From Nitrosopumilus sp. (GTDB taxonomy: Archaea > Thermoproteota > Nitrososphaeria > Nitrososphaerales > Nitrosopumilaceae): DNA of 64,000 nt. This document shows, piece by piece, positions 1 to 64,000 of this stretch. The notes below the pieces were generated by a model, which had not been told where the DNA came from, did no database searches, and was given only the letters and a program-made list of their open reading frames with translations. Position 1 is the stretch's first letter. Each line of letters begins with the position of its first letter. A program made the position numbers and the translations under genes. Location: contig OZ250186.1 of assembly GCA_965238275.1 (NCBI GenBank), positions 1,056,001-1,120,000 on the forward strand, read 5' to 3'.

Positions 1-945
1 ATTGTTTACCTCAACCATGCTGACATGGTGGTAGCCGTCATTTTTGAGGCCACAATGTACTGTTGGCAATTCTGTCATTGTGACCTGTCTAAATGCAGGA
101 TCACCAGGCCATTGGTTGTGGTGGCCATATTGTGTCGTATAACCCAACTCGATGCCCTTTGCCACATTTGCCAACACCGTTCCTCCGGAATTCGTCGCCC
201 GTTCAATAACCGCGTTACAATCCTTGGCATAGAAATCAGTAGACAGTGTTGCCGGATAGGACGGATATGCACTGTAATGACACCTGTATCCATTTGTGTA
301 GCCATCATATCTGCCTGGCACGCATTCAATATAGTCAGTTTGTGCATAGGTAGACCACAGGTGGCTACTACTGACACGGAGTTCATTTATGACCTCGCTA
401 GTATAATTGAGAGAACTTACCACGTCATGAATTTCAGGCGCGAACCCGTCGTCGACAATGGTATGCTGCGTGAGATCATTCGGGCTGGATACAATACTGA
501 CTGTCGTGCCAGGCGATGCCCAACCAGTGATGTTGATTGGCTGACGCGTGGGTTGGTAGTCCTGCAGTCTGGCAACAGCCGTGTTTGGCCCGCCAATGGT
601 TGAATCGCCTGTCAGTTCCAGCCACCCACCCATGTCGTCTCAGGAAGAATACGTGCTTTCAATGATATCGTTGCTGCCTGTCAGACGATCTTCTCCCTGT
701 AATCTGTATTCACCGGAAAATGTCGGCAGCGGGATTGTGACGGGGCGGTCGTCTTGTTCCACCATCCCGGCAAAACCAAGCGTGCCCTCACGCATGTATG
801 GGCGTTCGGCACCATGCCCGGCATGTGTCGAATTTCCCCACAACATCATCGCGCCCGGGGTATCATGTATGACAATTTGCGGCAGGTAGCCGAACCCGAC
901 GCCAGCTCCGGTCTTTGTTGTGCCAGACACGGCGGCAAGCGGCAT
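1..945 (-). pseudogene. Large surface/adhesin-like protein, paralog of 21261-24974; in-frame TGA at 640-642, no signal peptide, runs off the window edge
   Basis: Manual translation: the frame is open 945->643, hits TGA, then is open 639->1 (DDMGGWLELTGDSTIGG...). Segment LPQIVIHDTPGAMMLWGNSTH...PYMREGTLGFAGMVEQDD...IPLPTFSGEY aligns by eye with PMEIVTKNAEGHIVYGNGTI...PYTFPGEFEFAAAVLDTD...MPIPKLLAKY of the 24974 gene. Confidence 0.6.
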
Positions 946-970
946 ACTTGAGATCTGGTTACATGAGACA

Positions 971-1531
971 ATGAGGAGCGCGCCCGTCCTGATACCCGGA
1001 TTCGGTGTACTCTGGGGCGTGCTTTCAGGCATCGGACACGCCCACGCGTCGTTCTTCATGATAGAACACAGCATGGTCACGTTATCGGCCGAACACATGT
1101 TGGTATTGCTTCCGTTCCTTTCATTGTACATGCTGGCCCAGGGCATCATGATGAGGCGCGGGGTGCTGTTCATGCTGGAATTGGTACGCCGTGATGGTGC
1201 AGCAGAACAATACCACGAGTCTGCAATGATGGCATCTGCGTGGGGCGAGCAGGAAGCAAGCCGTGGTTCGTCAGGCCTGGTAAGCCGGCTGTCACCCATG
1301 GCAAAGCCGTTTTTGCGTGATGTGGGAATCTTCTTCGCGCTGCTGTTTGCGTCCGCGACGCTGACGTTTGTAGTATGGGGGGATACTCCGTCAAGCACCA
1401 CGCTCCAGGCCTTCTGGATGTACGACGGCATGTTCGGCTACCTGCTGGCTTTGCCTGGCAGTATAGACGTGCTTGCGCCGCTAAACGAGTTCGATTCAGT
1501 GATGGACACCGTATGGGAATCCCTTACTTGA
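971..1531 (+). CDS. Hypothetical membrane protein (~186 aa)
   Basis: ATG at 971; several hydrophobic segments (FGVLWGVLSGIG, LVLLPFLSLYML, GIFFALLFASATLTFVVW). Confidence 0.55.
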   Translation: MRSAPVLIPGFGVLWGVLSGIGHAHASFFMIEHSMVTLSAEHMLVLLPFLSLYMLAQGIMMRRGVLFMLELVRRDGAAEQYHESAMMASAWGEQEASRGSSGLVSRLSPMAKPFLRDVGIFFALLFASATLTFVVWGDTPSSTTLQAFWMYDGMFGYLLALPGSIDVLAPLNEFDSVMDTVWESLT

Positions 1532-1568
1532 TCTCCGGTAAAATGACACCACGCAAGTAATGGATCAT

Positions 1569-1613
1569 TGCAGGCATGCATGCATGCACGCGTGCAGGCA
1601 CGCATGCGTGCAT
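1569..1613. repeat. Alternating purine-pyrimidine tract of nested palindromes between convergent genes
   Basis: Contains GCATGCATGCATGC, TGCACGCGTGCA and GCACGCATGCGTGC. Confidence 0.75.
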
Positions 1614-1634
1614 AACCCACGTTAGGTGTTATCT

Positions 1635-1652
1635 AAAATAAAAAAAAGAAAA
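1635..1652 (-). terminator. Oligo-T archaeal terminator of the S-layer gene
   Basis: Minus strand reads TTTTCTTTTTTTTATTTT, 14 nt after the stop at 1667. Confidence 0.6.
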
Positions 1653-1666
1653 GGGGTGTGTGTTTT

Positions 1667-4600
1667 CTAATTTACAGTTAATGCTATCGTTGCGGTTGGT
1701 GAGAGTGCAGTTGGGTTGTCGATGGATTCCCAAACGAACGCAGTCACGTCATACGTGCCTGCCTCTGTCGGTGTCCATGATGCTCCCGGACTGAATGACT
1801 GACCTGCGGCCAGCGTTCCCAGTACCCAGTTGAGCGAGACTGTGACGCCGTTTTCATCCTGGACCTGTATCAGGAAGATAAACTTCTGATCCCTGTCCTG
1901 GCCGTTTGACAGGTCGGCAGTTATGACGACCTGTTGGCCAACGGATGCTGCGCCGATGCTGTTGTCAAACGTGTCGACTGCCCTCAGGTTGTTGATTGGC
2001 GCCCTCTCCAGTGGTGGCACTATCGTGCCGATCAGAGTGGTTGCCGAAACCGAGGTCTCGTCTTCTATCGGTGAGGTTACGTCGTCGTACTCTGCTACTA
2101 CGGTATCTCCTTCTTCCACGTTGAGCCTGTGACCGCTGCTTATGGAACTGTCATCAAAGAAGACTGTGCCTTCAAAGATGCCGGTTGCCGCATTGGTCTC
2201 AGTCACGGTAAGGCTGATTCCGCCTACGTCAGAGTCTGACCAGACATTGACATCAAAGTTGTCGACTGCCTCTGGGTTCAGGTTCATGTCAGGATCAATG
2301 ACCCTCACTATTCCTGATCCGAGTGCAGGATAACTTGCCTCGAGCCACTCGACTTCGCCTACGTTCCACTGGATTATCGCAGAGGCACGTACTATGTCGC
2401 CGTCAGAGTTCTCAAATACTACTGCAAGCCCGTCGCTGTCTTCAGCTGCTAATTGGCCGTCAGTTGGTCCGTATCCTGAAGAATCTTTAGTCTCCCTGTC
2501 AAGGTCGTCGTGTTCAACTCCAGTCAGGATTAACTCGCCGCTAAAGATGCCGGTATCGGCACCCGTCTCGACAAGCTTGTATCCCTCAATCTCGGCTTCT
2601 TGCGTCTTGATGTTTATTGGATAGTCGGCATCTTGGCCGCCTATCTCGTCAACCTGGTCTGCATCGAAGTTGTGGTCTGGTGCGACTATGGTTATGTAGA
2701 CCTTGTCAGTCCAAGTATAGACCTTCTGGTCCAGCTCGATTGACGCGCCAAAGTCAGACGTGTATGCGACCGCAGTTATCTCCTCGTCCTTGTCTCCGAC
2801 ATAGTCAGAGCCGGATGGTCCCCAGTCGTTGTACGTCAGGGTGATCTCCTCGCCTCTTTGGAGGGCCTCGTCATCTATCTCGGGTGGAACGGTAATCACG
2901 ACCTGGAAGATTCCAGTGTCGGTACCGGTTTCAAGCAGGTTGGATGGCGTCGCGCCGAATGGGTCGGTGGTACAGCCTGTGCTCTTAAGCGAACAGGTGC
3001 CCGCATCAGAGTCCCATTCTATCAGGTCAAGGGTGTATGTCTCTGTGGCGTCGCTGTCAAGGTTGAGGTCTTGCTCGATGAGCGTCACTATCATGTCGCT
3101 TCCGATGACGTAGCCGGTTGTGCCCGGCCTGTCAACTTGGAGTACGCCGTTTCTCAGGTCGAATGTCGCAGAGTCAGTTACGGTGTTTAGACTGCCTGAT
3201 GCGTCAGACGGGTCGGTGTACTGCACATGGAGGATGTCTCCCTGCACTATACAGCCGTCCAGACCTGGCGGACAATCGCTGCTGTCAGGACCCGTGTTGT
3301 ATGAGATGGTCTCTGTGTGCTCGAATACGCCCGAATTGGGTGCAGTCTCGTCGATCGCGTCTTCAACCGTCCATTTGAGGGTTTCAGAACCACGGATTAT
3401 GCTTATCTCCAGAACACCGGGGTCAGTACTGTCTATTCCGTTGGATGACGTGTCAAAGTCAGAATCGCTGATGCTGACATAGACTGTCAAGTCGTGCTGT
3501 AGAAGATCGGCGCCGAATGTTTCAAATGCGGTATCGTCCTCAGCCTCAGTAACGATACCAATTGGTACCGGGTAGACGGTCCTGTCAAGGCTCACGGATC
3601 CGGTGTTGGATCGTATGCCCGCAGAATCGCTTACCGTTATGGTTGAACCTGAGTCGTCCCTGAAGTCAATGTATTCGACTGAGATGTCAGCGCCTGTGAC
3701 GCCTGCTGACTTTCCGTTAGGATGACAGTAGTCTGCCGGAACCGCGAAGGTGCCGGTGAACACGCCTGTGGCGTCTCCTGTCTCCTTGAGAGTAAAGTCC
3801 GTAGCGTCAAGTCCGGTCATGTCGGTACATCCGGCTGCCCATTGGTTTCCGTCGATTGATACACTGAGCAGTTCGCCAATGTCTTCGTTGGACGTTTCGG
3901 CACCGACTATGTCACTTGCGATCGTCGTATAGACGTCTGGCTTCCCGCTATCAACGTTCAAGTCAGCGTCCTCTACGGTCACGGTAACAGTGTCTGCCAC
4001 CTTGTAGCCGTCAGAGTCGAGTGACACTGCACCCGAGTGTGTCGGGGTGTCTGCCTCGGCTGTGAACAGCGTATCCTGGCCATTGGCGTCCTTGTCAAGA
4101 TAGTCTACGGAAACGGAGTCGTCGTCAGATATCAGTATGATGTCTACATCAATTGCCTGAATGGCAGCGTATGTGGTTGCGTCCAGTATGTTGACTTGGT
4201 TGAGTCCGATGTACTCCAGAGTGCCTGTAAAGTCACTGCTGTTGTCACTTTTCTCTTCGAGTTCAAGCCTGTAGATTGCGTTGTTGACATTGTCAGTTCC
4301 GTCTATAAGGCCGAACGAGAATACGTCGATCACGATCATGCCATCTGATGCGGTTCCGCTGTACCTGATGTTGACAGTATTGTCACTACCTATGTGCCCA
4401 GTAACATCTACCAAATCACGCCCGTCACGATCCACAGTCACACCAATACCGTTGATGCTGACTGATGCTCCGCTACCGAGCGCGCTTACATCATAGTTCA
4501 GCATGTGCACGCCTTCAAAGGTACCGTCTGGAATAACCAGGGTGCCCTCGGCGCTACCTGAACTGGATGCGGCAACTCTGCCGTTATCATCGCCTCCAAG

Positions 4601-6502
4601 TGTGAACGGAGTTCCAATCGTTATGGTTGGAATGATGTGGGATGCGGCTGTAACCGAGAGGTTGTCTTCGTTGAGTGAGTTGGTGTTGGCGTCACTGTCT
4701 GTCAGCGTTATGCCGATGTTCTCGCCAGAGTTCCATTCGTCTCCTGCGTCGATCACGATGTTGGTCTCGCCGAAGCCTATGGAGGATGTCGTGGTGTTGT
4801 CATATGTGACTGAAAATGACAGTCCCCTGTCGGCCCCTGTGGTGGTGCGTATGTTTGGCGTGTCGCCTGGTGCGTTGGTGAATACTGAGTCGTTTGAGCT
4901 ATCCTCGCTGAATTCTATCAAGAATTCGCCGGTGCTGCTTACGCTACAGGATTCAACACACTCTACCAAAGCGACGTTGCCGTTGTTGTTTGTGGAGAGG
5001 CTAAAGCCTTCGTCGGTTGAAACCTTGATTCCGCCACCATCCACATCTGCATCGATTGTAGGTGCAGCAGCGACAGCATCAGTATGGGCCTGAGTTGCGG
5101 TCGCAAGGTCAGCGGTGTATTCTGTATGTGCAGAACCTTCTACGTTGCCACCTGGGCCGTCTCCTGCGATTACCTCGTAGGCTACCTGTGCGGTACCCTT
5201 GTAGGCAACACTAGTGATCTCAGTTTCTGTCTTGTCTCCATTAACTGTGGCGTAGTTTGCATCAGCTATACCACTTGCAACAGTGGCATCATCAGTACCA
5301 GAAGGATAGGTAAATCCATTGTCCGAACCATAGTGAGTATTAAGATCGTCGTCGACAGCACTTACATATCCTGATGGAGCCACGGTGATGTCACCGATTG
5401 GTTGGAATCCGGCGATTACCTCGTATTCTATCTGTGCGATGCCCTTGTAATCGGCTACCTGCACAGCAGTAGGAGGATCGTCAAAGTCGATGGTTTTGTC
5501 TCCAAGGATTGATTGTGCGCGTGCCGCTTGTTCCAAGGGTACGGTGGGGTCGTCAACGACCTCATTGGCCCTCGTAATGAGAAGGTCTCTCTTATCAACT
5601 GCAGCAGCAATGGCAGTAGCCGGAACTGCTGCGGCGATCTTGGCGTCTCTGTCTGTTACGGCTTCAGCGATCTTGGTGTCTCTGTCTGTTACGGCCTTGG
5701 CATTGGCGGTCGTTCTGTCTGCTCCGGCCATAGCTAGGGCTTCAGCGTTAGCAGCAGTGCTTGAAACAGATGCCGGAATACCTCTGTAGTATGAGGTTCC
5801 ATCACTGCCCAAGTACCAAACATCGTCAGATGTTGGGTCCACGTTGAGTGCCAAGTCGTCAAGCGTGATGATCACGCCTGTACCTTGCGGGTATAGCGAC
5901 CTGTCGAGGCTTGCGCTCTCAGACGGATCGTCAAGATCCAAGACTACCGTCTGAGGGTTTGCCGGTTTCTCGTAAACTATGTCGAATGTGCCGTCGTCCA
6001 GGTTAAGGACTTGGACGAGTTGGGCAGGTGCATTATCAGTTGCAAAGGCAGGTTCGCCCATGACAAGGTTATTAATAGCTGTCTGTTCTGCTTCTGTGAT
6101 TTCAGCATCACCGTCACCATCAACAGTTTCAGTACCACTGACGATACCATCCATATCCGTCTCAAGCTGGACAATTAAGCCAGTGTTTTGGATGCCTGCG
6201 GATGCAATGTATGCATACCATGCGCCAGAGAAGAAGGCCATTTCAATGTCAGCGCCGTCAACGGTCACCCGAAGTTCATCACCTGACTCGTTTACGTCGC
6301 CGTCAGAAACCACGATCTCTACGATGTTGGTAGTGGCAATCACGTTGCCCGTGTTTAGTAGCTCAGCTGAAACCGCCAAGTGTGGGTTGCTTAATCCTGC
6401 TGCGTGTGCCGGCTCCATGCCGGGTATGGCAAACGTGAGTCCGCCTGCCACCATAATCGTCATCAGTGCTATGCTTGTAAGTTTTCGTAAGTTGTTGTTT
6501 AT
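1667..6502 (-). CDS. slaA: Thaumarchaeal S-layer protein (SlaA-like, ~1610 aa); probable ATA start at 6502, first ATG at 6463
   Basis: N-terminus (I)NNNLRKLTSIALMTIMVAGGLTFAIPG; acidic Ig-like repeats with ETG..TG.F motifs; C-terminus FVWESIDNPTALSP typical of Nitrosopumilaceae S-layer proteins. Confidence 0.9.
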   Translation of the reverse strand: MNNNLRKLTSIALMTIMVAGGLTFAIPGMEPAHAAGLSNPHLAVSAELLNTGNVIATTNIVEIVVSDGDVNESGDELRVTVDGADIEMAFFSGAWYAYIASAGIQNTGLIVQLETDMDGIVSGTETVDGDGDAEITEAEQTAINNLVMGEPAFATDNAPAQLVQVLNLDDGTFDIVYEKPANPQTVVLDLDDPSESASLDRSLYPQGTGVIITLDDLALNVDPTSDDVWYLGSDGTSYYRGIPASVSSTAANAEALAMAGADRTTANAKAVTDRDTKIAEAVTDRDAKIAAAVPATAIAAAVDKRDLLITRANEVVDDPTVPLEQAARAQSILGDKTIDFDDPPTAVQVADYKGIAQIEYEVIAGFQPIGDITVAPSGYVSAVDDDLNTHYGSDNGFTYPSGTDDATVASGIADANYATVNGDKTETEITSVAYKGTAQVAYEVIAGDGPGGNVEGSAHTEYTADLATATQAHTDAVAAAPTIDADVDGGGIKVSTDEGFSLSTNNNGNVALVECVESCSVSSTGEFLIEFSEDSSNDSVFTNAPGDTPNIRTTTGADRGLSFSVTYDNTTTSSIGFGETNIVIDAGDEWNSGENIGITLTDSDANTNSLNEDNLSVTAASHIIPTITIGTPFTLGGDDNGRVAASSSGSAEGTLVIPDGTFEGVHMLNYDVSALGSGASVSINGIGVTVDRDGRDLVDVTGHIGSDNTVNIRYSGTASDGMIVIDVFSFGLIDGTDNVNNAIYRLELEEKSDNSSDFTGTLEYIGLNQVNILDATTYAAIQAIDVDIILISDDDSVSVDYLDKDANGQDTLFTAEADTPTHSGAVSLDSDGYKVADTVTVTVEDADLNVDSGKPDVYTTIASDIVGAETSNEDIGELLSVSIDGNQWAAGCTDMTGLDATDFTLKETGDATGVFTGTFAVPADYCHPNGKSAGVTGADISVEYIDFRDDSGSTITVSDSAGIRSNTGSVSLDRTVYPVPIGIVTEAEDDTAFETFGADLLQHDLTVYVSISDSDFDTSSNGIDSTDPGVLEISIIRGSETLKWTVEDAIDETAPNSGVFEHTETISYNTGPDSSDCPPGLDGCIVQGDILHVQYTDPSDASGSLNTVTDSATFDLRNGVLQVDRPGTTGYVIGSDMIVTLIEQDLNLDSDATETYTLDLIEWDSDAGTCSLKSTGCTTDPFGATPSNLLETGTDTGIFQVVITVPPEIDDEALQRGEEITLTYNDWGPSGSDYVGDKDEEITAVAYTSDFGASIELDQKVYTWTDKVYITIVAPDHNFDADQVDEIGGQDADYPINIKTQEAEIEGYKLVETGADTGIFSGELILTGVEHDDLDRETKDSSGYGPTDGQLAAEDSDGLAVVFENSDGDIVRASAIIQWNVGEVEWLEASYPALGSGIVRVIDPDMNLNPEAVDNFDVNVWSDSDVGGISLTVTETNAATGIFEGTVFFDDSSISSGHRLNVEEGDTVVAEYDDVTSPIEDETSVSATTLIGTIVPPLERAPINNLRAVDTFDNSIGAASVGQQVVITADLSNGQDRDQKFIFLIQVQDENGVTVSLNWVLGTLAAGQSFSPGASWTPTEAGTYDVTAFVWESIDNPTALSPTATIALTVN
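5634..5699. repeat. 33-bp tandem repeat x2 within the S-layer gene (AVTDRD[T/A]KIA)
   Basis: gcgatcttggcgtctctgtctgttacggcttca / gcgatcttggtgtctctgtctgttacggccttg. Confidence 0.85.
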
Positions 6503-6631
6503 GGATCCTGTTTTTATCCCCTGTGTAATGCCATCTTCCCTGAACCGTTCTGGTCATGCCATTACAATCTCCCTTGATGCGTGTGAGGGAATATGTATCT
6601 TAGTGCAGTGCGCCGAGTACGCTCGGGTCGC

Positions 6632-6640
6632 TTATAAATA
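6632..6640 (-). promoter_or_regulatory. Candidate TATA box of the S-layer gene (implies ~100-nt 5' UTR)
   Basis: Minus strand reads TATTTATAA about 130 nt upstream of the inferred start. Confidence 0.45.
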
Positions 6641-6738
6641 CAGACATAATTCAGTTCTGTAACATCGTAGAGAGATAATTCTCAGTGTAAGACGGGGGAG
6701 GTGGATGAGGAGGAATACGGCGTATCTTCATTGATAGA

Positions 6739-6975
6739 TCAAGGATTTGCAGCAGGCAAGGCATTCACTGCATCTTTCTGTTCTGCATCATACAATGCAT
6801 CAAAGTAAAACTTGTTGATCTCCATGGTTTCAAGTTTTTTTCTTCACATAGCTTTCGCTTAAAGTGGGAGTGTTCAGATCCACAAACACTTCCAATTCCA
6901 AACTTGGCTGGTTGAACAGTGCGATGTTCTCTGTCGCCTTCCACATCTGATAACCCAGACGATTCAGAACACGTA
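6739..6975 (-). pseudogene. 3' remnant of a small HicA-fold-like gene, 5' end lost at IS630, frameshift in an A7 run
   Basis: Reads RVLNRLGYQMWKATENIALF...VFVDLNTPTLSESYVKKK, then LETMEINKFYFDALY if one A is removed at 6835-6841. The catalytic His is not seen. Confidence 0.35.
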
Positions 6976-8243
6976 TACCAGCAATGAAAAATTCATATCA
7001 AAATCGCTCATAAATTTTTGATGCAACAGCCGTCTCTGGAAATTACGAGGTACGTTGAATTCCCAAATGACGAGAAAAGACGCTCCAAACATTAGACATT
7101 GCATGCTCTGGTGCGCCGTGCATGGCACACGCTAGGCGGCGTGGGTCCGGTGTGGTTTGATGTCGTTCTAGATGGCCCTGTACAGAAAGTTTTCAACGAC
7201 CAGATTCGGTTTTTTGTACCTCGTGTACCTGGTGATCGCCTCGCGGAGCATGCGCAGGCTGGTGTACTGCACGTCAAGCACTGCCCGTTTGAGATCCCTC
7301 CAGTACGTCTCTATGGCGCTCAGGTCCGGGGTTGCAGTCGGCAGGAAGACTATCTCCAGGCCGTCTGTGCCATCAAGCAGTTTGCGTATGTTTGATGCCC
7401 TGTGCTGGGAGGCCTTGTCCATGATCAGGCAGATCTTCTTGAACCTGTACATCGCCTGCCTTAGAAAGTCCTCAAAGGTGTCCTTGGTAAACGCATCGTA
7501 CTGCCGGAACATTCCCCTGCCGTCCGTGGTGATCAGGCCGTAGAGTATCGTCTTGGAGTGTGAGCCGGTGTACGTGAAAAACGCCCGTATTCCCTTCCTG
7601 GTGTAGCCGCGTCTTCGCGGCCGCGCATCGGAGATTACTATGGACTCGTCCTGTATCGCTACGACTGTTCCTTCACTGTTCTTTTTTTATAAGATCCGGC
7701 ATCTCTTTTTGGAATTTCCTGATCTCCTCGTCAGGTGCCCTTGCATGTTTTCCTACGGGAACCTTCTGGGAGTAGCCCCAGCTCCGCAGCATGTACCGCA
7801 CGTGCGTGAGGTTGTACTTTACCCCCGTCTTCTGCCTGATGTATTCCCGCATCTCCCTGCCCGTCCAGATCAGCTTACTGCGCGCGTTTTTCCGAATCCG
7901 CCCCATGTCTGCCCTGCTTACCTTGGTCGGCCTGCCGGAGCGCGGAAGGTTTCCCAGCCTGTCAAAGCCGACTTCCCGATAGCGTTTGTGCCACTTGCAG
8001 CCCCACGCCGGCGACTTGCCAAGGGATTTTGCAGCATCGCTCATGGCTGCTCCATCGCGCTTGATCATGATTATCAGCATCATGCGATCCTTGACATTGC
8101 AGTCTTTCTCAGCGGCGTATCTTTTCAACATCGTCTTGATCTTCATTGACTATGTGATTCGGGATGAGCATAGAACTGCATGCGAAAAAAATCTTTTACA
8201 ATCGTATGAAATATTTTTATTCACGGATTTATGTTCCGCGGTA
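6976..8243 (-). mobile_element. IS630-family element, chimeric copy
   Basis: Ends TACC...GGTA flanked by TA (6974-75, 8244-45). The 3' part is near-identical to 10088-11342; orfA is diverged. Confidence 0.9.
7168..8146 (-). CDS. IS630 transposase, split orfA (HTH) / orfB (DDE); slippery site here is A7G rather than A8G
   Basis: QDES, IMDKASQH, PDLSAIETYW motifs; orfA 7673-8146. Confidence 0.75.
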
Positions 8244-8431
8244 TACAACAACACGTCCCGGGAGGCATTGGAGTTTGCAGCATACGCAAAGGCCACGTAC
8301 GGCCAGTGCAAAGCAGTCTGCGAATCCACCGGAAACCACTGGATAAAGACTGTAGATGCCTTTGAATCTGCCGAGATCCCGCTGATGCTTGCCAACCCGT
8401 TCAAGATCAAGGCAATAGCAGGGGCCAGCAT
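8244..8431 (+). pseudogene. IS110-family transposase N-terminal (DEDD) fragment
   Basis: AVCESTGNHW...LANPFKIKAIA motif; cut by IS630 on the left and a MITE on the right. Confidence 0.75.
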
Positions 8432-8633
8432 GGCTCTGGTAGATTTTAGTGATCAGATCACCAAAATTTACCACCAAGGTGCAAACATGGCTTATCTCAC
8501 TTTTGAACAGCCTTGTGGAGAATACCACACTTTTGAACACCTTGGTGAAATATGGCCGGATTGAATCTGGAGAAGATCCAAAGACACACTTTTGAACAGT
8601 AAACAGTAGAGATCACTAGAATTTAACAGAGCC
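8432..8633. mobile_element. 202-bp MITE with GGCTCTG...CAGAGCC ends and three internal CACTTTTGAACA repeats
   Basis: Left GGCTCTGGTAGATTTTAGTGATC; right GATCACTAGAATTTAACAGAGCC. Confidence 0.75.
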
Positions 8634-8724
8634 ATGCTGTTGCTGTTGCTGATCGTGTGTGGCTACAAAGAGCCGCCCGAGCCCCCACCGCCGGTGCTAC
8701 CCTGAGTCAATTCTGGGAAGACTG
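8634..8724. repeat. ~90-bp imperfect direct repeat, copy A (copy B at 19069-19153)
   Basis: gctgatcgt.t.tggctacaaagagc.gcc.gagccccc.ccgccggtgctaccctgag...ttctgggaagactg is shared by both copies. Confidence 0.85.
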
Positions 8725-9753
8725 CATAAGGTTACTGTTTTTGTACATTTCTATGGGAGTCTTGTAGATGGAGTTAATTTTTCTAAACACTTCTTTGTAA
8801 CAATCCAAATTGTTCGCACGTAGAGTTGCGTAGCATATCAAAATCCATCCAATCTGTTTCCAATATTCATCATCAAACCGATCCACCTTTTCTAAAAACT
8901 GACTGAAATCCACCTTCGGTGATGACATCACGGTTGTCCTGACAAACGCCTCAAGCTCATTCACTTTTCCTAATGCCAAATCTATGTCGTCGGAAGGCAT
9001 TGGACACATGCAGCAAGAGTTCGTTCTATCCTTTAATACTTTGTCAACCAATTCTCTGTCGTTCTCGTAAAAATGACAGCTTCCGCAGAAATGGTAATAA
9101 TTCCCCAACTCAAGCTCCAGTTTTGACTCCAGCACCGCCTTTACGTATTCCTGTAGCATCGTAAAGAGAAACACGTCATACGGAAATAACCTAAATGCAT
9201 TCTGACTCCGCATGTACGTTATTGCATGAAGTTTTTTATCTCTGATCAGGTACTGCAGATTCAACGTACATGGAACCTCATCTGCTAGCTGGTGTTGGTC
9301 AAATTGAGGTAGGTAGACTGACGCCACGGCCCTGCGCTTATTGTGGTCCGTGCTCAAAACATTTATCGCATGCTGGATCTGATTCATATGCTGTATTCCG
9401 AAGAGTCGAGGTCCGTATGCGCCAATCATGCGCGACCCGTCGGATGAATGCCTGTCCGATGATGGGGCGTAATATGTAATTTCTTTTGTATTGAAGCTTC
9501 CGCGATACGTCCAGAGAAACTGTCCCACAAGCTGAAAGATGTTTGGAGTGTATTCCTTTACTGTCACTATGCGCGACAGAGGATCCTTCATCTCAAATTT
9601 GTAGGATATGATTTCTTGATAATCTGGTTTGCATTTATGGCATGAAAGATGTTCGGACACGTTGTTCGAACATGTATGTTTTTCACACCTGCGCGATACG
9701 GGCTTCCCGTCTTTTATGATGTCATTGAGTAGTCGTTTCCACTCCGTTATCAT
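8707..9753 (-). CDS. Thymidylate synthase-superfamily enzyme, dCMP/CMP hydroxymethylase-like (348 aa)
   Basis: YGPRL, RRAV, VPCTLNLQYLIRDKKLHAITYMRSQN, FPYD (Asp where ThyA has Asn177), GSCHFYE. Confidence 0.85.
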   Translation of the reverse strand: MITEWKRLLNDIIKDGKPVSRRCEKHTCSNNVSEHLSCHKCKPDYQEIISYKFEMKDPLSRIVTVKEYTPNIFQLVGQFLWTYRGSFNTKEITYYAPSSDRHSSDGSRMIGAYGPRLFGIQHMNQIQHAINVLSTDHNKRRAVASVYLPQFDQHQLADEVPCTLNLQYLIRDKKLHAITYMRSQNAFRLFPYDVFLFTMLQEYVKAVLESKLELELGNYYHFCGSCHFYENDRELVDKVLKDRTNSCCMCPMPSDDIDLALGKVNELEAFVRTTVMSSPKVDFSQFLEKVDRFDDEYWKQIGWILICYATLRANNLDCYKEVFRKINSIYKTPIEMYKNSNLMQSSQN

Positions 9754-10087
9754 CGGGCACTCCTCTTCCGAAGAACTGCTTTTTTTGCAGTTCTCCTATG
9801 ACGTCAATTACCAAACGTGTATGGAAACGTTTCACACCAAACGACATATCGTCTATCAGATTGTCTATGATCTCAGGTAACGGACGCTTGGAATAATTTT
9901 TCTTCCACAGATATATCAGTGACGCGGCAACCTCCAGCCATTTTGGGTCATCGAGATTGGCTTTGAGTGCTTGCTTAAATTCTCGAATCTTTGTCTCTGC
10001 GCCTTCGGATAACGCTGACGGTTCGGGTTCAAATGTGTGTCCGTAGGCATCTTTGGTCACTTCCTTACAGTAAGGCCCGTGTATGTA

Positions 10088-11342
10088 TACCAGCAATGAA
10101 AAATTCATATCAAAATCGCTCATAAATTTTTGATGCAACAGCCGTCTCTGGAAATTACGAGGTGCGTTGAATTCCCAAATGACGAGAAAAGACGCCCCGA
10201 ACATTAGACATTGCATGCTCTGGTGCGCCGTGCATGGCACACGCTAGGCGGCGTGGGTCCGGTGCGGTTTGATGTCGTTCTAGATGGCCCTGTACAGAAA
10301 GTTTTCAACGACCAGATTCGGTTTTTTGTACCTCGTGTACCTGGTGATCGCCTCGCGGAGCATGCTCAGGCTGGTGTACGGCACGTCAAGCACTGCCCGC
10401 TTGAGATCCCTCCAGTACGTCTCTATGGCGCTCAGGTCCGGGGTTGCAGTTGGCAGGAAGACTATCTCCAGGCCGTCTGTGCCATCAAGCAGTTTGCGTA
10501 TGTTTGATGCCCTGTGCTGGGAGGCCTTGTCCATGATCAGGCAGATCTTCTTGAACCTGTACATCGTCTGCCTTAGAAAGTCCTCAAAGGTGTCCTTGGT
10601 AAACGCATCGTACTGCCGGAACATGCCCCTGCCGTCCGTGGTGATCAGTCCGTGGATTATCGTCTTGGAGTGCGAGCCGGTGTACGTGAAAAACGCCCGT
10701 ATTCCCTTCCTGGTGTAGCCGCGTCTTCGCGGCCGCGCATCGGAGATTACTATGGACTCGTCCTGTATCGCTACGACTGTTCCTTCGCTGTTCTTTTTTT
10801 TATAAGCTCTGGCATCTCTTTTTGGAATTTCCTGATCTCCTCGTCAGGCGCCCTTCTTGCATGTTTTCCTACGGGAACCTTCTGGGAATAGCCCCACCCG
10901 CGCAGTATCTGGCGCACATATCCGAGTTCGTACCTTACTCCGGTCTTCTGTTGGATGTATTGCTGCATCTCCATGCCCGTCCAGACAGGTTTCCTGCATG
11001 CGGCCTTTCTGATCTTCTTCATGTCTGCCTTGCTCGCCTTGGTCGGCCTGCCGGAACGCGGCATGTTTCCCAGCCTGTCAAATCCGACTTCCAGGTAGCG
11101 CTCGTGCCACTTGTAGCCCCACGAGGCTGACTTTCCCAGGGATTTTGCAGAATCCCTCATGGTTATCCCGTCACGTTTGACTCTGATGATCAGCATCATG
11201 CGGTCCTTGGTATCGCAGTCTGTCTCAGCGGCGTATCTTTTCAACATCGTCTTGATCTTCATTGACTATGCTACGTGAAATAAGCATAATTTCACATGGA
11301 GTTAAAATATTTTACAATCACATCAATTTTTCATCTTTGGTA
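10088..11342 (-). mobile_element. IS630-family element, apparently intact (1255 bp)
   Basis: TA duplication at 10086-87 / 11343-44; its removal restores the host ORF in frame. Confidence 0.95.
10280..11262 (-). CDS. IS630 transposase, orfA+orfB joined by -1 frameshift at A8G (10793-10801)
   Basis: A -1 shift gives ...IKKKNSEGTVVAIQDESIV..., continuing into orfB with the DDE residues. Confidence 0.85.
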
Positions 11343-11522
11343 TACCAACTGTATGTATAACCAAGGTCTACGCCATATTCTTGCAACAGGTATATGGTCT
11401 TCTGAATCTTTAGCCGATCATCGAACTCGTCAACAACAACAATTTTCTCTTTATCCATACATTTAAACACGTCTGCGACTGCTTTGCGTTCAGGCATGCA
11501 TCTTGTAGTTATGCCATAGTTA

Positions 11523-13290
11523 GTAATTGTTTCGCTTTTTGAAGTGCCCGAATGACCTAGCGGTCATCCATGGCGCTGGGAAGAAATCTAATAATTTCGT
11601 GCTCGGGACGACAAAGTTAGATCATCATGATCCAAGTATGAGTGGGTGTTAGTCCCTTCGATTACCACAATGAAGGAACCAACACACCAAACATGCTTGG
11701 AGGCGGAGGAATTTAAGGCAATGCACGAACCCTCCTCCTCCTCCTCGCCCCAAATCTCGCCAGACGCCGGGGCGTGCATGGAACCCGGATGCAGGTGCTG
11801 CCGGCACTGGGCCAAGATGTTCGGCTCCATGATCGTCCATACTCGCAAGATCCTGGAGACAGTCTGCGAGATTGCAGGCGAGTCAGACGCAGGCCGGAAG
11901 GAGATCGGGGGCCTGCAGGCGCTCGCCTCATCCCTCACGGAGGACAACAAGAGGTACGCCAAGGCAAACAGGGAGCTCAACGTCAAGGCAAACAAGATCA
12001 GCGTACCTGCGGCCAAGAAAAAGGCCGGCCCGAGAAAGGCCGGCAGGCCCAAGGGGCAGAAGCCCACCGTCAACTGCAGGCCAGAACGCGTGGACCGCGT
12101 GGAGGAGATCGACTGCAAAGAGTGCCCCGACTGTGGCGGCGGACTCTCGGGGGCGGTGACTGCCGAGTACGACCGCATGGTCACAGTCATGCGCGTCATC
12201 TCAGAGAACGTCAGGTATGTCATCAAGCGGCGCTGGTGCCGCGGGTGCAAAAAACAGGTCTCCGGGAGGGTCCCGGGCGCGGCAAAACACGCGCGCCGTT
12301 CGTCAAACTTTGATGCTGCCATGACGTCCCTGAACATGGGCGGCATGTCGCATGCCAGGGCCGCAGAATTTGGCAGTGACGCGTTAAAGCATGAAATCTC
12401 GCGCTCGTCTGCCTACCGCGGCAAGATCGAGCAGGCCGGGCGCATGGCACCGGAGCGTGATTCCGTGAAAGAACGCGTGCTGGAGGCGCCGCACCTGAAC
12501 GCAGACGAGTTCCACTTGCCGCTGGCCGGCAAGCGCGGCTACGGGATAGTGGCCCTGGCAAAAAACCACTGCCTCGTGAAGGTGGCCGGCTCGCGAAACA
12601 TCAAGACGCTCTGCCAAACGCTCCCGGACTACCGGGGAACCATAACGCAGGACTCGTATCCCGGGTGGCTCCACGTGGGATCGTGCCGCCAGATGTGCGT
12701 GTGGCACCAAGAGCGCCTGGTGCAAAAGGATCTCCTGACCAACCCCGGGGGCGACGTCCCGGCGTTCCTGGGCAGGCTGTCGGCAATCCACAAGAAGATC
12801 TATCGCGCCTCCAGAATCAGGGACGGTCACTCAAGGATCGTCGCGGCCCGCTGCATAGACTCCGAGCTGCGCGAGCTGATGAGCGAACAGTTTACAGACG
12901 ACAGACACGGCATCATCACCCGGCACAAGAAGAGGAACCCCCGGGAGGGATACTTTATGACCACCTGCCTGCACGTGGACGGCGTCAATCCCGACAACAA
13001 CTCAGTCGAGAGGGTCAACCGGAGGTTCGTGGCCATAAGGAGTGACGGGGGCGGAAACCGCTCCCAGAAGGGCATGGATGCCAACTCGATCCTGTTCACG
13101 CTGCTGGCAACGGACAGGATCAACGGGAACAGCTTCTTTGATCACCTGATTCGCTCGTCCTCCGGATACGGGTGACGCGCAATCCTACGACGCGCGCAGC
13201 GCATCACGGGGGGAAAAATTCCACGGTAAAAGGGGAAGACTGCACGCGCTCCACTGTCAGGCAGGTCACTTCAAAAAGCGAAACAATTAC
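11523..13290 (+). mobile_element. IS66-family element (single-ORF type)
   Basis: 24-bp perfect TIR GTAATTGTTTCGCTTTTTGAAGTG; 8-bp TSD CATAGTTA (11515-22, 13291-98). Confidence 0.95.
11670..13175 (+). CDS. IS66 transposase (TnpC-like)
   Basis: CPDCGG/CRGC zinc finger, ADEF, QDSY, QMCVWH, PDNNSVER motifs. Confidence 0.9.
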   Translation: MKEPTHQTCLEAEEFKAMHEPSSSSSPQISPDAGACMEPGCRCCRHWAKMFGSMIVHTRKILETVCEIAGESDAGRKEIGGLQALASSLTEDNKRYAKANRELNVKANKISVPAAKKKAGPRKAGRPKGQKPTVNCRPERVDRVEEIDCKECPDCGGGLSGAVTAEYDRMVTVMRVISENVRYVIKRRWCRGCKKQVSGRVPGAAKHARRSSNFDAAMTSLNMGGMSHARAAEFGSDALKHEISRSSAYRGKIEQAGRMAPERDSVKERVLEAPHLNADEFHLPLAGKRGYGIVALAKNHCLVKVAGSRNIKTLCQTLPDYRGTITQDSYPGWLHVGSCRQMCVWHQERLVQKDLLTNPGGDVPAFLGRLSAIHKKIYRASRIRDGHSRIVAARCIDSELRELMSEQFTDDRHGIITRHKKRNPREGYFMTTCLHVDGVNPDNNSVERVNRRFVAIRSDGGGNRSQKGMDANSILFTLLATDRINGNSFFDHLIRSSSGYG

Positions 13291-13323
13291 CATAGTTATA
13301 TGTTCTACCGTCGTCACTAACGC

Positions 13324-13842
13324 GTGAGAACTCTTCCGGATCATGTGAGGCCTGGTTTGACTGCCGTATTTGTGGGAACCAATCCGGGTTTGCGATCGGC
13401 ACGGATTGGTCACTACTTTGCTGGAAGAAACAATATGTTCTGGAAGCTTTTATACGAGGCCGGATTTACCAGAAAGCGTCTTTCCACAGAATCTGACTCT
13501 ACTATGCTTGACTATGGATACGGTCTTACTGACGTGGTGAAAAAACCGACACGTTCCACCACGAACCTAAAGGGTAGAGACGGCGACGGCGCCAAGGCGC
13601 GTCTGGATGCAATAATCTGCAAAAACGAGCCAAAAGCCGTGGTGTTTGTCGGCAAGACCGGCTTCCGGTTTTATACTAGCAACAAGGATCCGCTACACTA
13701 CGGCGCACAGAACCTAAAGATCGAAAACTCAGATGTGTTTCTAATGCCGTCTACTAGCGGAGCCAGTTTTGCAGACACCAAATATGACGAAAAGCTTTAC
13801 TGGTACTGCAAGCTACGGCGCTCCATTGACAATTATGCTTAG
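13324..13842 (+). CDS. mug: G/U mismatch-specific DNA glycosylase (UDG family 2, MUG/TDG)
   Basis: VFVGTNPG, GHYFAG..N.FW, GLTDVV, MPSTSG; GTG start with TTATAT ~25 nt upstream. Confidence 0.9.
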   Translation: MRTLPDHVRPGLTAVFVGTNPGLRSARIGHYFAGRNNMFWKLLYEAGFTRKRLSTESDSTMLDYGYGLTDVVKKPTRSTTNLKGRDGDGAKARLDAIICKNEPKAVVFVGKTGFRFYTSNKDPLHYGAQNLKIENSDVFLMPSTSGASFADTKYDEKLYWYCKLRRSIDNYA

Positions 13843-13967
13843 TCGCGGCCATAGCAATTTGAACACCTGCCAGCCATTAATCCAGAAAATCCCATCGATG
13901 AGTCCTCAGAATGGTCTCAAAAATGATTTACAAGAACACGTTATTTCCTGACATTGCAGCATAATAG
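13840..13967. repeat. 128-bp dispersed non-coding repeat, copy 1
   Basis: Near-identical to 39947-40074; its first ~30 nt recur at 63521. Confidence 0.85.
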
Positions 13968-15507
13968 AACACATGTATAATCCACCCATTTTGTTGGTTT
14001 GGGCCATAAAACCGAAAAAATACGGTTTAATGTTGATCATGCCAAGCACACGGCGAACTTATTCATCCCAAAATCCAAAACAACATGCGCAGTCTTGCAG
14101 CACTTCATCGTGCCCTGAATTCTACTTGACCGGAGCTTGGGAGCAGGCCCTGTCCCAGTCTACTGACGTCTTCCACTGCCCCGGTGGTGGCGGGCCCTTT
14201 TCCATGCAGTCCCACAAAAGGTTCAGGTTTACCAGCCCTGTGATCACGTTGAACTCCCTGTTGAACCCGGCTGCGTTGCCGTCGTACGGGTCGGTGAGGC
14301 GCGCGTAGCGCTTGAGCCTGCCTATCGTGTGCTCCACCAACACCCGGGTGGAGTTGATCCCGTGGTTGTGCTTTTTTTGCTCCGGCGTCAGCGGCGTGTC
14401 CCTGGTCTTCTTGTGCGGGATCTCCGGCGTGGTGCCGGGCAGGTGGTCTGCGATTCCCTGGTAGCCGCGGTCGACGAATGGGTGGCACCTGTCTGATTCT
14501 GGCAGGTCCGGATCGTGCATCGCCTTCTCCCACTTTCCAAACGGCATGGGGCGTTCCTTGAGCAGCGTGATGTCGCCGACTGACCCGACGGTGCTTTTTG
14601 ATATGCCGATCACCACCCCGTTCCGGTTGGTGTACACGTTGGTATTGTTGGTAAACTTTTTCTTCTTGCCGGAGTATTTCATGCGCCGGACTGACTTTAC
14701 GGACGGGCGCTGTATGGGGCAGTGCGTGCCGTCTATGAAGATCTCGCCCCCATCCGATCCGGGCACGATCTTCTTGAAATCCTCCTTGGTCGGGGCAGCA
14801 GCTACCTCCTCGGATATGTTGTCTGCCGTCGGAAGTATTCCTGTCAGCATCGCATCCATCACCGGAATGTACCGGGACACGGTGGTCTGGTCTATCCCGA
14901 AGAATGCGGCAAGCACGCCTTGGGCGGGGTTGTCCTTTTTGCGGATAAGTGCTAGGAGCAGTGCGTGCCTCAGGTGCAGCTTGCACCGGTTTCCGGGATC
15001 GGAGGCCCGGGATGCGTTATCGCAGAACAGCGGCATCTGGCCCGAATGCGTCAGAAACACCTTGGCCCGCTCCAGCATGTACCGGAACTGTTCCCCGTCT
15101 GCCAGCGTGGCATGGCGGAGCTTGTCCCCGTCGCGTATTATGTCGTCTAGCACCTCTAGCAGGTGCAACGCTGGCCCCTTGCCGGGGTTCCAGCCATCGT
15201 CCCTGCTCTTCCACAGGCCGCGCTCAAGGCCCAGCTCCCTGTCTTTCTGCTCCAGCTTTTTGTCTTTCTGCTTTAGAATATTTTTTAGGGTTTTGTCTTT
15301 CTGTTCCAGCTTTTTGTCTTTCTGTTCCAGCTTTTTGTCTTTCTGTTCCAGCTTTTTGTCTTTCTGCTTTAGAATATTTTTTAGGCTTCTGTTTTCCTGT
15401 TCCAATCTGTGCATGATCTGATCAGGCGAGTCTGGCATTTGATGTGAGACGCGATCGTGCCTGATCTAAATTTATCGATGTGAACAGGGGGATTACGCAT
15501 ATTTTCT
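13966..15507 (-). mobile_element. IS5-family element (DDE_Tnp_4 / ISL2-like), copy 1
   Basis: Imperfect TIR AGAA..TATGCGTAATCC; AAT on both flanks; homologous to 55724-57320. Confidence 0.85.
14122..15438 (-). CDS. Transposase (DDE_Tnp_4) with N-terminal LEQKDKK heptad repeats
   Basis: IDGT, YSGKKK, VDRGYQG, RVLVEHTIGRLK. Confidence 0.9.
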   Translation of the reverse strand: MPDSPDQIMHRLEQENRSLKNILKQKDKKLEQKDKKLEQKDKKLEQKDKTLKNILKQKDKKLEQKDRELGLERGLWKSRDDGWNPGKGPALHLLEVLDDIIRDGDKLRHATLADGEQFRYMLERAKVFLTHSGQMPLFCDNASRASDPGNRCKLHLRHALLLALIRKKDNPAQGVLAAFFGIDQTTVSRYIPVMDAMLTGILPTADNISEEVAAAPTKEDFKKIVPGSDGGEIFIDGTHCPIQRPSVKSVRRMKYSGKKKKFTNNTNVYTNRNGVVIGISKSTVGSVGDITLLKERPMPFGKWEKAMHDPDLPESDRCHPFVDRGYQGIADHLPGTTPEIPHKKTRDTPLTPEQKKHNHGINSTRVLVEHTIGRLKRYARLTDPYDGNAAGFNREFNVITGLVNLNLLWDCMEKGPPPPGQWKTSVDWDRACSQAPVK

Positions 15508-15807
15508 AATCGCGTAAATATCTCCCAATCTCACGCCGCCGTTATCGTTGCCTTTCTGAGCCTTCGCCTTGTAGAAACGCCTGCTATCACCTTCCCCATA
15601 CTGGATCAAATACGTGATGGGATCATCGGGATCGTGTATCTTTTGGTGGCAACTGTAATGCACGTAACAACACTTCTCTGGAAAGTACGTCACGTGGTGT
15701 ACTATCAACCTGTATTCTCTTTCAGGCGGCCCGAAGCACACGATGCACATGTCTTTGGTGTTCATGTATTCCCGCATTTCAACATCATATGCGTAGAAAT
15801 GGTACAT
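15493..15807 (-). CDS. Small HNH-like / Zn-binding hypothetical protein; last residues supplied by the IS end
   Basis: CIVCF...IVHHVTYFPE..CYVHYSCHQKIH; start codon uncertain. Confidence 0.55.
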   Translation of the reverse strand: MYHFYAYDVEMREYMNTKDMCIVCFGPPEREYRLIVHHVTYFPEKCCYVHYSCHQKIHDPDDPITYLIQYGEGDSRRFYKAKAQKGNDNGGVRLGDIYAIRKYA

Positions 15808-15855
15808 AAGGCGTTCATGTTGCCAGCAACGCCGCTGCAAAGCAGACAAACAACA

Positions 15856-17537
15856 AGATCCTATGCAGAATGTGCCTGACGTGGCAAATCATAAAATCAT
15901 GTCAGAACTGCGCTAGCCGTGGCCATATTTGAAAATCTCGTCTGCCGTATATTTTACAAATTTGTCTTGCACGTCCATGTGAAAAATCCAGTTTCCAGTA
16001 TTGGAAAATAAGGCACGTTCTGTGGATGTGCGGCATCCGTCCCCGGGGCGGCAGGTTGTTTCATGGGGAATGGTGGGGGAATTTGCACAAATATTGGATG
16101 CCGTGCGCGACATTCCTGCACTGCCTGATGCCACCTGCCTTTCACTCCGTCAGGCGGCTCGTGCCGCCCTGTCTCAGAGGCGCGCCCTTTTTTCGGCCAG
16201 CCTTTTGAGAAGGTCCGCGTCCCTGAGTTTTATTTCGTCCCACATCAGATCCTGGTTTACCATTCCCGCAATCGCGTTGAGCTCGTCGTTGTACTCCTCC
16301 TCGGTGCCGTCGTACGGGTCAGTCAGCCTCTTGTACTGTTTCAGGCTTCCGATAACGTGCTCTATGGCCACGCGGGAGCTGTTTACCCTCTTGTTGTAGG
16401 CGCGCTGCTTCTTTGTCAGGCCGCCGGTCTTTTTGTCGGCTCCACGCTTTTTCTTGTGCGGGTGCCTGATGTGCCATCCGGGATATTCCTCTCTTGTCCC
16501 TTGGTAGCCCTTGTCCATCAGGACGTCAGGCTTTTCTTTTTCGGGCACGTCCTTCTGGCCCATCCTTGCCGTAATGATTCCAAGGTTTGGCGGATCCTCG
16601 TTGAGCAGGGTCTTGTCGTGGACGCTGCCCGGAACGGTCTTGCTTATCGCCACTATCACGCGGCGCTTGTTGATCACGATGTTGGTATTGTACGTGTGCG
16701 CCTTCTTCTTGCCAGAGTACGTCCTTTTGCGTCTCTCCTTGTCCGCGGACCTTCTGACCCGGTTGTGCGTGCCGTCCACCATCAGTTCTCCTCCCCTCCT
16801 GCCGGGTATTATCTTCTTGCTCTCCTCGAGTGTCTTGGCCTTTTGTACAGCCTCGCTGATTTTGCGCGGCGCCGTGCCTGTCTCGCCGAGCAGCCTGGTC
16901 ATCAACGGGAGATACCTGGAGACGGTGGCCTGGTCGACGCCAAACATCGCGGCAAGGGCTTCCTGCGGCATGCTCAGCCTTGTCCGAAACAGCCACAGCA
17001 GGTACGCGTGCCTCAGGGGCAGGATGCGCCTGCTCCCGGAGTTTTTCGATCTGTTCTCGATTTCCCGGAAGAGCGCAGTCTCCCCGTTCCGCTCCAAAAG
17101 ATCCTCGAGGCGGTGCAGCGTGTGGCCAAACTTTTCCGGGGTGCGCAGCGTCATGGCGTGCAGGAATTCAGGATATTTTATGATGTCGTCGAGAAACCTC
17201 GACGTGACGGTCCAGTGATCAGTCAGGCGTTCCTCGAGGGCCTCGCTCTTCTGCCGGTCTGTCCTGCGTGCTTCCCTGAGGGCCCTGATCCTCTGCCGGC
17301 AGGATTCATCCGACTCCCTGAGCGCCTCGTTTTCCTGCCGTAATCTCTGCACCGTTGGATCGACTAGCATTGCCATCACGGTGTGGCGTAAAAATCACCG
17401 ATCTTAACGTTTCGGTTATCCTTCTTGGATTGGCATGCTTTACGATTCTGTGGATATTCGGCCGCATGTGGTGCCGCACGTGGGAATAACCCAATTTAAT
17501 TCAGTTTTTTAAATCAGGCACATTCTGCATGAGATCT
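15856..17537 (-). mobile_element. IS5-family element (DDE_Tnp_4), second subtype; flanks do not match
   Basis: TIR AGATC(CT/TC)ATGCAGAATGTGCCTGA at both ends. Confidence 0.85.
16174..17376 (-). CDS. Transposase (DDE_Tnp_4)
   Basis: VDGT, YSGKKKAH, MDKGYQG, RVAIEHVIGSLK. Confidence 0.9.
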   Translation of the reverse strand: MAMLVDPTVQRLRQENEALRESDESCRQRIRALREARRTDRQKSEALEERLTDHWTVTSRFLDDIIKYPEFLHAMTLRTPEKFGHTLHRLEDLLERNGETALFREIENRSKNSGSRRILPLRHAYLLWLFRTRLSMPQEALAAMFGVDQATVSRYLPLMTRLLGETGTAPRKISEAVQKAKTLEESKKIIPGRRGGELMVDGTHNRVRRSADKERRKRTYSGKKKAHTYNTNIVINKRRVIVAISKTVPGSVHDKTLLNEDPPNLGIITARMGQKDVPEKEKPDVLMDKGYQGTREEYPGWHIRHPHKKKRGADKKTGGLTKKQRAYNKRVNSSRVAIEHVIGSLKQYKRLTDPYDGTEEEYNDELNAIAGMVNQDLMWDEIKLRDADLLKRLAEKRARL

Positions 17538-17604
17538 AATATAGGTGGTTGTGCATCCTGTCCCTCAGGCGATTCTTAAAAAGTGGAATTTAATACCGGT
17601 TGGG

Positions 17605-18815
17605 GGCGTTGTCCAAATCTTAGTTCTACAGACCCATTTGCTGTTCATTTACACACACTTTATTGGTTATGATTCCGTTAATTTGGAGGGATTTTCTGTG
17701 TCCGAAGCATAGCAGAATACATCGGGTGCCAGAACCGTGCCTGGAAGCATAGCACACGCTAGACACATGGCATGCATTCTTGCACCATGACATCACGACA
17801 GCAGGTTGTAACAGATGCACCTGAGCAATAACTGCAGCCTTTGGGTCGGCAGCGTCTTTGCTTGGACCACTGCGGTGAACCTGCACTTGAACGACGAGAA
17901 CACCGACTCTACTATGCTGCGGCGGTGGTACGTCGTTTCAAACTCTTCGGGGTTCTTTTCCTGCCACCTGATCATCTCTGCCCTCGGGCCGAATCCCTTT
18001 GCGACGTGGTTCTTGCGGGTGCATATGACCGGCTTCCTGCCCGCATCGCGGATCATCTTGTAGTTTTTGACTGCATCATACCCTGTATCAAGCATCACGC
18101 ACCCCGTGCCGTCCGGAACCTTCCCGAACATCTCCCTGAATACGGGAGAGTCGTGCGCGCGTCCCCTGGTGACTGCGCAGGAGACGATCTTTCTTCCCTT
18201 GACATCAGTCACCACATGCAGCTTGACGAATTCGCGTCTGGAGATGAGGCCCCTTTTGGCATCCTCCCAGTCTGCGTACTGGTTGATGGCGACCCCCGTG
18301 GAGTCTCCTAGGAGGGAACCGCGCGCGTAGGATCCTGCCTGCCGTTCTATTGTTTCGTGCAGCCAGTCATAATCTGCGATTATGGCAGATACATGGTGCA
18401 GGCAGGATTTTGATGGAACGGTTTTTAATCCATACATGTGCAACGTTCCCTGATGTGTCTGCAGGTATGAGACATGTTGACGGTATGAATGGCAGCGGAA
18501 CTCCCGGTCTGCAAGGCATACCATGTATGGGATCATACGCACATTGCCAGAAGTGGCAAGCGGGTAGATCTCAAGCAGCAGGGCGGTGAGGGCCTTGATC
18601 CGTAATCTGGTTGTGTGGCCTTCACCCCTTCTCCTTGTCTCGTATTCCTTGTAGTATCCGGCAGGACGTTCCCATTTCTTGGCGTCGGTGCTCTTGCTTT
18701 TGCATCGTTTCTTGCTCTTGCCGTGCTTCGTGTTTGTATCACGTTTTTTGTTCATTAAGCGGCGCGCGATCTTTAAGCTTTTCGTTGATTTTCGGTTCAA
18801 AGTTTGGACAACGCC
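17605..18815 (-). mobile_element. IS5-family element (IS903-like ends)
   Basis: TIR GGCGTTGTCCAAA; 9-bp TSD CCGGTTGGG (17596-604, 18816-24). Confidence 0.9.
17793..18800 (-). CDS. Transposase (DDE_Tnp_1 type)
   Basis: GDSTG, FVKLHV, LDTGYD, YHRRSIVESVFS. Confidence 0.9.
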   Translation of the reverse strand: MNRKSTKSLKIARRLMNKKRDTNTKHGKSKKRCKSKSTDAKKWERPAGYYKEYETRRRGEGHTTRLRIKALTALLLEIYPLATSGNVRMIPYMVCLADREFRCHSYRQHVSYLQTHQGTLHMYGLKTVPSKSCLHHVSAIIADYDWLHETIERQAGSYARGSLLGDSTGVAINQYADWEDAKRGLISRREFVKLHVVTDVKGRKIVSCAVTRGRAHDSPVFREMFGKVPDGTGCVMLDTGYDAVKNYKMIRDAGRKPVICTRKNHVAKGFGPRAEMIRWQEKNPEEFETTYHRRSIVESVFSSFKCRFTAVVQAKTLPTQRLQLLLRCICYNLLS

Positions 18816-19068
18816 CCGGTTGGGTCATCATTTATCAAATCCTGGGACGTGAAATACATTTCTTAGGGTTTTACAAGCACATTCCAAGCACTATGTGAAT
18901 GAGTACAGGTGATCTGCAAATCATCGGTAGGCAGACCCTGTTGAGTGCCTGATACAAAGATACTCCCCCATCCCGAATATAGGTTTTCAATCTGGAGAAG
19001 ATCCGCTTAGGTCGCCGACTTTTCACCATTCGTTGGGTCACCGTGACTTACCAGTTCCTCTCAGGAAC

Positions 19069-19153
19069 ATGCTGCTGCTGATCGTATTTGGCTACAAAGA
19101 GCTGCCGGAGCCCCCGCCGCCGGTGCTACCCTGAGATACTTCTGGGAAGACTG
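19069..19153. repeat. ~90-bp imperfect direct repeat, copy B, just downstream of the integrase
   Basis: Matches 8634-8724; preceded, like copy A, by a (degenerate) MITE end containing AATCTGGAGAAGATCC. Confidence 0.85.
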
Positions 19154-19220
19154 AGTGCGCTGACTGGTGGCAGGCTTGGTTACAGGTATGTGTGCCCGTT
19201 CTGCCTTGGCGCAAATACGC

Positions 19221-20501
19221 TTACTTTTGCAAATCAATCATCGCTTTCTTGCACCGTTCCTGGAAGGCGCGCATCCTGTCTCTCTCTGTCAGGGAATCCA
19301 GTAACTGTTCCCGCAGGCGTTCTATCTCCTGCTCGGCATTGTAGAGCCTGACCCGCAGGGTCTGGACGTCGTCACCATCATCATTCCGGTCAAGGGCGTG
19401 TCCTGAATTGGTCAGGACGTTGATCCTGCTTGATGCCTTTGCATACTCCCGGCGCAGCGTATCCGGGTATAGGGCGGGTTTTTCATACGAGTCCTTTGGC
19501 TTGTGCCCGAGGATAAAGTCGGCCACGTACTGCGCGCACCCGCAGTCCATCAGGGTAGTCTTTAGCAGGTCCCGGAGCTCATGCGCCCGTATCTTGTACG
19601 TATTCCTCGACGTTTTTTTCTGCAGCCCGGCGGCGACGGCCAGCTTGCCCATGCTTACTGATACCCACGTGCTCTTGATGGGCCTGCCCAGCTTGTTGAG
19701 GAACAGCGGGCCGTTGGCATCAAAACCCCCGTACTCCCGGACGCGCCAGTCAAGGTAGTTCCGTATTGCGGTAATGGCATCCCTGTCCAGAAATGTGATA
19801 AACTGCACCCCGGTCTTCATCCGCACCAGCTTGATTGGGACGGGGCACCTGCCTGGATCCCATTTGGCGTGGTCTGTTGACCCGAAATGCCTGGATATCT
19901 GGGAATAAGCCTCAAAGTTGAACCTGTCTGCAAGGGTGGACGAGTCCAGCCCGGCCTGGAACTTTACCAGCATGACTGCGTTCAGCATGACAGACGGCCG
20001 TCCCCGTGTCAGCATCTGGCACCATTCATGCAGCGTCAGCCTGCTGTCTTCTTTTGTCTCCTGGGTCTCGTGGCGCTTGGGGTCGTATTTCATTCCCACC
20101 GGGGACTCGTTCTTGGCAAAATACGACATGATGGCGCAAAATATGTTGTTCATGGTGCTTGGGCTCGACCCCCCGTGTATCGGGTCGTTGAGGTACGTCC
20201 TGATGATTCTTATGACTACCTTCCCGGGTATGGTGGAGTTATCAAACATGGTCAGGAGCTGCTCGACGTTTTCGAGCCTGGTCTCGAGGATTCGCTCCTC
20301 CAGCGTCCGGTCACCCGTCTTGACGTTCCGTCTGATAGTAAAGGATTGGCCGGGTAGCCATTGGTTAAATCTGGCAAGGTTATACACGTACAGGGTGCGG
20401 GTGCTGTTGCTGCTTGACGGCATTGATATGTTCCTGTACCGGTTCCCGCGCAGTTGGCTTGTCCAGTATTTCACGCTTTGGAGGTCGTCCAGCCGGGACA
20501 T
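19221..20501 (-). CDS. Tyrosine recombinase/integrase with C-terminal coiled coil (upstream ATGs at 20612 and 20744 possible)
   Basis: RMKTG, PLF, HELR, LGH and DSY motifs; box I reads AGLDSSTL (no Arg). Confidence 0.85.
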   Translation of the reverse strand: MSRLDDLQSVKYWTSQLRGNRYRNISMPSSSNSTRTLYVYNLARFNQWLPGQSFTIRRNVKTGDRTLEERILETRLENVEQLLTMFDNSTIPGKVVIRIIRTYLNDPIHGGSSPSTMNNIFCAIMSYFAKNESPVGMKYDPKRHETQETKEDSRLTLHEWCQMLTRGRPSVMLNAVMLVKFQAGLDSSTLADRFNFEAYSQISRHFGSTDHAKWDPGRCPVPIKLVRMKTGVQFITFLDRDAITAIRNYLDWRVREYGGFDANGPLFLNKLGRPIKSTWVSVSMGKLAVAAGLQKKTSRNTYKIRAHELRDLLKTTLMDCGCAQYVADFILGHKPKDSYEKPALYPDTLRREYAKASSRINVLTNSGHALDRNDDGDDVQTLRVRLYNAEQEIERLREQLLDSLTERDRMRAFQERCKKAMIDLQK

Positions 20502-20766
20502 TTTTTGGGACTTGATTTTTTTGATTATGCCGCGTTTCTGCGCAATGATGGCGGCCCGGTAGTGGTAGTTGACAAACGCAACAGTCGAGCACGACTTGGG
20601 CTTGTTGGGCATGTTCCTCCTGATTATGTCGATTATGACGAAATGCGTTCCGACATCCTTGAACTTGGATACTATGCTCGCAAATCTTTTGGGCACCCCG
20701 ATCAGCTTGTCCGGCGTGGGATCATGGCATACCACGTATTGCATGCAAACGTGACAAATGCTTTAG

Positions 20767-20946
20767 TTAAAAATCTTGACAATTTTGCTGCCCCACGGCC
20801 ATCGCGTCCTTCCGGCGGCGGGCCTTGTCTGCACACTCCGGCATGACAAAGTCCGGCCTTGGCAGCCAGAATGCCGCCACGAAATACGCGGCCGCGCAGC
20901 CAAGCCATACCAGCGGAATGATTATCTTTGGATTCATCATGCCCAT
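20767..20946 (-). CDS. Small single-TM hypothetical protein
   Basis: PKIIIPLVWLGCAAAYFVAAFWLP hydrophobic stretch. Confidence 0.35.
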   Translation of the reverse strand: MGMMNPKIIIPLVWLGCAAAYFVAAFWLPRPDFVMPECADKARRRKDAMAVGQQNCQDF

Positions 20947-23226
20947 AATACCATTGGTGTTTCGGCAGTAATAAAGGGATGTGTACTCAGTATAAGTGAA
21001 TATCACATGTACAGTTATTGGCACAGTATGATGTACCCGCTTTCCAACCCAGCGTTGGGCAATCTATGACGGGGTGTTGCGCGGTTCCCGGTGCGGCAGG
21101 AGCCCTGGAATGCTGTTGATGGATGATCCGGCATTTATGGCAAAGTCGATCCTGCCGCCAGGTTCTGCATTATCCACCACTGCGGGTTTGGTAAGTCGCG
21201 TCTTTGGACGAGACTGATGTTTGATGGTCGCATCCACGCCGGACGAACCGCATGAGCCAATCACGGCATGGTAACTTGCATGAGTCCGCTGTGGATTCGC
21301 GACGTGGCATTCCCCCACCATATGTCAGTCGAATAACCGCTGCCTGGATATGCCGGCGTGGATGCAGATACCGTCCTCGCATTCACAACAAACTCCACGA
21401 AATCGCCTGCCTGGACCTGCACCTGCATGATAGCGTCCCCGTCCTGCATGTTGTAAACCAGTCCGCCATTATTGTCATATATGAAACGCCTCTCCAGGAA
21501 ATCACCTGGCACGACAGTAACATCACTGCTTTCAAATATCGTCTGTCCCTGGATCCATTCGCCGTTCACGTACGCGTTGACATACACGGTGAGCGGCCCC
21601 TGTGCTGCCATCACCTGCTGCATTCCTGACAGGTTGGAGTCTATCATCCACTGCATTATGGGTCCCCAGTCTACGCTTGTGACGTCTGCGTGCGTGTCAC
21701 TATTCCCCCATGCACCGCACCTGTCATACACGAAACATTCTTCGGTATCCGGGGTTCCGGGCGGGATGAAGTTTCCATAATAGTATGAATCAATCGGGAA
21801 TGCAGTGGAACCCGACGCCTCCGCGTTGACGAACCGGACCTGCATGTTGCCCGTGTTGTTGGCAAACGCGGCAATCCTGTCAGAGACGCGCGACACGGTA
21901 AATCCCAAGTCGTTGCTGAAAGCGTACGCGGTCGCGGCGTTTTCAGCATCAGTCATTCGCGCAGAAACCGGAAACGTCTGGATGTTGTCCAGGTCGCCGT
22001 CTGCCCACGTCCCGTTGACCAGGATGGCAACGTTGTGGGCGCCAGGATATATCGGGATGTGGAATTTGTCGCCGCTGTCGTACGTCCCGCGCAGGTAATC
22101 GAAACTGATGCCCTGTTGTCCTGCCAGCGCCACCCCCCGGACATCCATGTTGTTCTGGTCAATTTCCACCTCCAGCATGGATTCTGCGACGTATATCATG
22201 TCATCGCGCCACCTGATATCCTTGACTTCCCCATTGTGCGCATCAAACATCACTGCATTACCACCACCACCGCGCCTGGTCAGAGAGTCCGGCCACACGG
22301 TGAGTTCGAGATTCTTGCCCCCAAAGAAGTCAAAATCCATGTCTGCAGGAGTGATTTCTATGCTGCCGCTATTTGACGTCAGGCCGGAGATTATGGCAAT
22401 GCCGTCGGCCGTTATCCTGTACGGGGCATTCTCTGGCATGTTGGTGACTATGAAGGCCGGCGGGATCTCCTCGCCCACGAATGCCTTGATCTGCGCAGTA
22501 GACGTGGCGTCGCCGCCGACTGTCCTAAGATAGAGGTTTCCGCTGTACGACTGCATCGTGAATGGACGGCTAAAGTCTTGCCCGCTGAACGCGTGCAGCA
22601 CCTGTATTATGGGCGGTATGTGTGGCAAGTCAATCCGGACGGATGCGCTCAGGGGCACGTGGATCGTCCTTGTGATGGGTCGGCCAGAGAAACTCTCCAG
22701 ATCCAGGGTTACAGACTGGCTTGGGATGCTGATGCGCGTGATTTTTTGGTACCCGCCCTCGCTGGTGCAACTTATCGTGGGCGTTCCAGTGTACGGCACG
22801 GACACGGTCGTTGTGCCCTGCCTGTAACTTGCCGTCACGCTCACGTGCGTCGAGGACTGGCAGCCGAGGGCGTAGACGTTTGGGATAAGAGTAAGCCCGT
22901 AGGCGCCTTTCAGCGTTTTTGCGTATATTATAAAACCATGATATTTGTCACCGATGAAATCCTCTGGATCCCGTGCATACTCTATGGGGCAGCCCGCGCT
23001 CGTGGCCTCGTGGTTAAGATCGTAGTTGTGAATGTGAATTGGGTATACCCTGAAATGACCCCCCTTGTTGGTCCAGAATACCTGTTCTGTCAATTCATTT
23101 GGCCAGTAACCGTCGCAGTGCCATCCATGACTACCGAGCGTGTGGCCGTTGTATTCTATGTATCTCTTCTCCATAGATGAAGAAGACGACGACACGTATT
23201 TACTGTAATAACTGACGGTGTTGGGG

Positions 23227-24300
23227 TCTATTGTACCGAAATTAGGTCGTCCTAATTTTAGACGTACTGCAAAGGAATACTTTGTCCTTTATCGGTCAAG
23301 AAAACCGTTGATAAAACGCCTGACTGCAAAGACAATCAGATACGCAGTCACACAGTGCAGGAAAGGCCAAAAGACGTCCCAGATTGCCAAAGAGATAGGA
23401 GTCTCACAAAGGCACGTTCAGCGACTGTACGCCCGGTTCTGCAGGACAGAATCCCACCACGTTCCAATGCCAGCGGGAAGAAAGCCCATACGGGCCACCG
23501 AAGACGAGATACGGCGGGTTCTGGACATGCACGCACGGGAACCGGTAGGCGTGCTGCGCACGGTAGGAAATCTCAAAACAGACTGCGATATAAGCTACAG
23601 ACGGGCATACAGGATCATGAAAGAGCATGGTTTGGTAACGCCCTCGGCTGCAAAGTCAAAGAAGAGAAAGTGGGTCCGTTTTGAGAGGAAATACTCGAAC
23701 GCAATGTGGCATGTGGACTGGCACGTCATGAAGGATCCGCGCTTCAGGGGCCTCAACCTGATAACGTACCTGGATGACTCATCCAGATGCATAGCAGCAG
23801 CACAGATGTTCACCGAGGCCACCTCTGAGAACGCGGTGGCCGTGCTGCGAAAGGCGATCGAGACGTTTGGAACACCTGCCACCATACTGTCTGACAACGG
23901 CTCATGCTTTGTAGGCGCGGCAGGCAGGCACAAGAAAGGAAAAGATGGCCGGAGAAGGAAGGCAGCTGCAGGATCATGGCAGCCCACCGCCTTTGAGGCC
24001 GAGCTGCTGGACCGCGGAATTGAACTGATAAACACCCGGCCGTACCATCCACAGACCAACGGAAAGCTGGAGCGGTTCCACCGCAGCATAGCGGAAGAGA
24101 TTTACCATTACGAGTCGCTGTCCGACTATGTCCAATACTATAATGAGCGAAGGCTGCACTTTTCACTTGACATGGCAAACCGTGAGACACCGCTCAGAGC
24201 GTTTTCCGCAAGAAAGGCCACAGATGAGATCAGAAAAGACAACCCCCAATGGATGGAGGTAGACACTGATGAGTAGGCGACATTATTTCGGTATACTACA
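23227..24300 (+). mobile_element. IS481-family element
   Basis: Imperfect TIR T(C/G)TA.T.TACCGAAAT, right end ACA; 15-bp TSD CTGACGGTGTTGGGG (23212-26, 24301-15). Confidence 0.9.
23308..24276 (+). CDS. IS481 transposase (rve domain)
   Basis: WHVDW, LDDSSR, SDNGS, PYHPQTNGKLERFH. Confidence 0.9.
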   Translation: MIKRLTAKTIRYAVTQCRKGQKTSQIAKEIGVSQRHVQRLYARFCRTESHHVPMPAGRKPIRATEDEIRRVLDMHAREPVGVLRTVGNLKTDCDISYRRAYRIMKEHGLVTPSAAKSKKRKWVRFERKYSNAMWHVDWHVMKDPRFRGLNLITYLDDSSRCIAAAQMFTEATSENAVAVLRKAIETFGTPATILSDNGSCFVGAAGRHKKGKDGRRRKAAAGSWQPTAFEAELLDRGIELINTRPYHPQTNGKLERFHRSIAEEIYHYESLSDYVQYYNERRLHFSLDMANRETPLRAFSARKATDEIRKDNPQWMEVDTDE

Positions 24301-24970
24301 CTGACGGTGTTGGGGTTGTAAGGCTGCACTACGGATATGATTTCAACGGCCATCCCGCTTGAAATCTCACCCTTCATCGTGAGCAGCTCGTTTAGCGGCA
24401 GGTCTATGCTGGCCTGGGTCTTGCGGCTTTCCCCGGAGTCGTTGTCAAGTACAGTCCAGTCGCCTTCCACCTTCCACCCGTTTACATACGTGTTCGGATC
24501 CACGTCAAGCGGAATCAGGATGTTGTCGCCGGTGTCGGTGTCCTCTATCCAGTTGAGCGAGTCATCGTTTGCCATCTCGTATTTTGCCAGGAGTTTGGGT
24601 ATCGGCATTGTATTTTCGGCGTCTGTATCCAGCACGGCTGCGGCAAACTCAAACTCGCCTGGGAACGTGTACGGGTCTAGCGGCTTTTCTGCACCTATTG
24701 TGCCATTTCCGTACACTATGTGGCCTTCTGCGTTCTTGGTGACTATCTCCATCGGGAAAGTTATCCCCGGGTTGGTGTTGTTGACTACCTGCGTGTTGTT
24801 GATTACTTGGACCGTGTGGGTGCTGTTGGTCGGTATTTCCTCCTTTACCGTAAAGACGTTGCCGCGCGACGTGACTATCTGGAGCTGCTTGGCAAACGCG
24901 TCCTCTGCGAATCCCGCGTACGCCGCGCCCAACACGGCAAACACGACAATGGCTGCAGCCAGTTTCGTCC

Positions 24971-25330
24971 TCATGTCAAAAACTCCTGCCAGCATTCAGC
25001 AAATTTGGTCGTGTTGACTATGTTTTTCACAGACGCCCCCACCTCATGTTCGACTGCGCAGATCCGCAGTACGGTGCCGTCATCATCAAGCACGCGGTAT
25101 TCCAATATATCCGTCTCCGGACCGGCATTATGCATCTTCAAGTCAGTTCCGTCCCACACGATGTCCACGTCTTCCTTGACGCGCTCGTTGTTGTGTATGG
25201 AAACCGCGGTTCCGGCATCAATCGCCTCGTTGTTTGCCTGCATGACGACAAACAAGATGGACACGCCGGAGACTACCAGTATGATTATGACTATACCTGA
25301 GACTAACATCGCGGCGCGGCCTCCGGCCAT
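24971..25330 (-). CDS. Archaeal type IV pilin-like protein (119 aa)
   Basis: Short basic leader MAGGRA followed by a hydrophobic helix; class III signal peptide-like. Confidence 0.55.
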   Translation of the reverse strand: MAGGRAAMLVSGIVIIILVVSGVSILFVVMQANNEAIDAGTAVSIHNNERVKEDVDIVWDGTDLKMHNAGPETDILEYRVLDDDGTVLRICAVEHEVGASVKNIVNTTKFAECWQEFLT

Positions 25331-25486
25331 TCAGCGTTGATTATTCGGGGGGGGGGATCTTTTTGGTCATGCGCACCGGATCCAAGGATGGGTTTGCAGG
25401 CACGCAGACGTCATTCATTGCACGCGTAAGGAATGAAAACGGTATAAAGGGAAAATCCTTCTTTTTTCCGACATTTCAGGCAGATT

Positions 25487-25915
25487 TCATCTGGCCAAAC
25501 CTGTCGAGTTCATCCTGGCGGCAAACCCGTCGGCCCTGACTGTCACGTCCAACTCGCGCAACACGACCTCGGATATCCCGGCCACCTTGACTATCATTCT
25601 TTGCGTGACGCCTTCCGTGTGGTCCAACGCTGCGCGCGTTGCGTATGCCGCCAGTATGACCGGGTTGCGCCCAACCGTCAGGCCAGCGCCGTTCAGCCGT
25701 TCCAGTATTTTCAGCGCCCTGCGCGCCGTCTTTTCGGACAGTTTCAGGTCGGATGCCAGTCGCGTGGCATAACCTGCGGCATTTGGAATCGGCAGGTTGG
25801 CGTCCATGGATTTGTGCAGATTGTAGTACGCGTGGCGCGCCTTCTTGGAATTCGCGTTGAGTGCCAAAAATACCTCCTTCATGCCTCGCGCCACGTTTTG
25901 TTCCCTGCATGCCAT
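25487..25915 (-). pseudogene. Transcription factor B (TFB) paralog, C-terminal cyclin repeats
   Basis: MACREQNVAR..KEV, RLASDLKLS, GRNP..LAA, TQR..VKVAGISEV. Confidence 0.75.
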
Positions 25916-26005
25916 AGACATAATCCGTAATAGGCAGTTTTGGGTCATTTCGTGCCTAGCATCTATTCCCACTTTGTGCCTAACGACTAATTACGGATTA
26001 CGTCT
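25916..26005. mobile_element. 90-bp MITE (AGACATAATCCGTAAT ends)
   Basis: 16-bp TIR; CAT on both sides; reverse complement of 54871-54960. Confidence 0.9.
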
Positions 26006-26009
26006 CATG

Positions 26010-26101
26010 GGGACTGTAACGTCTGCGTGTGACGGGACAGGCTGTAACATTTGTGTGACGGCTGGGTTCTGTAACATTACGGTGATATGGATCTTCTCCA
26101 G
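26010..26101. repeat. Three ~27-bp degenerate tandem units (CTGTAAC...GTGA) resembling stacked GGCnnTG-family ends
   Basis: The third unit ggttctgtaacattacggtga matches the reverse complement of 37423-37446 and is followed by GGATCTTCTCCAGA. Confidence 0.55.
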
Positions 26102-26459
26102 AAGGGCAAGATCAGATTGAGTTCTGTGCAATCTTTGGGTGCTGGTTTCTCTGGATTGAAGCGACAATCTATAGTGAAAAGCGAAAGTTCGTTCCAAGTT
26201 CAGCACCCCAGACCGAAAACTATGTAGATCATCTGGTCGCCTAACGTGGCATGAACGAGCAAATGTCGAGCACGACAGGAGGGTGGCGCTGCAGTTCATC
26301 GAGGAAGTGGTCAGGGTGTTCCTGTAACCCGCATTGGCGATTCGACTTGGCACGGCGTGCACTGAATACCGCCTTTGTGCTTGGATCCAGACTGCTTTCT
26401 CCCAAACACATGCTTTCTTAGGCAACGTCTATTGAAAAGGGGACCATACCTGTCTTCGT

Positions 26460-26954
26460 TTAGTCGTTTTTCTTGAAATCAATAGCCTTTTGCTTGTCAT
26501 TGAATGTTATTTGGTACTTGGTGAACAAGCCACTGCGACCAATCAGAATGTTTCTTTTAAGTTCTACTCCAATCGGATCGCGTTCCGGGAATGCGACATC
26601 TACGGTGTCTATGCCGATGCGTTGGCCTTTATATAGTATTTCTAGGTACATCTTTGACCTGTACGTGGTAAATTTTCCTCCGGCACCAATCGAATTTTTT
26701 TTAGATTTTTCATCAACCTCAAGCTGCAAGATGTTTGCAATTGCCCTCGGTATAAAACAGATGTCTGCCCCAGAATCCACCAGCGCATACGCTCTAAATT
26801 CAGGATTTTGTCCCGAAACCGCATGCTCTGAGAATCTCCTGAATATGACTTCTATCCTAGGTCTCTTGATTGGGACTACTTCCCCATCGTCATTTTTGAA
26901 CAGATCTGCTCTATATTTGAAGTGAAACTTGCCTGTAAACCTACTACCTCTCAA
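26460..26954 (-). CDS. Retropepsin-like aspartyl protease
   Basis: ALVDSGADIC and ILIGRSGLF motifs. Confidence 0.85.
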   Translation of the reverse strand: MRGSRFTGKFHFKYRADLFKNDDGEVVPIKRPRIEVIFRRFSEHAVSGQNPEFRAYALVDSGADICFIPRAIANILQLEVDEKSKKNSIGAGGKFTTYRSKMYLEILYKGQRIGIDTVDVAFPERDPIGVELKRNILIGRSGLFTKYQITFNDKQKAIDFKKND

Positions 26955-26969
26955 TATTCAGAGTCGGTG

Positions 26970-27179
26970 TCACAGGATTAATGTTTCTTCCTCTTGTTTT
27001 AGGGGCACCTGTTCAAACAAAGGGGTTCTTCCTTTACATACTGCCAAGGCGTCATTGTAGGTTTGTTCGACGTCTTCTCCCTCGGCTATAATTTTGGAAT
27101 CCAAAATAGCAATCCATTTGCCAGCATACTGCTCTCTGTTCTTTAAATTCAGTACAAATTCAGACTCTACGCTACTCAT
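26970..27179 (-). CDS. DUF5678-like small protein
   Basis: YAGKWIAILDSKIIAEG motif; directly upstream of the aspartyl protease. Confidence 0.8.
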   Translation of the reverse strand: MSSVESEFVLNLKNREQYAGKWIAILDSKIIAEGEDVEQTYNDALAVCKGRTPLFEQVPLKQEEETLIL

Positions 27180-27230
27180 GTCACAACCTCGTTAAATTAC
27201 TATATCAACTTTTGTGATTTAAAGGTAATG

Positions 27231-27526
27231 TGTATTGTAACGAAATTATGTCCGCCCCCTTTTGGTGGCTGTTTATCCATGGACATCCGCCTCCATCCAG
27301 TTTGGGTTGGTAGCTCTTGTGGATTCGTCTGCTGCCTTGTCATGGAACGCCTTGAGAGGCGTCTGGCAATTATCTATGTCAAGTGACCAGTGCAATCGTC
27401 TCTCGTTGTAGAATGTGATGAAATCTTCCAAGCTGTCGTGCCGTCCTACCTCGTCCTCAATGGTTCGGTGGAACCGCTCTAGCTTGCCGTTGGTCTGGGG
27501 GTGGTACGGTCTTGAATTGATCAATC
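27231..27526 (-). mobile_element. IS481 3'-end remnant
   Basis: TIR TGTATTGTAACGAAATTATGTC; LINSRPYHPQTNGKLERFH...NPNWMEAD is homologous to the 23308 transposase C-terminus. Confidence 0.85.
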
Positions 27527-27803
27527 CTATGTCGAGCTTGGCGCAGCATGATTTTGCCAAATGCCCCACGGTCGCCCTTTTTTGGTCGACCCTGTTGGCC
27601 ATCCTGCTGGCACGCCGCATCCTTTGGTCTCCGACTATGCTGGTGGACGACACGCGACTGCCGAACATTCCGTGGTTTTGGTCCTGGTCCATGCCGGGTC
27701 GCTCCATGGAAGAGTCAAGCACGCGCGCACATCCGGCGCAGACCGTCTCTCCTGCGAGTTCGTCTAGGATGGGCGTCGGGGCGGGGCAGGCGCATTCATT
27801 CAT
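27527..27803 (-). pseudogene. TFB paralog N-terminal part (Zn ribbon), fused in frame to the IS481 remnant
   Basis: CAC...ILDELAGETVCAGCARVLD. Confidence 0.7.
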
Positions 27804-27841
27804 GGATTGTGGGATGTTTTTTGCTTAAAACGGCCTCATCA

Positions 27842-28060
27842 TCACGATTGCTGCCACAGCTCAAACATCGTGTATTTGGACTCGACAATTTTGTTCTCCA
27901 GCAGCAGCTTGGCCTTGATACGTTCCACCAACAACCGTACCTCCCTTTCATTTTCGGGCGTGCGCATCAAAAACTTCCACACCAGGTGCTCGATATCGGT
28001 GGTGGTTTCAGGCTCCTCGTTCTCGATTCGGTTCTCCAGGGAGTCTGCCTTTATGGCCAT
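27842..28060 (-). CDS. Hypothetical protein (72 aa)
   Basis: Co-oriented with its neighbours; helical, charged composition. Confidence 0.5.
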   Translation of the reverse strand: MAIKADSLENRIENEEPETTTDIEHLVWKFLMRTPENEREVRLLVERIKAKLLLENKIVESKYTMFELWQQS

Positions 28061-28114
28061 GGATGGCTTGTGGCAAATCCACATATGGCTTTGTCGGTTC
28101 CGTAAAAAAAGTGG

Positions 28115-28309
28115 CTATGCCACGTTGACCCATTTCTTGGCAGTATGGAGCACGCGGCCATGGCCGCCGGACGTGGCCTCGCTCTGGAACTTGTCTATCT
28201 CGGACTGCGGCACGCCGGCCTTTTTCAATCCTTGATTGACCGTAACGAGTATCGCGATGGCGTTGCCGGCAATGCCTGATAGCCTGACAGTCACGTTGTA
28301 TTTTGGCAT
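28115..28309 (-). CDS. Small conserved mobile-element/phage-type hypothetical protein (64 aa)
   Basis: GNAIAIL..V..GLKKAG....EIDKF..EATSG pattern. Confidence 0.65.
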   Translation of the reverse strand: MPKYNVTVRLSGIAGNAIAILVTVNQGLKKAGVPQSEIDKFQSEATSGGHGRVLHTAKKWVNVA

Positions 28310-28343
28310 GGAATCAATAGGGCATCTACGTAAAAAGGACACG

Positions 28344-29019
28344 CTAGACCATGCATTCCCCGCCGCACGGGCCGTCTTTCTTGTCATCAACCGGCATCTC
28401 TTCCTTGTTCTCCATGATGTCTGCAAATTCGCGCAGCGTGAGATCCCCGGGACCCAGGTTCTGTTTCCCGAAATGCTTGCTGTTCTCCTCCAACACCATT
28501 GCGCGCTTGTACAGGTCCCGGTGGTTTTGATATATGTAGGCCCACCTCTCGATGTTGTTGAACGGGCAGATATCACACCCGCTCTTGATGGGCACCGGCA
28601 GGCCAGCCTTCTTGATCAGTTCGACACACCCGGTTCGGTCAATCTTGTGGTCAATCAACGGGTACAAGTTTGTCACGTTATCCATTCCAGGCGGCTTCAT
28701 GCGCCTGACTTCGCCGTAGTCAATCCCCATGTATTGGTATACGTGCGTCTTGAGGCCGCGGTAAAAAGCGTGTATCGGCCCCACCTTCATGTCGCGCGTG
28801 CACCACCTCCAGACTTCCGACGGGATTACCCTGCGCTTCTCACACCGGTCAGACAGGGAATCGTTGTTTTTCACGCTTACCACGTGCAACTGGACGCCAT
28901 GCTTGTCAAGGTATTTTCTCATGACGTCAAGGTACGCGATGGATGCAGGGGCGTGCATGAAATCGGGCATCAGGTGCTGCCGGTTCTGGGCGCTTTGACC
29001 GATCGTATTGATCCCGAAG
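28344..29019 (-). pseudogene. PAPS reductase-like (PP-loop, Cys-cluster) protein, N-terminus destroyed by IS66
   Basis: RWCTRDMKVGPI, MGID..E..R, YPLID, KSGCDICPF; no SxGxDS motif left. Confidence 0.7.
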
Positions 29020-30140
29020 GCTGCTGCTGCTGCTGCTGCCGAAGTTGCAGGCAGAACACGACGCTGCAAGGAGATGCCTGCAGGCACTCGTCACAGAGGA
29101 CAACAAGAGGTACGCCAAGGCCAACAGGGAGCTTAACGCCAAGGCCAACAGGATTCTGACCAAGAAAAAGGCAGGCCCAAGGAAGGCCGGCAGGCCCAAG
29201 GGGCAAAAACCCACCATCAACTGCAGGCCAAAACGTCACCGTGTCGAGGATCGACTGCAAGGAATGTCCCGACTGTGGCAACGACAATCTTTCGTGACTG
29301 ACAGGTACATCGCATCGTGACTGTCATGCGCGTCATACTGGAAAACGTCAGGTAATCAAGCGGCGCTGGTGCCGCGGGTGCAAAAAACAGGTCTCTGGAA
29401 GGGTTCCCGGCGCGGCAAAACACGCGCCGTTCATCAAACTTTGATGCGGCCATGACGTTCGGTTTGTCGCATGCCAGGGCCGCAGAATTTGGCAGCGACG
29501 CGTGGGGGCACAAAATCTCGCGCCCGTCTGCATACCGCGGCCAGGCCAGAGCGCATGGCACCGAGCGTGATTCTGTAAGAAAGCGCGTGTTAGAGGCGCC
29601 ACACCTGAACGCCGAATTCCACTGGCCGTTGGGCGGCAAACGCGGCTACGGGATAGTGGCCCTGGCAAAAGACGCCTGCCTCGTGGAGGTGACCGGCTCT
29701 CGGGACATCAAGACGCTTTGCCACACACTCCCGGACTACGGTGGAACCATAACGCAGGACTCGTATGCAGGATGGCTCCACGTGGGATCCTGCCTGCCAG
29801 ATGTGCGTGTGGCATCAGGAACGCCTGGTGCAAAAGGGCCTCTATCGTGGCGCGATCCGGGGCTGGTTTGCGGAGTGGCAGCTGCACGGGCCGAACCGTT
29901 TGCAGACGATGGGCACGGCACCATCGCCAGACACAAGAAGAGGAACCCCCGGGAGGGATACTTTATGACCACCTGCCTGCACGTGGACGGCATCGAGCCT
30001 GACAACAACGCAGTGGAGAGGGTCAACCGGAGGTTTGTGGCCATAAGGAGCGACGGGGGCGGAAACCGCTCCCAGAAGGGCATGGATGCCAACTCGATCC
30101 TGTTCACGCTGCTGGCAACTGACAGGATCAACGCGAACAA
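29020..30140 (+). mobile_element. Degenerate IS66 copy related to 11523-13290
   Basis: Colinear with ~11730-13130 but with many small indels; no TIRs seen. Confidence 0.85.
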
Positions 30141-30459
30141 CACTTGGCCGTGAAGATGGGACTGCAGAATGGTATGGTGCTACAAATCCGAGAACATGAA
30201 GGCTGGATTGCCATGCGCGTGGACCCGTCGCAAGAACCGGTGACGGAGGCAGGTTCCTGCTGTCCTGTAACGGCGGCAGAAGAATCGCAACCGGCACCAA
30301 AATGGTCCAATGCAGAAGAAAAACCAATTTCCCAAAAAGAGGAACCGCCAAATAATGACAACCACATATGCGGGTTTGACGGACTCGAACCCGTCGTGGT
30401 GCTTATGTGCAGTCGTCATAAACCGCATATGGCACGGAATCACTGTAGCATGACTGGGA

Positions 30460-30640
30460 ATTATATACAAGAGTAGACGGCAGCCGCCGAAGGCGTCCCA
30501 CGTCCACTCTTGTCTTTTTCTGAAGGCAGTGAAGCTATTCGATTGGCTCTCTCGTGCACGGTGGTTTCCCGCATACATGCGCGGGGCACCGTGTGCTCCT
30601 TTCTCCTCCTAACGACGACCTTCCCGGCCGCCTTTGCGCC
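30460..30640 (-). ncRNA. Candidate omega RNA scaffold overlapping the tnpB 3' end
   Basis: Hairpin AAGAGTGGACG...CGCC-TTC-GGCG...CGTCTACTCTT at 30511-30469. TnpB guide RNAs are known to overlap the 3' end. Boundaries are approximate. Confidence 0.45.
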
Positions 30641-31828
30641 GCGCGCGGATATGTTGACCGCCGCGTTCTTGTCCGCGTGATCCTCGTGCCCGCATCTTAC
30701 GCAAATGAATATTGATTGCGAGCGCCTGGAATTTCGGTCTGAGTGCCCGCAGGCGCCGCACGTCGTGGCTGGTGTAGTGCGGCTTTACCTTGTGGAACTC
30801 CTTGTTGTGCTTTTTTGCGAACCACTCTATGTACGACAGCACCTCGCCGAGCGCGGCGTGCATTATGGTCCGGTTCAAACCAGTCTTTCCCCTGCCCTTC
30901 CGTGCCATCTGCTTCGGGTGGAGGTTCTCGATTGCTATTATTTCCGCGCATGCAAGGTTCTCCTTGACTGACTTTCTCATGAAATCCGTTCGGCGGTTGG
31001 TTGTCTTGGCGTTCTTTTTTCGGATGCGCTCCTGTTCTTTTTTCCACGCGTTGCTGCCCTTTTTACGTCTAGACTGCGCGGATTTTTTCCTGTCAATGGA
31101 GTCTCCCTTGTACCGCGTGGCGTTCTCCGGGAGCGTTACCAGGACCGACTCATTGTTGTCCAAATTATGCACGGCCATCATGTTGACGGCGCCCACGTCT
31201 ATGCCGATAATGTCGCCGTCGCGGCGCGTTGGCTTGGCCACGCGTACCTGGACGTGCAGCTCGTACGTGCGGTCCTCCGGCCTAGTTTGTTTGGTTATCT
31301 TGTGAGTCGTCTCGACTATCTGGAAAGACTTGATGCTGTTGCGTTCAATCGCGGTGCTTTTGGTCATGACATTACAGATGCCGCCCAGGTTCCAGGAGCC
31401 GTCCTTGTTGCCTGCCGGCCTTGCATAGCACCCGATGGCTGCCTGCCTTTTGCCGTCCTGCCGCTTCCTGAACAGACTGTCCGGGGACGTGTATCTGCGC
31501 TTGCGTTTTGGCCTCCATCGCTTCCCTAGGTTTGACGCGTAAAATGCCTCGACTGCCTTGCGGCCGCCGTCAATCGCGTACCTGTGCACGAACACGTTCA
31601 GGTCCAGCCAACCGTATTCATCCCGCTTTTCCTTCAATTTTGAAAACATGTCGTACTGCGTGGGCCTGGCCTCCAGCGCCTGCCGGACGCCCTCGTTGTA
31701 GCACCAGTCTGTCTGGAAATGCGCCCGCCATATGAGGCGCGATGCCTCCTTTGATTGGTAAAACGGAATGGTGAATGTCTGCGTGGTGTATGGAAAATCT
31801 TGCTTCACTGGTATGGTACTATACGGTA
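30461..31828 (-). pseudogene. tnpB: TnpB RNA-guided nuclease; +1 frameshift near 30767; 5' end abuts an IS5 element
   Basis: GIDVG, AIENL, YTS; after the shift TTCGACG...CVRCG..HADKNAAVNI, stop at 30461-63. Confidence 0.85.
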
Positions 31829-33182
31829 AACTCTGTTTCCTAATTACGCTCGACACAGATACTCGTCTGTGCAATTCTGCCTACGTCGTCGTCTTGCCCC
31901 CTTCCCTTGCAGTCCTTGGGCCGGGCTTGTAGGCTTGCACGATCCTTGGCGTGCCGTACCCGTTGTCGATTGCAGTATCGATCATCTGGTTGTACAGCTG
32001 CACCTTTCCGTATATCTCGGCCTTGACGTTCTCCCACTTGCGCGCGCTTATGCACTCGCCCAACACCCGCTTGAACGTGGAAAATACAATCTCGACTGAC
32101 CACCGGTCGTTGTACCCTGACTCCCTGCGCCACGCCTTCTGGAATTCCCTCTTTTGTTCGCGCGTGAGGCCTGCAAACTTGCGTTCTGCCGTCTTGTCCA
32201 TGCAGTCCAGGTCCCCCAGCTGCCTGAATCCTGCCTCCTTGCGGGGCATGCACCCGTTCGCCTTTCCGGCAAAGTCGATGCGGACGGGAATCAGCGGCTC
32301 GATTCCCTGCTCGTCGCAGTACCTGCGGATCTTCTGGGTGTCGTACGCGCCGTCGGCTGCCGCCTTGGTGCCTGCAGAAGTGTCTGAGTTTGGTGATTTT
32401 TTTGCATTTGCAAGGGCCTGCCCCACCAGTTCCTCAAACTGCGGAGAGTCCCCGCACTTGTCGTCGGTTATGGCCACGGCGTAGATCTTTTTGGTTTTGG
32501 CATCCACCCCGACGTGCAGCTTTATGAAGCCCCGCCTGGTCCCCCACTTTTCTGTCATCCAGTCGCCGCGGTTTGTGGGCTTGAGTCCAGTGGAGTCGAA
32601 GGCAAACAGCTTGATCTCGGCCCGGGTGCCGCCGTCTGAGAACCACGCAGAAGCCGTGCCGCTACCATCATCATTGTCTGCAACAGTGCAGCCAAGCTTG
32701 GTCATCCTCTTCTGGAACGCCGAGTACGTGGGCGCGTTTTCCTTGCCGACTATCGTCTCTGCCAGACCCTGGAGCTGCCTGTACCTTATGCCGGTGGCGT
32801 TTTTGAACAGGGATGCTGCTGCAAAGCACGCGTTTGAAAATACGTACGGGCGGCCTACCTTCCCGCAGTTTAGCTTCTCGACCCCCTGAGTCAGGATCTC
32901 CGGGCTTATCTGGAGCGTCCACAACTGGCCGCGGTCTATGTACCTGCGGTCATCGTACTGGAACCGGCGTTCTTTGGATTTGAAAGATTTTTTAGCCTCA
33001 TGCGTGCCCGTTTTGTCTGGAGAGGATGTGTTTTCAGTCATGGCGATAACCTGACTGTCTGCACACCTCTCTGATCAATACGGTTTTCTATTGAAGATGT
33101 TTGATATTGTGTTCAAATTCAACTGATCTGGCCTAATTCTGAACCTGTTGGGTGTGACTGGCGATAATTAGGAAACAGAGTT
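31829..33182 (-). mobile_element. IS5-family (IS903-like transposase) element, copy 1; no TSD
   Basis: TIR AACTCTGTTTCCTAATTA; near-identical to 40168-41521. Confidence 0.9.
31881..33041 (-). CDS. IS5-family transposase (386 aa)
   Basis: FDSTG, FIKLHVGVD, ADGAYD, GYNDRWSVEIVFS. Confidence 0.9.
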   Translation of the reverse strand: MTENTSSPDKTGTHEAKKSFKSKERRFQYDDRRYIDRGQLWTLQISPEILTQGVEKLNCGKVGRPYVFSNACFAAASLFKNATGIRYRQLQGLAETIVGKENAPTYSAFQKRMTKLGCTVADNDDGSGTASAWFSDGGTRAEIKLFAFDSTGLKPTNRGDWMTEKWGTRRGFIKLHVGVDAKTKKIYAVAITDDKCGDSPQFEELVGQALANAKKSPNSDTSAGTKAAADGAYDTQKIRRYCDEQGIEPLIPVRIDFAGKANGCMPRKEAGFRQLGDLDCMDKTAERKFAGLTREQKREFQKAWRRESGYNDRWSVEIVFSTFKRVLGECISARKWENVKAEIYGKVQLYNQMIDTAIDNGYGTPRIVQAYKPGPRTAREGGKTTT

Positions 33183-33608
33183 CGCATATGCAGTACAATT
33201 AATATGATGAATCTTAATGTCTGATGCTTTGGGAATGTTGTGATAAATTGCAAATCTGTCTTGCATGAAATACGAACGCCTGACTTGTTAAAAAATTAAA
33301 CTATTCAGTAACATGATCGTGCTGTTGTTTCCCATTCACCGTCAAGGCGGCATTTGGCCATCCGTATACCATGGGTCACTCTTTTGCACGCCATCATAAG
33401 TGGCAAGTTCTTGCCGACTCCCAGGTCCGACAGGGTAAATGCCATGGTCACCGCTAACGGCAACACATGGCGTCTTCGGCGCGTCGCTAAAGGTGTTTCT
33501 CGGGGATGGCAGTCGGTCGTAAAATCAGTCAGTTGACGCAAAAAGAGTCAGTCAGGTATAGTTTTTTTGACACGCCCTGTAATTAGACGATTCATCCACC
33601 AATAACAC

Positions 33609-33839
33609 ATGGCCAAATACGAGGAACTCATCCATAATGTAACCCGGCATGCAAGTGCGGGGGTATTGCATGACACTACAGGCGAAAAACACATGGCGAT
33701 AACAGAATACGAAGACGGCATAATTGCACTGGATGCCATCTTGAAGGATCATCCGGGACGCGGGCCGCACGATCTGTTCGTTTACAGGCGTGGCCTGTAT
33801 GCCAAACGGATTGACGTGTTGCGTGCACAGTTAATGTGA
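33609..33839 (+). CDS. Stand-alone MIT domain protein (Vps4/CdvC N-terminal-like, 76 aa)
   Basis: EL..N...A......D..G...MAIT.Y..GI.AL..IL..HP......Y..R..Y..RI..L three-helix pattern. Confidence 0.7.
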   Translation: MAKYEELIHNVTRHASAGVLHDTTGEKHMAITEYEDGIIALDAILKDHPGRGPHDLFVYRRGLYAKRIDVLRAQLM

Positions 33840-34043
33840 CGGATATTTGTCATATGTGTGGCATCTTGGATGGCTCATTGATTCAGATTCATCCAACTCA
33901 TTACCACAAAACACGCACATGTTCTCGTCCTGCCGTCTGAACCATTCATCGAGGCATACCATGTGTACGTCACCGCTCCCACCATCGCCGGCATCTTTGT
34001 CTGGATATATCTCCCTGTCGCAAAACATGCATGGGCCTAGCAT
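33831..34043 (-). CDS. Small double zinc-finger protein (family member 1)
   Basis: CMFC...HMVCLDEWFRR....CVFCG...Y.KYP. Confidence 0.7.
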   Translation of the reverse strand: MLGPCMFCDREIYPDKDAGDGGSGDVHMVCLDEWFRRQDENMCVFCGNELDESESMSHPRCHTYDKYPSH

Positions 34044-34441
34044 GCAGACAGATGTATACGGTACGTAAAAACACCTTGGCTGTGTCAAAATAACGGATGC
34101 CGGTATTCATGGCCAACAACATCCAATAGAAAGCATACATATGCTGACGCGTAGCTTGTTGAACACATGATAACCCTGCCCACCACGTGTGACGGGCTGA
34201 CCCCTGACTGTGCATGGTCACAAAGACCTGGTCTTTGAATGGGGCTATCCGAGCTGCCGTGTTACTGGACTTTGAGTCTAAGAGGCGGCAGACGCAGTTC
34301 AGCCGGGGAGCCGCAGCAGGAGACGCAGGTGATGCTCCAAAGGGCGCATGTTCACGTTTCTCAGGTACCGGGGCATGCCGCCGCACGATGACGCAACCGA
34401 GCTGGAGATACACGGCACTGTACAGGAACGCGCAACACCAG

Positions 34442-34520
34442 AGACGTAATCCGTAATTAGTCGTTAGGCACAAAGTGGGAATAGATGCTAGGCACGAAAT
34501 GACCCAAAACTGCCTATTAC
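34442..34520. mobile_element. 90-bp MITE, truncated by an IS66 end
   Basis: Identical to 54871-54949. Confidence 0.85.
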
Positions 34521-35160
34521 GTAACTGTGTAGTTTTTTGATCAAATGGTGAATTCCATGCCTACAAGATCCTCCGCACTATGTATTTTTTTCAAACATGG
34601 AACCAGATTCTCGCGCAGGACCGTGCATAATCAACGATCATCGTCCCCTTGCCTTGCAGACGTCTGCTTGATGCTCAGGTGCGCAGCACGGCAATCGGCG
34701 TCTGCGCGCCTTCTTGGACCTGCTCCCGTTGACTGTTCTTGCGAAGAGTCAACGTACGGCCTGATGGCCCGCTCTGCCCGGTTGTTGTGGTATTCGACAT
34801 CGTCAGTCTCCAGAAACGCAAACAGGTGATCCCTTTCCCGCACCAGCCGTCGCATCCCGGCAGGTCTGTTGCAGTGCTTGCCGTCGCGGTCCTTCACGCC
34901 GATCCCGGCCTATCAGCGAACGCGATGCGACGGTCCACTTCGCACGACTCTTCTTGGTCGGCATAGCGCGGTCTGCTCCTCCCGGAATGGCACCGTCAGA
35001 CGTGCGAGTCCCACAGTAAATGCTGCGCAGCGTCCTTGCGTGCCGCCGGTAGTCCTGGCCGGATTGGCGTATCTCAGGGTGTCCTTGATGTACCGGGCTG
35101 TAATGCAGGTCAGGCCACTTTTGGTGCATGGATCCTATGACGCATTTTCCACGCTCACCC
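34521..35160 (-). mobile_element. Degenerate IS66 remnant (3' end)
   Basis: GTAACTG end; HLFAFLE...VEYHNNRAERAIRP in ORF 34631-34897. The far boundary is approximate. Confidence 0.7.
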
Positions 35161-35162
35161 AC

Positions 35163-36408
35163 GAGTAACATCGTGCTGTTGTTTCCCATTCACCGTCAAG
35201 GCGCATCCCGTATACCATGGGTCACTCTTTTGCACGCCATCATAAGTGGCAAGTTCTTGCCGACTCCCAGGTCCGACAGGGTAAATGCCATGGTCACCGC
35301 TAACGGCAACACATGGCGTCTTCGGCGCGTCGCTAAAGGTGTTTCTCGGGGATGGCAGTCGGTCGTAAACTCAGTCAGTTGACGCAAAAAGAGTCAGTCA
35401 GGTATAGTTTTTTTGACACGCCCTGTAATTAGACGATTCATCAATAACACATGGCCAAATACGAGGAACCATCCATAATGTAACCCGGCATGCAAGTGCG
35501 GGGGTCCTTGCATGACACTACAGGCGAAAAACACATGGCATATCCAGAATCTGACATGCCGTGCATAATTGCCTGAGGATGACCATCATTGAAGGATCAT
35601 AAAGTTGATCCCGTACCTGGAGTTTGGCAGTTGCCAGGCGGGCCTGTCCTGCCGGACACGTGTCTTCTTGCACAGTTCCTGCAGCGGATCTTTACTGTCA
35701 CCTTGATGTGCTCTAGTTCCATCATCCGGGACGCGGGCCCCTGGCACAGCTTGGATGGCTCATTGATTCAGATTCATCCAACTCATTACCCAAAACACGC
35801 ACATGTTCTCGTCCTGCCGTCTGAACCATTCATCGAGGCATACCATGTGTACGTCACCGCTCCCACCATCGCCGGCATCTTTGTCTGGATATATCTCCCC
35901 GCGCAAAACATGCATGGGCCTAGCATGCAGACAGATGTATACGGTACGTAAAAACCCTTGGCTGTGTCAAAATAACGGATGCCGGTATTCATGGCCAACA
36001 ACATCCAATAGAAAGCATACATATGCTGACGCGTAGCTTGTTGAACACATGATAACCCTGCCCGGACGTGTGACGGGCTGACCCCTGATCTGTGCATGGT
36101 CACAAAGACCTGGTCTTTGAATTTGGCTATCCGAGCTGCCGTGTTACTGGACTTTGAGTCTAAGAGGCGGCAGACCTTCAGCCGGGGAGCCGCAGCAGGA
36201 GACGCAGGTGATGCTCCAAAGGGCGCATGTTCATGTTTCTCAGGTACCGGGGCATGCCGCCGCACGATGACGCAACCGAGCTGGAGATACACGGCACTGT
36301 AAAAATAGTTTCAAAAAAAACTACACCAGAGACGTAATCCGTTTAGTCGTTAGGCACAAAGTGGGAATAGATGCTACGGCACGAAATGACCCAAAACTGC
36401 CTATTACG
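35163..36408. repeat. Degenerate second copy of 33306-34520 (MIT and zinc-finger genes frameshifted)
   Basis: Numerous indels; scrambled 35540-35750. Confidence 0.85.
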
Positions 36409-36418
36409 GATTATGTCT
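36330..36418. mobile_element. MITE (89 bp) at the break of a cognate-family transposase
   Basis: AGACGTAATCCG...TTACGGATTATGTCT. Confidence 0.85.
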
Positions 36419-37268
36419 CTGGTATCCACTGTCTAGGAGCTCTCTGACCTTGGTCCTTTTCTTGTCCTTGCCCCCGTCCTTGCATGGAAGATTCTCTGGG
36501 AATGTCGGGTGCTTTTTTTTGAATACCGCAAAGTCATGGATCTTGCCCGGGGAATGCCTGGTCTTGTGGAGGATGAGGCCGTCCGTGGCTGGCGTGTACT
36601 GGACCTTGGACGTGTGCCTGTGTGCCTTGCCCGAGTAGTGGGACTTTTCCATGTCCTTGCGCTTGGGGCGCTGTATCTGCTGCTCGGAGGCATCAATCAG
36701 GGCAGTCAGGCCCGGAATGATCTCATCAAGATCGTCAAGCGTCTTGGTGGCCTTGATGTCAGAGTATATCTTTGACGGAAGCGGAACGCACTGCCGGATC
36801 GACGGCTCCAGTGCCCCCATGCTGCGGGACACGCTGGCCTGACCCACATGGAACGTCAGGGCAAGAAGATCCTGCGTGGCGTATGTCCTGTAATAGAACA
36901 GGACCAGAAGAAACCTGTTTTTCAGATCCAGTTTCCACCTGCGTCCGGCGCCCATGCCGCGCACCCTGTCTCTTCTGGAGAGTCGCTTTTGCTCTGCCTT
37001 GGGGTATTTTTCTGCCAGCCGCCCTGCCACCAAATCAAATTCGGAGACTGTCAGTCCAGTGCACCGGATGAACAGATTGGGCTTTTTTGTCAATCTGTCG
37101 TACAATGACATGCTTTGACATTGGAAATCAAAATAAAACACGACTGACGTATCGTTTTGATCATTGGGTGAGCCCGAATTGACCTGTAATCCCTGCAACC
37201 GACCGGATTTGGTTCGACAATGTGCCCAATCGCGTGGTTATGCCCAATTACGGATGATGATGATGTCT
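36419..37268 (-). mobile_element. Truncated IS5-family (DDE_Tnp_4) element related to 41838-43004
   Basis: Transposase 37111->36419 stops at LDSGYQ; degenerate TIR at 37245-37268. Confidence 0.85.
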
Positions 37269-37496
37269 CATGGATCGTGACAAGAATGCCGGGCGCAGCA
37301 TCCTGGCGCGTGGGCTGTGGTGGTTTGGCCCAGTCGGATCCGCAAGTGAAGCGATGGTGGTGAGGGCTAGATCTGGGAAGCCGGATTCGAATACTTTAGT
37401 CGATGCGGATCAGTCAAGTCGCGGGTCACCGTAACTTTACAGAGCCGCCACTGAACAACATTAATGAATCGCGGCGTTTCACATGGCTTGTTGGTT

Positions 37497-38309
37497 ATGG
37501 CAAGCATGATCTCCATACTGGAATCGGACGGAATCTACACTGACGAGAAGACCGTACGCGGCATATTGGAAATGGGGGAAGAGTCGTTCCATCTTTTGGC
37601 ACAACTTGCGACAGATGATGAGTACTGGAACGATCTGGATGATGACAGCTTGGTTCCAATATGTGCAATACATATTCTGGCCAAGATGAAACATTACAGG
37701 GCGCAGCTGGTCATAAACACAGCCATCATAAAGCATTATGAAGAAACCGGCGACTGGCTGACCGAGGACATGCCGTACGTGCTGGCACACATGGGGGTCG
37801 GTGCCATACCGACGTTGACTGCCCTCATGCGGTACGATGGTGCCGACATATTCGTGCGAGGCGGCACGGCAGGCGCGTTGATTATGATCGCCATGGACAA
37901 TCCGGAGGTAAAATCTGGCATAGTTGCATCGATAAAGGATGCCGCACAAAACGAGGCAGACATTGTAACAAGGACCGTACTTGTCAATGTCCTGCTGGAC
38001 CTGAAAGATCCCGACCTGTACGGATACCTAAAGGACTCGTTGGAGACAGGCTTTATCCTAGATGATTATTTCGATCTGGATTATCTTGACGGCGCATATG
38101 CTGGCACGTTCAATCCATCACGCGGGGTTCCAATGGATCCCCTGTACATTTTCTCGTATTCCGATGAGAACCCATACAAATATGCGGACGGCGACAGAGG
38201 CAGTGCCGGGCCACACACAATCCCGAAGGTAGGCAGAAACGAACGCTGCCCCTGCGGTTCGGGGAAAAAATACAAAAAATGCTGTCTATCCATGAGACAT
38301 AATCCGTAA
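37497..38309 (+). CDS. DUF1186/HEAT-repeat-like protein with C-terminal SEC-C motif
   Basis: [18 protein letters not shown]; [20 protein letters not shown]; the tail RHNP* comes from the MITE. Confidence 0.85.
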
Positions 38310-38382
38310 TGAACGATTTGTCGTGAATCTGTGCCTAGCACCCACGTCCACTTTGCCTAACTGCTAATTACGGATTATGTCT
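38295..38382. mobile_element. 88-bp variant MITE with the same TIRs
   Basis: AGACATAATCCGTAAT...TAATTACGGATTATGTCT; diverged interior. Confidence 0.85.
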
Positions 38383-38593
38383 CAGGAGTTCGTCAAGACC
38401 GGCACGGCAAAATACGTGGAATACGCGTGTCCGCTCATGCTGTTTACGGCCGCCGCGGCATTCATGTTGTTGTTGGCACATGCTCACATTGCGATCTTGG
38501 TTGTATAGCTGCAGGATCCGCAAACTATCTCTGCTATCCCACGGTTCACGTATTCACGGGTTTCATGGTCGGTGATGCGCATGCATTCGACAC

Positions 38594-38661
38594 GGCACTG
38601 TTCAGAATTGTGGATCAAGGGTCAAATCATACCGGCCAGATCACCAAAAATGAACAGTGCC
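38594..38661. mobile_element. 68-bp GGCACTG...CAGTGCC mini-element
   Basis: GGCACTGTTCA inverted at both ends; its right half recurs inverted at 39887-39912. Confidence 0.7.
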
Positions 38662-38992
38662 GTATTCTCGAACCGCCCGTGGCACGTTTCGACAACGTTC
38701 AACCCGTCCCCACACGTCACATCAAACGCGCCGTGGAACCTGTGCCGCCCGTCGTACATCTTTTGGACAAACCTCTCTTCTTCTGCTGGATAGCGCCCGC
38801 CGTGGTACATGCCGCCGTCCTAGAAATCGAACACCAACACGTCCAGGTTCACAACATCACCGTAATTCAGTTTGAGCTTCTGAATCAAGGACAGGACGGC
38901 GTGGGCGGATCCTGCCTGTCAGGCTGGATCTTTTACTTCTGTGTTAACTGACCCTGGAAGAATTATTATATATACATGGAGAAAAACATTCA

Positions 38993-39841
38993 ATGATTGT
39001 AGTGACGAACAAACAACGCACGTTGTTGATGGCAATCGCCATAATCGCCGTCGCAGGCGTGGCCGTCATCATCATCATCACCACCACCACCACCACCACC
39101 ACTGCCACTGTCGGCTTTCTTGTCACAGATTCCTCGACTGTCACCGTCACCACCACCACCTACAACCCAGACATGACAGACTGGTGGGACGACATGATCG
39201 AGCACCTTGACGACGAGAAAAGCAAGATCTGGACCGAGCCAGCTTGGGGCGACGAGATATGGGTCGAAATAGAAGATCTAGGCAATGACATGTACCGCAT
39301 ATCACTGCACGGCATAGCCGCGTCCGGCCAACCCATCGTGTACACGATAACGGAGACCGCAACCGGGTACGACAAGTATGGACCGGCATTGCCTGACGGC
39401 AGCATGGATTCTCGCAGTTACATAAAAATTAATGAGGGCGAGGGAACTGCTCCAATAGAAGGCTACGCCCACATAGACCACGTACCGGTGACCCAGGCGA
39501 TTCATCCGTTTCCAATCAACAGCATCACGCACCACGCTTCGAACGACACCATAACCGTCGTCTTCGAAGGCGGTACGCACCCGTCATCCGGGGCCGTCAC
39601 GAATTTTGAATACTCCGACAGTTACGCGGTAAACGAATCATTCGCGTTTGGCTGCTACGAATCCGGGGACTATGCGTACTTGGTGTTTTACGGGTACTTG
39701 GGAACCGTCACGGTGAACAATACGACACACATGCGCCTTTTGCACTACGACGGTATGACCCAAGATCCAATGCAGTGCGCCTACCCTGACGTCATACGCC
39801 ATTCAAAGTCCGCCATTCCGGAAAATATTGACTATAACTAA
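38993..39841 (+). CDS. Membrane-anchored exported protein with Thr-rich linker
   Basis: N-terminal hydrophobic anchor; (ATC)4(ACC)6 microsatellite at ~39068-39100; terminal CAYP.VI.HS. Confidence 0.75.
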   Translation: MIVVTNKQRTLLMAIAIIAVAGVAVIIIITTTTTTTTATVGFLVTDSSTVTVTTTTYNPDMTDWWDDMIEHLDDEKSKIWTEPAWGDEIWVEIEDLGNDMYRISLHGIAASGQPIVYTITETATGYDKYGPALPDGSMDSRSYIKINEGEGTAPIEGYAHIDHVPVTQAIHPFPINSITHHASNDTITVVFEGGTHPSSGAVTNFEYSDSYAVNESFAFGCYESGDYAYLVFYGYLGTVTVNNTTHMRLLHYDGMTQDPMQCAYPDVIRHSKSAIPENIDYN

Positions 39842-39946
39842 AATGATGAACGGCAGAAAGATCGGCTTGATTGCATTGGTACCCGTGGCACTGTTCATTT
39901 TTGGTGATCTGGCTTGCATGGGTTGACAGGGTTTAACTATGACCCA

Positions 39947-40074
39947 TAGTCGTGGCCATAGCAATCCTGACACCTGCCAGCCATTAATCCGGAAAATCCC
40001 ATAGATGAGTCCTCAGAATGGTCTCAAAAATGATTTACAAGAACCCATTATTTCCTGACATTGCAGCATAATAG
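39947..40074. repeat. 128-bp dispersed non-coding repeat, copy 2
   Basis: Matches 13840-13967. Confidence 0.85.
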
Positions 40075-40167
40075 GCTGGTGTGTAAGTCGTTCATATTGC
40101 AACACAGGAACAAACAAACACACCAAGATAGCTACGCCGGATCTCCATTTAAGGTAATTGATTCGGC

Positions 40168-41521
40168 AACTTTGTTTCCTAATTATCGCCAGTCACACCC
40201 AACAGGTTCAGAATTAGGCCAGATCAGTTGAATTTGAACATCATATCAAACATCTTCAATAGAAAACCGTATTGATCAGAGAGGTGTGCAGGCAGTCAGG
40301 TAACAGCCATGACTGAAAACACATCCTCTCCAGACAAAACGGGCACGCATGAGGCTAAAAAATCTTTCAAATCCAAAGAACGCCGGTTCCAGTACGATGA
40401 CCGCAGGTACATAGACCGCGGCCAGTTGTGGACGCTCCAGATAAGCCCGGAGATCCTGACTCAGGGAGTCGAGAAGCTAAACTGCGGGAAGGTAGGCCGC
40501 CCGTACGTATTTTCAAACGCGTGCTTTGCAGCAGCATCCCTGTTCAAAAACGCCACCGGCATAAGGTACAGGCAGCTCCAGGGTCTGGCAGAGACGATAG
40601 TCGGCAAGGAAAACGCGCCCACGTACTCGGCGTTCCAGAAGAGGATGGCCAAGCTTGGCTGCACTGTTGCAGACAATGATGATGGTAGCGGCACGGCTTC
40701 TGCGTGGTTCTCAGACGGCGGCACCCGGGCCGAGATCAAGCTGTTTGCCTTCGACTCCACTGGACTCAAGCCCACAAACCGCGGCGACTGGATGACAGAA
40801 AAGTGGGGGACCAGGCGGGGCTTCATAAAGCTGCACGTCGGGGTGGATGCCAAAACCAAAAAGATCTACGCCGTGGCCATAACCGACGACAAGTGCGGGG
40901 ACTCTCCGCAGTTTGAGGAACTGGTGGGGCAGGCCCTTGCAAATGCAAAAAAATCACCAAACTCAGACACTTCTGCAGGCACCAAGGCGGCAGCCGACGG
41001 CGCGTACGACACCCAGAAGATCCGCAGGTACTGCGACGAGCAGGGAATCGAGCCGCTGATTCCCGTCCGCATCGACTTTGCCGGAAAGGCGAACGGGTGC
41101 ATGCCCCGCAAGGAGGCAGGATTCAGGCAGCTGGGGGACCTGGACTGCATGGACAAGACGGCAGAACGCAAGTTTGCAGGCCTCACGCGCGAACAAAAGA
41201 GGGAATTCCAGAAGGCGTGGCGCAGGGAGTCAGGGTACAACGACCGGTGGTCAGTCGAGATTGTATTTTCCACGTTCAAGCGGGTGTTGGGCGAGTGCAT
41301 AAGCGCGCGCAAGTGGGAGAACGTCAAGGCCGAGATATACGGAAAGGTGCAGCTGTACAACCAGATGATCGATACTGCAATCGACAACGGGTACGGCACG
41401 CCAAGGATCGTGCAAGCCTACAAGCCCGGCCCAAGGACTGCAAGGGAAGGGGGCAAGACGACGACGTAGGCAGAATTGCACAGACGAGTATCTGTGTCGA
41501 GCGTAATTAGGAAACAGAGTT
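40168..41521 (+). mobile_element. IS5-family element, copy 2, intact
   Basis: TIR AACT(T/C)TGTTTCCTAATTA; TSD GATTCGGC (40160-67, 41522-29). Confidence 0.95.
40309..41469 (+). CDS. IS5-family transposase (386 aa; one T/A difference from 31881-33041)
   Basis: ORF track comparison. Confidence 0.9.
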   Translation: MTENTSSPDKTGTHEAKKSFKSKERRFQYDDRRYIDRGQLWTLQISPEILTQGVEKLNCGKVGRPYVFSNACFAAASLFKNATGIRYRQLQGLAETIVGKENAPTYSAFQKRMAKLGCTVADNDDGSGTASAWFSDGGTRAEIKLFAFDSTGLKPTNRGDWMTEKWGTRRGFIKLHVGVDAKTKKIYAVAITDDKCGDSPQFEELVGQALANAKKSPNSDTSAGTKAAADGAYDTQKIRRYCDEQGIEPLIPVRIDFAGKANGCMPRKEAGFRQLGDLDCMDKTAERKFAGLTREQKREFQKAWRRESGYNDRWSVEIVFSTFKRVLGECISARKWENVKAEIYGKVQLYNQMIDTAIDNGYGTPRIVQAYKPGPRTAREGGKTTT

Positions 41522-41529
41522 GATTCGGC

Positions 41530-41576
41530 GGCTCTGGTAAATTTTAGTAATCTGATCACCAAAATTTAACAAATCC
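41530..41576. repeat. 47-bp palindromic GGCnnTG unit (degenerate right end)
   Basis: GGCTCTGGTAAATTTTAGTAATCTGATCACCAAAATTTAACAAATCC. Confidence 0.8.
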
Positions 41577-41711
41577 GCAGGGTTATTCCCTTGCGACTTG
41601 ATCTTCCTGAACCGCGTTTGCTCATGTGGACATATGTTCAATTGCCGTATTTAACGTATACTTATCGCTATAAGCCTCGATTTTTGGCTACTCTGATTCA
41701 GCCACTCTAGG

Positions 41712-43157
41712 TCACGCAGCCTCGCACCCGCACGAATCCATGCCGGAACCGCACTTGAGGCACTTGGCGTATTCTGCGTTCAACCGGTTGGGCCTTATCA
41801 CCTGTATGGTGTCCTCGCCTACCTCATGGTACTCCTTAGACATAATCCGTAATTGGGTATAACCACACGATTGGACGCATTGCAGGACAAATCCGGTTGA
41901 TTGCACGGAATTGCATGTCAATTCGAACTTACCCGATGATCAAAACTATCGTCAGCCGTGTTTTATTCTGATTGCCCATGTCAAAGCATGTCATTATACG
42001 ACAAATTAGCAAAAAAGCCCAAACTGTTCATCCGGTGCACTGGACTGACAGTCTCCGAATTTAATTTGGTGGCAGGGCGGCTGGCAAAAAAATACCCCAG
42101 GGCAGAGCAAAAGCGACTCTCCAAAAGAAGCAGGATGCCGGCATTGGTGCCGGACGCAGGTGGAAACTGGATCTGAAAAACAGGTTTCTTCTGGTCCTGT
42201 TTTATTACAGGACATACGCCACACAGGATCTTCTTGCCATGGTGTTTCAGGTGGGCCTTAGCGTGTCCCGCAGCATGGGGGCACTGGAGCCGTCGATCCG
42301 GCAGTGCGTTCCGCTTCCGTCAAAGATCTACGCCAGCATCAAGGCCACCAAGACGCTTGACGATCTTGAGGAGATCATTCCGGGCCTGACTGCCCTGATT
42401 GATGCCTCCGAGCAGCAGATACAACGTCCCGGGCGCAAGGACATGGAACGGTCCCACTACTCGGGCAAGGCACACAGGCACACGTCCAAGGTCCAGTACA
42501 CATCGGCCACGGACGGCCTCATCCTTCACAAGACCCGGCATTCCCCGGGCAGGATCCACGACTTTGCAGTATTCAAAAAGAAACACCCGACATTCCCTGA
42601 CAACCTTCCACGCAAGGACGGGAGCAAGGACAAGAAAAGGATCAAGGTCAGAGAGATCCTGGATGGCGGATACCAGGGGATCAACAAGGAGTTTCCTGAC
42701 CGGGATGCCGTAGTGCCGTACAAGAAGCAAAAAGGTGCAGAATTGTCCCCCGAGCAGAAGGAATTCAACAAAAAACACTCAAAGGTACGGGTGTATGTGG
42801 AGCACGCCATCCGCAGGGTCAAACGGTTTCGCATAATGGGCGGTGTCTACCGAAACCGCCTGAAAAAATATGACACCATCAATGACATCGTTTGCGGATT
42901 TGCCAACCTCAGGGTTCTCCTAGTCCGGGAAGCAATCGGGTAGGAGTCAAAAAACCTACACAATATAGGAAAATATGCATAATTTCTAATTACGGATTAT
43001 GTCTCTTGTGGTTCCAGCACTCCCTGCACATCTGGAACATGAACGTCTTGTGATCCTTGTATCTTGTCTCGACCTCCGGCTCGTGCTGGCATGATCGTAT
43101 CGTCTTGAGCCTGTCAAGGATGTCCATGAATTCCATCACTGCTTCTGTATCTTGCAT
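41712..43157 (-). pseudogene. Cys-rich small protein (91 aa reconstructed) interrupted by IS5
   Basis: ...CRECWNHK | EYHEVGED...CLKCG joins in frame at the CTT TSD. Confidence 0.65.
41838..43004 (+). mobile_element. IS5-family (DDE_Tnp_4) element, probable parent of the 90-bp MITE; transposase 41988-42943 frameshifted
   Basis: TIR AGACATAATCCGTAATT; 3-bp TSD CTT (41835-37, 43005-07). Confidence 0.9.
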
Positions 43158-43317
43158 GCAACCAATGGAACAGTTTGAATAAAAGCCCCAAACGAACCCG
43201 TCCCGGAGATCCTTGCAAAACCCCACTGCATCCTATGTCAATTTACCACTTTACCAAAATTTTACCGCGCATTTTTATCAACTATGTTGTCGTAGCATAC
43301 GTACCGGGATACGTATA

Positions 43318-44571
43318 TACCAGCAATGAAAAATTCATATCAAAATCGCTCATAAATTTTTGATGCAACAGCCGTCTCTGGAAATTACGAGGTGCGTTGA
43401 ATTCCCAAATGACGAGAAAAGACGCCCCGAACATTAGACATTGCATGCTCTGGTGCGCCGTGCATGGCACACGCTAGGCGGCGTGGGTCCGGTGCGGTTT
43501 GATGTCGTTCTAGATGGCCCTGTACAGAAAGTTTTCAACGACCAGATTCGGTTTTTTGTACCTCGTGTACCTGGTGATCGCCTCGCGGAGCATGCTCAGG
43601 CTGGTGTACGGCACGTCAAGCACTGCCCGTTTGAGATCCCCCGGTACGTCTCTATGGCGCTCAGGTCCGGGGTTGCAGTTGGCAGGAAGACTATCTCCAG
43701 GCCGTCTGTGCCATCAAGCAGTTTGCGTATGTTTGATGCCCTGTGCTGGGAGGCCTTGTCCATGATCAGGCAGATCTTCTTGAACCTGTACATCGCCTGC
43801 CTTAGAAAGTCCTCAAAGGTGTCCTTGGTAAACGCATCGTACTGCCGGAACATGCCCCTGCCGTCCGTGGTGATTAGTCCGTGGATTATCGTCTTGGAGT
43901 GTGAGCCGGTGTACGTGAAAAACGCCCGTATTCCCTTCCTGGTGTAGCCGCGTCTTCGCGGCCGCGCATCGGAGATTACTATGGACTCGTCCTGTATCGC
44001 TACGACTGTTCCTTCACTGTTCTTTTTTTTATAAGCTCTGGCATCTCTTTTTGGAATTTCCTGATCTCCTCGTCAGGCGCCCTTCTTGCATGTTTTCCTA
44101 CGGGAACCTTCTGGGAATAGCCCCACCCGCGCAGTATCTGGCGCACATATCCGAGTTCGTACCTTACTCCGGTCTTCTGTTGGATGTATTGCTGCATCTC
44201 CATGCCCGTCCAGACAGGTTTCCTGCATGCGGCCTTTCTGATCTTCTTCATGTCTGCCTTGCTCGCCTTGGTCGGCCTGCCGGAACGCGGCATGTTTCCC
44301 AGCCTGTCAAATCCGACTTCCAGGTAGCGCTCGTGCCACTTGTAGCCCCACGAGGCTGACTTTCCCAGGGATTTTGCAGAATCCCTCATGGTTATCCCGT
44401 CACGTTTGACTCTGATGATCAGCATCATGCGGTCCTTGGTATCGCAGTCTGTCTCAGCGGCGTATCTTTTCAACATCGTCTTGATCTTCATTGACTATGC
44501 TACGTGAAATAAGCATAATTTCACATGGAGTTAAAATATTTTACAATCACATCAATTTTTCATCTTTGGTA
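43318..44571 (-). mobile_element. IS630-family element, copy 3; 1-nt deletion in orfB near 43640
   Basis: 1254 bp versus 1255 for copy 2; TA flanks. Confidence 0.9.
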
Positions 44572-44654
44572 TACCTCTGACGGCGTGCCATGTGAACCAC
44601 TAATAAACATTCTTGCCAATGCGGGGGGGCTTACATACGTTAGTGAACACAAGA

Positions 44655-44849
44655 TTACGAAGAGCCCCGTAAGGCTTCAATGTCTTTCTTCATTTGATCG
44701 AGTTTGGTACAGTTGGCCTTTAGTTGCCCTTCCATCCCCGATACCTTGGTTTCAAGGCTTGCCATGCGTGCGCCGAGGTTGGTTTGTCCTGTCTCAAGAC
44801 GTTTGAATCCTGCCCTCATTTCCTTCACAATGTCGTCTATCGTGTTCAT
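44655..44849 (-). CDS. Small coiled-coil protein (64 aa)
   Basis: Heptad pattern; TTTATGATATA upstream on the minus strand. Confidence 0.6.
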   Translation of the reverse strand: MNTIDDIVKEMRAGFKRLETGQTNLGARMASLETKVSGMEGQLKANCTKLDQMKKDIEALRGSS

Positions 44850-44973
44850 ATTACTAAAAGTAATTACTTATATCATATAAACTCTTTCTGTTGCCACTTT
44901 TTTCTCCCTACACGTTGAACGGGTCGAAATATCAGCGCGGCCTGACCGTGTTCACTAACGTATGTAAGCCCCT

Positions 44974-45408
44974 TTATTTTGGCGTCACGCCTAACTTGTT
45001 TTCAACCACGACTGATGCTAGTTCCTGTATTTCTCCGTATGCTTTTTTGGCGAGTGCCATATCCTGCATGTTGATGCCGTAAAAGAATCGAAGTCCCCAA
45101 AAAGTGGCGTCTTTTGTCAAAAACTCATTGGATTTATTGTTTCTGGCAATGTCTTCAGATATGTTGGCCCGTTCGCTGATGGCACATGAGCTCCAAAGGC
45201 TTGCCTGATCCTTGGTGTCCTGGGTGATTTTTTCTCCAGAATCCAAAAATTCCTTCCATCCCATGATCCTGCCCATGTATTTCATCAAGCCACATTGGCC
45301 TTGATGTAAAATAAGTCTTTTTTTTTGGCAAGATGGCCGGATCTGGAACAATTTGTTTGACGACCACGCCGATTCTGAATTGACTGCGTGCGCCATAGAA
45401 CTAGTCAT
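44974..45408 (-). CDS. Hypothetical protein, start uncertain
   Basis: Open frame; the portion of the listed ORF above 45497 is IS66 end sequence. Confidence 0.35.
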   Translation of the reverse strand: MTSSMAHAVNSESAWSSNKLFQIRPSCQKKRLILHQGQCGLMKYMGRIMGWKEFLDSGEKITQDTKDQASLWSSCAISERANISEDIARNNKSNEFLTKDATFWGLRFFYGINMQDMALAKKAYGEIQELASVVVENKLGVTPK

Positions 45409-45497
45409 GTAAAACCACCAATAGTGAGAACATGCATACTCCACCCGTTTTTCCAATCCGCCACGACATGGAACAATGCCAGTCAGACGTTTTTGTG

Positions 45498-45781
45498 GTA
45501 AGAGGTCGCCTTTGCGAAGTGATTCCGTGCCTGATTTGCCCCGATTAATTACCAACTGAGCTACGTTTTCGACCATAAATACCCGATTTAATTGCACGTT
45601 ATCAGTACGATCCGCAGGCAGGACAGTTTTCAAATCAAGGCTCACCTGCCGGATCTTTTGCGCCTCATTTTCCGGCAGGCACTATGTCCAAAAGCTTTAT
45701 GGATCATGTCTTCCCGTGTTGTGGCATGGTGCCTGTAATCGACTTGGAAAAGATTGACTGGAACTCCATAACCGACACAAA
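45498..45781 (+). mobile_element. IS66 left-end remnant (diverged relative of 45887-48160)
   Basis: GTAAGAGGTCGCCTTTGCGAAG...; colinear with 45887-46168. Confidence 0.85.
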
Positions 45782-45886
45782 AGATCTCATGCAGAATGTG
45801 CCTGATTTAAAAAACTGAATTAAATTGGGTTATTCCCACGTGCGCGGCACCACATGCGGCCGAATATCCACAGAATCGTAAAGCAT
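45782..45886 (+). mobile_element. Solo end of the 15856-17537 IS5 element
   Basis: Reverse complement of ~17433-17537. Confidence 0.85.
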
Positions 45887-48160
45887 GTAAGAGGTCGCCT
45901 TTGCGAAGCGATTTCGTGCCTGATCTGCCCCGATTAATTACCAACTGAGCTACGTTTTTGGCCATAAATGCCCGATTAATTACACGTTATCAGCACGGTC
46001 TGCAGCATGGTGGTCTTCAGATCAAGGCATTTCCTGCAGGATGTTTTGCACCGTATTTTCCGGAGGCACTGCGTGCCCAAAAGCTTTATGGATCATGCCT
46101 TCCGGTGTTATGGCATGGTGCCTGTAATCGACCTGGAAAAGATTGACTGGAACTCCGTAACCGACACCAAGTCCCTCTTCGAATCCGTCCTTGACATGCT
46201 CAAATCCAAGGACGAGGAGAGCATGGCGCTGAGAAAAGACATCGAGCAGCTGAAGGAGGAGGCAGAGGCCTTCTCAGGGGAACACGCGATGCTGACGGAG
46301 ATGGACGCCAGGATCAAACTGCTGGAAGAAGAGAACGTGCAAAAGGACTCCGAGATAGAACAAAAGGACTCCGAGATAGAGCTGAAAGATGCAGAGATAG
46401 AGAATCTGGGAGGAGATATGGAGAATTTGAAGGTAGAGGTAGAGAAGCTGCGGGCAGAGAATGCCGCCCTCCTGCAGGGATGCGACGTCTCGCAGGCAGT
46501 CATGGACAGGATAGCCCGCCTGGAACGGCAGGCATCAGAGCATGCCTCTCAGTTAAGGGAGGCGCGCGCGGCCAACTCGGCGCTGGCAGCCGAGAATCTG
46601 GGCATCAAAAGCCGCCGCTCCCAGAAGCGGCTCCGGGAATCACCCGGGCCTGCACCAGACCCGTTCAGGAAGGTCGTCTGCCTGCGCACCGGCCGTGATC
46701 CTCCCCCGATATCCGAAAAAAAGCTAGTCGACATGCCCGCCTGCCCGCACGGCCATGCCCTCTCGAAGGAGCCCACCGAGGTGACCATCCGGGTAGTCGA
46801 GGAGATTATCGACGGGAAGCTGACCGGCATCCAGTATACCGTCGTCCGCAGGTACTGCAGGGAATGCGGCAGGCAGTTTGCCCCCGAGATCCCGGGGGTC
46901 GTCCCCGGTGGACGGTTCGGCGCCAGCCTGACGTGCCTTGAGACGACGATGAGGATGTACAACATTCCCTACGAACCCATCCGCAAGCTGATCAACATAA
47001 TCTACCACACGGACCTTGCAAAGTCGACTGTCATCGGCCACGTGGATGCCGTGACAGGATCCCTCCACCCGCTCTACGAGGAGATGCTCAAGGAGATATT
47101 CTTCTCAGAGCATGTCTTCGGGGACGAGACCAGCTGGAGGGTAGCCGGTGTGCTGTACTGGCTGTGGATACTAGTCGGTGACAGCTCGACTGTCTTTTAC
47201 GTGGACAAGCGCCGGGGAGGAGACGTGCTGGAGACCCTGCTTGGGGGGTACGCAGGCCACGTCACCTCTGATTCACACTCCGCGTGGAACCGCATCGGCA
47301 GGACCCACCAAAAGTGCCACTACCACTACCTCCGCGAGATCATCCGCACCCTGACCATGAAAAACCCGGGGCCAGAATTCAAAAAGTTTGCCAAGGCCCT
47401 AAAGGGGATAATCATCGATTCCTGGCACGCAGAGAAGGGACTCAACCCGAACGATGATGCGGCCGCGCGAAACCTCAAGGTGCGCAACCTCCTGGCCCGG
47501 GTGAGGCGCCTGATGTCTGGCAGCTACGCCGAACCCCACTGCAAGCGGTTTGTCAAGCGGCTGCGGCGCGAGATCACCCACCTGTTCCCATTCATCCGCC
47601 TCAGCACAAAGTGCCATAACAACGATGCCGAGCGCCCCCTGCGGCCCAGCGTCGCATCCCGGAAGGTCTCAGGCGGCAGCAAGAGCCTTGCCGGCGCATA
47701 CAACCACGCCGTCCTGGCCAGCATCCGCGAGACGTGCAGGATGCGCGGCGTCAACCCGCACGACTTTTTGGTCGACTACATGCGAGGCATGGTCGAAAAA
47801 ATACCGGCAGCAGCAGCAGCGGCAGCAACTGCATAAATCCTGCAAAATCCATCCATGGCTGCCCTGCATGTCCTGCGCGACCCCCACAGCACCGGTTGCC
47901 TGACACATGTCAGGCCGCCGTGCCGGCCCGCCACCCGATTCGGGCACAACGCACCACGCCCGACAGCACCAAAAAAGGCCCACTTCGCAAGTCCGATCAC
48001 CGGATCGGCCAAAATGCAGCTCAGCCGAGCCTCATCCCCGCCCGGAAAAAACCCTGAATAATGCCAATTAAATGGGCATTTATGGCCGAAAACGTAGCTC
48101 AGTTGGTAATTAATCGGGGCAGATCAGGCACGAAATCGCTTCGCAAAGGCGACCTCTTAC
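45887..48160 (+). mobile_element. IS66-family element with 87-bp terminal inverted repeats; flanks do not match
   Basis: 45887-45973 versus 48074-48160, one mismatch. Confidence 0.9.
46007..47836 (+). CDS. IS66 transposase with long N-terminal coiled coil (true start may be 46088 or 46115)
   Basis: CPHG/CRECG, GDETSW, TSDSH, QKCHYHYLRE, HNNDAERPLRP. Confidence 0.9.
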   Translation: MVVFRSRHFLQDVLHRIFRRHCVPKSFMDHAFRCYGMVPVIDLEKIDWNSVTDTKSLFESVLDMLKSKDEESMALRKDIEQLKEEAEAFSGEHAMLTEMDARIKLLEEENVQKDSEIEQKDSEIELKDAEIENLGGDMENLKVEVEKLRAENAALLQGCDVSQAVMDRIARLERQASEHASQLREARAANSALAAENLGIKSRRSQKRLRESPGPAPDPFRKVVCLRTGRDPPPISEKKLVDMPACPHGHALSKEPTEVTIRVVEEIIDGKLTGIQYTVVRRYCRECGRQFAPEIPGVVPGGRFGASLTCLETTMRMYNIPYEPIRKLINIIYHTDLAKSTVIGHVDAVTGSLHPLYEEMLKEIFFSEHVFGDETSWRVAGVLYWLWILVGDSSTVFYVDKRRGGDVLETLLGGYAGHVTSDSHSAWNRIGRTHQKCHYHYLREIIRTLTMKNPGPEFKKFAKALKGIIIDSWHAEKGLNPNDDAAARNLKVRNLLARVRRLMSGSYAEPHCKRFVKRLRREITHLFPFIRLSTKCHNNDAERPLRPSVASRKVSGGSKSLAGAYNHAVLASIRETCRMRGVNPHDFLVDYMRGMVEKIPAAAAAAATA

Positions 48161-48623
48161 GATAGTGCTTGCAGAACTCTCACCTAGCGTGGCAAACGCC
48201 GTGATGCTGAAGCTCACCAGTCGCGGAATCATAAAACAGGTGAATGAAAAACCGGCAAAATACGCCCTAAGGGCGCCCGTCCCGGCATCCCCGAACGGCC
48301 TCGTAGGCATAGACCGGCCTTACAAAAACAGCATGATGGACGCCAATCCGGGAAACCGCATGATAGGCCTTCTCGTGTCAATCGGCGGCATAGAGGAACG
48401 TCTTGGAAAGGTTTGGCCCGGGTGCAAAATGATCTCGGCAGAGCAGGTGTATTACCCGTACTATGACGTGCGGTACGAGATGTCTGACGGCGGCAAGAGG
48501 AACGAGATGATAGACGGCATCACGGGCAACCCGCAAAAATACCTGGCAGAAGTCATGTCAGAAGCCACGGCGGAATCTGCTGCGGATACAGGCAACAGCG
48601 ATTTGCCACCAGGGCGGTCCTGA
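48161..48623 (+). pseudogene. C-terminal gene fragment (winged-helix-like, then YYPYY...IDGITG), 5' part lost at IS66
   Basis: The open frame starts at the IS boundary. Confidence 0.5.
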
Positions 48624-48709
48624 CAGGCTCTTCAAAAACGGTTCTTGCCTCAAGCCTGCCTGCTTGGCGCGTGCCGGTACGGCGCGTTTGAGTGTGGTAG
48701 TAGGCGCGG

Positions 48710-48928
48710 CTATGGGCCTGGATAGCCAAGGTACGGGCTTGAAGTGTCGCAGTCATTGCACCACCCGTAGCATCCTTCTTCTTCCGTATGGTATTGCCTG
48801 CCGCAATAAACGCACAGGCCGTTTTCCCTGCGCCTGGCCCATTCTTCATCGCAATTATCATGCGTGTGGTGAAATTTGTCTGATTCTTCTTTGGACAACT
48901 CCCTGCCGCAATATGCACATCCTGCCAT
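48710..48928 (-). CDS. Small double zinc-finger protein (family member 2)
   Basis: CAYCG...HDNCDEEWARR....CVYCG...CNDC...YLGYP. Confidence 0.7.
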   Translation of the reverse strand: MAGCAYCGRELSKEESDKFHHTHDNCDEEWARRRENGLCVYCGRQYHTEEEGCYGWCNDCDTSSPYLGYPGP

Positions 48929-49031
48929 GCTGCAAAAACACGTGGATGGCATAAGGAGAAAATCAAATGCCCGGTTGCGTGGCCGCGCCGCATGAAACCG
49001 GGATCGCAACGGCTGCCCGCGACGCTGCGTA

Positions 49032-49088
49032 AAACCAAATGCCGCTTTTATCAGATTGACGGCATCATGCCGTGGAGAAGCAATGCGA
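49032..49088. repeat. 57-bp direct repeat, copy A (52/57 identical to 50011-50067)
   Basis: aaaccaa.tgccgcttttatcagattgacggc.tcatgcc.tggagaa.ca.tgcga. Confidence 0.85.
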
Positions 49089-49129
49089 ACCAACAGTACC
49101 TTTATTTCATTGACATACGTATCAATAGT

Positions 49130-49300
49130 ATGGGGACAGATGAAGAGATCGAATGCATAAAAAACGAGATGCGTGAAGTGGCCACGAATGCTATGTCAAT
49201 TGCCAAAGACGGCGAAACAAAAGAGGATTTGGAAAATGTAAAATCCCAAACCGAGGAGCTGGCACGATTGGGTAACAAGTTAAAACAAGCTGTGGAGTAA
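49130..49300 (+). CDS. Small helical protein (56 aa)
   Basis: MGTDEEIECIKNEMREV...; AT-rich upstream. Confidence 0.5.
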   Translation: MGTDEEIECIKNEMREVATNAMSIAKDGETKEDLENVKSQTEELARLGNKLKQAVE

Positions 49301-49455
49301 CACCATGGCTGAAACAGAACGATTTAGAGAAGTACTACAGCATGTATATTCCCTCCTTAACGGCTTGTAAATGAATACTTGGCCAGTGGCGGCGTCAGGG
49401 GCAATATCGACTTTATCTCGCAACTTATAGACGAAATATTGAGGTTGTTGGGGTT

Positions 49456-49878
49456 ATGAGGCTGCTTGCGTATGTGGATCTTGGCGCACTGGTGTTCTGC
49501 ATCGTTTCACTGGGCGTGATTGTATGGGATGTATATTCGCATGACTGGGCATGGGACACATACCACCCGATATGGATTACCATACTTGTCGGCATAGGAG
49601 CGTTCTGGATGTTCTTCATCATATCCTCATGGCCCAAACCTGCCACGCAGTTTCTTGTAACAAGATCCTGGTTTGCCCTGGGGGGTGCCGGGCTTGGCTG
49701 GTTTTATGCCTTGGGGCTTGTCGCAGTCATGGTGAACCACTATACTCCTGATGCCGTTTTTTTGATCGGGTGTGTTGGCGCTCTCCTCACCAATGCACGG
49801 GCAGTCATACCTGAAACGTTCTCTGTCATTGTATTTTTGCAAAACAGACGCAAGTACAAGTTTGAGTTTGAAAGATAA
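49456..49878 (+). CDS. Four-TM membrane protein (140 aa)
   Basis: Four hydrophobic segments and a basic C-terminus. Confidence 0.7.
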   Translation: MRLLAYVDLGALVFCIVSLGVIVWDVYSHDWAWDTYHPIWITILVGIGAFWMFFIISSWPKPATQFLVTRSWFALGGAGLGWFYALGLVAVMVNHYTPDAVFLIGCVGALLTNARAVIPETFSVIVFLQNRRKYKFEFER

Positions 49879-49883
49879 CTCTT

Positions 49884-49927
49884 GTGTTGGTAAATTAGGT
49901 GATCAGGCCGGTAGATTTTACCAGCAC
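49884..49927. repeat. Degenerate 47-bp-type palindrome right after the membrane gene
   Basis: GTGTTGGTAAATT...ATTTTACCAGCAC. Confidence 0.55.
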
Positions 49928-50010
49928 CCTTCAATTTGCGGATTTTGTTGCGTACGCGGCATAAGGGGCTTAATCACGATCCGTGAAGTCTTTAGCGAAG
50001 GCGCGGCGCT

Positions 50011-50067
50011 AAACCAAGTGCCGCTTTTATCAGATTGACGGCGTCATGCCATGGAGAAACAGTGCGA
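50011..50067. repeat. 57-bp direct repeat, copy B (promoter plus start of a micro-protein gene)
   Basis: Contains TTTTAT ~25 nt before the ATG at 50051. Confidence 0.85.
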
Positions 50068-50134
50068 CATCTGCTGGTACAGGTATGACCGCGAGGCGCG
50101 CCGTTCGTGTCCCAACTGCGGGGAAACCAGTTAG
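50051..50134 (+). CDS. 27-aa CPxCG zinc-finger micro-protein
   Basis: MEKQCDICWYRYDREARRSCPNCGETS (manual translation). Confidence 0.55.
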   Translation: MEKQCDICWYRYDREARRSCPNCGETS

Positions 50135-50170
50135 TTTCTGCTCCTTTTATGTCATCATGCGTCTTGTATC

Positions 50171-50329
50171 ATGCCCCCTGTCCTGCTGCTGGTAAACGAA
50201 CTCAAATGCGAATTCTGCAAGCATTCCCTGTTTTATGACGCGATTGAATTCAAGCAGATGGTTGATGCCCACAGCGCGTGGGAGGAACGCGGGTGTCCTG
50301 CGTGCGGCATGAAATCATCGTACGGCTAA
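50171..50329 (+). CDS. 52-aa CPxCG zinc-finger protein
   Basis: ...KCEFCKH...GCPACGM (manual translation). Confidence 0.55.
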   Translation: MPPVLLLVNELKCEFCKHSLFYDAIEFKQMVDAHSAWEERGCPACGMKSSYG

Positions 50330-50407
50330 ACCCGTTTCGTGTGGATTTGACTGTGCCTGAATGCCGATTCAACATAACCCCTTTTATTTGATTCATTCTT
50401 GCCTTTC

Positions 50408-53400
50408 ATGCCAAACCGCCAAACAAGCAAGTTCAGGAAGAGAAGCGGCACGGTAGTCGGGTTCGACCCCGACAAGATAAGGCGCGTCATACAGATGGCG
50501 CTGACTGCAGACGGAAAGGAAGACGAATCCCTGGCCACGTCGTTTACCGCGCAGGTAGTGGAGAGGCTGGAATCCGAAGGCCAGGAGATGCAGTCCTCCG
50601 AGCACGTCCAGGATCTCGTCGAACTGGTTTTGATAGACAACGGGTACAGCGGAACCGCCAAGTCGCTCATCATACATCGTTACGAAAACCGCAAGATCAA
50701 GGACGAGAAGAAGACTCTCCTGAACATACAGACGCTTGATCCCGTGTCCAAGAAATTCGGGCTGAACAGCCTGCGCGTGCTGGCCTCAAGATGCCTGATG
50801 AAAAACCCGAACGGCGACGTGATAGAGACGCCGGCGCAGTGCCTGGAACGGGTCGCAACCGGCGTGGGGCTGGCAGACATGCTGTATTCGCAAGACACGT
50901 TTGACGTGGACGGCGGACACGAACAGGATGTAACGGAGGCGCGGGCGTACCTGAAAAAACTCGACGCGTTTGACAACAAGTTTTACATCGGCAAATACTA
51001 TTTGAACAAGTACCATTTTCGCTCCCTGATCAACCACTACGTCAGGCTGTGCGACGGCGGCCACATGAAAGTCTCGTTCAAGGGGGTGCTGACCATGCTG
51101 GCGCAGAAGAAATTCGCCCACCTGGAGTCGACAATACAACGGTATTACGACGTCATGGAGGCGCAGGACTTCCTTCCAAACTCGCCTACGCTGATGAATG
51201 CCGGCGGCAAGCTGGGCCAGTTGTCAGCGTGCTTCGTGCTGGACGTCGGGGACAACCTTGGCGACATCATGGACACGGCCAGCCATACGGCAAAGATATT
51301 CCAGTCCGGCGGCGGAGTCGGGATCAACTACTCCAAGATAAGGCAGGAAGGCGAGATGGTGGCGTCCACGTTCGGCGTCGCGTCCGGCCCGGTTTCATTC
51401 ATGAACATAATCAATACGGTGACCGAGGTGGTAAAGCAAGGCGGGAAGCGGCGCGGTGCCAACATGGGCATCATGGAGGTCTGGCACCCGGACATCGAGA
51501 AGTTCATCACCAAAAAGACCGAACCTGGCGAATTGGAGAACTTTAACGTCAGCGTCGGCATCTGGGAGGATCTTTGGGAGGCGCTGAAGAACGGCGACGA
51601 ATACTACATGCTAAGGGACCCGCGGGACCAGCAAGTTGCCGGCAGGATCAACCTGCACCACCTCATGGACATCATATCGCATTCGGCATGGAAATCGGGC
51701 GAGCCCGGGCTGCTGTTCTTTGACCGCGTCAACCAGTACAACGTGTTTGCCAAAGCAAGGGGCGGTCCGCTAAGGACGACCAACCCGTGCGTGACGGGCG
51801 ATACGCTCGTGTCGACGCGTGACGGGCTGCAGCGAATCGAAAGCCTTTGGGAATCGCAGAAAGACATCGAGGTGGCAGTGGATGGCAGAATGGGCGGAAA
51901 GACGTTCAGGCGAGCGCCAAAAGTGATTGCAAGCGGCATCAAGGACGTCTGGCGGCTTGTAACGCGGGAAGGATATGAAGTCAGGCTGACGCGGGATCAC
52001 CGCGTCATGACGGACCGTGGATGGGTGGCGGCATCTGATCTCGACGGCGGTGACATGATACATATCATGAACCGCAAGGGCGGGTTTGGCGATGCCGGCT
52101 CGTACGAGATTGGAATGATTCTAGGGTGGCTGGTAGGGGATGGTACGTTGAAGACAGAAAGGGTGGTGTTGCCGTTCTTCGGGGAGAAAAAGGAACTGGC
52201 CCCGAAGTTTGCCCAGATGATGGAGATGGTGGTGCCTGCGGGCGTAGGCAAGAAAAAATACTATTCCATAAGCGTGTGTGAAATAAAGGGACGGGACGAG
52301 GTGCGCGTCAGCTCCGCGAGGTTTTTGAAGATTGCAGCGCAATACGGGCTCAGGTCTGGGCACAAGAATTTGGTGCCCGAGCAGGTGTTCCAGGGTACAG
52401 AAGGGATGCAGAAGGGATTTTTGAGGGCATTGTTCTCTGCAGACGGGCATATTAACAAGAGCGGCGGCATGACAGTGCGGCTTACTTCAATCTCGCACGG
52501 CATGTTGGTTGATGTCCAGCGCCTGCTCCTGAATTTTGGGATAGCCAGCAGGATATACAAGGACAGGCGTCAGGCAGGAACGCGCAACCTTCCAAATGGC
52601 AAGGGCGGGCTGTCGCAATACCATTGTAAGGCATGTCATGATTTGGCGATAAGCAAGGACAATGTATGCAGGTTTGCCACAGAGATAGGTTTTCTTACAA
52701 GGAAAAAACAGGACCGTCTTCTTGCCGACTTGGGTGCCTACACGAATGGGCCGAAAAAAGAGGGATTCGTGACTAGGTTTCAAGAACTTGTCCATGAGGG
52801 AGAGGAGCAGGTGTTTGACATTGTGGAACCAGAGACTCATTCATTTATTGGTAACTCATATGTTATGCACAATTGCGGTGAACAGAATTTATATCCATAT
52901 GAATCCTGTAACTTAGGATCTATCAACGTCTCCAACATGACAAAGGACGGCAAATTCGACTGGGAACGGTACGAGGCGCTGATAAGGATGTGCGCAAGAT
53001 TCCTGGACTGCATCATAGACGTCAACGAATACCCAATACCGGAGATTGAAACGGCGAGCATAGAGAGCCGCCGCACCGGCCTGGGCGTAATGGGTGTGGC
53101 TGACCTGCTGTTCAAGCTGGGAATCCCGTACAACTCCAAGCGCGGGTACGAACTGCAGGACAGGCTTGCAGAGGCCATTTCGTATTTTTCAATGGACGAG
53201 AGCGTCGAGATTGCAAAGGAGCGCGGGCCGTTCCCGCTGTGCTCAAAATCCGAATACCCAGACGGCAAGATCCCGATATCAGGGTACTATGAAAAGACCG
53301 GCCACAGGCACGACTGGAACGGGCTGATAGAACGGATCAAGGAACACGGCATACGCAACGTCCTCACGACCACCGTGGCTCCCACGGGCTCGCTTGGAAT

Positions 53401-54097
53401 GATTGCAGAATGCTCAAACGGCATGGAGCCGGTCTTTGCCATAGCGTACGAAAAACACGTCGCGGTGGGCCAATTCGTCTATACGAATGATTTCGTAAAA
53501 AAGACGCTGAAGTCAGAGGGGCGTTACACAAGCGAATTGGCGCAAAAGATAGCGGACAACGGCGGCTCGCTGCGCGGGATCGCCAAAATCCCGGCCAAGT
53601 ACCGCAACCTGTTCGTCACGGCCATGGACCTGCACTGGGCTGACCACATCATGGCGCAGGCGACGTGGCAAAACTGGATAGGAAACGCCATTTCCAAGAC
53701 GATAAACATGCCGCACGACGCCTCTCCGGATGACGTCAAATCCGCATACGTGCTTGCACATGAACTAGGCGTGAAAGGAATAACCGTGTACCGTGACGGC
53801 TCAAGGCACGCCCAGGTGATGCACAAGCCAGGCGACGAGTCATGTTCGGTTCCAACCATGGCACCAAGCAAGTACGTCGTGGAATACGCAAAAAGCAACA
53901 TCAAGACAAAATACGTGCAGGAGCAGCTTAACGGGTTTGCAGGCGCTGTTACCAGGAAGGTGCTAAAGGCGGACGTCCGCCCACCTGCTGCCAAGGAGGA
54001 ACGAGATCTCTGTCCCACATGCAACAGCTCGTTGACGTTTTCTGAAGGCTGCGGGATGTGCGTAGAGTGTGGGTATAGCGCGTGTTCGTCAGGATAA
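50408..54097 (+). CDS. nrdJ: Class II (adenosylcobalamin-dependent) ribonucleotide reductase with ATP cone and intein
   Basis: KRSG ATP cone, PNSPTLMNAG, LSACF, RRGANMG, TNP-[intein]-CGE, APTGS, KGITVYRDGSR, C-terminal CxxC motifs. Confidence 0.95.
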   Translation: MPNRQTSKFRKRSGTVVGFDPDKIRRVIQMALTADGKEDESLATSFTAQVVERLESEGQEMQSSEHVQDLVELVLIDNGYSGTAKSLIIHRYENRKIKDEKKTLLNIQTLDPVSKKFGLNSLRVLASRCLMKNPNGDVIETPAQCLERVATGVGLADMLYSQDTFDVDGGHEQDVTEARAYLKKLDAFDNKFYIGKYYLNKYHFRSLINHYVRLCDGGHMKVSFKGVLTMLAQKKFAHLESTIQRYYDVMEAQDFLPNSPTLMNAGGKLGQLSACFVLDVGDNLGDIMDTASHTAKIFQSGGGVGINYSKIRQEGEMVASTFGVASGPVSFMNIINTVTEVVKQGGKRRGANMGIMEVWHPDIEKFITKKTEPGELENFNVSVGIWEDLWEALKNGDEYYMLRDPRDQQVAGRINLHHLMDIISHSAWKSGEPGLLFFDRVNQYNVFAKARGGPLRTTNPCVTGDTLVSTRDGLQRIESLWESQKDIEVAVDGRMGGKTFRRAPKVIASGIKDVWRLVTREGYEVRLTRDHRVMTDRGWVAASDLDGGDMIHIMNRKGGFGDAGSYEIGMILGWLVGDGTLKTERVVLPFFGEKKELAPKFAQMMEMVVPAGVGKKKYYSISVCEIKGRDEVRVSSARFLKIAAQYGLRSGHKNLVPEQVFQGTEGMQKGFLRALFSADGHINKSGGMTVRLTSISHGMLVDVQRLLLNFGIASRIYKDRRQAGTRNLPNGKGGLSQYHCKACHDLAISKDNVCRFATEIGFLTRKKQDRLLADLGAYTNGPKKEGFVTRFQELVHEGEEQVFDIVEPETHSFIGNSYVMHNCGEQNLYPYESCNLGSINVSNMTKDGKFDWERYEALIRMCARFLDCIIDVNEYPIPEIETASIESRRTGLGVMGVADLLFKLGIPYNSKRGYELQDRLAEAISYFSMDESVEIAKERGPFPLCSKSEYPDGKIPISGYYEKTGHRHDWNGLIERIKEHGIRNVLTTTVAPTGSLGMIAECSNGMEPVFAIAYEKHVAVGQFVYTNDFVKKTLKSEGRYTSELAQKIADNGGSLRGIAKIPAKYRNLFVTAMDLHWADHIMAQATWQNWIGNAISKTINMPHDASPDDVKSAYVLAHELGVKGITVYRDGSRHAQVMHKPGDESCSVPTMAPSKYVVEYAKSNIKTKYVQEQLNGFAGAVTRKVLKADVRPPAAKEERDLCPTCNSSLTFSEGCGMCVECGYSACSSG
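51788..52873 (+). mobile_element. 362-aa intein with LAGLIDADG homing endonuclease
   Basis: Starts CVTGDT, LTRDHRV block B, LGWLVGDG and LRALFSADG, ends VMHN|C. Confidence 0.95.
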
Positions 54098-54340
54098 GGT
54101 ACTCTGACTTATCGCTGACTGTTGGCAGTCCGGCGGCTTTGGTAAATTCTAGTGATCGGATCACCAAAATTTAACAGTGCCGCCGGCATTGCAAGAACCC
54201 GCCGATACGCAGATTCCGCGTAAATGATTGCGGGTTTCACGCGGGCCATGAAGGTTGCCTGGCGTGCTCCTAGTCTGGACATTCCAATTGTCGTTTTCTG
54301 TCGTTTAAAACGTCAATGTTCATTGATGCGGGTTGACAAG

Positions 54341-54460
54341 TCATTGGCGTACATTGACTTCACGAAATTTTTCTTCGTAGACGGCAAGCCGTTTGTTAAT
54401 GCTTTCAAGATCGCGTACGTTGCTGATGTCCATGTATTCGCGCAATTCCTCTTTGGTCAT
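54341..54460 (-). CDS. 39-aa peptide coupled (TGATG) to the HEPN ORF
   Basis: MTKEELREYMDISNVRDLESINKRLAVYEEKFREVNVRQ (manual translation). Confidence 0.35.
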   Translation of the reverse strand: MTKEELREYMDISNVRDLESINKRLAVYEEKFREVNVRQ

Positions 54461-54870
54461 CAATGACGCGTCGCTTCCTTTGTTCTTGCAACGTCATATG
54501 CGCGGCGTGCCATTTCCAGTCCCAGCGCGGCGTCGTCTGCCGTGCGTTTCCCGTTGCCCAACAACGACGAGTGTTCTTTCTGCCACAGCGCTACATTTGA
54601 AACGTTTAGTTCCGAAATTACGGACTTGTCGGGCAACAGGTCGCACAAGTCGTCTAAGTAACGCGTGAACGGAAACTTGATTCTGTCGCGCAACAGCATG
54701 GATTTTACCGATGCGTCAATGGCCCTGGACGCCAGAAGACACGCGTAGTCAAGCCTTTTGTTTTCTATGGCCCTGCCAATGTCATTGATCGTAGTTTTTG
54801 CCACGTCCAACCAGTAGGGTGCGAATGCCGCGACATCGAAACCGTCCATGCTGTCGTAATCCAACACCAT
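54460..54870 (-). CDS. HEPN-like domain (C-terminal half of a split MNT-HEPN fusion)
   Basis: WL..A..., ACLLASRAIDASVKSML...FPFT..L..L pattern; no Rx4-6H motif seen. Confidence 0.7.
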   Translation of the reverse strand: MVLDYDSMDGFDVAAFAPYWLDVAKTTINDIGRAIENKRLDYACLLASRAIDASVKSMLLRDRIKFPFTRYLDDLCDLLPDKSVISELNVSNVALWQKEHSSLLGNGKRTADDAALGLEMARRAYDVARTKEATRH

Positions 54871-54960
54871 AGACGTAATCCGTAATTAGTCGTTAGGCAC
54901 AAAGTGGGAATAGATGCTAGGCACGAAATGACCCAAAACTGCCTATTACGGATTATGTCT
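54871..54960. mobile_element. 90-bp MITE
   Basis: 16-bp TIR; TSD CAT (54868-70, 54961-63). Confidence 0.95.
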
Positions 54961-55374
54961 CATGTCAAGGATCTTCAGACCTTCCGGTTTCACGTGCAAG
55001 AGTTTTCCTTCCCTGAACGCGTTGTATTCCGTCGTCCCGTACACGTTCACGCACCGTTTCATCGATTCGAGCGTTTCTGGTAACATTGTCGTTTTGATTA
55101 CTTCATTGCCGTCATCGTCAGTTATGGTCGGCCAAATACCGTCTTCCAATCGTTCCACCACATTCATAATGTCCAAATCACTGCGTTCTGTCGCGTCCCC
55201 CCTGGCCTGTGACCCGAACACAAGCACGGCCAGTGATTTTTCGGGAATCCCGCCGATGATTTCAGCCAATGCCGTCTTTGCCTTGCCGGTGCATTCCAGC
55301 TCGTTTACGTCATGCACGGCATGAAATGCCGTCTTTGCCGTAATGCCGCGTTGTCTTGTTTTTGCTCCCGCCAT
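54946..55374 (-). CDS. Minimal nucleotidyltransferase (MNT); RHNP* tail from the MITE
   Basis: VFGSQARGDATERSDLDI. Confidence 0.85.
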   Translation of the reverse strand: MAGAKTRQRGITAKTAFHAVHDVNELECTGKAKTALAEIIGGIPEKSLAVLVFGSQARGDATERSDLDIMNVVERLEDGIWPTITDDDGNEVIKTTMLPETLESMKRCVNVYGTTEYNAFREGKLLHVKPEGLKILDMRHNP

Positions 55375-55723
55375 GCCAAATATTGCAGTTTTTGTAAGTT
55401 ATAAGCATGGTTTATCGCGGCCTGGCGGACTCGGGGCAGAAAAGCGAACCGACGTTGACCGGCGAAACCATCGAGTCGCTTGTCCAGCATGCGTTTTAGG
55501 ACGTGCCGGTGGGGGCATGGTTCGTTGTCTTTTTTGAAAGGGGTTGGTTACAACAAACATGTCGTGCTTCAGGCATATCTTTGGAACAACCCGGGCAAGC
55601 CGAACTGCCGGTGAGGCGACAGCCACCCACCCCCGCATTCGCTGCATTGGTACAGAATGCCAGAATGCTTGCAGCCTGGCTCGTGTTTGAAACATTCCAT
55701 GCTTGGCACGCATGTCACGTAAT

Positions 55724-57320
55724 AGAAGATATGCGTAATCCGCCCATTTCGCCAACTCGGTCATAAAAAACCGGAAAAATACGGCCTAAAACTACTCGTG
55801 TCTGGCATGTGGCAAGTCCGTTCACCCCAAAATCCAAAATGACGTGCGCAGCCTTGCAGCACTTCATCGTGCCCTGAATTCTACTTGACCGGAGCTTGGG
55901 AGCAGGCCCTGTCCCAGTCTACTGACGTCTTCCACTGCCCCGGTGGTGGCGGGCCCTTTTCCATGCAGTCCCACAAAAGATTCAGGTTTACCAGCCCTGT
56001 GATCACGTTGAACTCCCTGTTGAACCCGGCTGCGTTGCCGTCGTACGGGTCGGTGAGGCGCGCGTAGCGCTTGAGCCTGCCTATCGTGTGCTCCACCAAC
56101 ACCCGGGTGGAGTTGATCCTGTGGTTGTGCTTTTTTTGCTCCGGCGTCAGCGGCGTGTCCCTGGTCTTCTTGTGCGGGATCTCCGGCGTGGTGCCGGGCA
56201 GGTGGTCTGCGATTCCCTGGTAGCCGCGGTCGACGAATGGGTGGCACCTGTCTGATTCTGGCAGGTCCGGATCGTGCATCGCCTTCTCCCACTTTCCAAA
56301 CGGCATGGGGCGTTCCTTGAGCAGCGTGATGTCGCCGACTGACCCGACGGTGCTTTTTGATATGCCGATCACCACCCCGTTCCGGTTGGTGTACACGTTG
56401 GTATTGTTGGTAAACTTTTTCTTCTTGCCGGAGTATTTCATGCGCCGGACTGACTTTACGGACGGGCGCTGTATGGGGCAGTGCGTGCCGTCTATGAAGA
56501 TCTCGCCCCCATCCGATCCGGGCACGATCTTCTTGAAATCTTCCCTGGTCGGGGCAGCAGCTACCTCCTCGGATATGTTGTCTGCCGTCGGAAGTATTCC
56601 TGCCAGCATCGCGTCCATCACAGGAAAGTACCGGGACACGGTGGACTGGTCTATCCCGAAGAACGCGGCAAGCGTTCCCTGCGTGATGTTTTCCTTTTTG
56701 TGCATCAGCGCCATGAGCAGCGCGTGCCTCAGGTGCAGCTTGCACCGGTTTCCGGGATCGGAGGCCCGGGATGCGTTATCGCAGAACAGCGGCATCTGGC
56801 CCGAATGCGTCAGAAACACCTTGGCCCGCTCCAGCATGTACCGGAACTGTTCCCCGTCTGCCAGCGTGGCATGGCGGAGCTTGTCCCCGTCGCGTATTAT
56901 GTCGTCTAGCACCTCTAGCAGATGCAGCGCGGGCCCCTTGCCGGGGTTCCAGCCATCGTCCCTGCTCTTCCACAGGCCGCGCTCAAGGCCCAGCTCCCTG
57001 TCTTTCTGCTCCAGCTTTTTGTCTTTCTGCTTTAGAATATTTTTTAGGCTTTTGTTTTCCTGCTCCAGCTTTTTGTCTTTCTGCTCCAGCTTTTTGTCTT
57101 TCTGCTTTAGAATATTTTTTAGGCTTTTGTTTTCCTGCTCCAGCTTTTTGTCTTTCTGCTCCAGCTTTTTGTCTTTCTGCTTTAGAATATTTTTTAGTCT
57201 TTTGTTTTCCTGCTGCAACTTGTATATGATCTGATCAGGCGAGTCTGGCATTTGATGTGAGACACGATCGTGCCTGATCTAAATTTATCGATGTGGACAG
57301 GGGGATTACGCATATTCTCT
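55724..57320 (-). mobile_element. IS5-family element (DDE_Tnp_4), copy 2
   Basis: TIR AGA(AG/GA)ATATGCGTAATCC; TSD AAT (55721-23, 57321-23). Confidence 0.9.
55881..57251 (-). CDS. Transposase with expanded N-terminal heptad repeats (456 aa)
   Basis: Near-identical to 14122-15438 but 18 aa longer in the repeat. Confidence 0.9.
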   Translation of the reverse strand: MPDSPDQIIYKLQQENKRLKNILKQKDKKLEQKDKKLEQENKSLKNILKQKDKKLEQKDKKLEQENKSLKNILKQKDKKLEQKDRELGLERGLWKSRDDGWNPGKGPALHLLEVLDDIIRDGDKLRHATLADGEQFRYMLERAKVFLTHSGQMPLFCDNASRASDPGNRCKLHLRHALLMALMHKKENITQGTLAAFFGIDQSTVSRYFPVMDAMLAGILPTADNISEEVAAAPTREDFKKIVPGSDGGEIFIDGTHCPIQRPSVKSVRRMKYSGKKKKFTNNTNVYTNRNGVVIGISKSTVGSVGDITLLKERPMPFGKWEKAMHDPDLPESDRCHPFVDRGYQGIADHLPGTTPEIPHKKTRDTPLTPEQKKHNHRINSTRVLVEHTIGRLKRYARLTDPYDGNAAGFNREFNVITGLVNLNLLWDCMEKGPPPPGQWKTSVDWDRACSQAPVK

Positions 57321-57365
57321 AATGGGCGGCACGTACAAAAAAAGAAAAAAGGTCGTACGCTGGCA

Positions 57366-57518
57366 TCAATAATCCATCCAACAGCCGCATTCGGAAGGAA
57401 ACGTGCGCCTTACCTTCAGGCCGCAGTCTTGGCATTCGTAAACGCTTATCTCGGTGCCGCAATCCGAACAAGGGGTTGTCGTGGACACTCGTTCGGTGCC
57501 ACAGTCACAATCTGTCAT
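57366..57518 (-). CDS. 50-aa Cys-rich protein followed by an oligo-T terminator
   Basis: MTDCDCGTERVSTTTPCSDCGTEISVYECQDCGLKVRRTFPSECGCWMDY; TTTTTTCTTTTTTT at 57337-57350. Confidence 0.55.
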   Translation of the reverse strand: MTDCDCGTERVSTTTPCSDCGTEISVYECQDCGLKVRRTFPSECGCWMDY

Positions 57519-57801
57519 TGCGCGGGGTGGAACGGTTTACGTAAAAGGGCATGCTGCATCTCTGGTAAATTCTAGTGATCGGATCACCAAAATTTAACAG
57601 TGCCAGTCCGGCAACACCGAGCATTTGATCTATCATTTGGTGGTCGCGCGTCGACGGTCTCTTCTTAGAAGCCCGAATAAGGTACGCCACACTCCTGCTT
57701 GACGACGGCCGCGCCTGCAGCCTTGTCCCATCCTTTCACCGTATTCGCTTTCGCCAAAAACAACAACTGACGGCAAACTTGTCTTTGCAGTGACTTTTTT
57801 T

Positions 57802-58386
57802 TCACTGCAAAGGCAATATTTGGGGCAAAACGCCGGATTTTGGGATATCTGCACGTGCAGCAGATTGGTTTGTGCCTGCGTCAATCTGGATCGCCTGCAG
57901 CCTCGCTTCTTGGGCCAATTCCGGAAATCTCCTGGCGATTTCGTTTAGTATGCGGTTCTTGATTATTGGATAGACATAGTGTCTGCCTGTCACGCCGTGC
58001 GTATATCCGAGCGCATCGTCATACGCGGTACATTCATGGCGCAGGTAATTGACCTTTTGCCTGTCGCTGCCACAGAGTTTCACGTATTCCGGGAAATCGT
58101 ACCTTAGATAAACCGATTCGGCCCACCGCGTGAGTCTGTGTATCTTGGTTCTCACGGCCTTTGCCGCCGCCTTCTTCCTTCTTGCATCAGGCACGTGTCT
58201 GGCAAACATTCCTGAATTTTCAGCCGCCTTGACCCGTTCGACTGCGTATAGTTTCATCTGCGGGCCGGATTTGTAGTGCGGGTTGTCAGCGTACTTGTCA
58301 GGCTCGCCAAGCAGCCTTTGTATCATTGCATTTGTCCAACCTCGCTTGCCTTTCAGGCCGGTTGGCGTGATGTATTGTTCTGCCAT
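57802..58386 (-). CDS. Conserved mobile-element-type hypothetical protein
   Basis: RGWT..MI..LLGEPD....NPHY...PQMKLY...RV and VNYLRHE.T.YD motifs. Confidence 0.7.
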   Translation of the reverse strand: MAEQYITPTGLKGKRGWTNAMIQRLLGEPDKYADNPHYKSGPQMKLYAVERVKAAENSGMFARHVPDARRKKAAAKAVRTKIHRLTRWAESVYLRYDFPEYVKLCGSDRQKVNYLRHECTAYDDALGYTHGVTGRHYVYPIIKNRILNEIARRFPELAQEARLQAIQIDAGTNQSAARADIPKSGVLPQILPLQ

Positions 58387-58511
58387 GCAGCAATGCAAAC
58401 CTCCACGTATAAGCCCGGCAATCATGCGTATGGCGGGCTCTTCAAATAAGGTGATTTGACGCATATTGGTTGGATGAATTTTGTCCAAGAGTCATAATTT
58501 TGAAGAGGCAT

Positions 58512-64000: not shown

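Follow-up and report, generated by a model that had tools for sequence, protein, structure and literature searches.

A thymidylate synthase-like enzyme, MUG-type glycosylases and a putative enzyme-binding protein in an accessory cassette of ammonia-oxidising archaea: a possible conflict module acting via modified deoxycytidylate

In the genome of a Nitrosopumilus sp., a gene for a thymidylate synthase (TS) homologue lies together with a small gene and a gene for a MUG-type DNA glycosylase, and two insertion sequences (IS) occupy the same locus. Do these three genes form a unit and, if so, what might such a unit do? We addressed this question in a stretch of 64,000 nt (hereafter the window), following up a first-pass annotation that had proposed a candidate new system of cytosine modification in the nucleotide pool, either toxin-antitoxin-like or antiviral, or else for self-modification.

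Excision of the IS630 and IS66 elements, with their TA and CATAGTTA duplications, leaves a 2.1-kb unit of small gene, TS homologue and mug, and every element lies where the first-pass annotation had placed it (Table 1). When IS630 was removed in a script with one TA kept, the small gene became a single 172-aa frame with no internal stop (junction ...SWYIHGPY...), which scored 159 bits against an HMM built from intact homologues. The proposed overlap with the TS gene was read as 32 nt, between the small-gene stop (9722) and the TS start (9753). The proposed head-to-head arrangement also holds, as the ATG of the small gene (11497) and the GTG of mug (13324) are 50 bp apart after excision. A TTATAT stretch about 25 nt upstream of the mug start was read by eye.

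Both elements have the marks of insertion sequences. IS630 has terminal inverted repeats (arms 10085-10108 and 11322-11345) and a transposase frame split into ORFs at 10771-11262 and 10280-10624, and shares 98% identity over 300 nt with a copy at 6973-7272; the genome holds 11 near-full-length copies. IS66, with 12 such copies, has 27-nt inverted repeats that are 96% complementary, and is flanked by the 8-bp direct repeat CATAGTTA (11515-22 and 13291-98). An IS-free allele exists in public data. A 1626-nt contig from another study (run X7) carries the joints 10085->11343, with ends TA..TA, and 11513->13290, where 9 letters fit either side, with 171 nt on the shorter side of the joints. With about 97% identity to the window, it represents the IS-free form from a related strain. 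The first joint, with its TA..TA ends, was found in public contigs. At 44.4%, the GC content of the module is below the genome value of 52.7% and falls in the bottom 1.7% of 2-kb windows, in keeping with an accessory, mobile character. The copy in this genome has probably lost its function: IS66 interrupts the 50-bp promoter region that the two divergent genes share, IS630 lies within the putative binder gene, and the second glycosylase of fuller cassettes (MUG-B) is absent.

Table 1. Features of the cassette locus in the window.
Feature	Position	Strand	Basis and remarks
TS-superfamily enzyme	8707..9753	-	348 aa, ORF intact; PF00303 59 bits; predicted dCMP C5-modifying, 5-hydroxy- or 5-hydroxymethyl-dCMP synthase type
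Small protein gene, C-terminal part	9722..10085	-	residues 53-172 + third base of codon Y52; severed by IS630; tblastn/HMM vs intact homologues
TA target-site duplication, left copy	10086..10087	.	sequence reading; public-contig joint
IS630-family element, 1255 bp	10088..11342	-	HTH_32/HTH_33 + DDE_3 domains; terminal inverted repeats
TA target-site duplication, right copy	11343..11344	.	sequence reading; public-contig joint
Small protein gene, N-terminal part	11345..11497	-	residues 1-51; tblastn vs intact homologues; motif DDRLKIQKTIYLLQEYG...SW
Divergent 50-bp intergenic region, left half	11498..11522	.	includes left CATAGTTA copy, 8 bp, 11515-11522
IS66-family element, 1768 bp	11523..13290	+	509-aa transposase ORF 11646-13175; PF03050 47.8 bits
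Intergenic region, right half	13291..13323	.	includes right CATAGTTA copy, 13291-13298
MUG/TDG-family (UDG family 2) glycosylase, 172 aa	13324..13842	+	'MUG-A' type; PF03167 61.7 bits

The HMM search suggested by the first-pass annotation places the TS homologue in the Thymidylat_synt family (Table 1), and its closest solved relative is MilA (E 1.9e-30; ordinary TS 1e-9). It also matches phrog_5131 (E 3e-34, residues 53-332). In alignments, F190-P191-Y192-D193 brings an Asp to the ThyA Asn177 position, the cytosine determinant that had been read from the FPYD motif. The full signature is R140/E159/C162/S183/N185/D193, in which E159 and N185 occupy the Leu143 and Asp169 sites, and Ser183 and Arg140 are the deoxyribose determinants (PMC5175136). 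These residues match published signatures and predict a deoxycytidylate substrate and a non-methyl product. To that extent the label of dCMP hydroxymethylase-like stands; however, Asn at the Asp169 position (D169N) is the signature of a 5-hydroxy-dCMP synthase, not a hydroxymethylase, according to a 2026 paper (PMC13326640) whose rule was derived from phage enzymes and is applied here to an archaeal family. By this signature, enzymes of the window's clade would make 5-hydroxy-dCMP, and most other copies 5-hydroxymethyl-dCMP. Judged from the genomes, the enzyme is not the housekeeping thymidylate synthase, because the same genome encodes ThyX and a search of 60 relatives for the TS-like gene found nothing in 59 and, in the other, a weak match (E 2e-7) interrupted by an internal stop.

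The small protein has no Pfam match. Its earlier description as Panacea/YwgA-like survives in the QK...GPY motif, the source label 'YwgA' and the predicted fold, but not as PF13274 membership by sequence, which was rejected: the two window fragments, 4 intact homologues and 80 distant family members all gave no match, and profile-profile comparison with Pfam SocA_Panacea reached an hhalign probability of 1.7-26%. The best fold match of its AF2 model (pLDDT 92) is DarG chain 7yk3_D (Z 10.8, rmsd 3.1 Å, 139 residues), with the next row at Z 4.6; Foldseek gave a probability of 1.00 and E 0.03 for DarG, and a profile match to 7yk3_D runs across the QK...GPY motif (E 0.09). [quoted passage not shown] When the small protein was modelled together with the TS-like dimer, the complex scored 0.69, against 0.01 for the best of 3 controls; among solved complexes 58 of 80 attain the mark for this score, and among mismatched pairs 2 of 110, a calibration that is only rough because the alignments were our own and one chain was entered in two copies. 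At least 88% of contacts were common to the runs, the partner pLDDT was at least 86, and the predicted interface involves the family-invariant W53/Y59 motif. The model thus predicts that the small protein binds the TS-like enzyme. Its family comprises 1823 representative clusters at E <= 1e-3; members occur in 59 of the 301 genomes of the class, where the copy number reaches 12. Among 30 loci of relatives, a ParE-like toxin ORF lies downstream in 5, a PIN domain gene occurs in 1, wHTH genes in 4 and the TS-like gene in 3. Such spread, copy number and neighbours are typical of toxin-antitoxin and defence genes.

The window MUG was rightly called divergent: besides its Pfam assignment (Table 1), it scores 98.8 bits against NF007570, under the cut-off of 144. 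It matches E. coli MUG (E 6e-22) and human TDG (E 5e-19), and shares 59-64% identity with the MUG encoded upstream in six Nitrosopumilaceae loci. This MUG-A type has an Asn active site, with the motifs GTNPG and MPSTSG in the window, and the convergently oriented paralogue MUG-B of fuller cassettes has Ser in place of the catalytic Asn. In both, the alignment column of TDG Asn191, which contacts the base, holds an invariant Asp. Neither canonical TDG nor E. coli MUG removes 5hmC, as stated in the accessible part of PMC3488261; an eraser of modified C would need an unusual activity, and deaminated forms of modified C are the conservative choice of substrate. An optional PF05014 gene, absent from the window, lies between MUG-A and the small gene in 9 of about 38 loci. 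Its best solved relatives are DNPH1 (E 4e-6), named '5-hydroxymethyl-dUMP N-hydrolase' in the PDB, and a CMP N-glycosidase (E 1.4e-4).

The first-pass annotation had staked its proposal on the genes occurring together elsewhere, and they do. Of the 38 loci with a TS homologue of the window's clade, 37 also encode a MUG, the sole miss being a 1.6-kb contig that ends within the TS gene; in the MilA-like clade of bacteria, no MUG gene lies in any of the 100 loci. The three genes are conserved together, but the unit elsewhere is larger than the proposed trio: a full cassette consists of MUG-A, optionally the DNPH1-like dNMP N-hydrolase, the small protein, the TS-like enzyme and the convergent MUG-B. 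The gene order is the same in all 8 genome loci of the clade and in metagenome loci. The small gene is found in 8/8 genome loci and 14/18 metagenome loci of the Nitrosopumilaceae-type clade, the upstream sequence being absent from the contigs of the 4 others. Several metagenome loci duplicate genome loci, which leaves about 25 distinct examples of the unit. The trio is not a chance neighbourhood. Beyond this clade, a second clade of 11 loci and a haloarchaeal locus carry TS plus MUG, with no small protein detected. The TS-like gene occurs in 5 of 401 genomes of the order, and its flanks vary by locus, with HEPN, AbiJ, integrase, ResIII and IS630 genes beside some copies and ordinary housekeeping genes (symporter, alcohol dehydrogenase, thioredoxin-like) beside many. 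Two diverged copies that differ in their Asp/Asn signature occur in one record, and the copy at locus L013 is frameshifted, so that broken copies include this one and that of the window. A search of viral contigs returned only 2 distant TS matches, and neither small protein nor MUG.

As a possibility somewhat short of probable, we favour the reading that the cassette is a DarTG-like conflict module, toxin-antitoxin-like or antiviral, that acts via modified deoxycytidylate and combines a writer, a binder and erasers. The TS-like enzyme would be the effector, converting dCMP to a C5-modified dCMP that host kinases would phosphorylate, making it able to enter replicating DNA; this entry is assumed, since no kinase or dCTPase is linked. 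The 172-aa upstream protein would bind the TS-like enzyme and keep it in check, and at the DNA level the Asn-type MUG/TDG-like glycosylase would remove the modified base or its deaminated uracil form. In fuller copies, the DNPH1-like N-hydrolase would destroy the modified mononucleotide, and MUG-B, lacking the catalytic Asn, might bind the lesion instead of cutting. Such a module would follow the logic of DarTG, with its writer of a lesion-like DNA mark, its eraser and its writer-binding sequestering domain, which is the only clear fold match of the small protein. It would differ from DarTG in shifting the writing from DNA to a mononucleotide of the pool, in having a TS fold in place of an ADP-ribosyltransferase and a UDG-fold glycosylase in place of a macrodomain, and in encoding eraser and binder as separate genes; its toxicity is putative. 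The cassette also recalls PanAT (PMC8832971), in which Panacea/DUF4065 antitoxins go with varied toxins, in its small upstream gene adjoining or overlapping a variable partner gene, its QK...GP[VY] motif, of which GPV is the Panacea signature in that paper, the predicted direct binding, and the ParE and PIN toxin genes beside relatives of the small protein; but no tested member of the small-protein family has the PF13274 match. The main text of that PNAS paper contains neither 'hydroxymethyl' nor 'YwgA', and 'thymidylate synthase' occurs 0 times. No cassette gene had a significant match in PADLOC (best E 0.0075-0.026, to unrelated AbiLi and Cas1 models), and no system of this composition was found described in the published literature, in line with the first-pass label of a candidate new system.

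The main rival, which we regard as rather unlikely, is a modification of self DNA or mobile-element DNA with dedicated quality control. Here 5hm- or 5ho-dCMP would be fed into the dNTP pool so that the carrier DNA holds modified cytosine, for example against nucleases; the small protein would be a regulatory subunit, MUG-A would repair mutagenic 5hmU:G or 5hoU:G, and the DNPH1-like enzyme would clear deaminated or surplus modified dNMP. In its favour is how tightly a C5-modifying enzyme and a mismatch glycosylase are paired, an arrangement that resembles Dcm-Vsr, where a 5mC methylase stands beside the repair enzyme for its deamination product. Both couple cytosine C5 modification genetically to an enzyme for G-mismatched deaminated products, whereas modification by the cassette would be nucleotide-level and non-sequence-specific, and repair would fall to a glycosylase instead of an endonuclease. 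The human DNPH1-SMUG1 axis also brings together a modified pyrimidine dNMP, an N-hydrolase of DNPH1 type and a UDG-superfamily glycosylase, in that 5-hydroxymethyl-dUMP is removed from the pool by DNPH1 and from DNA by SMUG1, although the human nucleotide comes from salvage, not from a dedicated synthase; the PDB name of DNPH1 agrees with such a role for the optional gene. Removal by TDG of 5hmU opposite G, not of 5hmC (accessible part of PMC3488261), fits repair by an Asn-type MUG; as ordinary uracil repair is covered by two further UDG-superfamily genes of the genome, the cassette MUG is an extra; and integrase genes near some copies would fit a mobile element that marks its own DNA. Against this stand the rarity and patchiness of the gene, the diverged copies in one record, the broken copies, and the near-absence of matches in viral contigs. 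The same genome encodes a GmrSD-type modification-dependent nuclease (putative specificity), and an antitoxin-like binder with relatives beside ParE/PIN genes is unexpected for a biosynthetic subunit. The phage enzymes that make 5hm-dCMP (T4 gp42) and 5-hydroxy-dCMP (RB69 gp48, DLP3 gp80; PMC13326640) belong to the same superfamily and share the catalytic Cys, N177D, L143E and, with the window's clade, D169N; but the cassette enzyme is cell-encoded and its product predicted, and the cassette, unlike cytosine-replacing phages, has no linked glycosyltransferases, dNMP kinase or dCTPase, and instead has glycosylases and a binder.

It is improbable that the cassette serves a small-molecule pathway, as in mildiomycin (MilA/MilB) or bacimethrin (BcmA/BcmB) synthesis, in which the TS-like enzyme and a hydrolase of the nucleoside-2-deoxyribosyltransferase family would yield free 5-hydroxymethyl- or 5-hydroxy-cytosine as a metabolite or antimetabolite while the glycosylases shield the producer's DNA. 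MilA is the nearest solved relative, MilA and MilB catalyse the first two steps to free 5hmC (accessible part of PMC4081090), and some cassettes carry the MilB/DNPH1-family hydrolase, with a CMP N-glycosidase among its solved relatives; but that gene is optional, and the ribose determinants Lys133' and Ala176 of MilA, an Ala/Lys pair shared by BcmA, are Arg and Ser in the TS-like enzyme, as in deoxy-specific enzymes. No methyltransferase, kinase, peptide-forming, export or downstream antibiotic genes are conserved beside it, and its constant partner is a DNA glycosylase. We think it more improbable still that the glycosylases themselves are the defence and excise modified cytosines of viral DNA, while the TS-like enzyme and binder have a different, linked task, for example to sense viral nucleotide metabolism or compete with it. 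This reading leaves an always-present, intact and conserved catalytic enzyme without a role, and we know of no modified-cytosine viruses of these archaea. The divergence of the MUG paralogues at the catalytic motif and their invariant Asp would suit it, and so would Brig1, a stand-alone antiviral glycosylase of the UDG superfamily that acts on modified cytosine in virus-host conflict and is located in defence islands. According to the accessible part of PMC11078745, however, Brig1 is encoded by one gene, is structurally closest to a Sulfolobus UDG and not to MUG/TDG, and attacks a phage-made base, whereas here the cell itself encodes the putative maker. Least credible is that the genes adjoin merely by descent in a few related genomes. 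The counts are inflated by kinship, many loci being from a single archaeal family; yet the TS-MUG pairing holds at 28-37% TS identity in the haloarchaeal locus and a high-GC soil clade, which differ in flanks and GC (55-61% vs ~31%), and internal order and overlapping 3' ends are kept while flanks change between loci.

Points against the conflict module are the loci without a detected small protein, the many housekeeping flanks, the lack of significant PADLOC matches and of a linked kinase or dCTPase, the failure of canonical TDG and E. coli MUG to excise 5hmC, the missing PF13274 match of the small protein, and the origin of the D169N rule in phage enzymes. The intact TS-like ORF beside a broken putative antidote gene is also awkward, fitting a potent toxin poorly unless IS66 silenced the operon first; the only hint of that order is one contig joint with 28 nt on one side, below the 31-nt rule. 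Precedents for its parts exist in the antiviral DNA glycosylase Brig1 (accessible part of PMC11078745) and in ShosTA, which in the accessible part of its description pairs a nucleotide-metabolism toxin with a DNA-repair antitoxin. From the sequences we read the cassette as an accessory one that moves among ammonia-oxidising archaea, of which the window holds a decayed copy, and which may be an undescribed antiviral or DNA-marking system.

The gene for the 348-aa thymidylate-synthase homologue (TS-like enzyme), the small gene upstream of it and the MUG/TDG-like glycosylase gene form a conserved cassette. Of the 38 loci with a TS homologue scoring at least 284 bits (eight Nitrosopumilaceae genome loci, one haloarchaeal MAG locus and 29 metagenome loci), 37 also carry a MUG gene, and the sole MUG-less locus is a 1.6-kb contig that ends within the TS gene. 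In the Nitrosopumilaceae-type clade of the enzyme, the small gene lies immediately upstream in all eight genome loci and in 14 of 18 metagenome loci, the other four having no upstream sequence. The second clade (11 loci, 55-60% G+C) and the haloarchaeal locus contain the enzyme and MUG, and an HMM search detected no small gene in them. Neither a MUG nor a small-protein gene was found in any of 100 loci with lower-scoring, mostly bacterial MilA-like homologues. For this census, all six-frame ORFs of the fetched loci were compared with HMMs of the three proteins; the loci (56 from genomes, 80 from metagenomes and two viral) were retrieved by alignment-queried pattern scans, which can miss relatives. 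As metagenome loci partly duplicate genome loci and the second clade includes near-identical copies, there are about 25 distinct examples of the cassette. A genome-contig scan queried with the single TS-like protein found no relative, and a word-index search gave about 70 clusters of full-length relatives at 40-68% identity, one of them named from a Nitrosarchaeum MAG. On viral contigs, pattern scans, which can miss relatives, returned just two distant hits (34% identity) for the TS alignment and none for the small-protein and MUG alignments.

Clustering of the neighbouring genes revealed a fuller order: an upstream glycosylase gene (MUG-A), an optional 115-152-aa gene, an optional 172-366-aa gene, the small gene, the TS-like gene and a second glycosylase gene (MUG-B). 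MUG-A is found on either strand, and MUG-B is convergent with the TS-like gene, the two 3' ends overlapping or adjoining. The 115-152-aa gene, present in nine loci, encodes a member of the nucleoside 2-deoxyribosyltransferase family (PF05014). Among its solved relatives DNPH1/Rcl comes first (E 4e-6), an enzyme called '5-hydroxymethyl-dUMP N-hydrolase' in several PDB entries, and a CMP N-glycosidase next (E 1.4e-4). The 172-366-aa gene, of no known family, lies between the DNPH1-like and small genes in three cassettes (fetched loci L071:3304-4404, L073:2703-3719 and L068:168-686), and Pfam gave no significant match for it, the single hit being zf-HIT (E 0.055). The flanks vary by locus, from a symporter, a dehydrogenase and a thioredoxin-like gene to Swt1-like HEPN proteins, an AbiJ/HEPN protein, an integrase, a ResIII helicase and IS630 transposases. 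One public record, or genome, holds two cassettes about 45% identical to each other (loci L006 and L011); their enzymes differ at the ThyA-169 position (Asn in one, Asp in the other), and no MUG-A was found in the 5.4 kb upstream of the Asn-type copy.

The first-pass annotation had described the window cassette as a compact unit, visible once an IS630 and an IS66 element are excised, with the small gene overlapping the TS-like gene and mug head-to-head about 50 bp away, and this anatomy is right on every point. The first element has a DDE_3 transposase with an N-terminal HTH, terminal inverted repeats and a TA target duplication, and belongs to the IS630 family; the second, with a DDE_Tnp_IS66 transposase, terminal inverted repeats and an 8-bp target duplication, belongs to IS66. 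Scripted excision of IS630, keeping one TA, restores the small gene as a single 172-aa open frame with the junction SWYIHGPY, which scores 159 bits against an HMM of the intact homologues, and the small-gene and mug starts are divergent and 50 bp apart once IS66 is removed. External support comes from a different study: a 1626-nt contig of its public sequencing run X7, which shares about 97% identity with the window, spans the TS gene, an unbroken small gene and mug, and omits exactly 10085->11343 and 11513->13290. In another run, X1, an IS630-free joint extends just 28 nt on one side, below the 31 nt that the search tool asks for. There is only a hint that IS66 inserted first and IS630 second. 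The IS630 transposase occupies two reading frames that switch near a T run at about 10794-10803, and contigs from three public runs lack a single base at 10794; the frame change could be a slippery site or variation between copies.

Features of the cassette and its surroundings in the window
Feature	Position	Strand	Description
ORF of 1598 aa	1667-6463	-	no Pfam family at E <= 1e-4
Mobile-element genes	6973-8230, 14122-15438, 16174-17379, 17793-18800, 19221-20744, 23218-24276, 30609-31874, about 43630-44430, 46007-47836		two more IS630 copies, second IS66-type transposase, DDE_Tnp_4, DDE_Tnp_1, integrase-like 507-aa ORF, rve integrase, IS605 OrfB
TS-like ORF	8707-9753	-	348 aa; thymidylate synthase superfamily, PF00303, 59 bits
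N-terminal insertion of TS-like enzyme	9616-9687		residues 23-46; conserved C-x2-H...C-x2-C
Small-gene fragments	9722-10085 and 11345-11497		both from one gene, upstream of TS-like ORF, IS630 in between
IS630-family element	10088-11342		1255 bp; terminal inverted repeats; TA on either side
IS66-family element	11523-13290		1768 bp; 27-nt inverted repeats; 8-bp direct repeat CATAGTTA at both ends
UDG-superfamily gene (mug)	13324-13842	+	172 aa
GmrSD-type protein	61402-63213	+	603 aa; GmrSD_N 131 bits, GmrSD_C 81 bits

IS66 lies inside the 50-bp divergent control region, beside a TTATAT stretch read from the sequence about 25 nt upstream of mug, and in our reading its insertion would cut the small-gene operon off from this stretch on the other strand. 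A tblastn search of the window with seven MUG-B proteins, for MUG-B or a remnant of it, matched only the one mug gene. Because IS66 sits in the control region, IS630 splits the small gene and MUG-B is gone, the cassette in the window is most likely inactive.

The host genome (G000) is a single contig of 2.22 Mb that encodes archaeal AmoA and in which McrA was not found; the host is therefore an ammonia-oxidising archaeon. Its thymidylate source is a tandem-fused ThyX of 549 aa with two ThyX domains (L002:1375-3024, outside the window), and the TS-like gene is its sole PF00303 match. Searching 36 genomes of the same genus with the window protein did not recover the gene, and 24 further genomes of the order gave a single weak match (E 2e-7), with a stop; a family profile detected the gene in five of 401 genomes from the order, including the host. 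Counts of 'stops inside' from the 401-genome scan were rejected as a sign of broken genes, the stop being the gene's own terminal stop where this could be checked (locus L009). The unit has a G+C content of 44.4% against 52.7% for the genome, only 1.7% of 2-kb windows being lower, and its neighbourhood is dense in transposases and integrases and includes a GmrSD-type nuclease. The host carries 11 near-full-length copies of IS630 and 12 of IS66, both of which are active families in its genome. Owing to its rarity, low G+C, mobile-gene-rich surroundings and IS copies, the unit is an acquired, dispensable island gene set that is decaying in the host genome. The GmrSD family comprises modification-dependent (type IV) restriction enzymes, and the window's GmrSD-type protein is encoded in the same island-rich stretch as the cassette.

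The PF00303 match of the TS-like enzyme (cut-off 24.3 bits) covers residues 50-245. A housekeeping thymidylate synthase, that is, a dUMP-methylating ThyA, was ruled out, as all six NCBIfam TS models score far under their cut-offs (e.g., 69.1 against 174.55) and Asp193 and Glu159 stand in for ThyA Asn177 and Leu143. The best solved relative is MilA (E 1.9e-30), the CMP 5-hydroxymethylase of mildiomycin synthesis, followed by ordinary thymidylate synthases (1e-9) and T4 dCMP hydroxymethylase (1e-5), and PHROG 5131 matches residues 53-332, including the C-terminal extension. Published specificity positions (PMC5175136 and PMC13326640) were transferred to the window enzyme through HMMER alignments. 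Cys162 corresponds to the catalytic Cys146 of ThyA; Asp193, at ThyA Asn177, is the residue for a cytosine substrate; Glu159, at Leu143, is the acidic residue that lets water in and leads to a non-methyl product (PMC13326640); Ser183 and Arg140, at MilA Ala176 and Lys133', are the pair of deoxyribose-specific enzymes (PMC5175136); and Asn185, at ThyA Asp169, is proposed as diagnostic of flavin-dependent 5-hydroxy-dCMP synthases (PMC13326640). The first five of these residues (C162, D193, E159, S183 and R140) are those of dCMP C5-modifying enzymes of the T4 gp42 type and are invariant or nearly so in the alignment of homologues, and Asn185 matches the signature proposed for 5-hydroxy-dCMP synthases of the RB69 gp48 type. 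An A176S/K133R mutant of MilA switched its preference from CMP to dCMP (PMC5175136), and despite MilA being the most similar sequence, a MilA-type CMP (ribo) hydroxymethylase was ruled out by Ser183 and Arg140 at these columns. On these residues, the predicted substrate of the enzyme is very probably dCMP, and we conclude that its predicted product is not 5-methyl. Whether it would be 5-hydroxymethyl or 5-hydroxy depends on the D169N rule, which was established on phage enzymes and checked on nine further natural D169N homologues (PMC13326640).

Asn at the ThyA-169 position occurs in 8 of the 38 MUG-linked loci, which read R-E-C-S-N-D at the signature positions like the window enzyme, and in 21 of 119 database homologues; the remainder have Asp, the other 30 MUG-linked loci reading R-E-C-S-D-D. 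In a quick IQ-TREE analysis of 58 rows, including 27 of the 119 database proteins and eight outgroup loci, most Asn forms group with the window enzyme in a single clade (14 of 15 rows, SH-aLRT 99), and at least four changes are forced elsewhere. Sixteen truncated, frameshifted or near-duplicate loci (L013, L065, L066, L072, L075, L077-L081, L085-L087, L089, L090 and L092) were omitted from this tree. Among the bacterial MilA-like loci (L014-L063 and L093-L143), 78 of 101 rows read R-D-C-S-D-D, with the deoxy-type Ser/Arg instead of MilA's Ala/Lys, and most of the fetched homologues of this kind may be dCMP rather than CMP enzymes. The N-terminal insertion with its conserved cysteines and histidine is common to the window enzyme and its five closest database relatives and is missing from other family members; it looks like a small zinc-binding knuckle.

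The first-pass annotation had likened the small protein to Panacea and YwgA. Panacea membership by sequence is not borne out: PF13274 (SocA_Panacea/DUF4065) gave no hit at E <= 1 to four intact homologues, none at E <= 0.01 to the two fragments and none at E <= 0.01 to 80 distant members, and hhalign against nine true SocA_Panacea members from related genomes returned probabilities of 26% and 1.7%, the most similar single member reaching 23% (P 9e-4, 39 columns). Pfam and NCBIfam assigned no family to the fragments or the four intact proteins. The protein belongs to a family without a Pfam model that comprises 1823 representative clusters at E <= 1e-3, 649 of them at 1e-10, and one member bears the source label 'uncharacterized protein YwgA'. 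The family occurs in 59 of 301 genomes of the host's class, with up to 12 copies per genome and tandem arrays in some; arrays of four to five copies of the superfamily were seen in two genomes (G529:C1:779763-786381 and G094:C1:660765-663655). At 30 loci of relatives, a ParE-like toxin ORF lies downstream in five, and a PIN-domain ORF was found in one, a winged-helix regulator in four and the TS-like gene in three.

A profile search against PDB sequences gave weak hits for the small protein, the best being a designed repeat protein (E 0.034) and DarG (E 0.09, over a shared ...QK..Y...GPY motif). In the ESM Atlas, the nearest clusters are unnamed and the nearest named one has PF13274 in 13% of its members (score 0.82), which serves only as a lead. 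An AF2 model (pLDDT 92) has one clear structural match, the C-terminal domain of Mycobacterium tuberculosis DarG in the DarTG complex (7yk3_D). VIA-align superposes 139 residues at Z 10.8, rmsd 3.1 A and 13% identity; Z below 13 on helical folds can reflect a common arrangement, and here the match covers the whole protein and stands far above the others (next row Z 4.6). Foldseek gives a probability of 1.00, E 0.03 and TM 0.59 for the same domain. This domain neutralises DarT through sequestration (PMC7003065), and a GPV motif conserved in Panacea is critical for neutralisation (PMC8832971); R-G-P-Y of the small-protein family is invariant or nearly so. The DarG-like fold, the R-G-P-Y motif and the kept gene order may point to an antitoxin-like protein, and binding to the partner is predicted by a model. 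For two copies of the L012 enzyme modelled with the small protein of the same locus, the score was 0.69 (range 0.68-0.70 over three runs), and the best of three controls scored 0.01. In the calibration, which applies to this case only approximately, the mark was attained by 58 of 80 solved complexes and by 2 of 110 mismatched pairs. At least 88% of contacts are common to the runs, the partner pLDDT is 86 or more, and the modelled interface involves the invariant W53/Y59 region and residues 114-121 and 138-141 of the small protein, and residues 104-118, 192-198 and a family-specific segment at 242-250 of the enzyme. The model supports a putative binding of the small protein to the TS-like enzyme.

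The window mug matches PF03167 (61.7 bits) and aligns over its full length with E. coli MUG (E 6e-22) and human TDG (E 5e-19). It carries the motifs GTNPG, with the catalytic Asn kept, and MPSTSG of UDG family 2 (MUG/TDG), and as it scores 98.8 bits against an equivalog cut-off of 144 in the NCBI model, it is a divergent member of this family. It is a MUG-A, 59-64% identical to the upstream copies, all 16 of which have GTNPG. The downstream copies of the Nitrosopumilaceae-type clade have GTSPG in 20 cases, GTRPG in one and GTNPG in one, the latter at a locus without an upstream copy in view; motif 1 of MUG-B has thus otherwise lost the catalytic Asn. In the single-MUG loci of the second clade (10 copies), the Asn is retained in GVNPG. 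Every observed cassette thus has at least one Asn-type MUG. Two additional UDG-superfamily genes are present elsewhere in the host genome.

At the column occupied by Asn191 in TDG and Lys68 in E. coli, an Asp is invariant in both MUG paralogues (14 of 14 sequences). According to PMC3488261, Asn191 touches the flipped base along its Watson-Crick edge, excision by TDG and E. coli MUG extends to 5hmU or 5caC and not to 5hmC, and the TDG mutant N140A is non-catalytic. The Asn-to-Asp change at this base-contacting column parallels N177D of the enzyme and, in our own view, hints at a cytosine-type substrate. Because TDG and E. coli MUG do not excise 5hmC, we conservatively predict that MUG-A would excise deaminated products opposite G. 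MUG-B, with Ser in place of Asn, may bind rather than cut.

On this evidence, three of the four accessory proteins appear suited to restraining or reversing the output of the TS-like enzyme: the small protein would act on the enzyme itself, the N-hydrolase on the modified mononucleotide and the glycosylase on the base in DNA. We tentatively favour a possible role of the cassette as a conflict module with DarTG-like logic, because the binder has an antitoxin-like fold and family behaviour, because the distribution is patchy, mobile, multi-copy and often decaying, and because the product type and the glycosylase paralogues have apparently diversified. The main rival is self-modification, in which the carrier's own DNA would receive modified bases via the nucleotide pool and the deamination products, the substrates predicted for MUG-A, would be repaired; it shares most sequence-level predictions with the conflict module, and we consider it rather unlikely. 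A metabolite route of the MilA/MilB type would fit the closeness of the enzyme to MilA and the CMP N-glycosidase among the relatives of the hydrolase, but it is weakened by the deoxy signature of the enzyme and by the hydrolase gene being only optional, and appears quite improbable.

A more specific form of the conflict module, which we offer as a speculation that is more probably wrong than right, is a cellular immune or addiction system in which a phage-style cytosine-hypermodifying enzyme is locked by its antitoxin-like binder. Release would flood the pool with 5-hydroxy- or 5-hydroxymethyl-dCMP, which would be built into the DNA of a fast-replicating invader, and the paired MUG/TDG-like proteins would either break down the invader DNA through base excision or clear the modified base from the host genome. 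The Asp/Asn switch at ThyA-169 and the Asn/Ser split of the glycosylases would then reflect an arms race in which the 'poison' and its readers diversified.

TS-family makers of 5-hydroxymethyl-dCMP or 5-hydroxy-dCMP are known from phages, where they serve to hide phage DNA. The cassette enzymes have the same predicted chemistry, but they are encoded by cells, namely ammonia-oxidising archaea, a haloarchaeal MAG and a soil clade, and this phage-like chemistry is coupled to DNA glycosylases and an antitoxin-like binder. PADLOC-DB 2.0.0 (2023) has no family for the TS-like protein or the C-terminal small-protein fragment and gave chance-level hits for the others (E 0.0075-0.026). No description of a module of TS-like, MUG and small proteins was found in full-text searches of the openly accessible literature, main texts only; the supplementary partner-toxin datasets of the Panacea papers may bear on this. 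The cassette joins toxin-antitoxin or defence modules with nucleotide-level cytosine hypermodification, and we rate this combination of parts as not described before.

The cassette also provides tools for study, including compact glycosylases as possible readers of 5hm or 5ho pyrimidines, a natural set of Asp and Asn forms for testing the proposed product-specificity rule, and an entry to a large Pfam-less antitoxin-like family in archaea. As the pieces are small and intact natural copies exist, the question of its function is directly testable. If self-modification is true, archaea with pool-made modified cytosine and a dedicated repair enzyme would be new. If the conflict module is true, a modified nucleotide used as a weapon with layered antidotes would be new, and a 'write and erase' principle like that of DarTG, here acting in the dNTP pool, would join the known defence mechanisms.

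Follow-up and report, generated by a model that had tools for sequence, protein, structure and literature searches.

A rare stand-alone MIT-domain gene among insertion sequences in a Nitrosopumilus genome

A 76-residue open reading frame (ORF) on the forward strand of a Nitrosopumilus sp. genome encodes a MIT domain that stands by itself, and we are highly confident that this ORF, referred to as the MIT ORF herein, is a genuine MIT-domain gene. It lies at positions 33609–33839 of the 64,000-nucleotide stretch of contig OZ250186.1 that was analysed (the window; coordinates are those of the window unless another sequence is named). The gene is real, rare and partly decaying. Our preferred reading is that it is an accessory gene for a bare MIT bundle, the product of which would dock on the MIM2-type tails of the host Cdv proteins in competition with CdvC; we hold this whole explanation tentatively, with a probability of about 0.4.

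The MIT ORF begins with the ATG at 33609 and ends with the TGA at 33837–33839. A first-pass annotation, made from the sequence alone, had described it as a complete frame with its own start and stop and with no AAA domain after it. The ORF calls agreed with this description, as did a tblastn search of the whole window with the host CdvC, which detected nothing AAA-like in the interval 33000–37000; since the same search also missed the MIT ORF itself, its sensitivity is limited and it speaks for a well-preserved AAA remnant only. Neither an AAA+ ATPase nor a Vps4_C domain follows the MIT domain, and the MIT ORF is accordingly not a member of the CdvC/Vps4 ATPases. Upstream of the start codon, the sequence TAATTA (33580–33585, forward strand) lies 24–29 nt 5' of the ATG and is a possible archaeal TATA box. 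When the general spacing rule for archaeal promoters is applied to this element, a leaderless or near-leaderless mRNA would be possible for the MIT ORF.

The Pfam model for the MIT domain, PF04212, did not recognise the MIT ORF. The search of the ORF returned no family at E ≤ 1, a six-frame search of the genome at E ≤ 10 returned nine places from which the MIT ORF was absent, and the Pfam gathering threshold of 30 bits was not reached. The corresponding region of the host CdvC, residues 6–73, scores 35.3 bits against this cut-off. Using BLASTP, we found that the MIT ORF aligns to these residues of the 397-aa host CdvC without a gap and with 22 of 68 positions identical (32%; pairwise E = 4e-9). 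With the MIT ORF as query, the N-terminus of CdvC was matched in 35 of 40 related genomes, at the start of frames of approximately 400 aa (392–464 aa); two shorter matched frames, of 123 and 142 aa, are on fragmented assemblies, and the one in G019 runs into the end of its contig. A profile built from 16 CdvC MIT domains of the order, and from no sequences of the small family to which the MIT ORF belongs, was then searched against the six-frame translation of the 2.2-Mb genome. With the limit set at E ≤ 1, this profile found CdvC (143.1 bits) and the MIT ORF (30.9 bits, E = 5.8e-7) and nothing else. The MIT-like residue pattern that had been noticed in the ORF is therefore upheld, and at a level beyond chance, by the BLASTP match to CdvC, by the matches in 35 of the 40 genomes and by the CdvC-MIT profile.

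Comparisons of profiles and of modelled structures led to the same family. Alignment of the small family with the CdvC MIT profiles by hhalign gave a probability of 98.1% over 69 columns. When the small-family profile was searched against PDB sequences at E ≤ 10, six matches were obtained, of which the top four were archaeal CdvC/Vps4 MIT chains (4lcb, E = 5.7e-4; 2w2u, E = 2.1e-3; two chains of 2v6y, E = 8.6e-3 and 0.012) and the other two had E > 1. A protein language model placed 20 of its 30 look-alikes of the MIT ORF in the MIT set (top score 0.93, with 207 of 256 features in common). AlphaFold2, given an alignment of 23 rows (A4), predicted helices at residues 2–23, 27–47 and 54–75 with a pLDDT of 95.5; the resemblance of this model to MIT structures is partly circular, since 16 of the 23 rows are themselves CdvC MIT domains. 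A model from the single sequence showed these helices as well, but at a pLDDT of only 63.4. A Foldseek search with the AlphaFold2 model placed the Sulfolobus MIT structures 2v6y and 2w2u at the top (TM 0.90–0.93, rmsd 1.0–1.4 Å), and ranks 1–16 were all MIT-domain entries; the E values of the top MIT structures were 2e-3 to 9e-3, none being at or below 0.001. The MIT profile match expected from the first-pass annotation thus failed with the Pfam model and succeeded with the lineage-specific CdvC-MIT profile, with hhalign and with the PDB profile search. By profile and predicted fold, we assign the MIT ORF to the MIT superfamily, although it scores below the Pfam threshold.

These results also bear on the suggestion that the MIT ORF is a chance reading frame and no gene. 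Such a frame would be expected to be short, as this one is at 76 aa, and to have no Pfam match of its own, as is again the case. Chance does not account for full-length, gap-free, in-frame homology to a known domain that was recovered by several independent methods, or for a full-length relative at 55% identity, and we regard this suggestion as very improbable.

That relative, P0003, came from an exhaustive phmmer search of 1.84 billion representative sequences, which returned 13 proteins at E ≤ 0.001. Two of these are relatives of the MIT ORF, namely an N-terminally shifted 56-aa allele and P0003 itself (73 aa, 55% identity, no indel), which is the single full-length relative among the representatives. 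The remaining 11 are long repeat proteins that were treated as repeat-summed noise; the five that were scanned were FG-GAP or TPR proteins. P0003 matches the Pfam MIT model with E = 4.5e-4 (20.7 bits) and the NCBIfam model cell_div_CdvC with E = 8.4e-6 over residues 4–71, and it can be regarded as a bridge in sequence between the MIT ORF and CdvC. The divergence of P0003 from the MIT ORF without any frameshift implies long-term selection as a protein.

The distribution of the small family is narrow. When a further 400 genomes of the order (45 from the same genus) were searched with the profile, 202 gave a match, and the matches listed included no orthologue of the small family, each lying either in a frame about as long as CdvC or in a cdvC gene that was cut or split. 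Of the matches listed, the highest-scoring reached 44.6 bits, versus 167 bits for the MIT ORF itself; 57 weaker matches lie outside those listed. One CdvC match in the tally of 202 comes from each of the unpublished genomes G132 and G287, which were used nowhere else. Scans with the small-family alignment of IMG/VR, of GTDB genome contigs and of JGI metagenome contigs confirmed no relative, and tblastn with the MIT ORF found nothing among 50,697 records of phages or among 72,556 of plasmids. In addition, 52 short proteins similar to the MIT domain of the host CdvC were set aside as CdvC fragments, as they are at least 56% identical to this domain and 46 of the 52 come from contigs shorter than 10 kb.

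The first-pass annotation had stated that a recent truncated copy of cdvC under no selection would speak against its interpretation. A recently truncated duplicate of the 5' end of the host gene would explain why the alignment covers exactly the MIT part of CdvC, and a cdvC gene of another genome of the order, G190, which is split into a 135-aa MIT ORF and a 255-aa AAA ORF, demonstrates that such fragments can arise. The degree of divergence does not agree with this origin. CdvC MIT domains within the genus are 83–89% identical to that of the host, whereas the MIT ORF is 32% identical to the host CdvC and 28–32% identical to the MIT domains of CdvC within the genus. Maximum-likelihood analysis grouped the six small-family rows together (support 100/100), and a branch of more than five changes per column lies between this group and all 16 CdvC rows. 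There is also no AAA remnant nearby, within the limited sensitivity of the tblastn search. A recent cdvC fragment is therefore rejected on the basis of the identity values and the long branch, and we consider this origin extremely improbable. The tree was built without an outgroup and leaves 15 of its 19 inner branches unresolved, and it therefore does not place the origin of the family. Taken with the distribution described above, the MIT ORF is an old descendant of a CdvC/Vps4-type MIT domain that is present in one strain or species group only.

The surroundings of the MIT ORF are dense in insertion sequences (IS). Transposase genes number at least 13 in the window and belong to five families (IS5/DDE_Tnp_1, DDE_Tnp_4, IS66, IS481/rve and IS605 OrfB). 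A 1355-bp IS5-like element on the reverse strand (31829–33183), encoding a 386-aa DDE transposase, ends 425 bp 5' of the MIT ORF, and since 13 full copies of it with at least 99% identity are present in the genome, recent transposition is suggested. The IS5-like element occurs in the window both at 31829–33183 and at 40309–41469. Between this element and the MIT ORF lies a 164-nt repeat fragment (33330–33493), of which six other copies with approximately 90% identity adjoin IS110-like transposase genes. Downstream, a frameshifted remnant of an IS66-family transposase gene (34545–35190, reverse strand) was recognised by comparison with a 464-aa transposase in L086. When the 20 kb at 19000–38999 were compared with five genomes of the same genus, IS pieces and one SEC-C gene were in common and nothing more.

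We refer to this IS-dense, non-syntenic region as an IS graveyard. The proposal that the MIT ORF lies in a mobile region was thus correct as regards IS density and lack of synteny, and it found no support as regards a definable mobile element, virus or plasmid: the MIT ORF had no PHROG, phage, plasmid or IMG/VR match, the window contains no tRNA gene, and its single integrase is 13 kb from the MIT ORF. PHROG, PADLOC and NCBIfam searches returned nothing for the MIT ORF or for the nearby ORFs of 644, 285, 144 and 282 aa that were scanned. Several other genes of the window were noted in passing. The reverse strand at 28344–29087 encodes a 247-aa protein with a match to SspD (PADLOC, E = 2.3e-20) and to a PAPS-reductase PHROG; judged by these matches, it is possibly the remnant of a phosphorothioation defence system, alone among IS elements. 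On the forward strand, the large subunit of ribonucleotide reductase (50399–54097) is split by an intein that contains a LAGLIDADG domain, and 61402–63213 encodes a GmrSD-type restriction endonuclease.

The MIT ORF is part of a cassette of approximately 1.1 kb that is present twice, in tandem. The second copy (copy B) lies approximately 1.85 kb downstream, at 35160–36330, on the far side of the frameshifted IS66 remnant, and its flanks are 94–100% identical to those of the copy that carries the intact MIT ORF (copy A). Copy B has been destroyed. The 5' remnant of its MIT ORF (35442–35535, forward strand) carries a 1-nt deletion and a 1-nt insertion, the part encoding helix 2 is replaced by a 186-nt patch (35536–35721, reverse strand), and the segment of approximately 95 nt that specifies helix 3 in copy A (33767–33861) is missing. 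The remainder of the cassette (35747–36301) is 94–100% identical to copy A and includes a frameshifted version of the neighbouring zinc-finger ORF, which is described below. Nine other places match the 186-nt patch at 82–86%, and it stems from the part of an IS66-family transposase gene that encodes the zinc finger. An origin of the copy B divergence in adenine-specific diversity generation was considered and dropped, because the divergent patch is derived from IS66.

Close alleles of the MIT ORF are likewise in mixed condition. Its cluster at 90% identity holds seven sequences, and a second cluster holds two more alleles together with one unrelated, permease-like sequence of 302 aa. Five of these nine alleles are intact; they vary at seven amino-acid sites and are at least 96% identical. 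They account for 22 of the 26 contigs with a close allele, one of the 22 being an NCBI contig of 2.03 Mb. The other four (P0018, P0020, P0002 and P0022), each from one contig, are broken by a C-terminal frameshift or begin at an internal out-of-frame ATG. Judged by their position at a homopolymer run, some of the frameshifted alleles could be assembly errors. Contigs of three sequencing runs in two studies (X1, X2 and X3) cover 33381–34467 with one or two differences, none of them inside the ORF. A contig of a fourth run (X7), in a third study, has 15 differences over 33424–34184. The source sample of the genome may be among these runs.

The destroyed copy B and the four broken alleles are signs of decay, and they raise the question of whether the MIT ORF is a decaying relic that once worked in an ancestor or in an element since lost, is idle here and persists by chance in the IS graveyard. 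Several observations are in keeping with this explanation: copy B was broken by the IS66-derived patch, by two 1-nt indels and by the loss of helix 3; four of nine close alleles are frameshifted; no orthologue appeared among the matches listed for the 400 other genomes of the order, including the 45 of the same genus; the surrounding 20 kb share with five genomes of the genus IS pieces and one SEC-C gene only; and the intact alleles vary at seven amino-acid sites despite their high overall identity. Copy A, however, is intact and letter-identical in the contigs of the three runs from two studies, possibly including the source sample, 22 of the 26 contig occurrences are intact, P0003 has kept frame and length at 55% identity, and the count of frameshifted alleles may be inflated by assembly errors at the homopolymer run. 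On balance we consider an idle relic somewhat unlikely, though a serious contender.

If the MIT ORF is functional, the Cdv machinery of its host is the obvious place to look for a ligand. The host genome encodes CdvA (90.6 bits), three Snf7-type CdvB paralogues and CdvC (397 aa; G000, 1439731–1440927), the last with AAA, MIT and Vps4_C domains scoring 127.9, 35.3 and 22.4 bits, respectively; the MIT ORF is located 350 kb from cdvC. Neither FtsZ_C nor MCR_alpha had a match in the host genome. This bears out the expectation that the host encodes Cdv division proteins, and the predicted gene set is in keeping with a TACK-group archaeon that divides by means of Cdv.

The tails of the three CdvB paralogues contain the short MIM2 core (hydrophobic-P-x-hydrophobic-P) in the forms FPSVP, FPSAP and IPDVP, following the definitions of the motif in passages of PMC8970359 and PMC5840170. 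In an alignment of CdvB tails (A5), FPSVP is present in 13 of 13 tails of the first paralogue and in five of seven tails of the second, the other two having FPSAP. While the CdvB paralogues have the short core only, the proline-rich C-terminal tail of CdvA (L036:1153–2130) contains LPEAPTEPVP, which corresponds to the full, longer MIM2-type pattern. Passages of PMC5840170 describe weak MIT binding by the tails of Sulfolobus CdvB1 and CdvB2, which are of the KEKFPSLP type, and place MIM2 between MIT helices 1 and 3, with helix 1 forming half of the groove. When the MIT ORF was paired with 50 tail residues of one of the CdvB paralogues in a complex prediction, the score was 0.01 versus a mark of 0.32; having been run without controls, this prediction argues neither for nor against binding. 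Given its fuller MIM2 motif, the CdvA tail might be a better partner for such a prediction.

Two further MIT-like ORFs were observed outside the window. The first is an 82-aa ORF of the host genome, located 5' of the proteasome alpha-subunit gene (L004:1519–1767; 1753807–1754055 of its own genome), that resembles a MIT domain weakly (Pfam E = 0.039; hhalign 49% versus the CdvC MIT profile). A search of 40 relatives did not find it, and its last 20 residues match genome sequence approximately 1.5 kb from the 164-nt IS110-associated repeat. The second is the split cdvC of G190 (L097:1000–2214), in which a 135-aa ORF for MIT plus linker and the 255-aa AAA ORF directly follow cdvB; this split may be real or may be an assembly frameshift.

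The small family differs from CdvC in a consistent manner. At 16 positions the MIT ORF and P0003 agree with each other and differ from the residue or residue class that is kept in 11–16 of the 16 order-level CdvC MIT domains. Four of these switches are conservative, and the other twelve are E8I, Y14H, E17A, Q35E, A37G, V/I42D, L47D/E, L53P, N54H, E/D59Y/W, A/C61R and Q72R. We reasoned that these twelve switches argue against simple mimicry of CdvC and suggest a changed binding specificity. The MIT ORF and P0003 are identical at 9 of 22 positions in helix 1, 13 of 21 in helix 2 and 14 of 20 in helix 3; helix 1 is therefore the least conserved part of the small family, yet CdvC sequences conserve it well (mean 0.65). 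Since helix 1 supplies one half of the MIM2 groove, its divergence argues against the MIT ORF product having the same ligand as CdvC. The pattern of conservation suggests that the small family has a conserved surface of its own, and with it a function, perhaps through a different or retuned ligand.

A candidate for a different ligand is encoded next door. A Cys/His zinc-finger ORF (33831–34088, reverse strand; 85 aa, or 70 aa from a later Met) is convergent with the MIT ORF, and their 3' ends overlap by 9 nt. It contains an H-x2-C-L-x2-W stretch that is RING-H2-like, although no family matched above threshold: the best Pfam model was RINGv with 19.2 bits (cut-off 21.6), and other RING models were weaker. 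PADLOC had no match for it, and its own cluster was the sole match among 5.8 billion clusters. It was duplicated together with the MIT ORF, and the clusters of the two ORFs share one narrow range of contigs, with 238,024 bp as the length of the longest in each cluster. We therefore weighed the possibility that the product has a MIT fold with a new specificity, directed at a partner outside the Cdv system, such as the zinc-finger product, within a small accessory cassette. The overlapping 3' ends, the joint duplication and the shared narrow distribution would agree with a functional pairing, and the approximately twelve conserved class switches relative to CdvC, as well as the stronger conservation of helices 2 and 3 compared with helix 1, would agree with a new binding surface. 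Against this, neighbourhood alone is weak evidence, and the zinc-finger ORF lacks a family match above threshold. In our judgement a partner outside the Cdv system is unlikely.

We return to the preferred reading, in which the ligand is part of the Cdv machinery. As the protein would consist of a MIT domain only, it could be expected to act solely by docking on a short linear motif, and the candidate docking sites would be the tails of MIM2 type, rich in proline, that CdvA and the three CdvB paralogues carry. Tails occupied by the MIT-only protein would be masked from CdvC, and masking may in turn slow the turnover of ESCRT-III during division or vesicle formation. The preferred ligand may nevertheless differ from that of CdvC, given the surface switches specific to the family. 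That the product binds MIM tails on the Cdv machinery is a tentative proposal, to which we would assign somewhat less than an even chance. Given a host with CdvA and three MIM2-bearing CdvB paralogues, a decoy or adaptor role, as first suggested from the sequence, is possible. A more far-reaching version would have a horizontally moving MIT-only protein, perhaps together with its RING-like zinc-finger neighbour and with a binding surface of its own, modulate thaumarchaeal Cdv/ESCRT; CdvA and CdvB tails would then be capped against CdvC, and division would be delayed or ESCRT-III diverted to the budding of vesicles or viruses. We consider this version distinctly improbable.

MIT-MIM contacts bring the ATPase CdvC/Vps4 to ESCRT-III polymers, and to our knowledge the Cdv machinery of Nitrososphaerota has hardly been studied by experiment. 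A natural bare MIT domain would offer a ready-made probe, or a natural inhibitor, for these contacts, and a MIT-only gene would exemplify the exaptation of a core cell-division module as accessory DNA. Its narrow distribution and its decayed sister copy keep the finding modest. We found no description of a stand-alone archaeal MIT gene in the literature listings consulted or in passages of PMC10936438, PMC8970359, PMC5840170 and PMC7240154, the supplementary tables of which might list some.

Among known systems, the closest are the MIT domains of archaeal CdvC/Vps4 (2V6Y, 2W2U, 4LCB; PF04212). The MIT ORF has in common with these the three-helix bundle of approximately 70 residues, to which it aligns over its full length without gaps, and its residues D22, G25, A30, Y34, R60, R67 and L71 are shared with all 16 aligned thaumarchaeal CdvC MIT domains. 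It differs in lacking the linker, the AAA+ ATPase and Vps4_C, and in being only 23–32% identical to CdvC. At the level of structure, the top viral matches (BFVD) of the ORF model were small baculovirus proteins, helical bundles of similar size (TM 0.78–0.83) that are uncharacterised and not significant matches (Foldseek E at least 0.065, identity 13–24%); we do not claim relatedness, and the three-helix bundle is a fold that chance produces repeatedly. The BFVD look-alikes of the model included no protein of an archaeal virus. The split cdvC of G190 resembles the window ORF in having a separate MIT-bearing ORF, but it is an ordinary CdvC N-terminus that stands before its AAA half and adjoins cdvB, whereas the MIT ORF is far diverged and distant from cdvC. 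In eukaryotes, MITD1, spartin, NRBF2 and Vta1 likewise use a MIT domain as a docking module without the Vps4 ATPase, and their MIT domains were among the Foldseek matches of the ORF model (TM 0.55–0.82, identity 12–19%). These eukaryotic proteins bear further domains that supply their function, whereas the product of the window ORF is a bare MIT domain.
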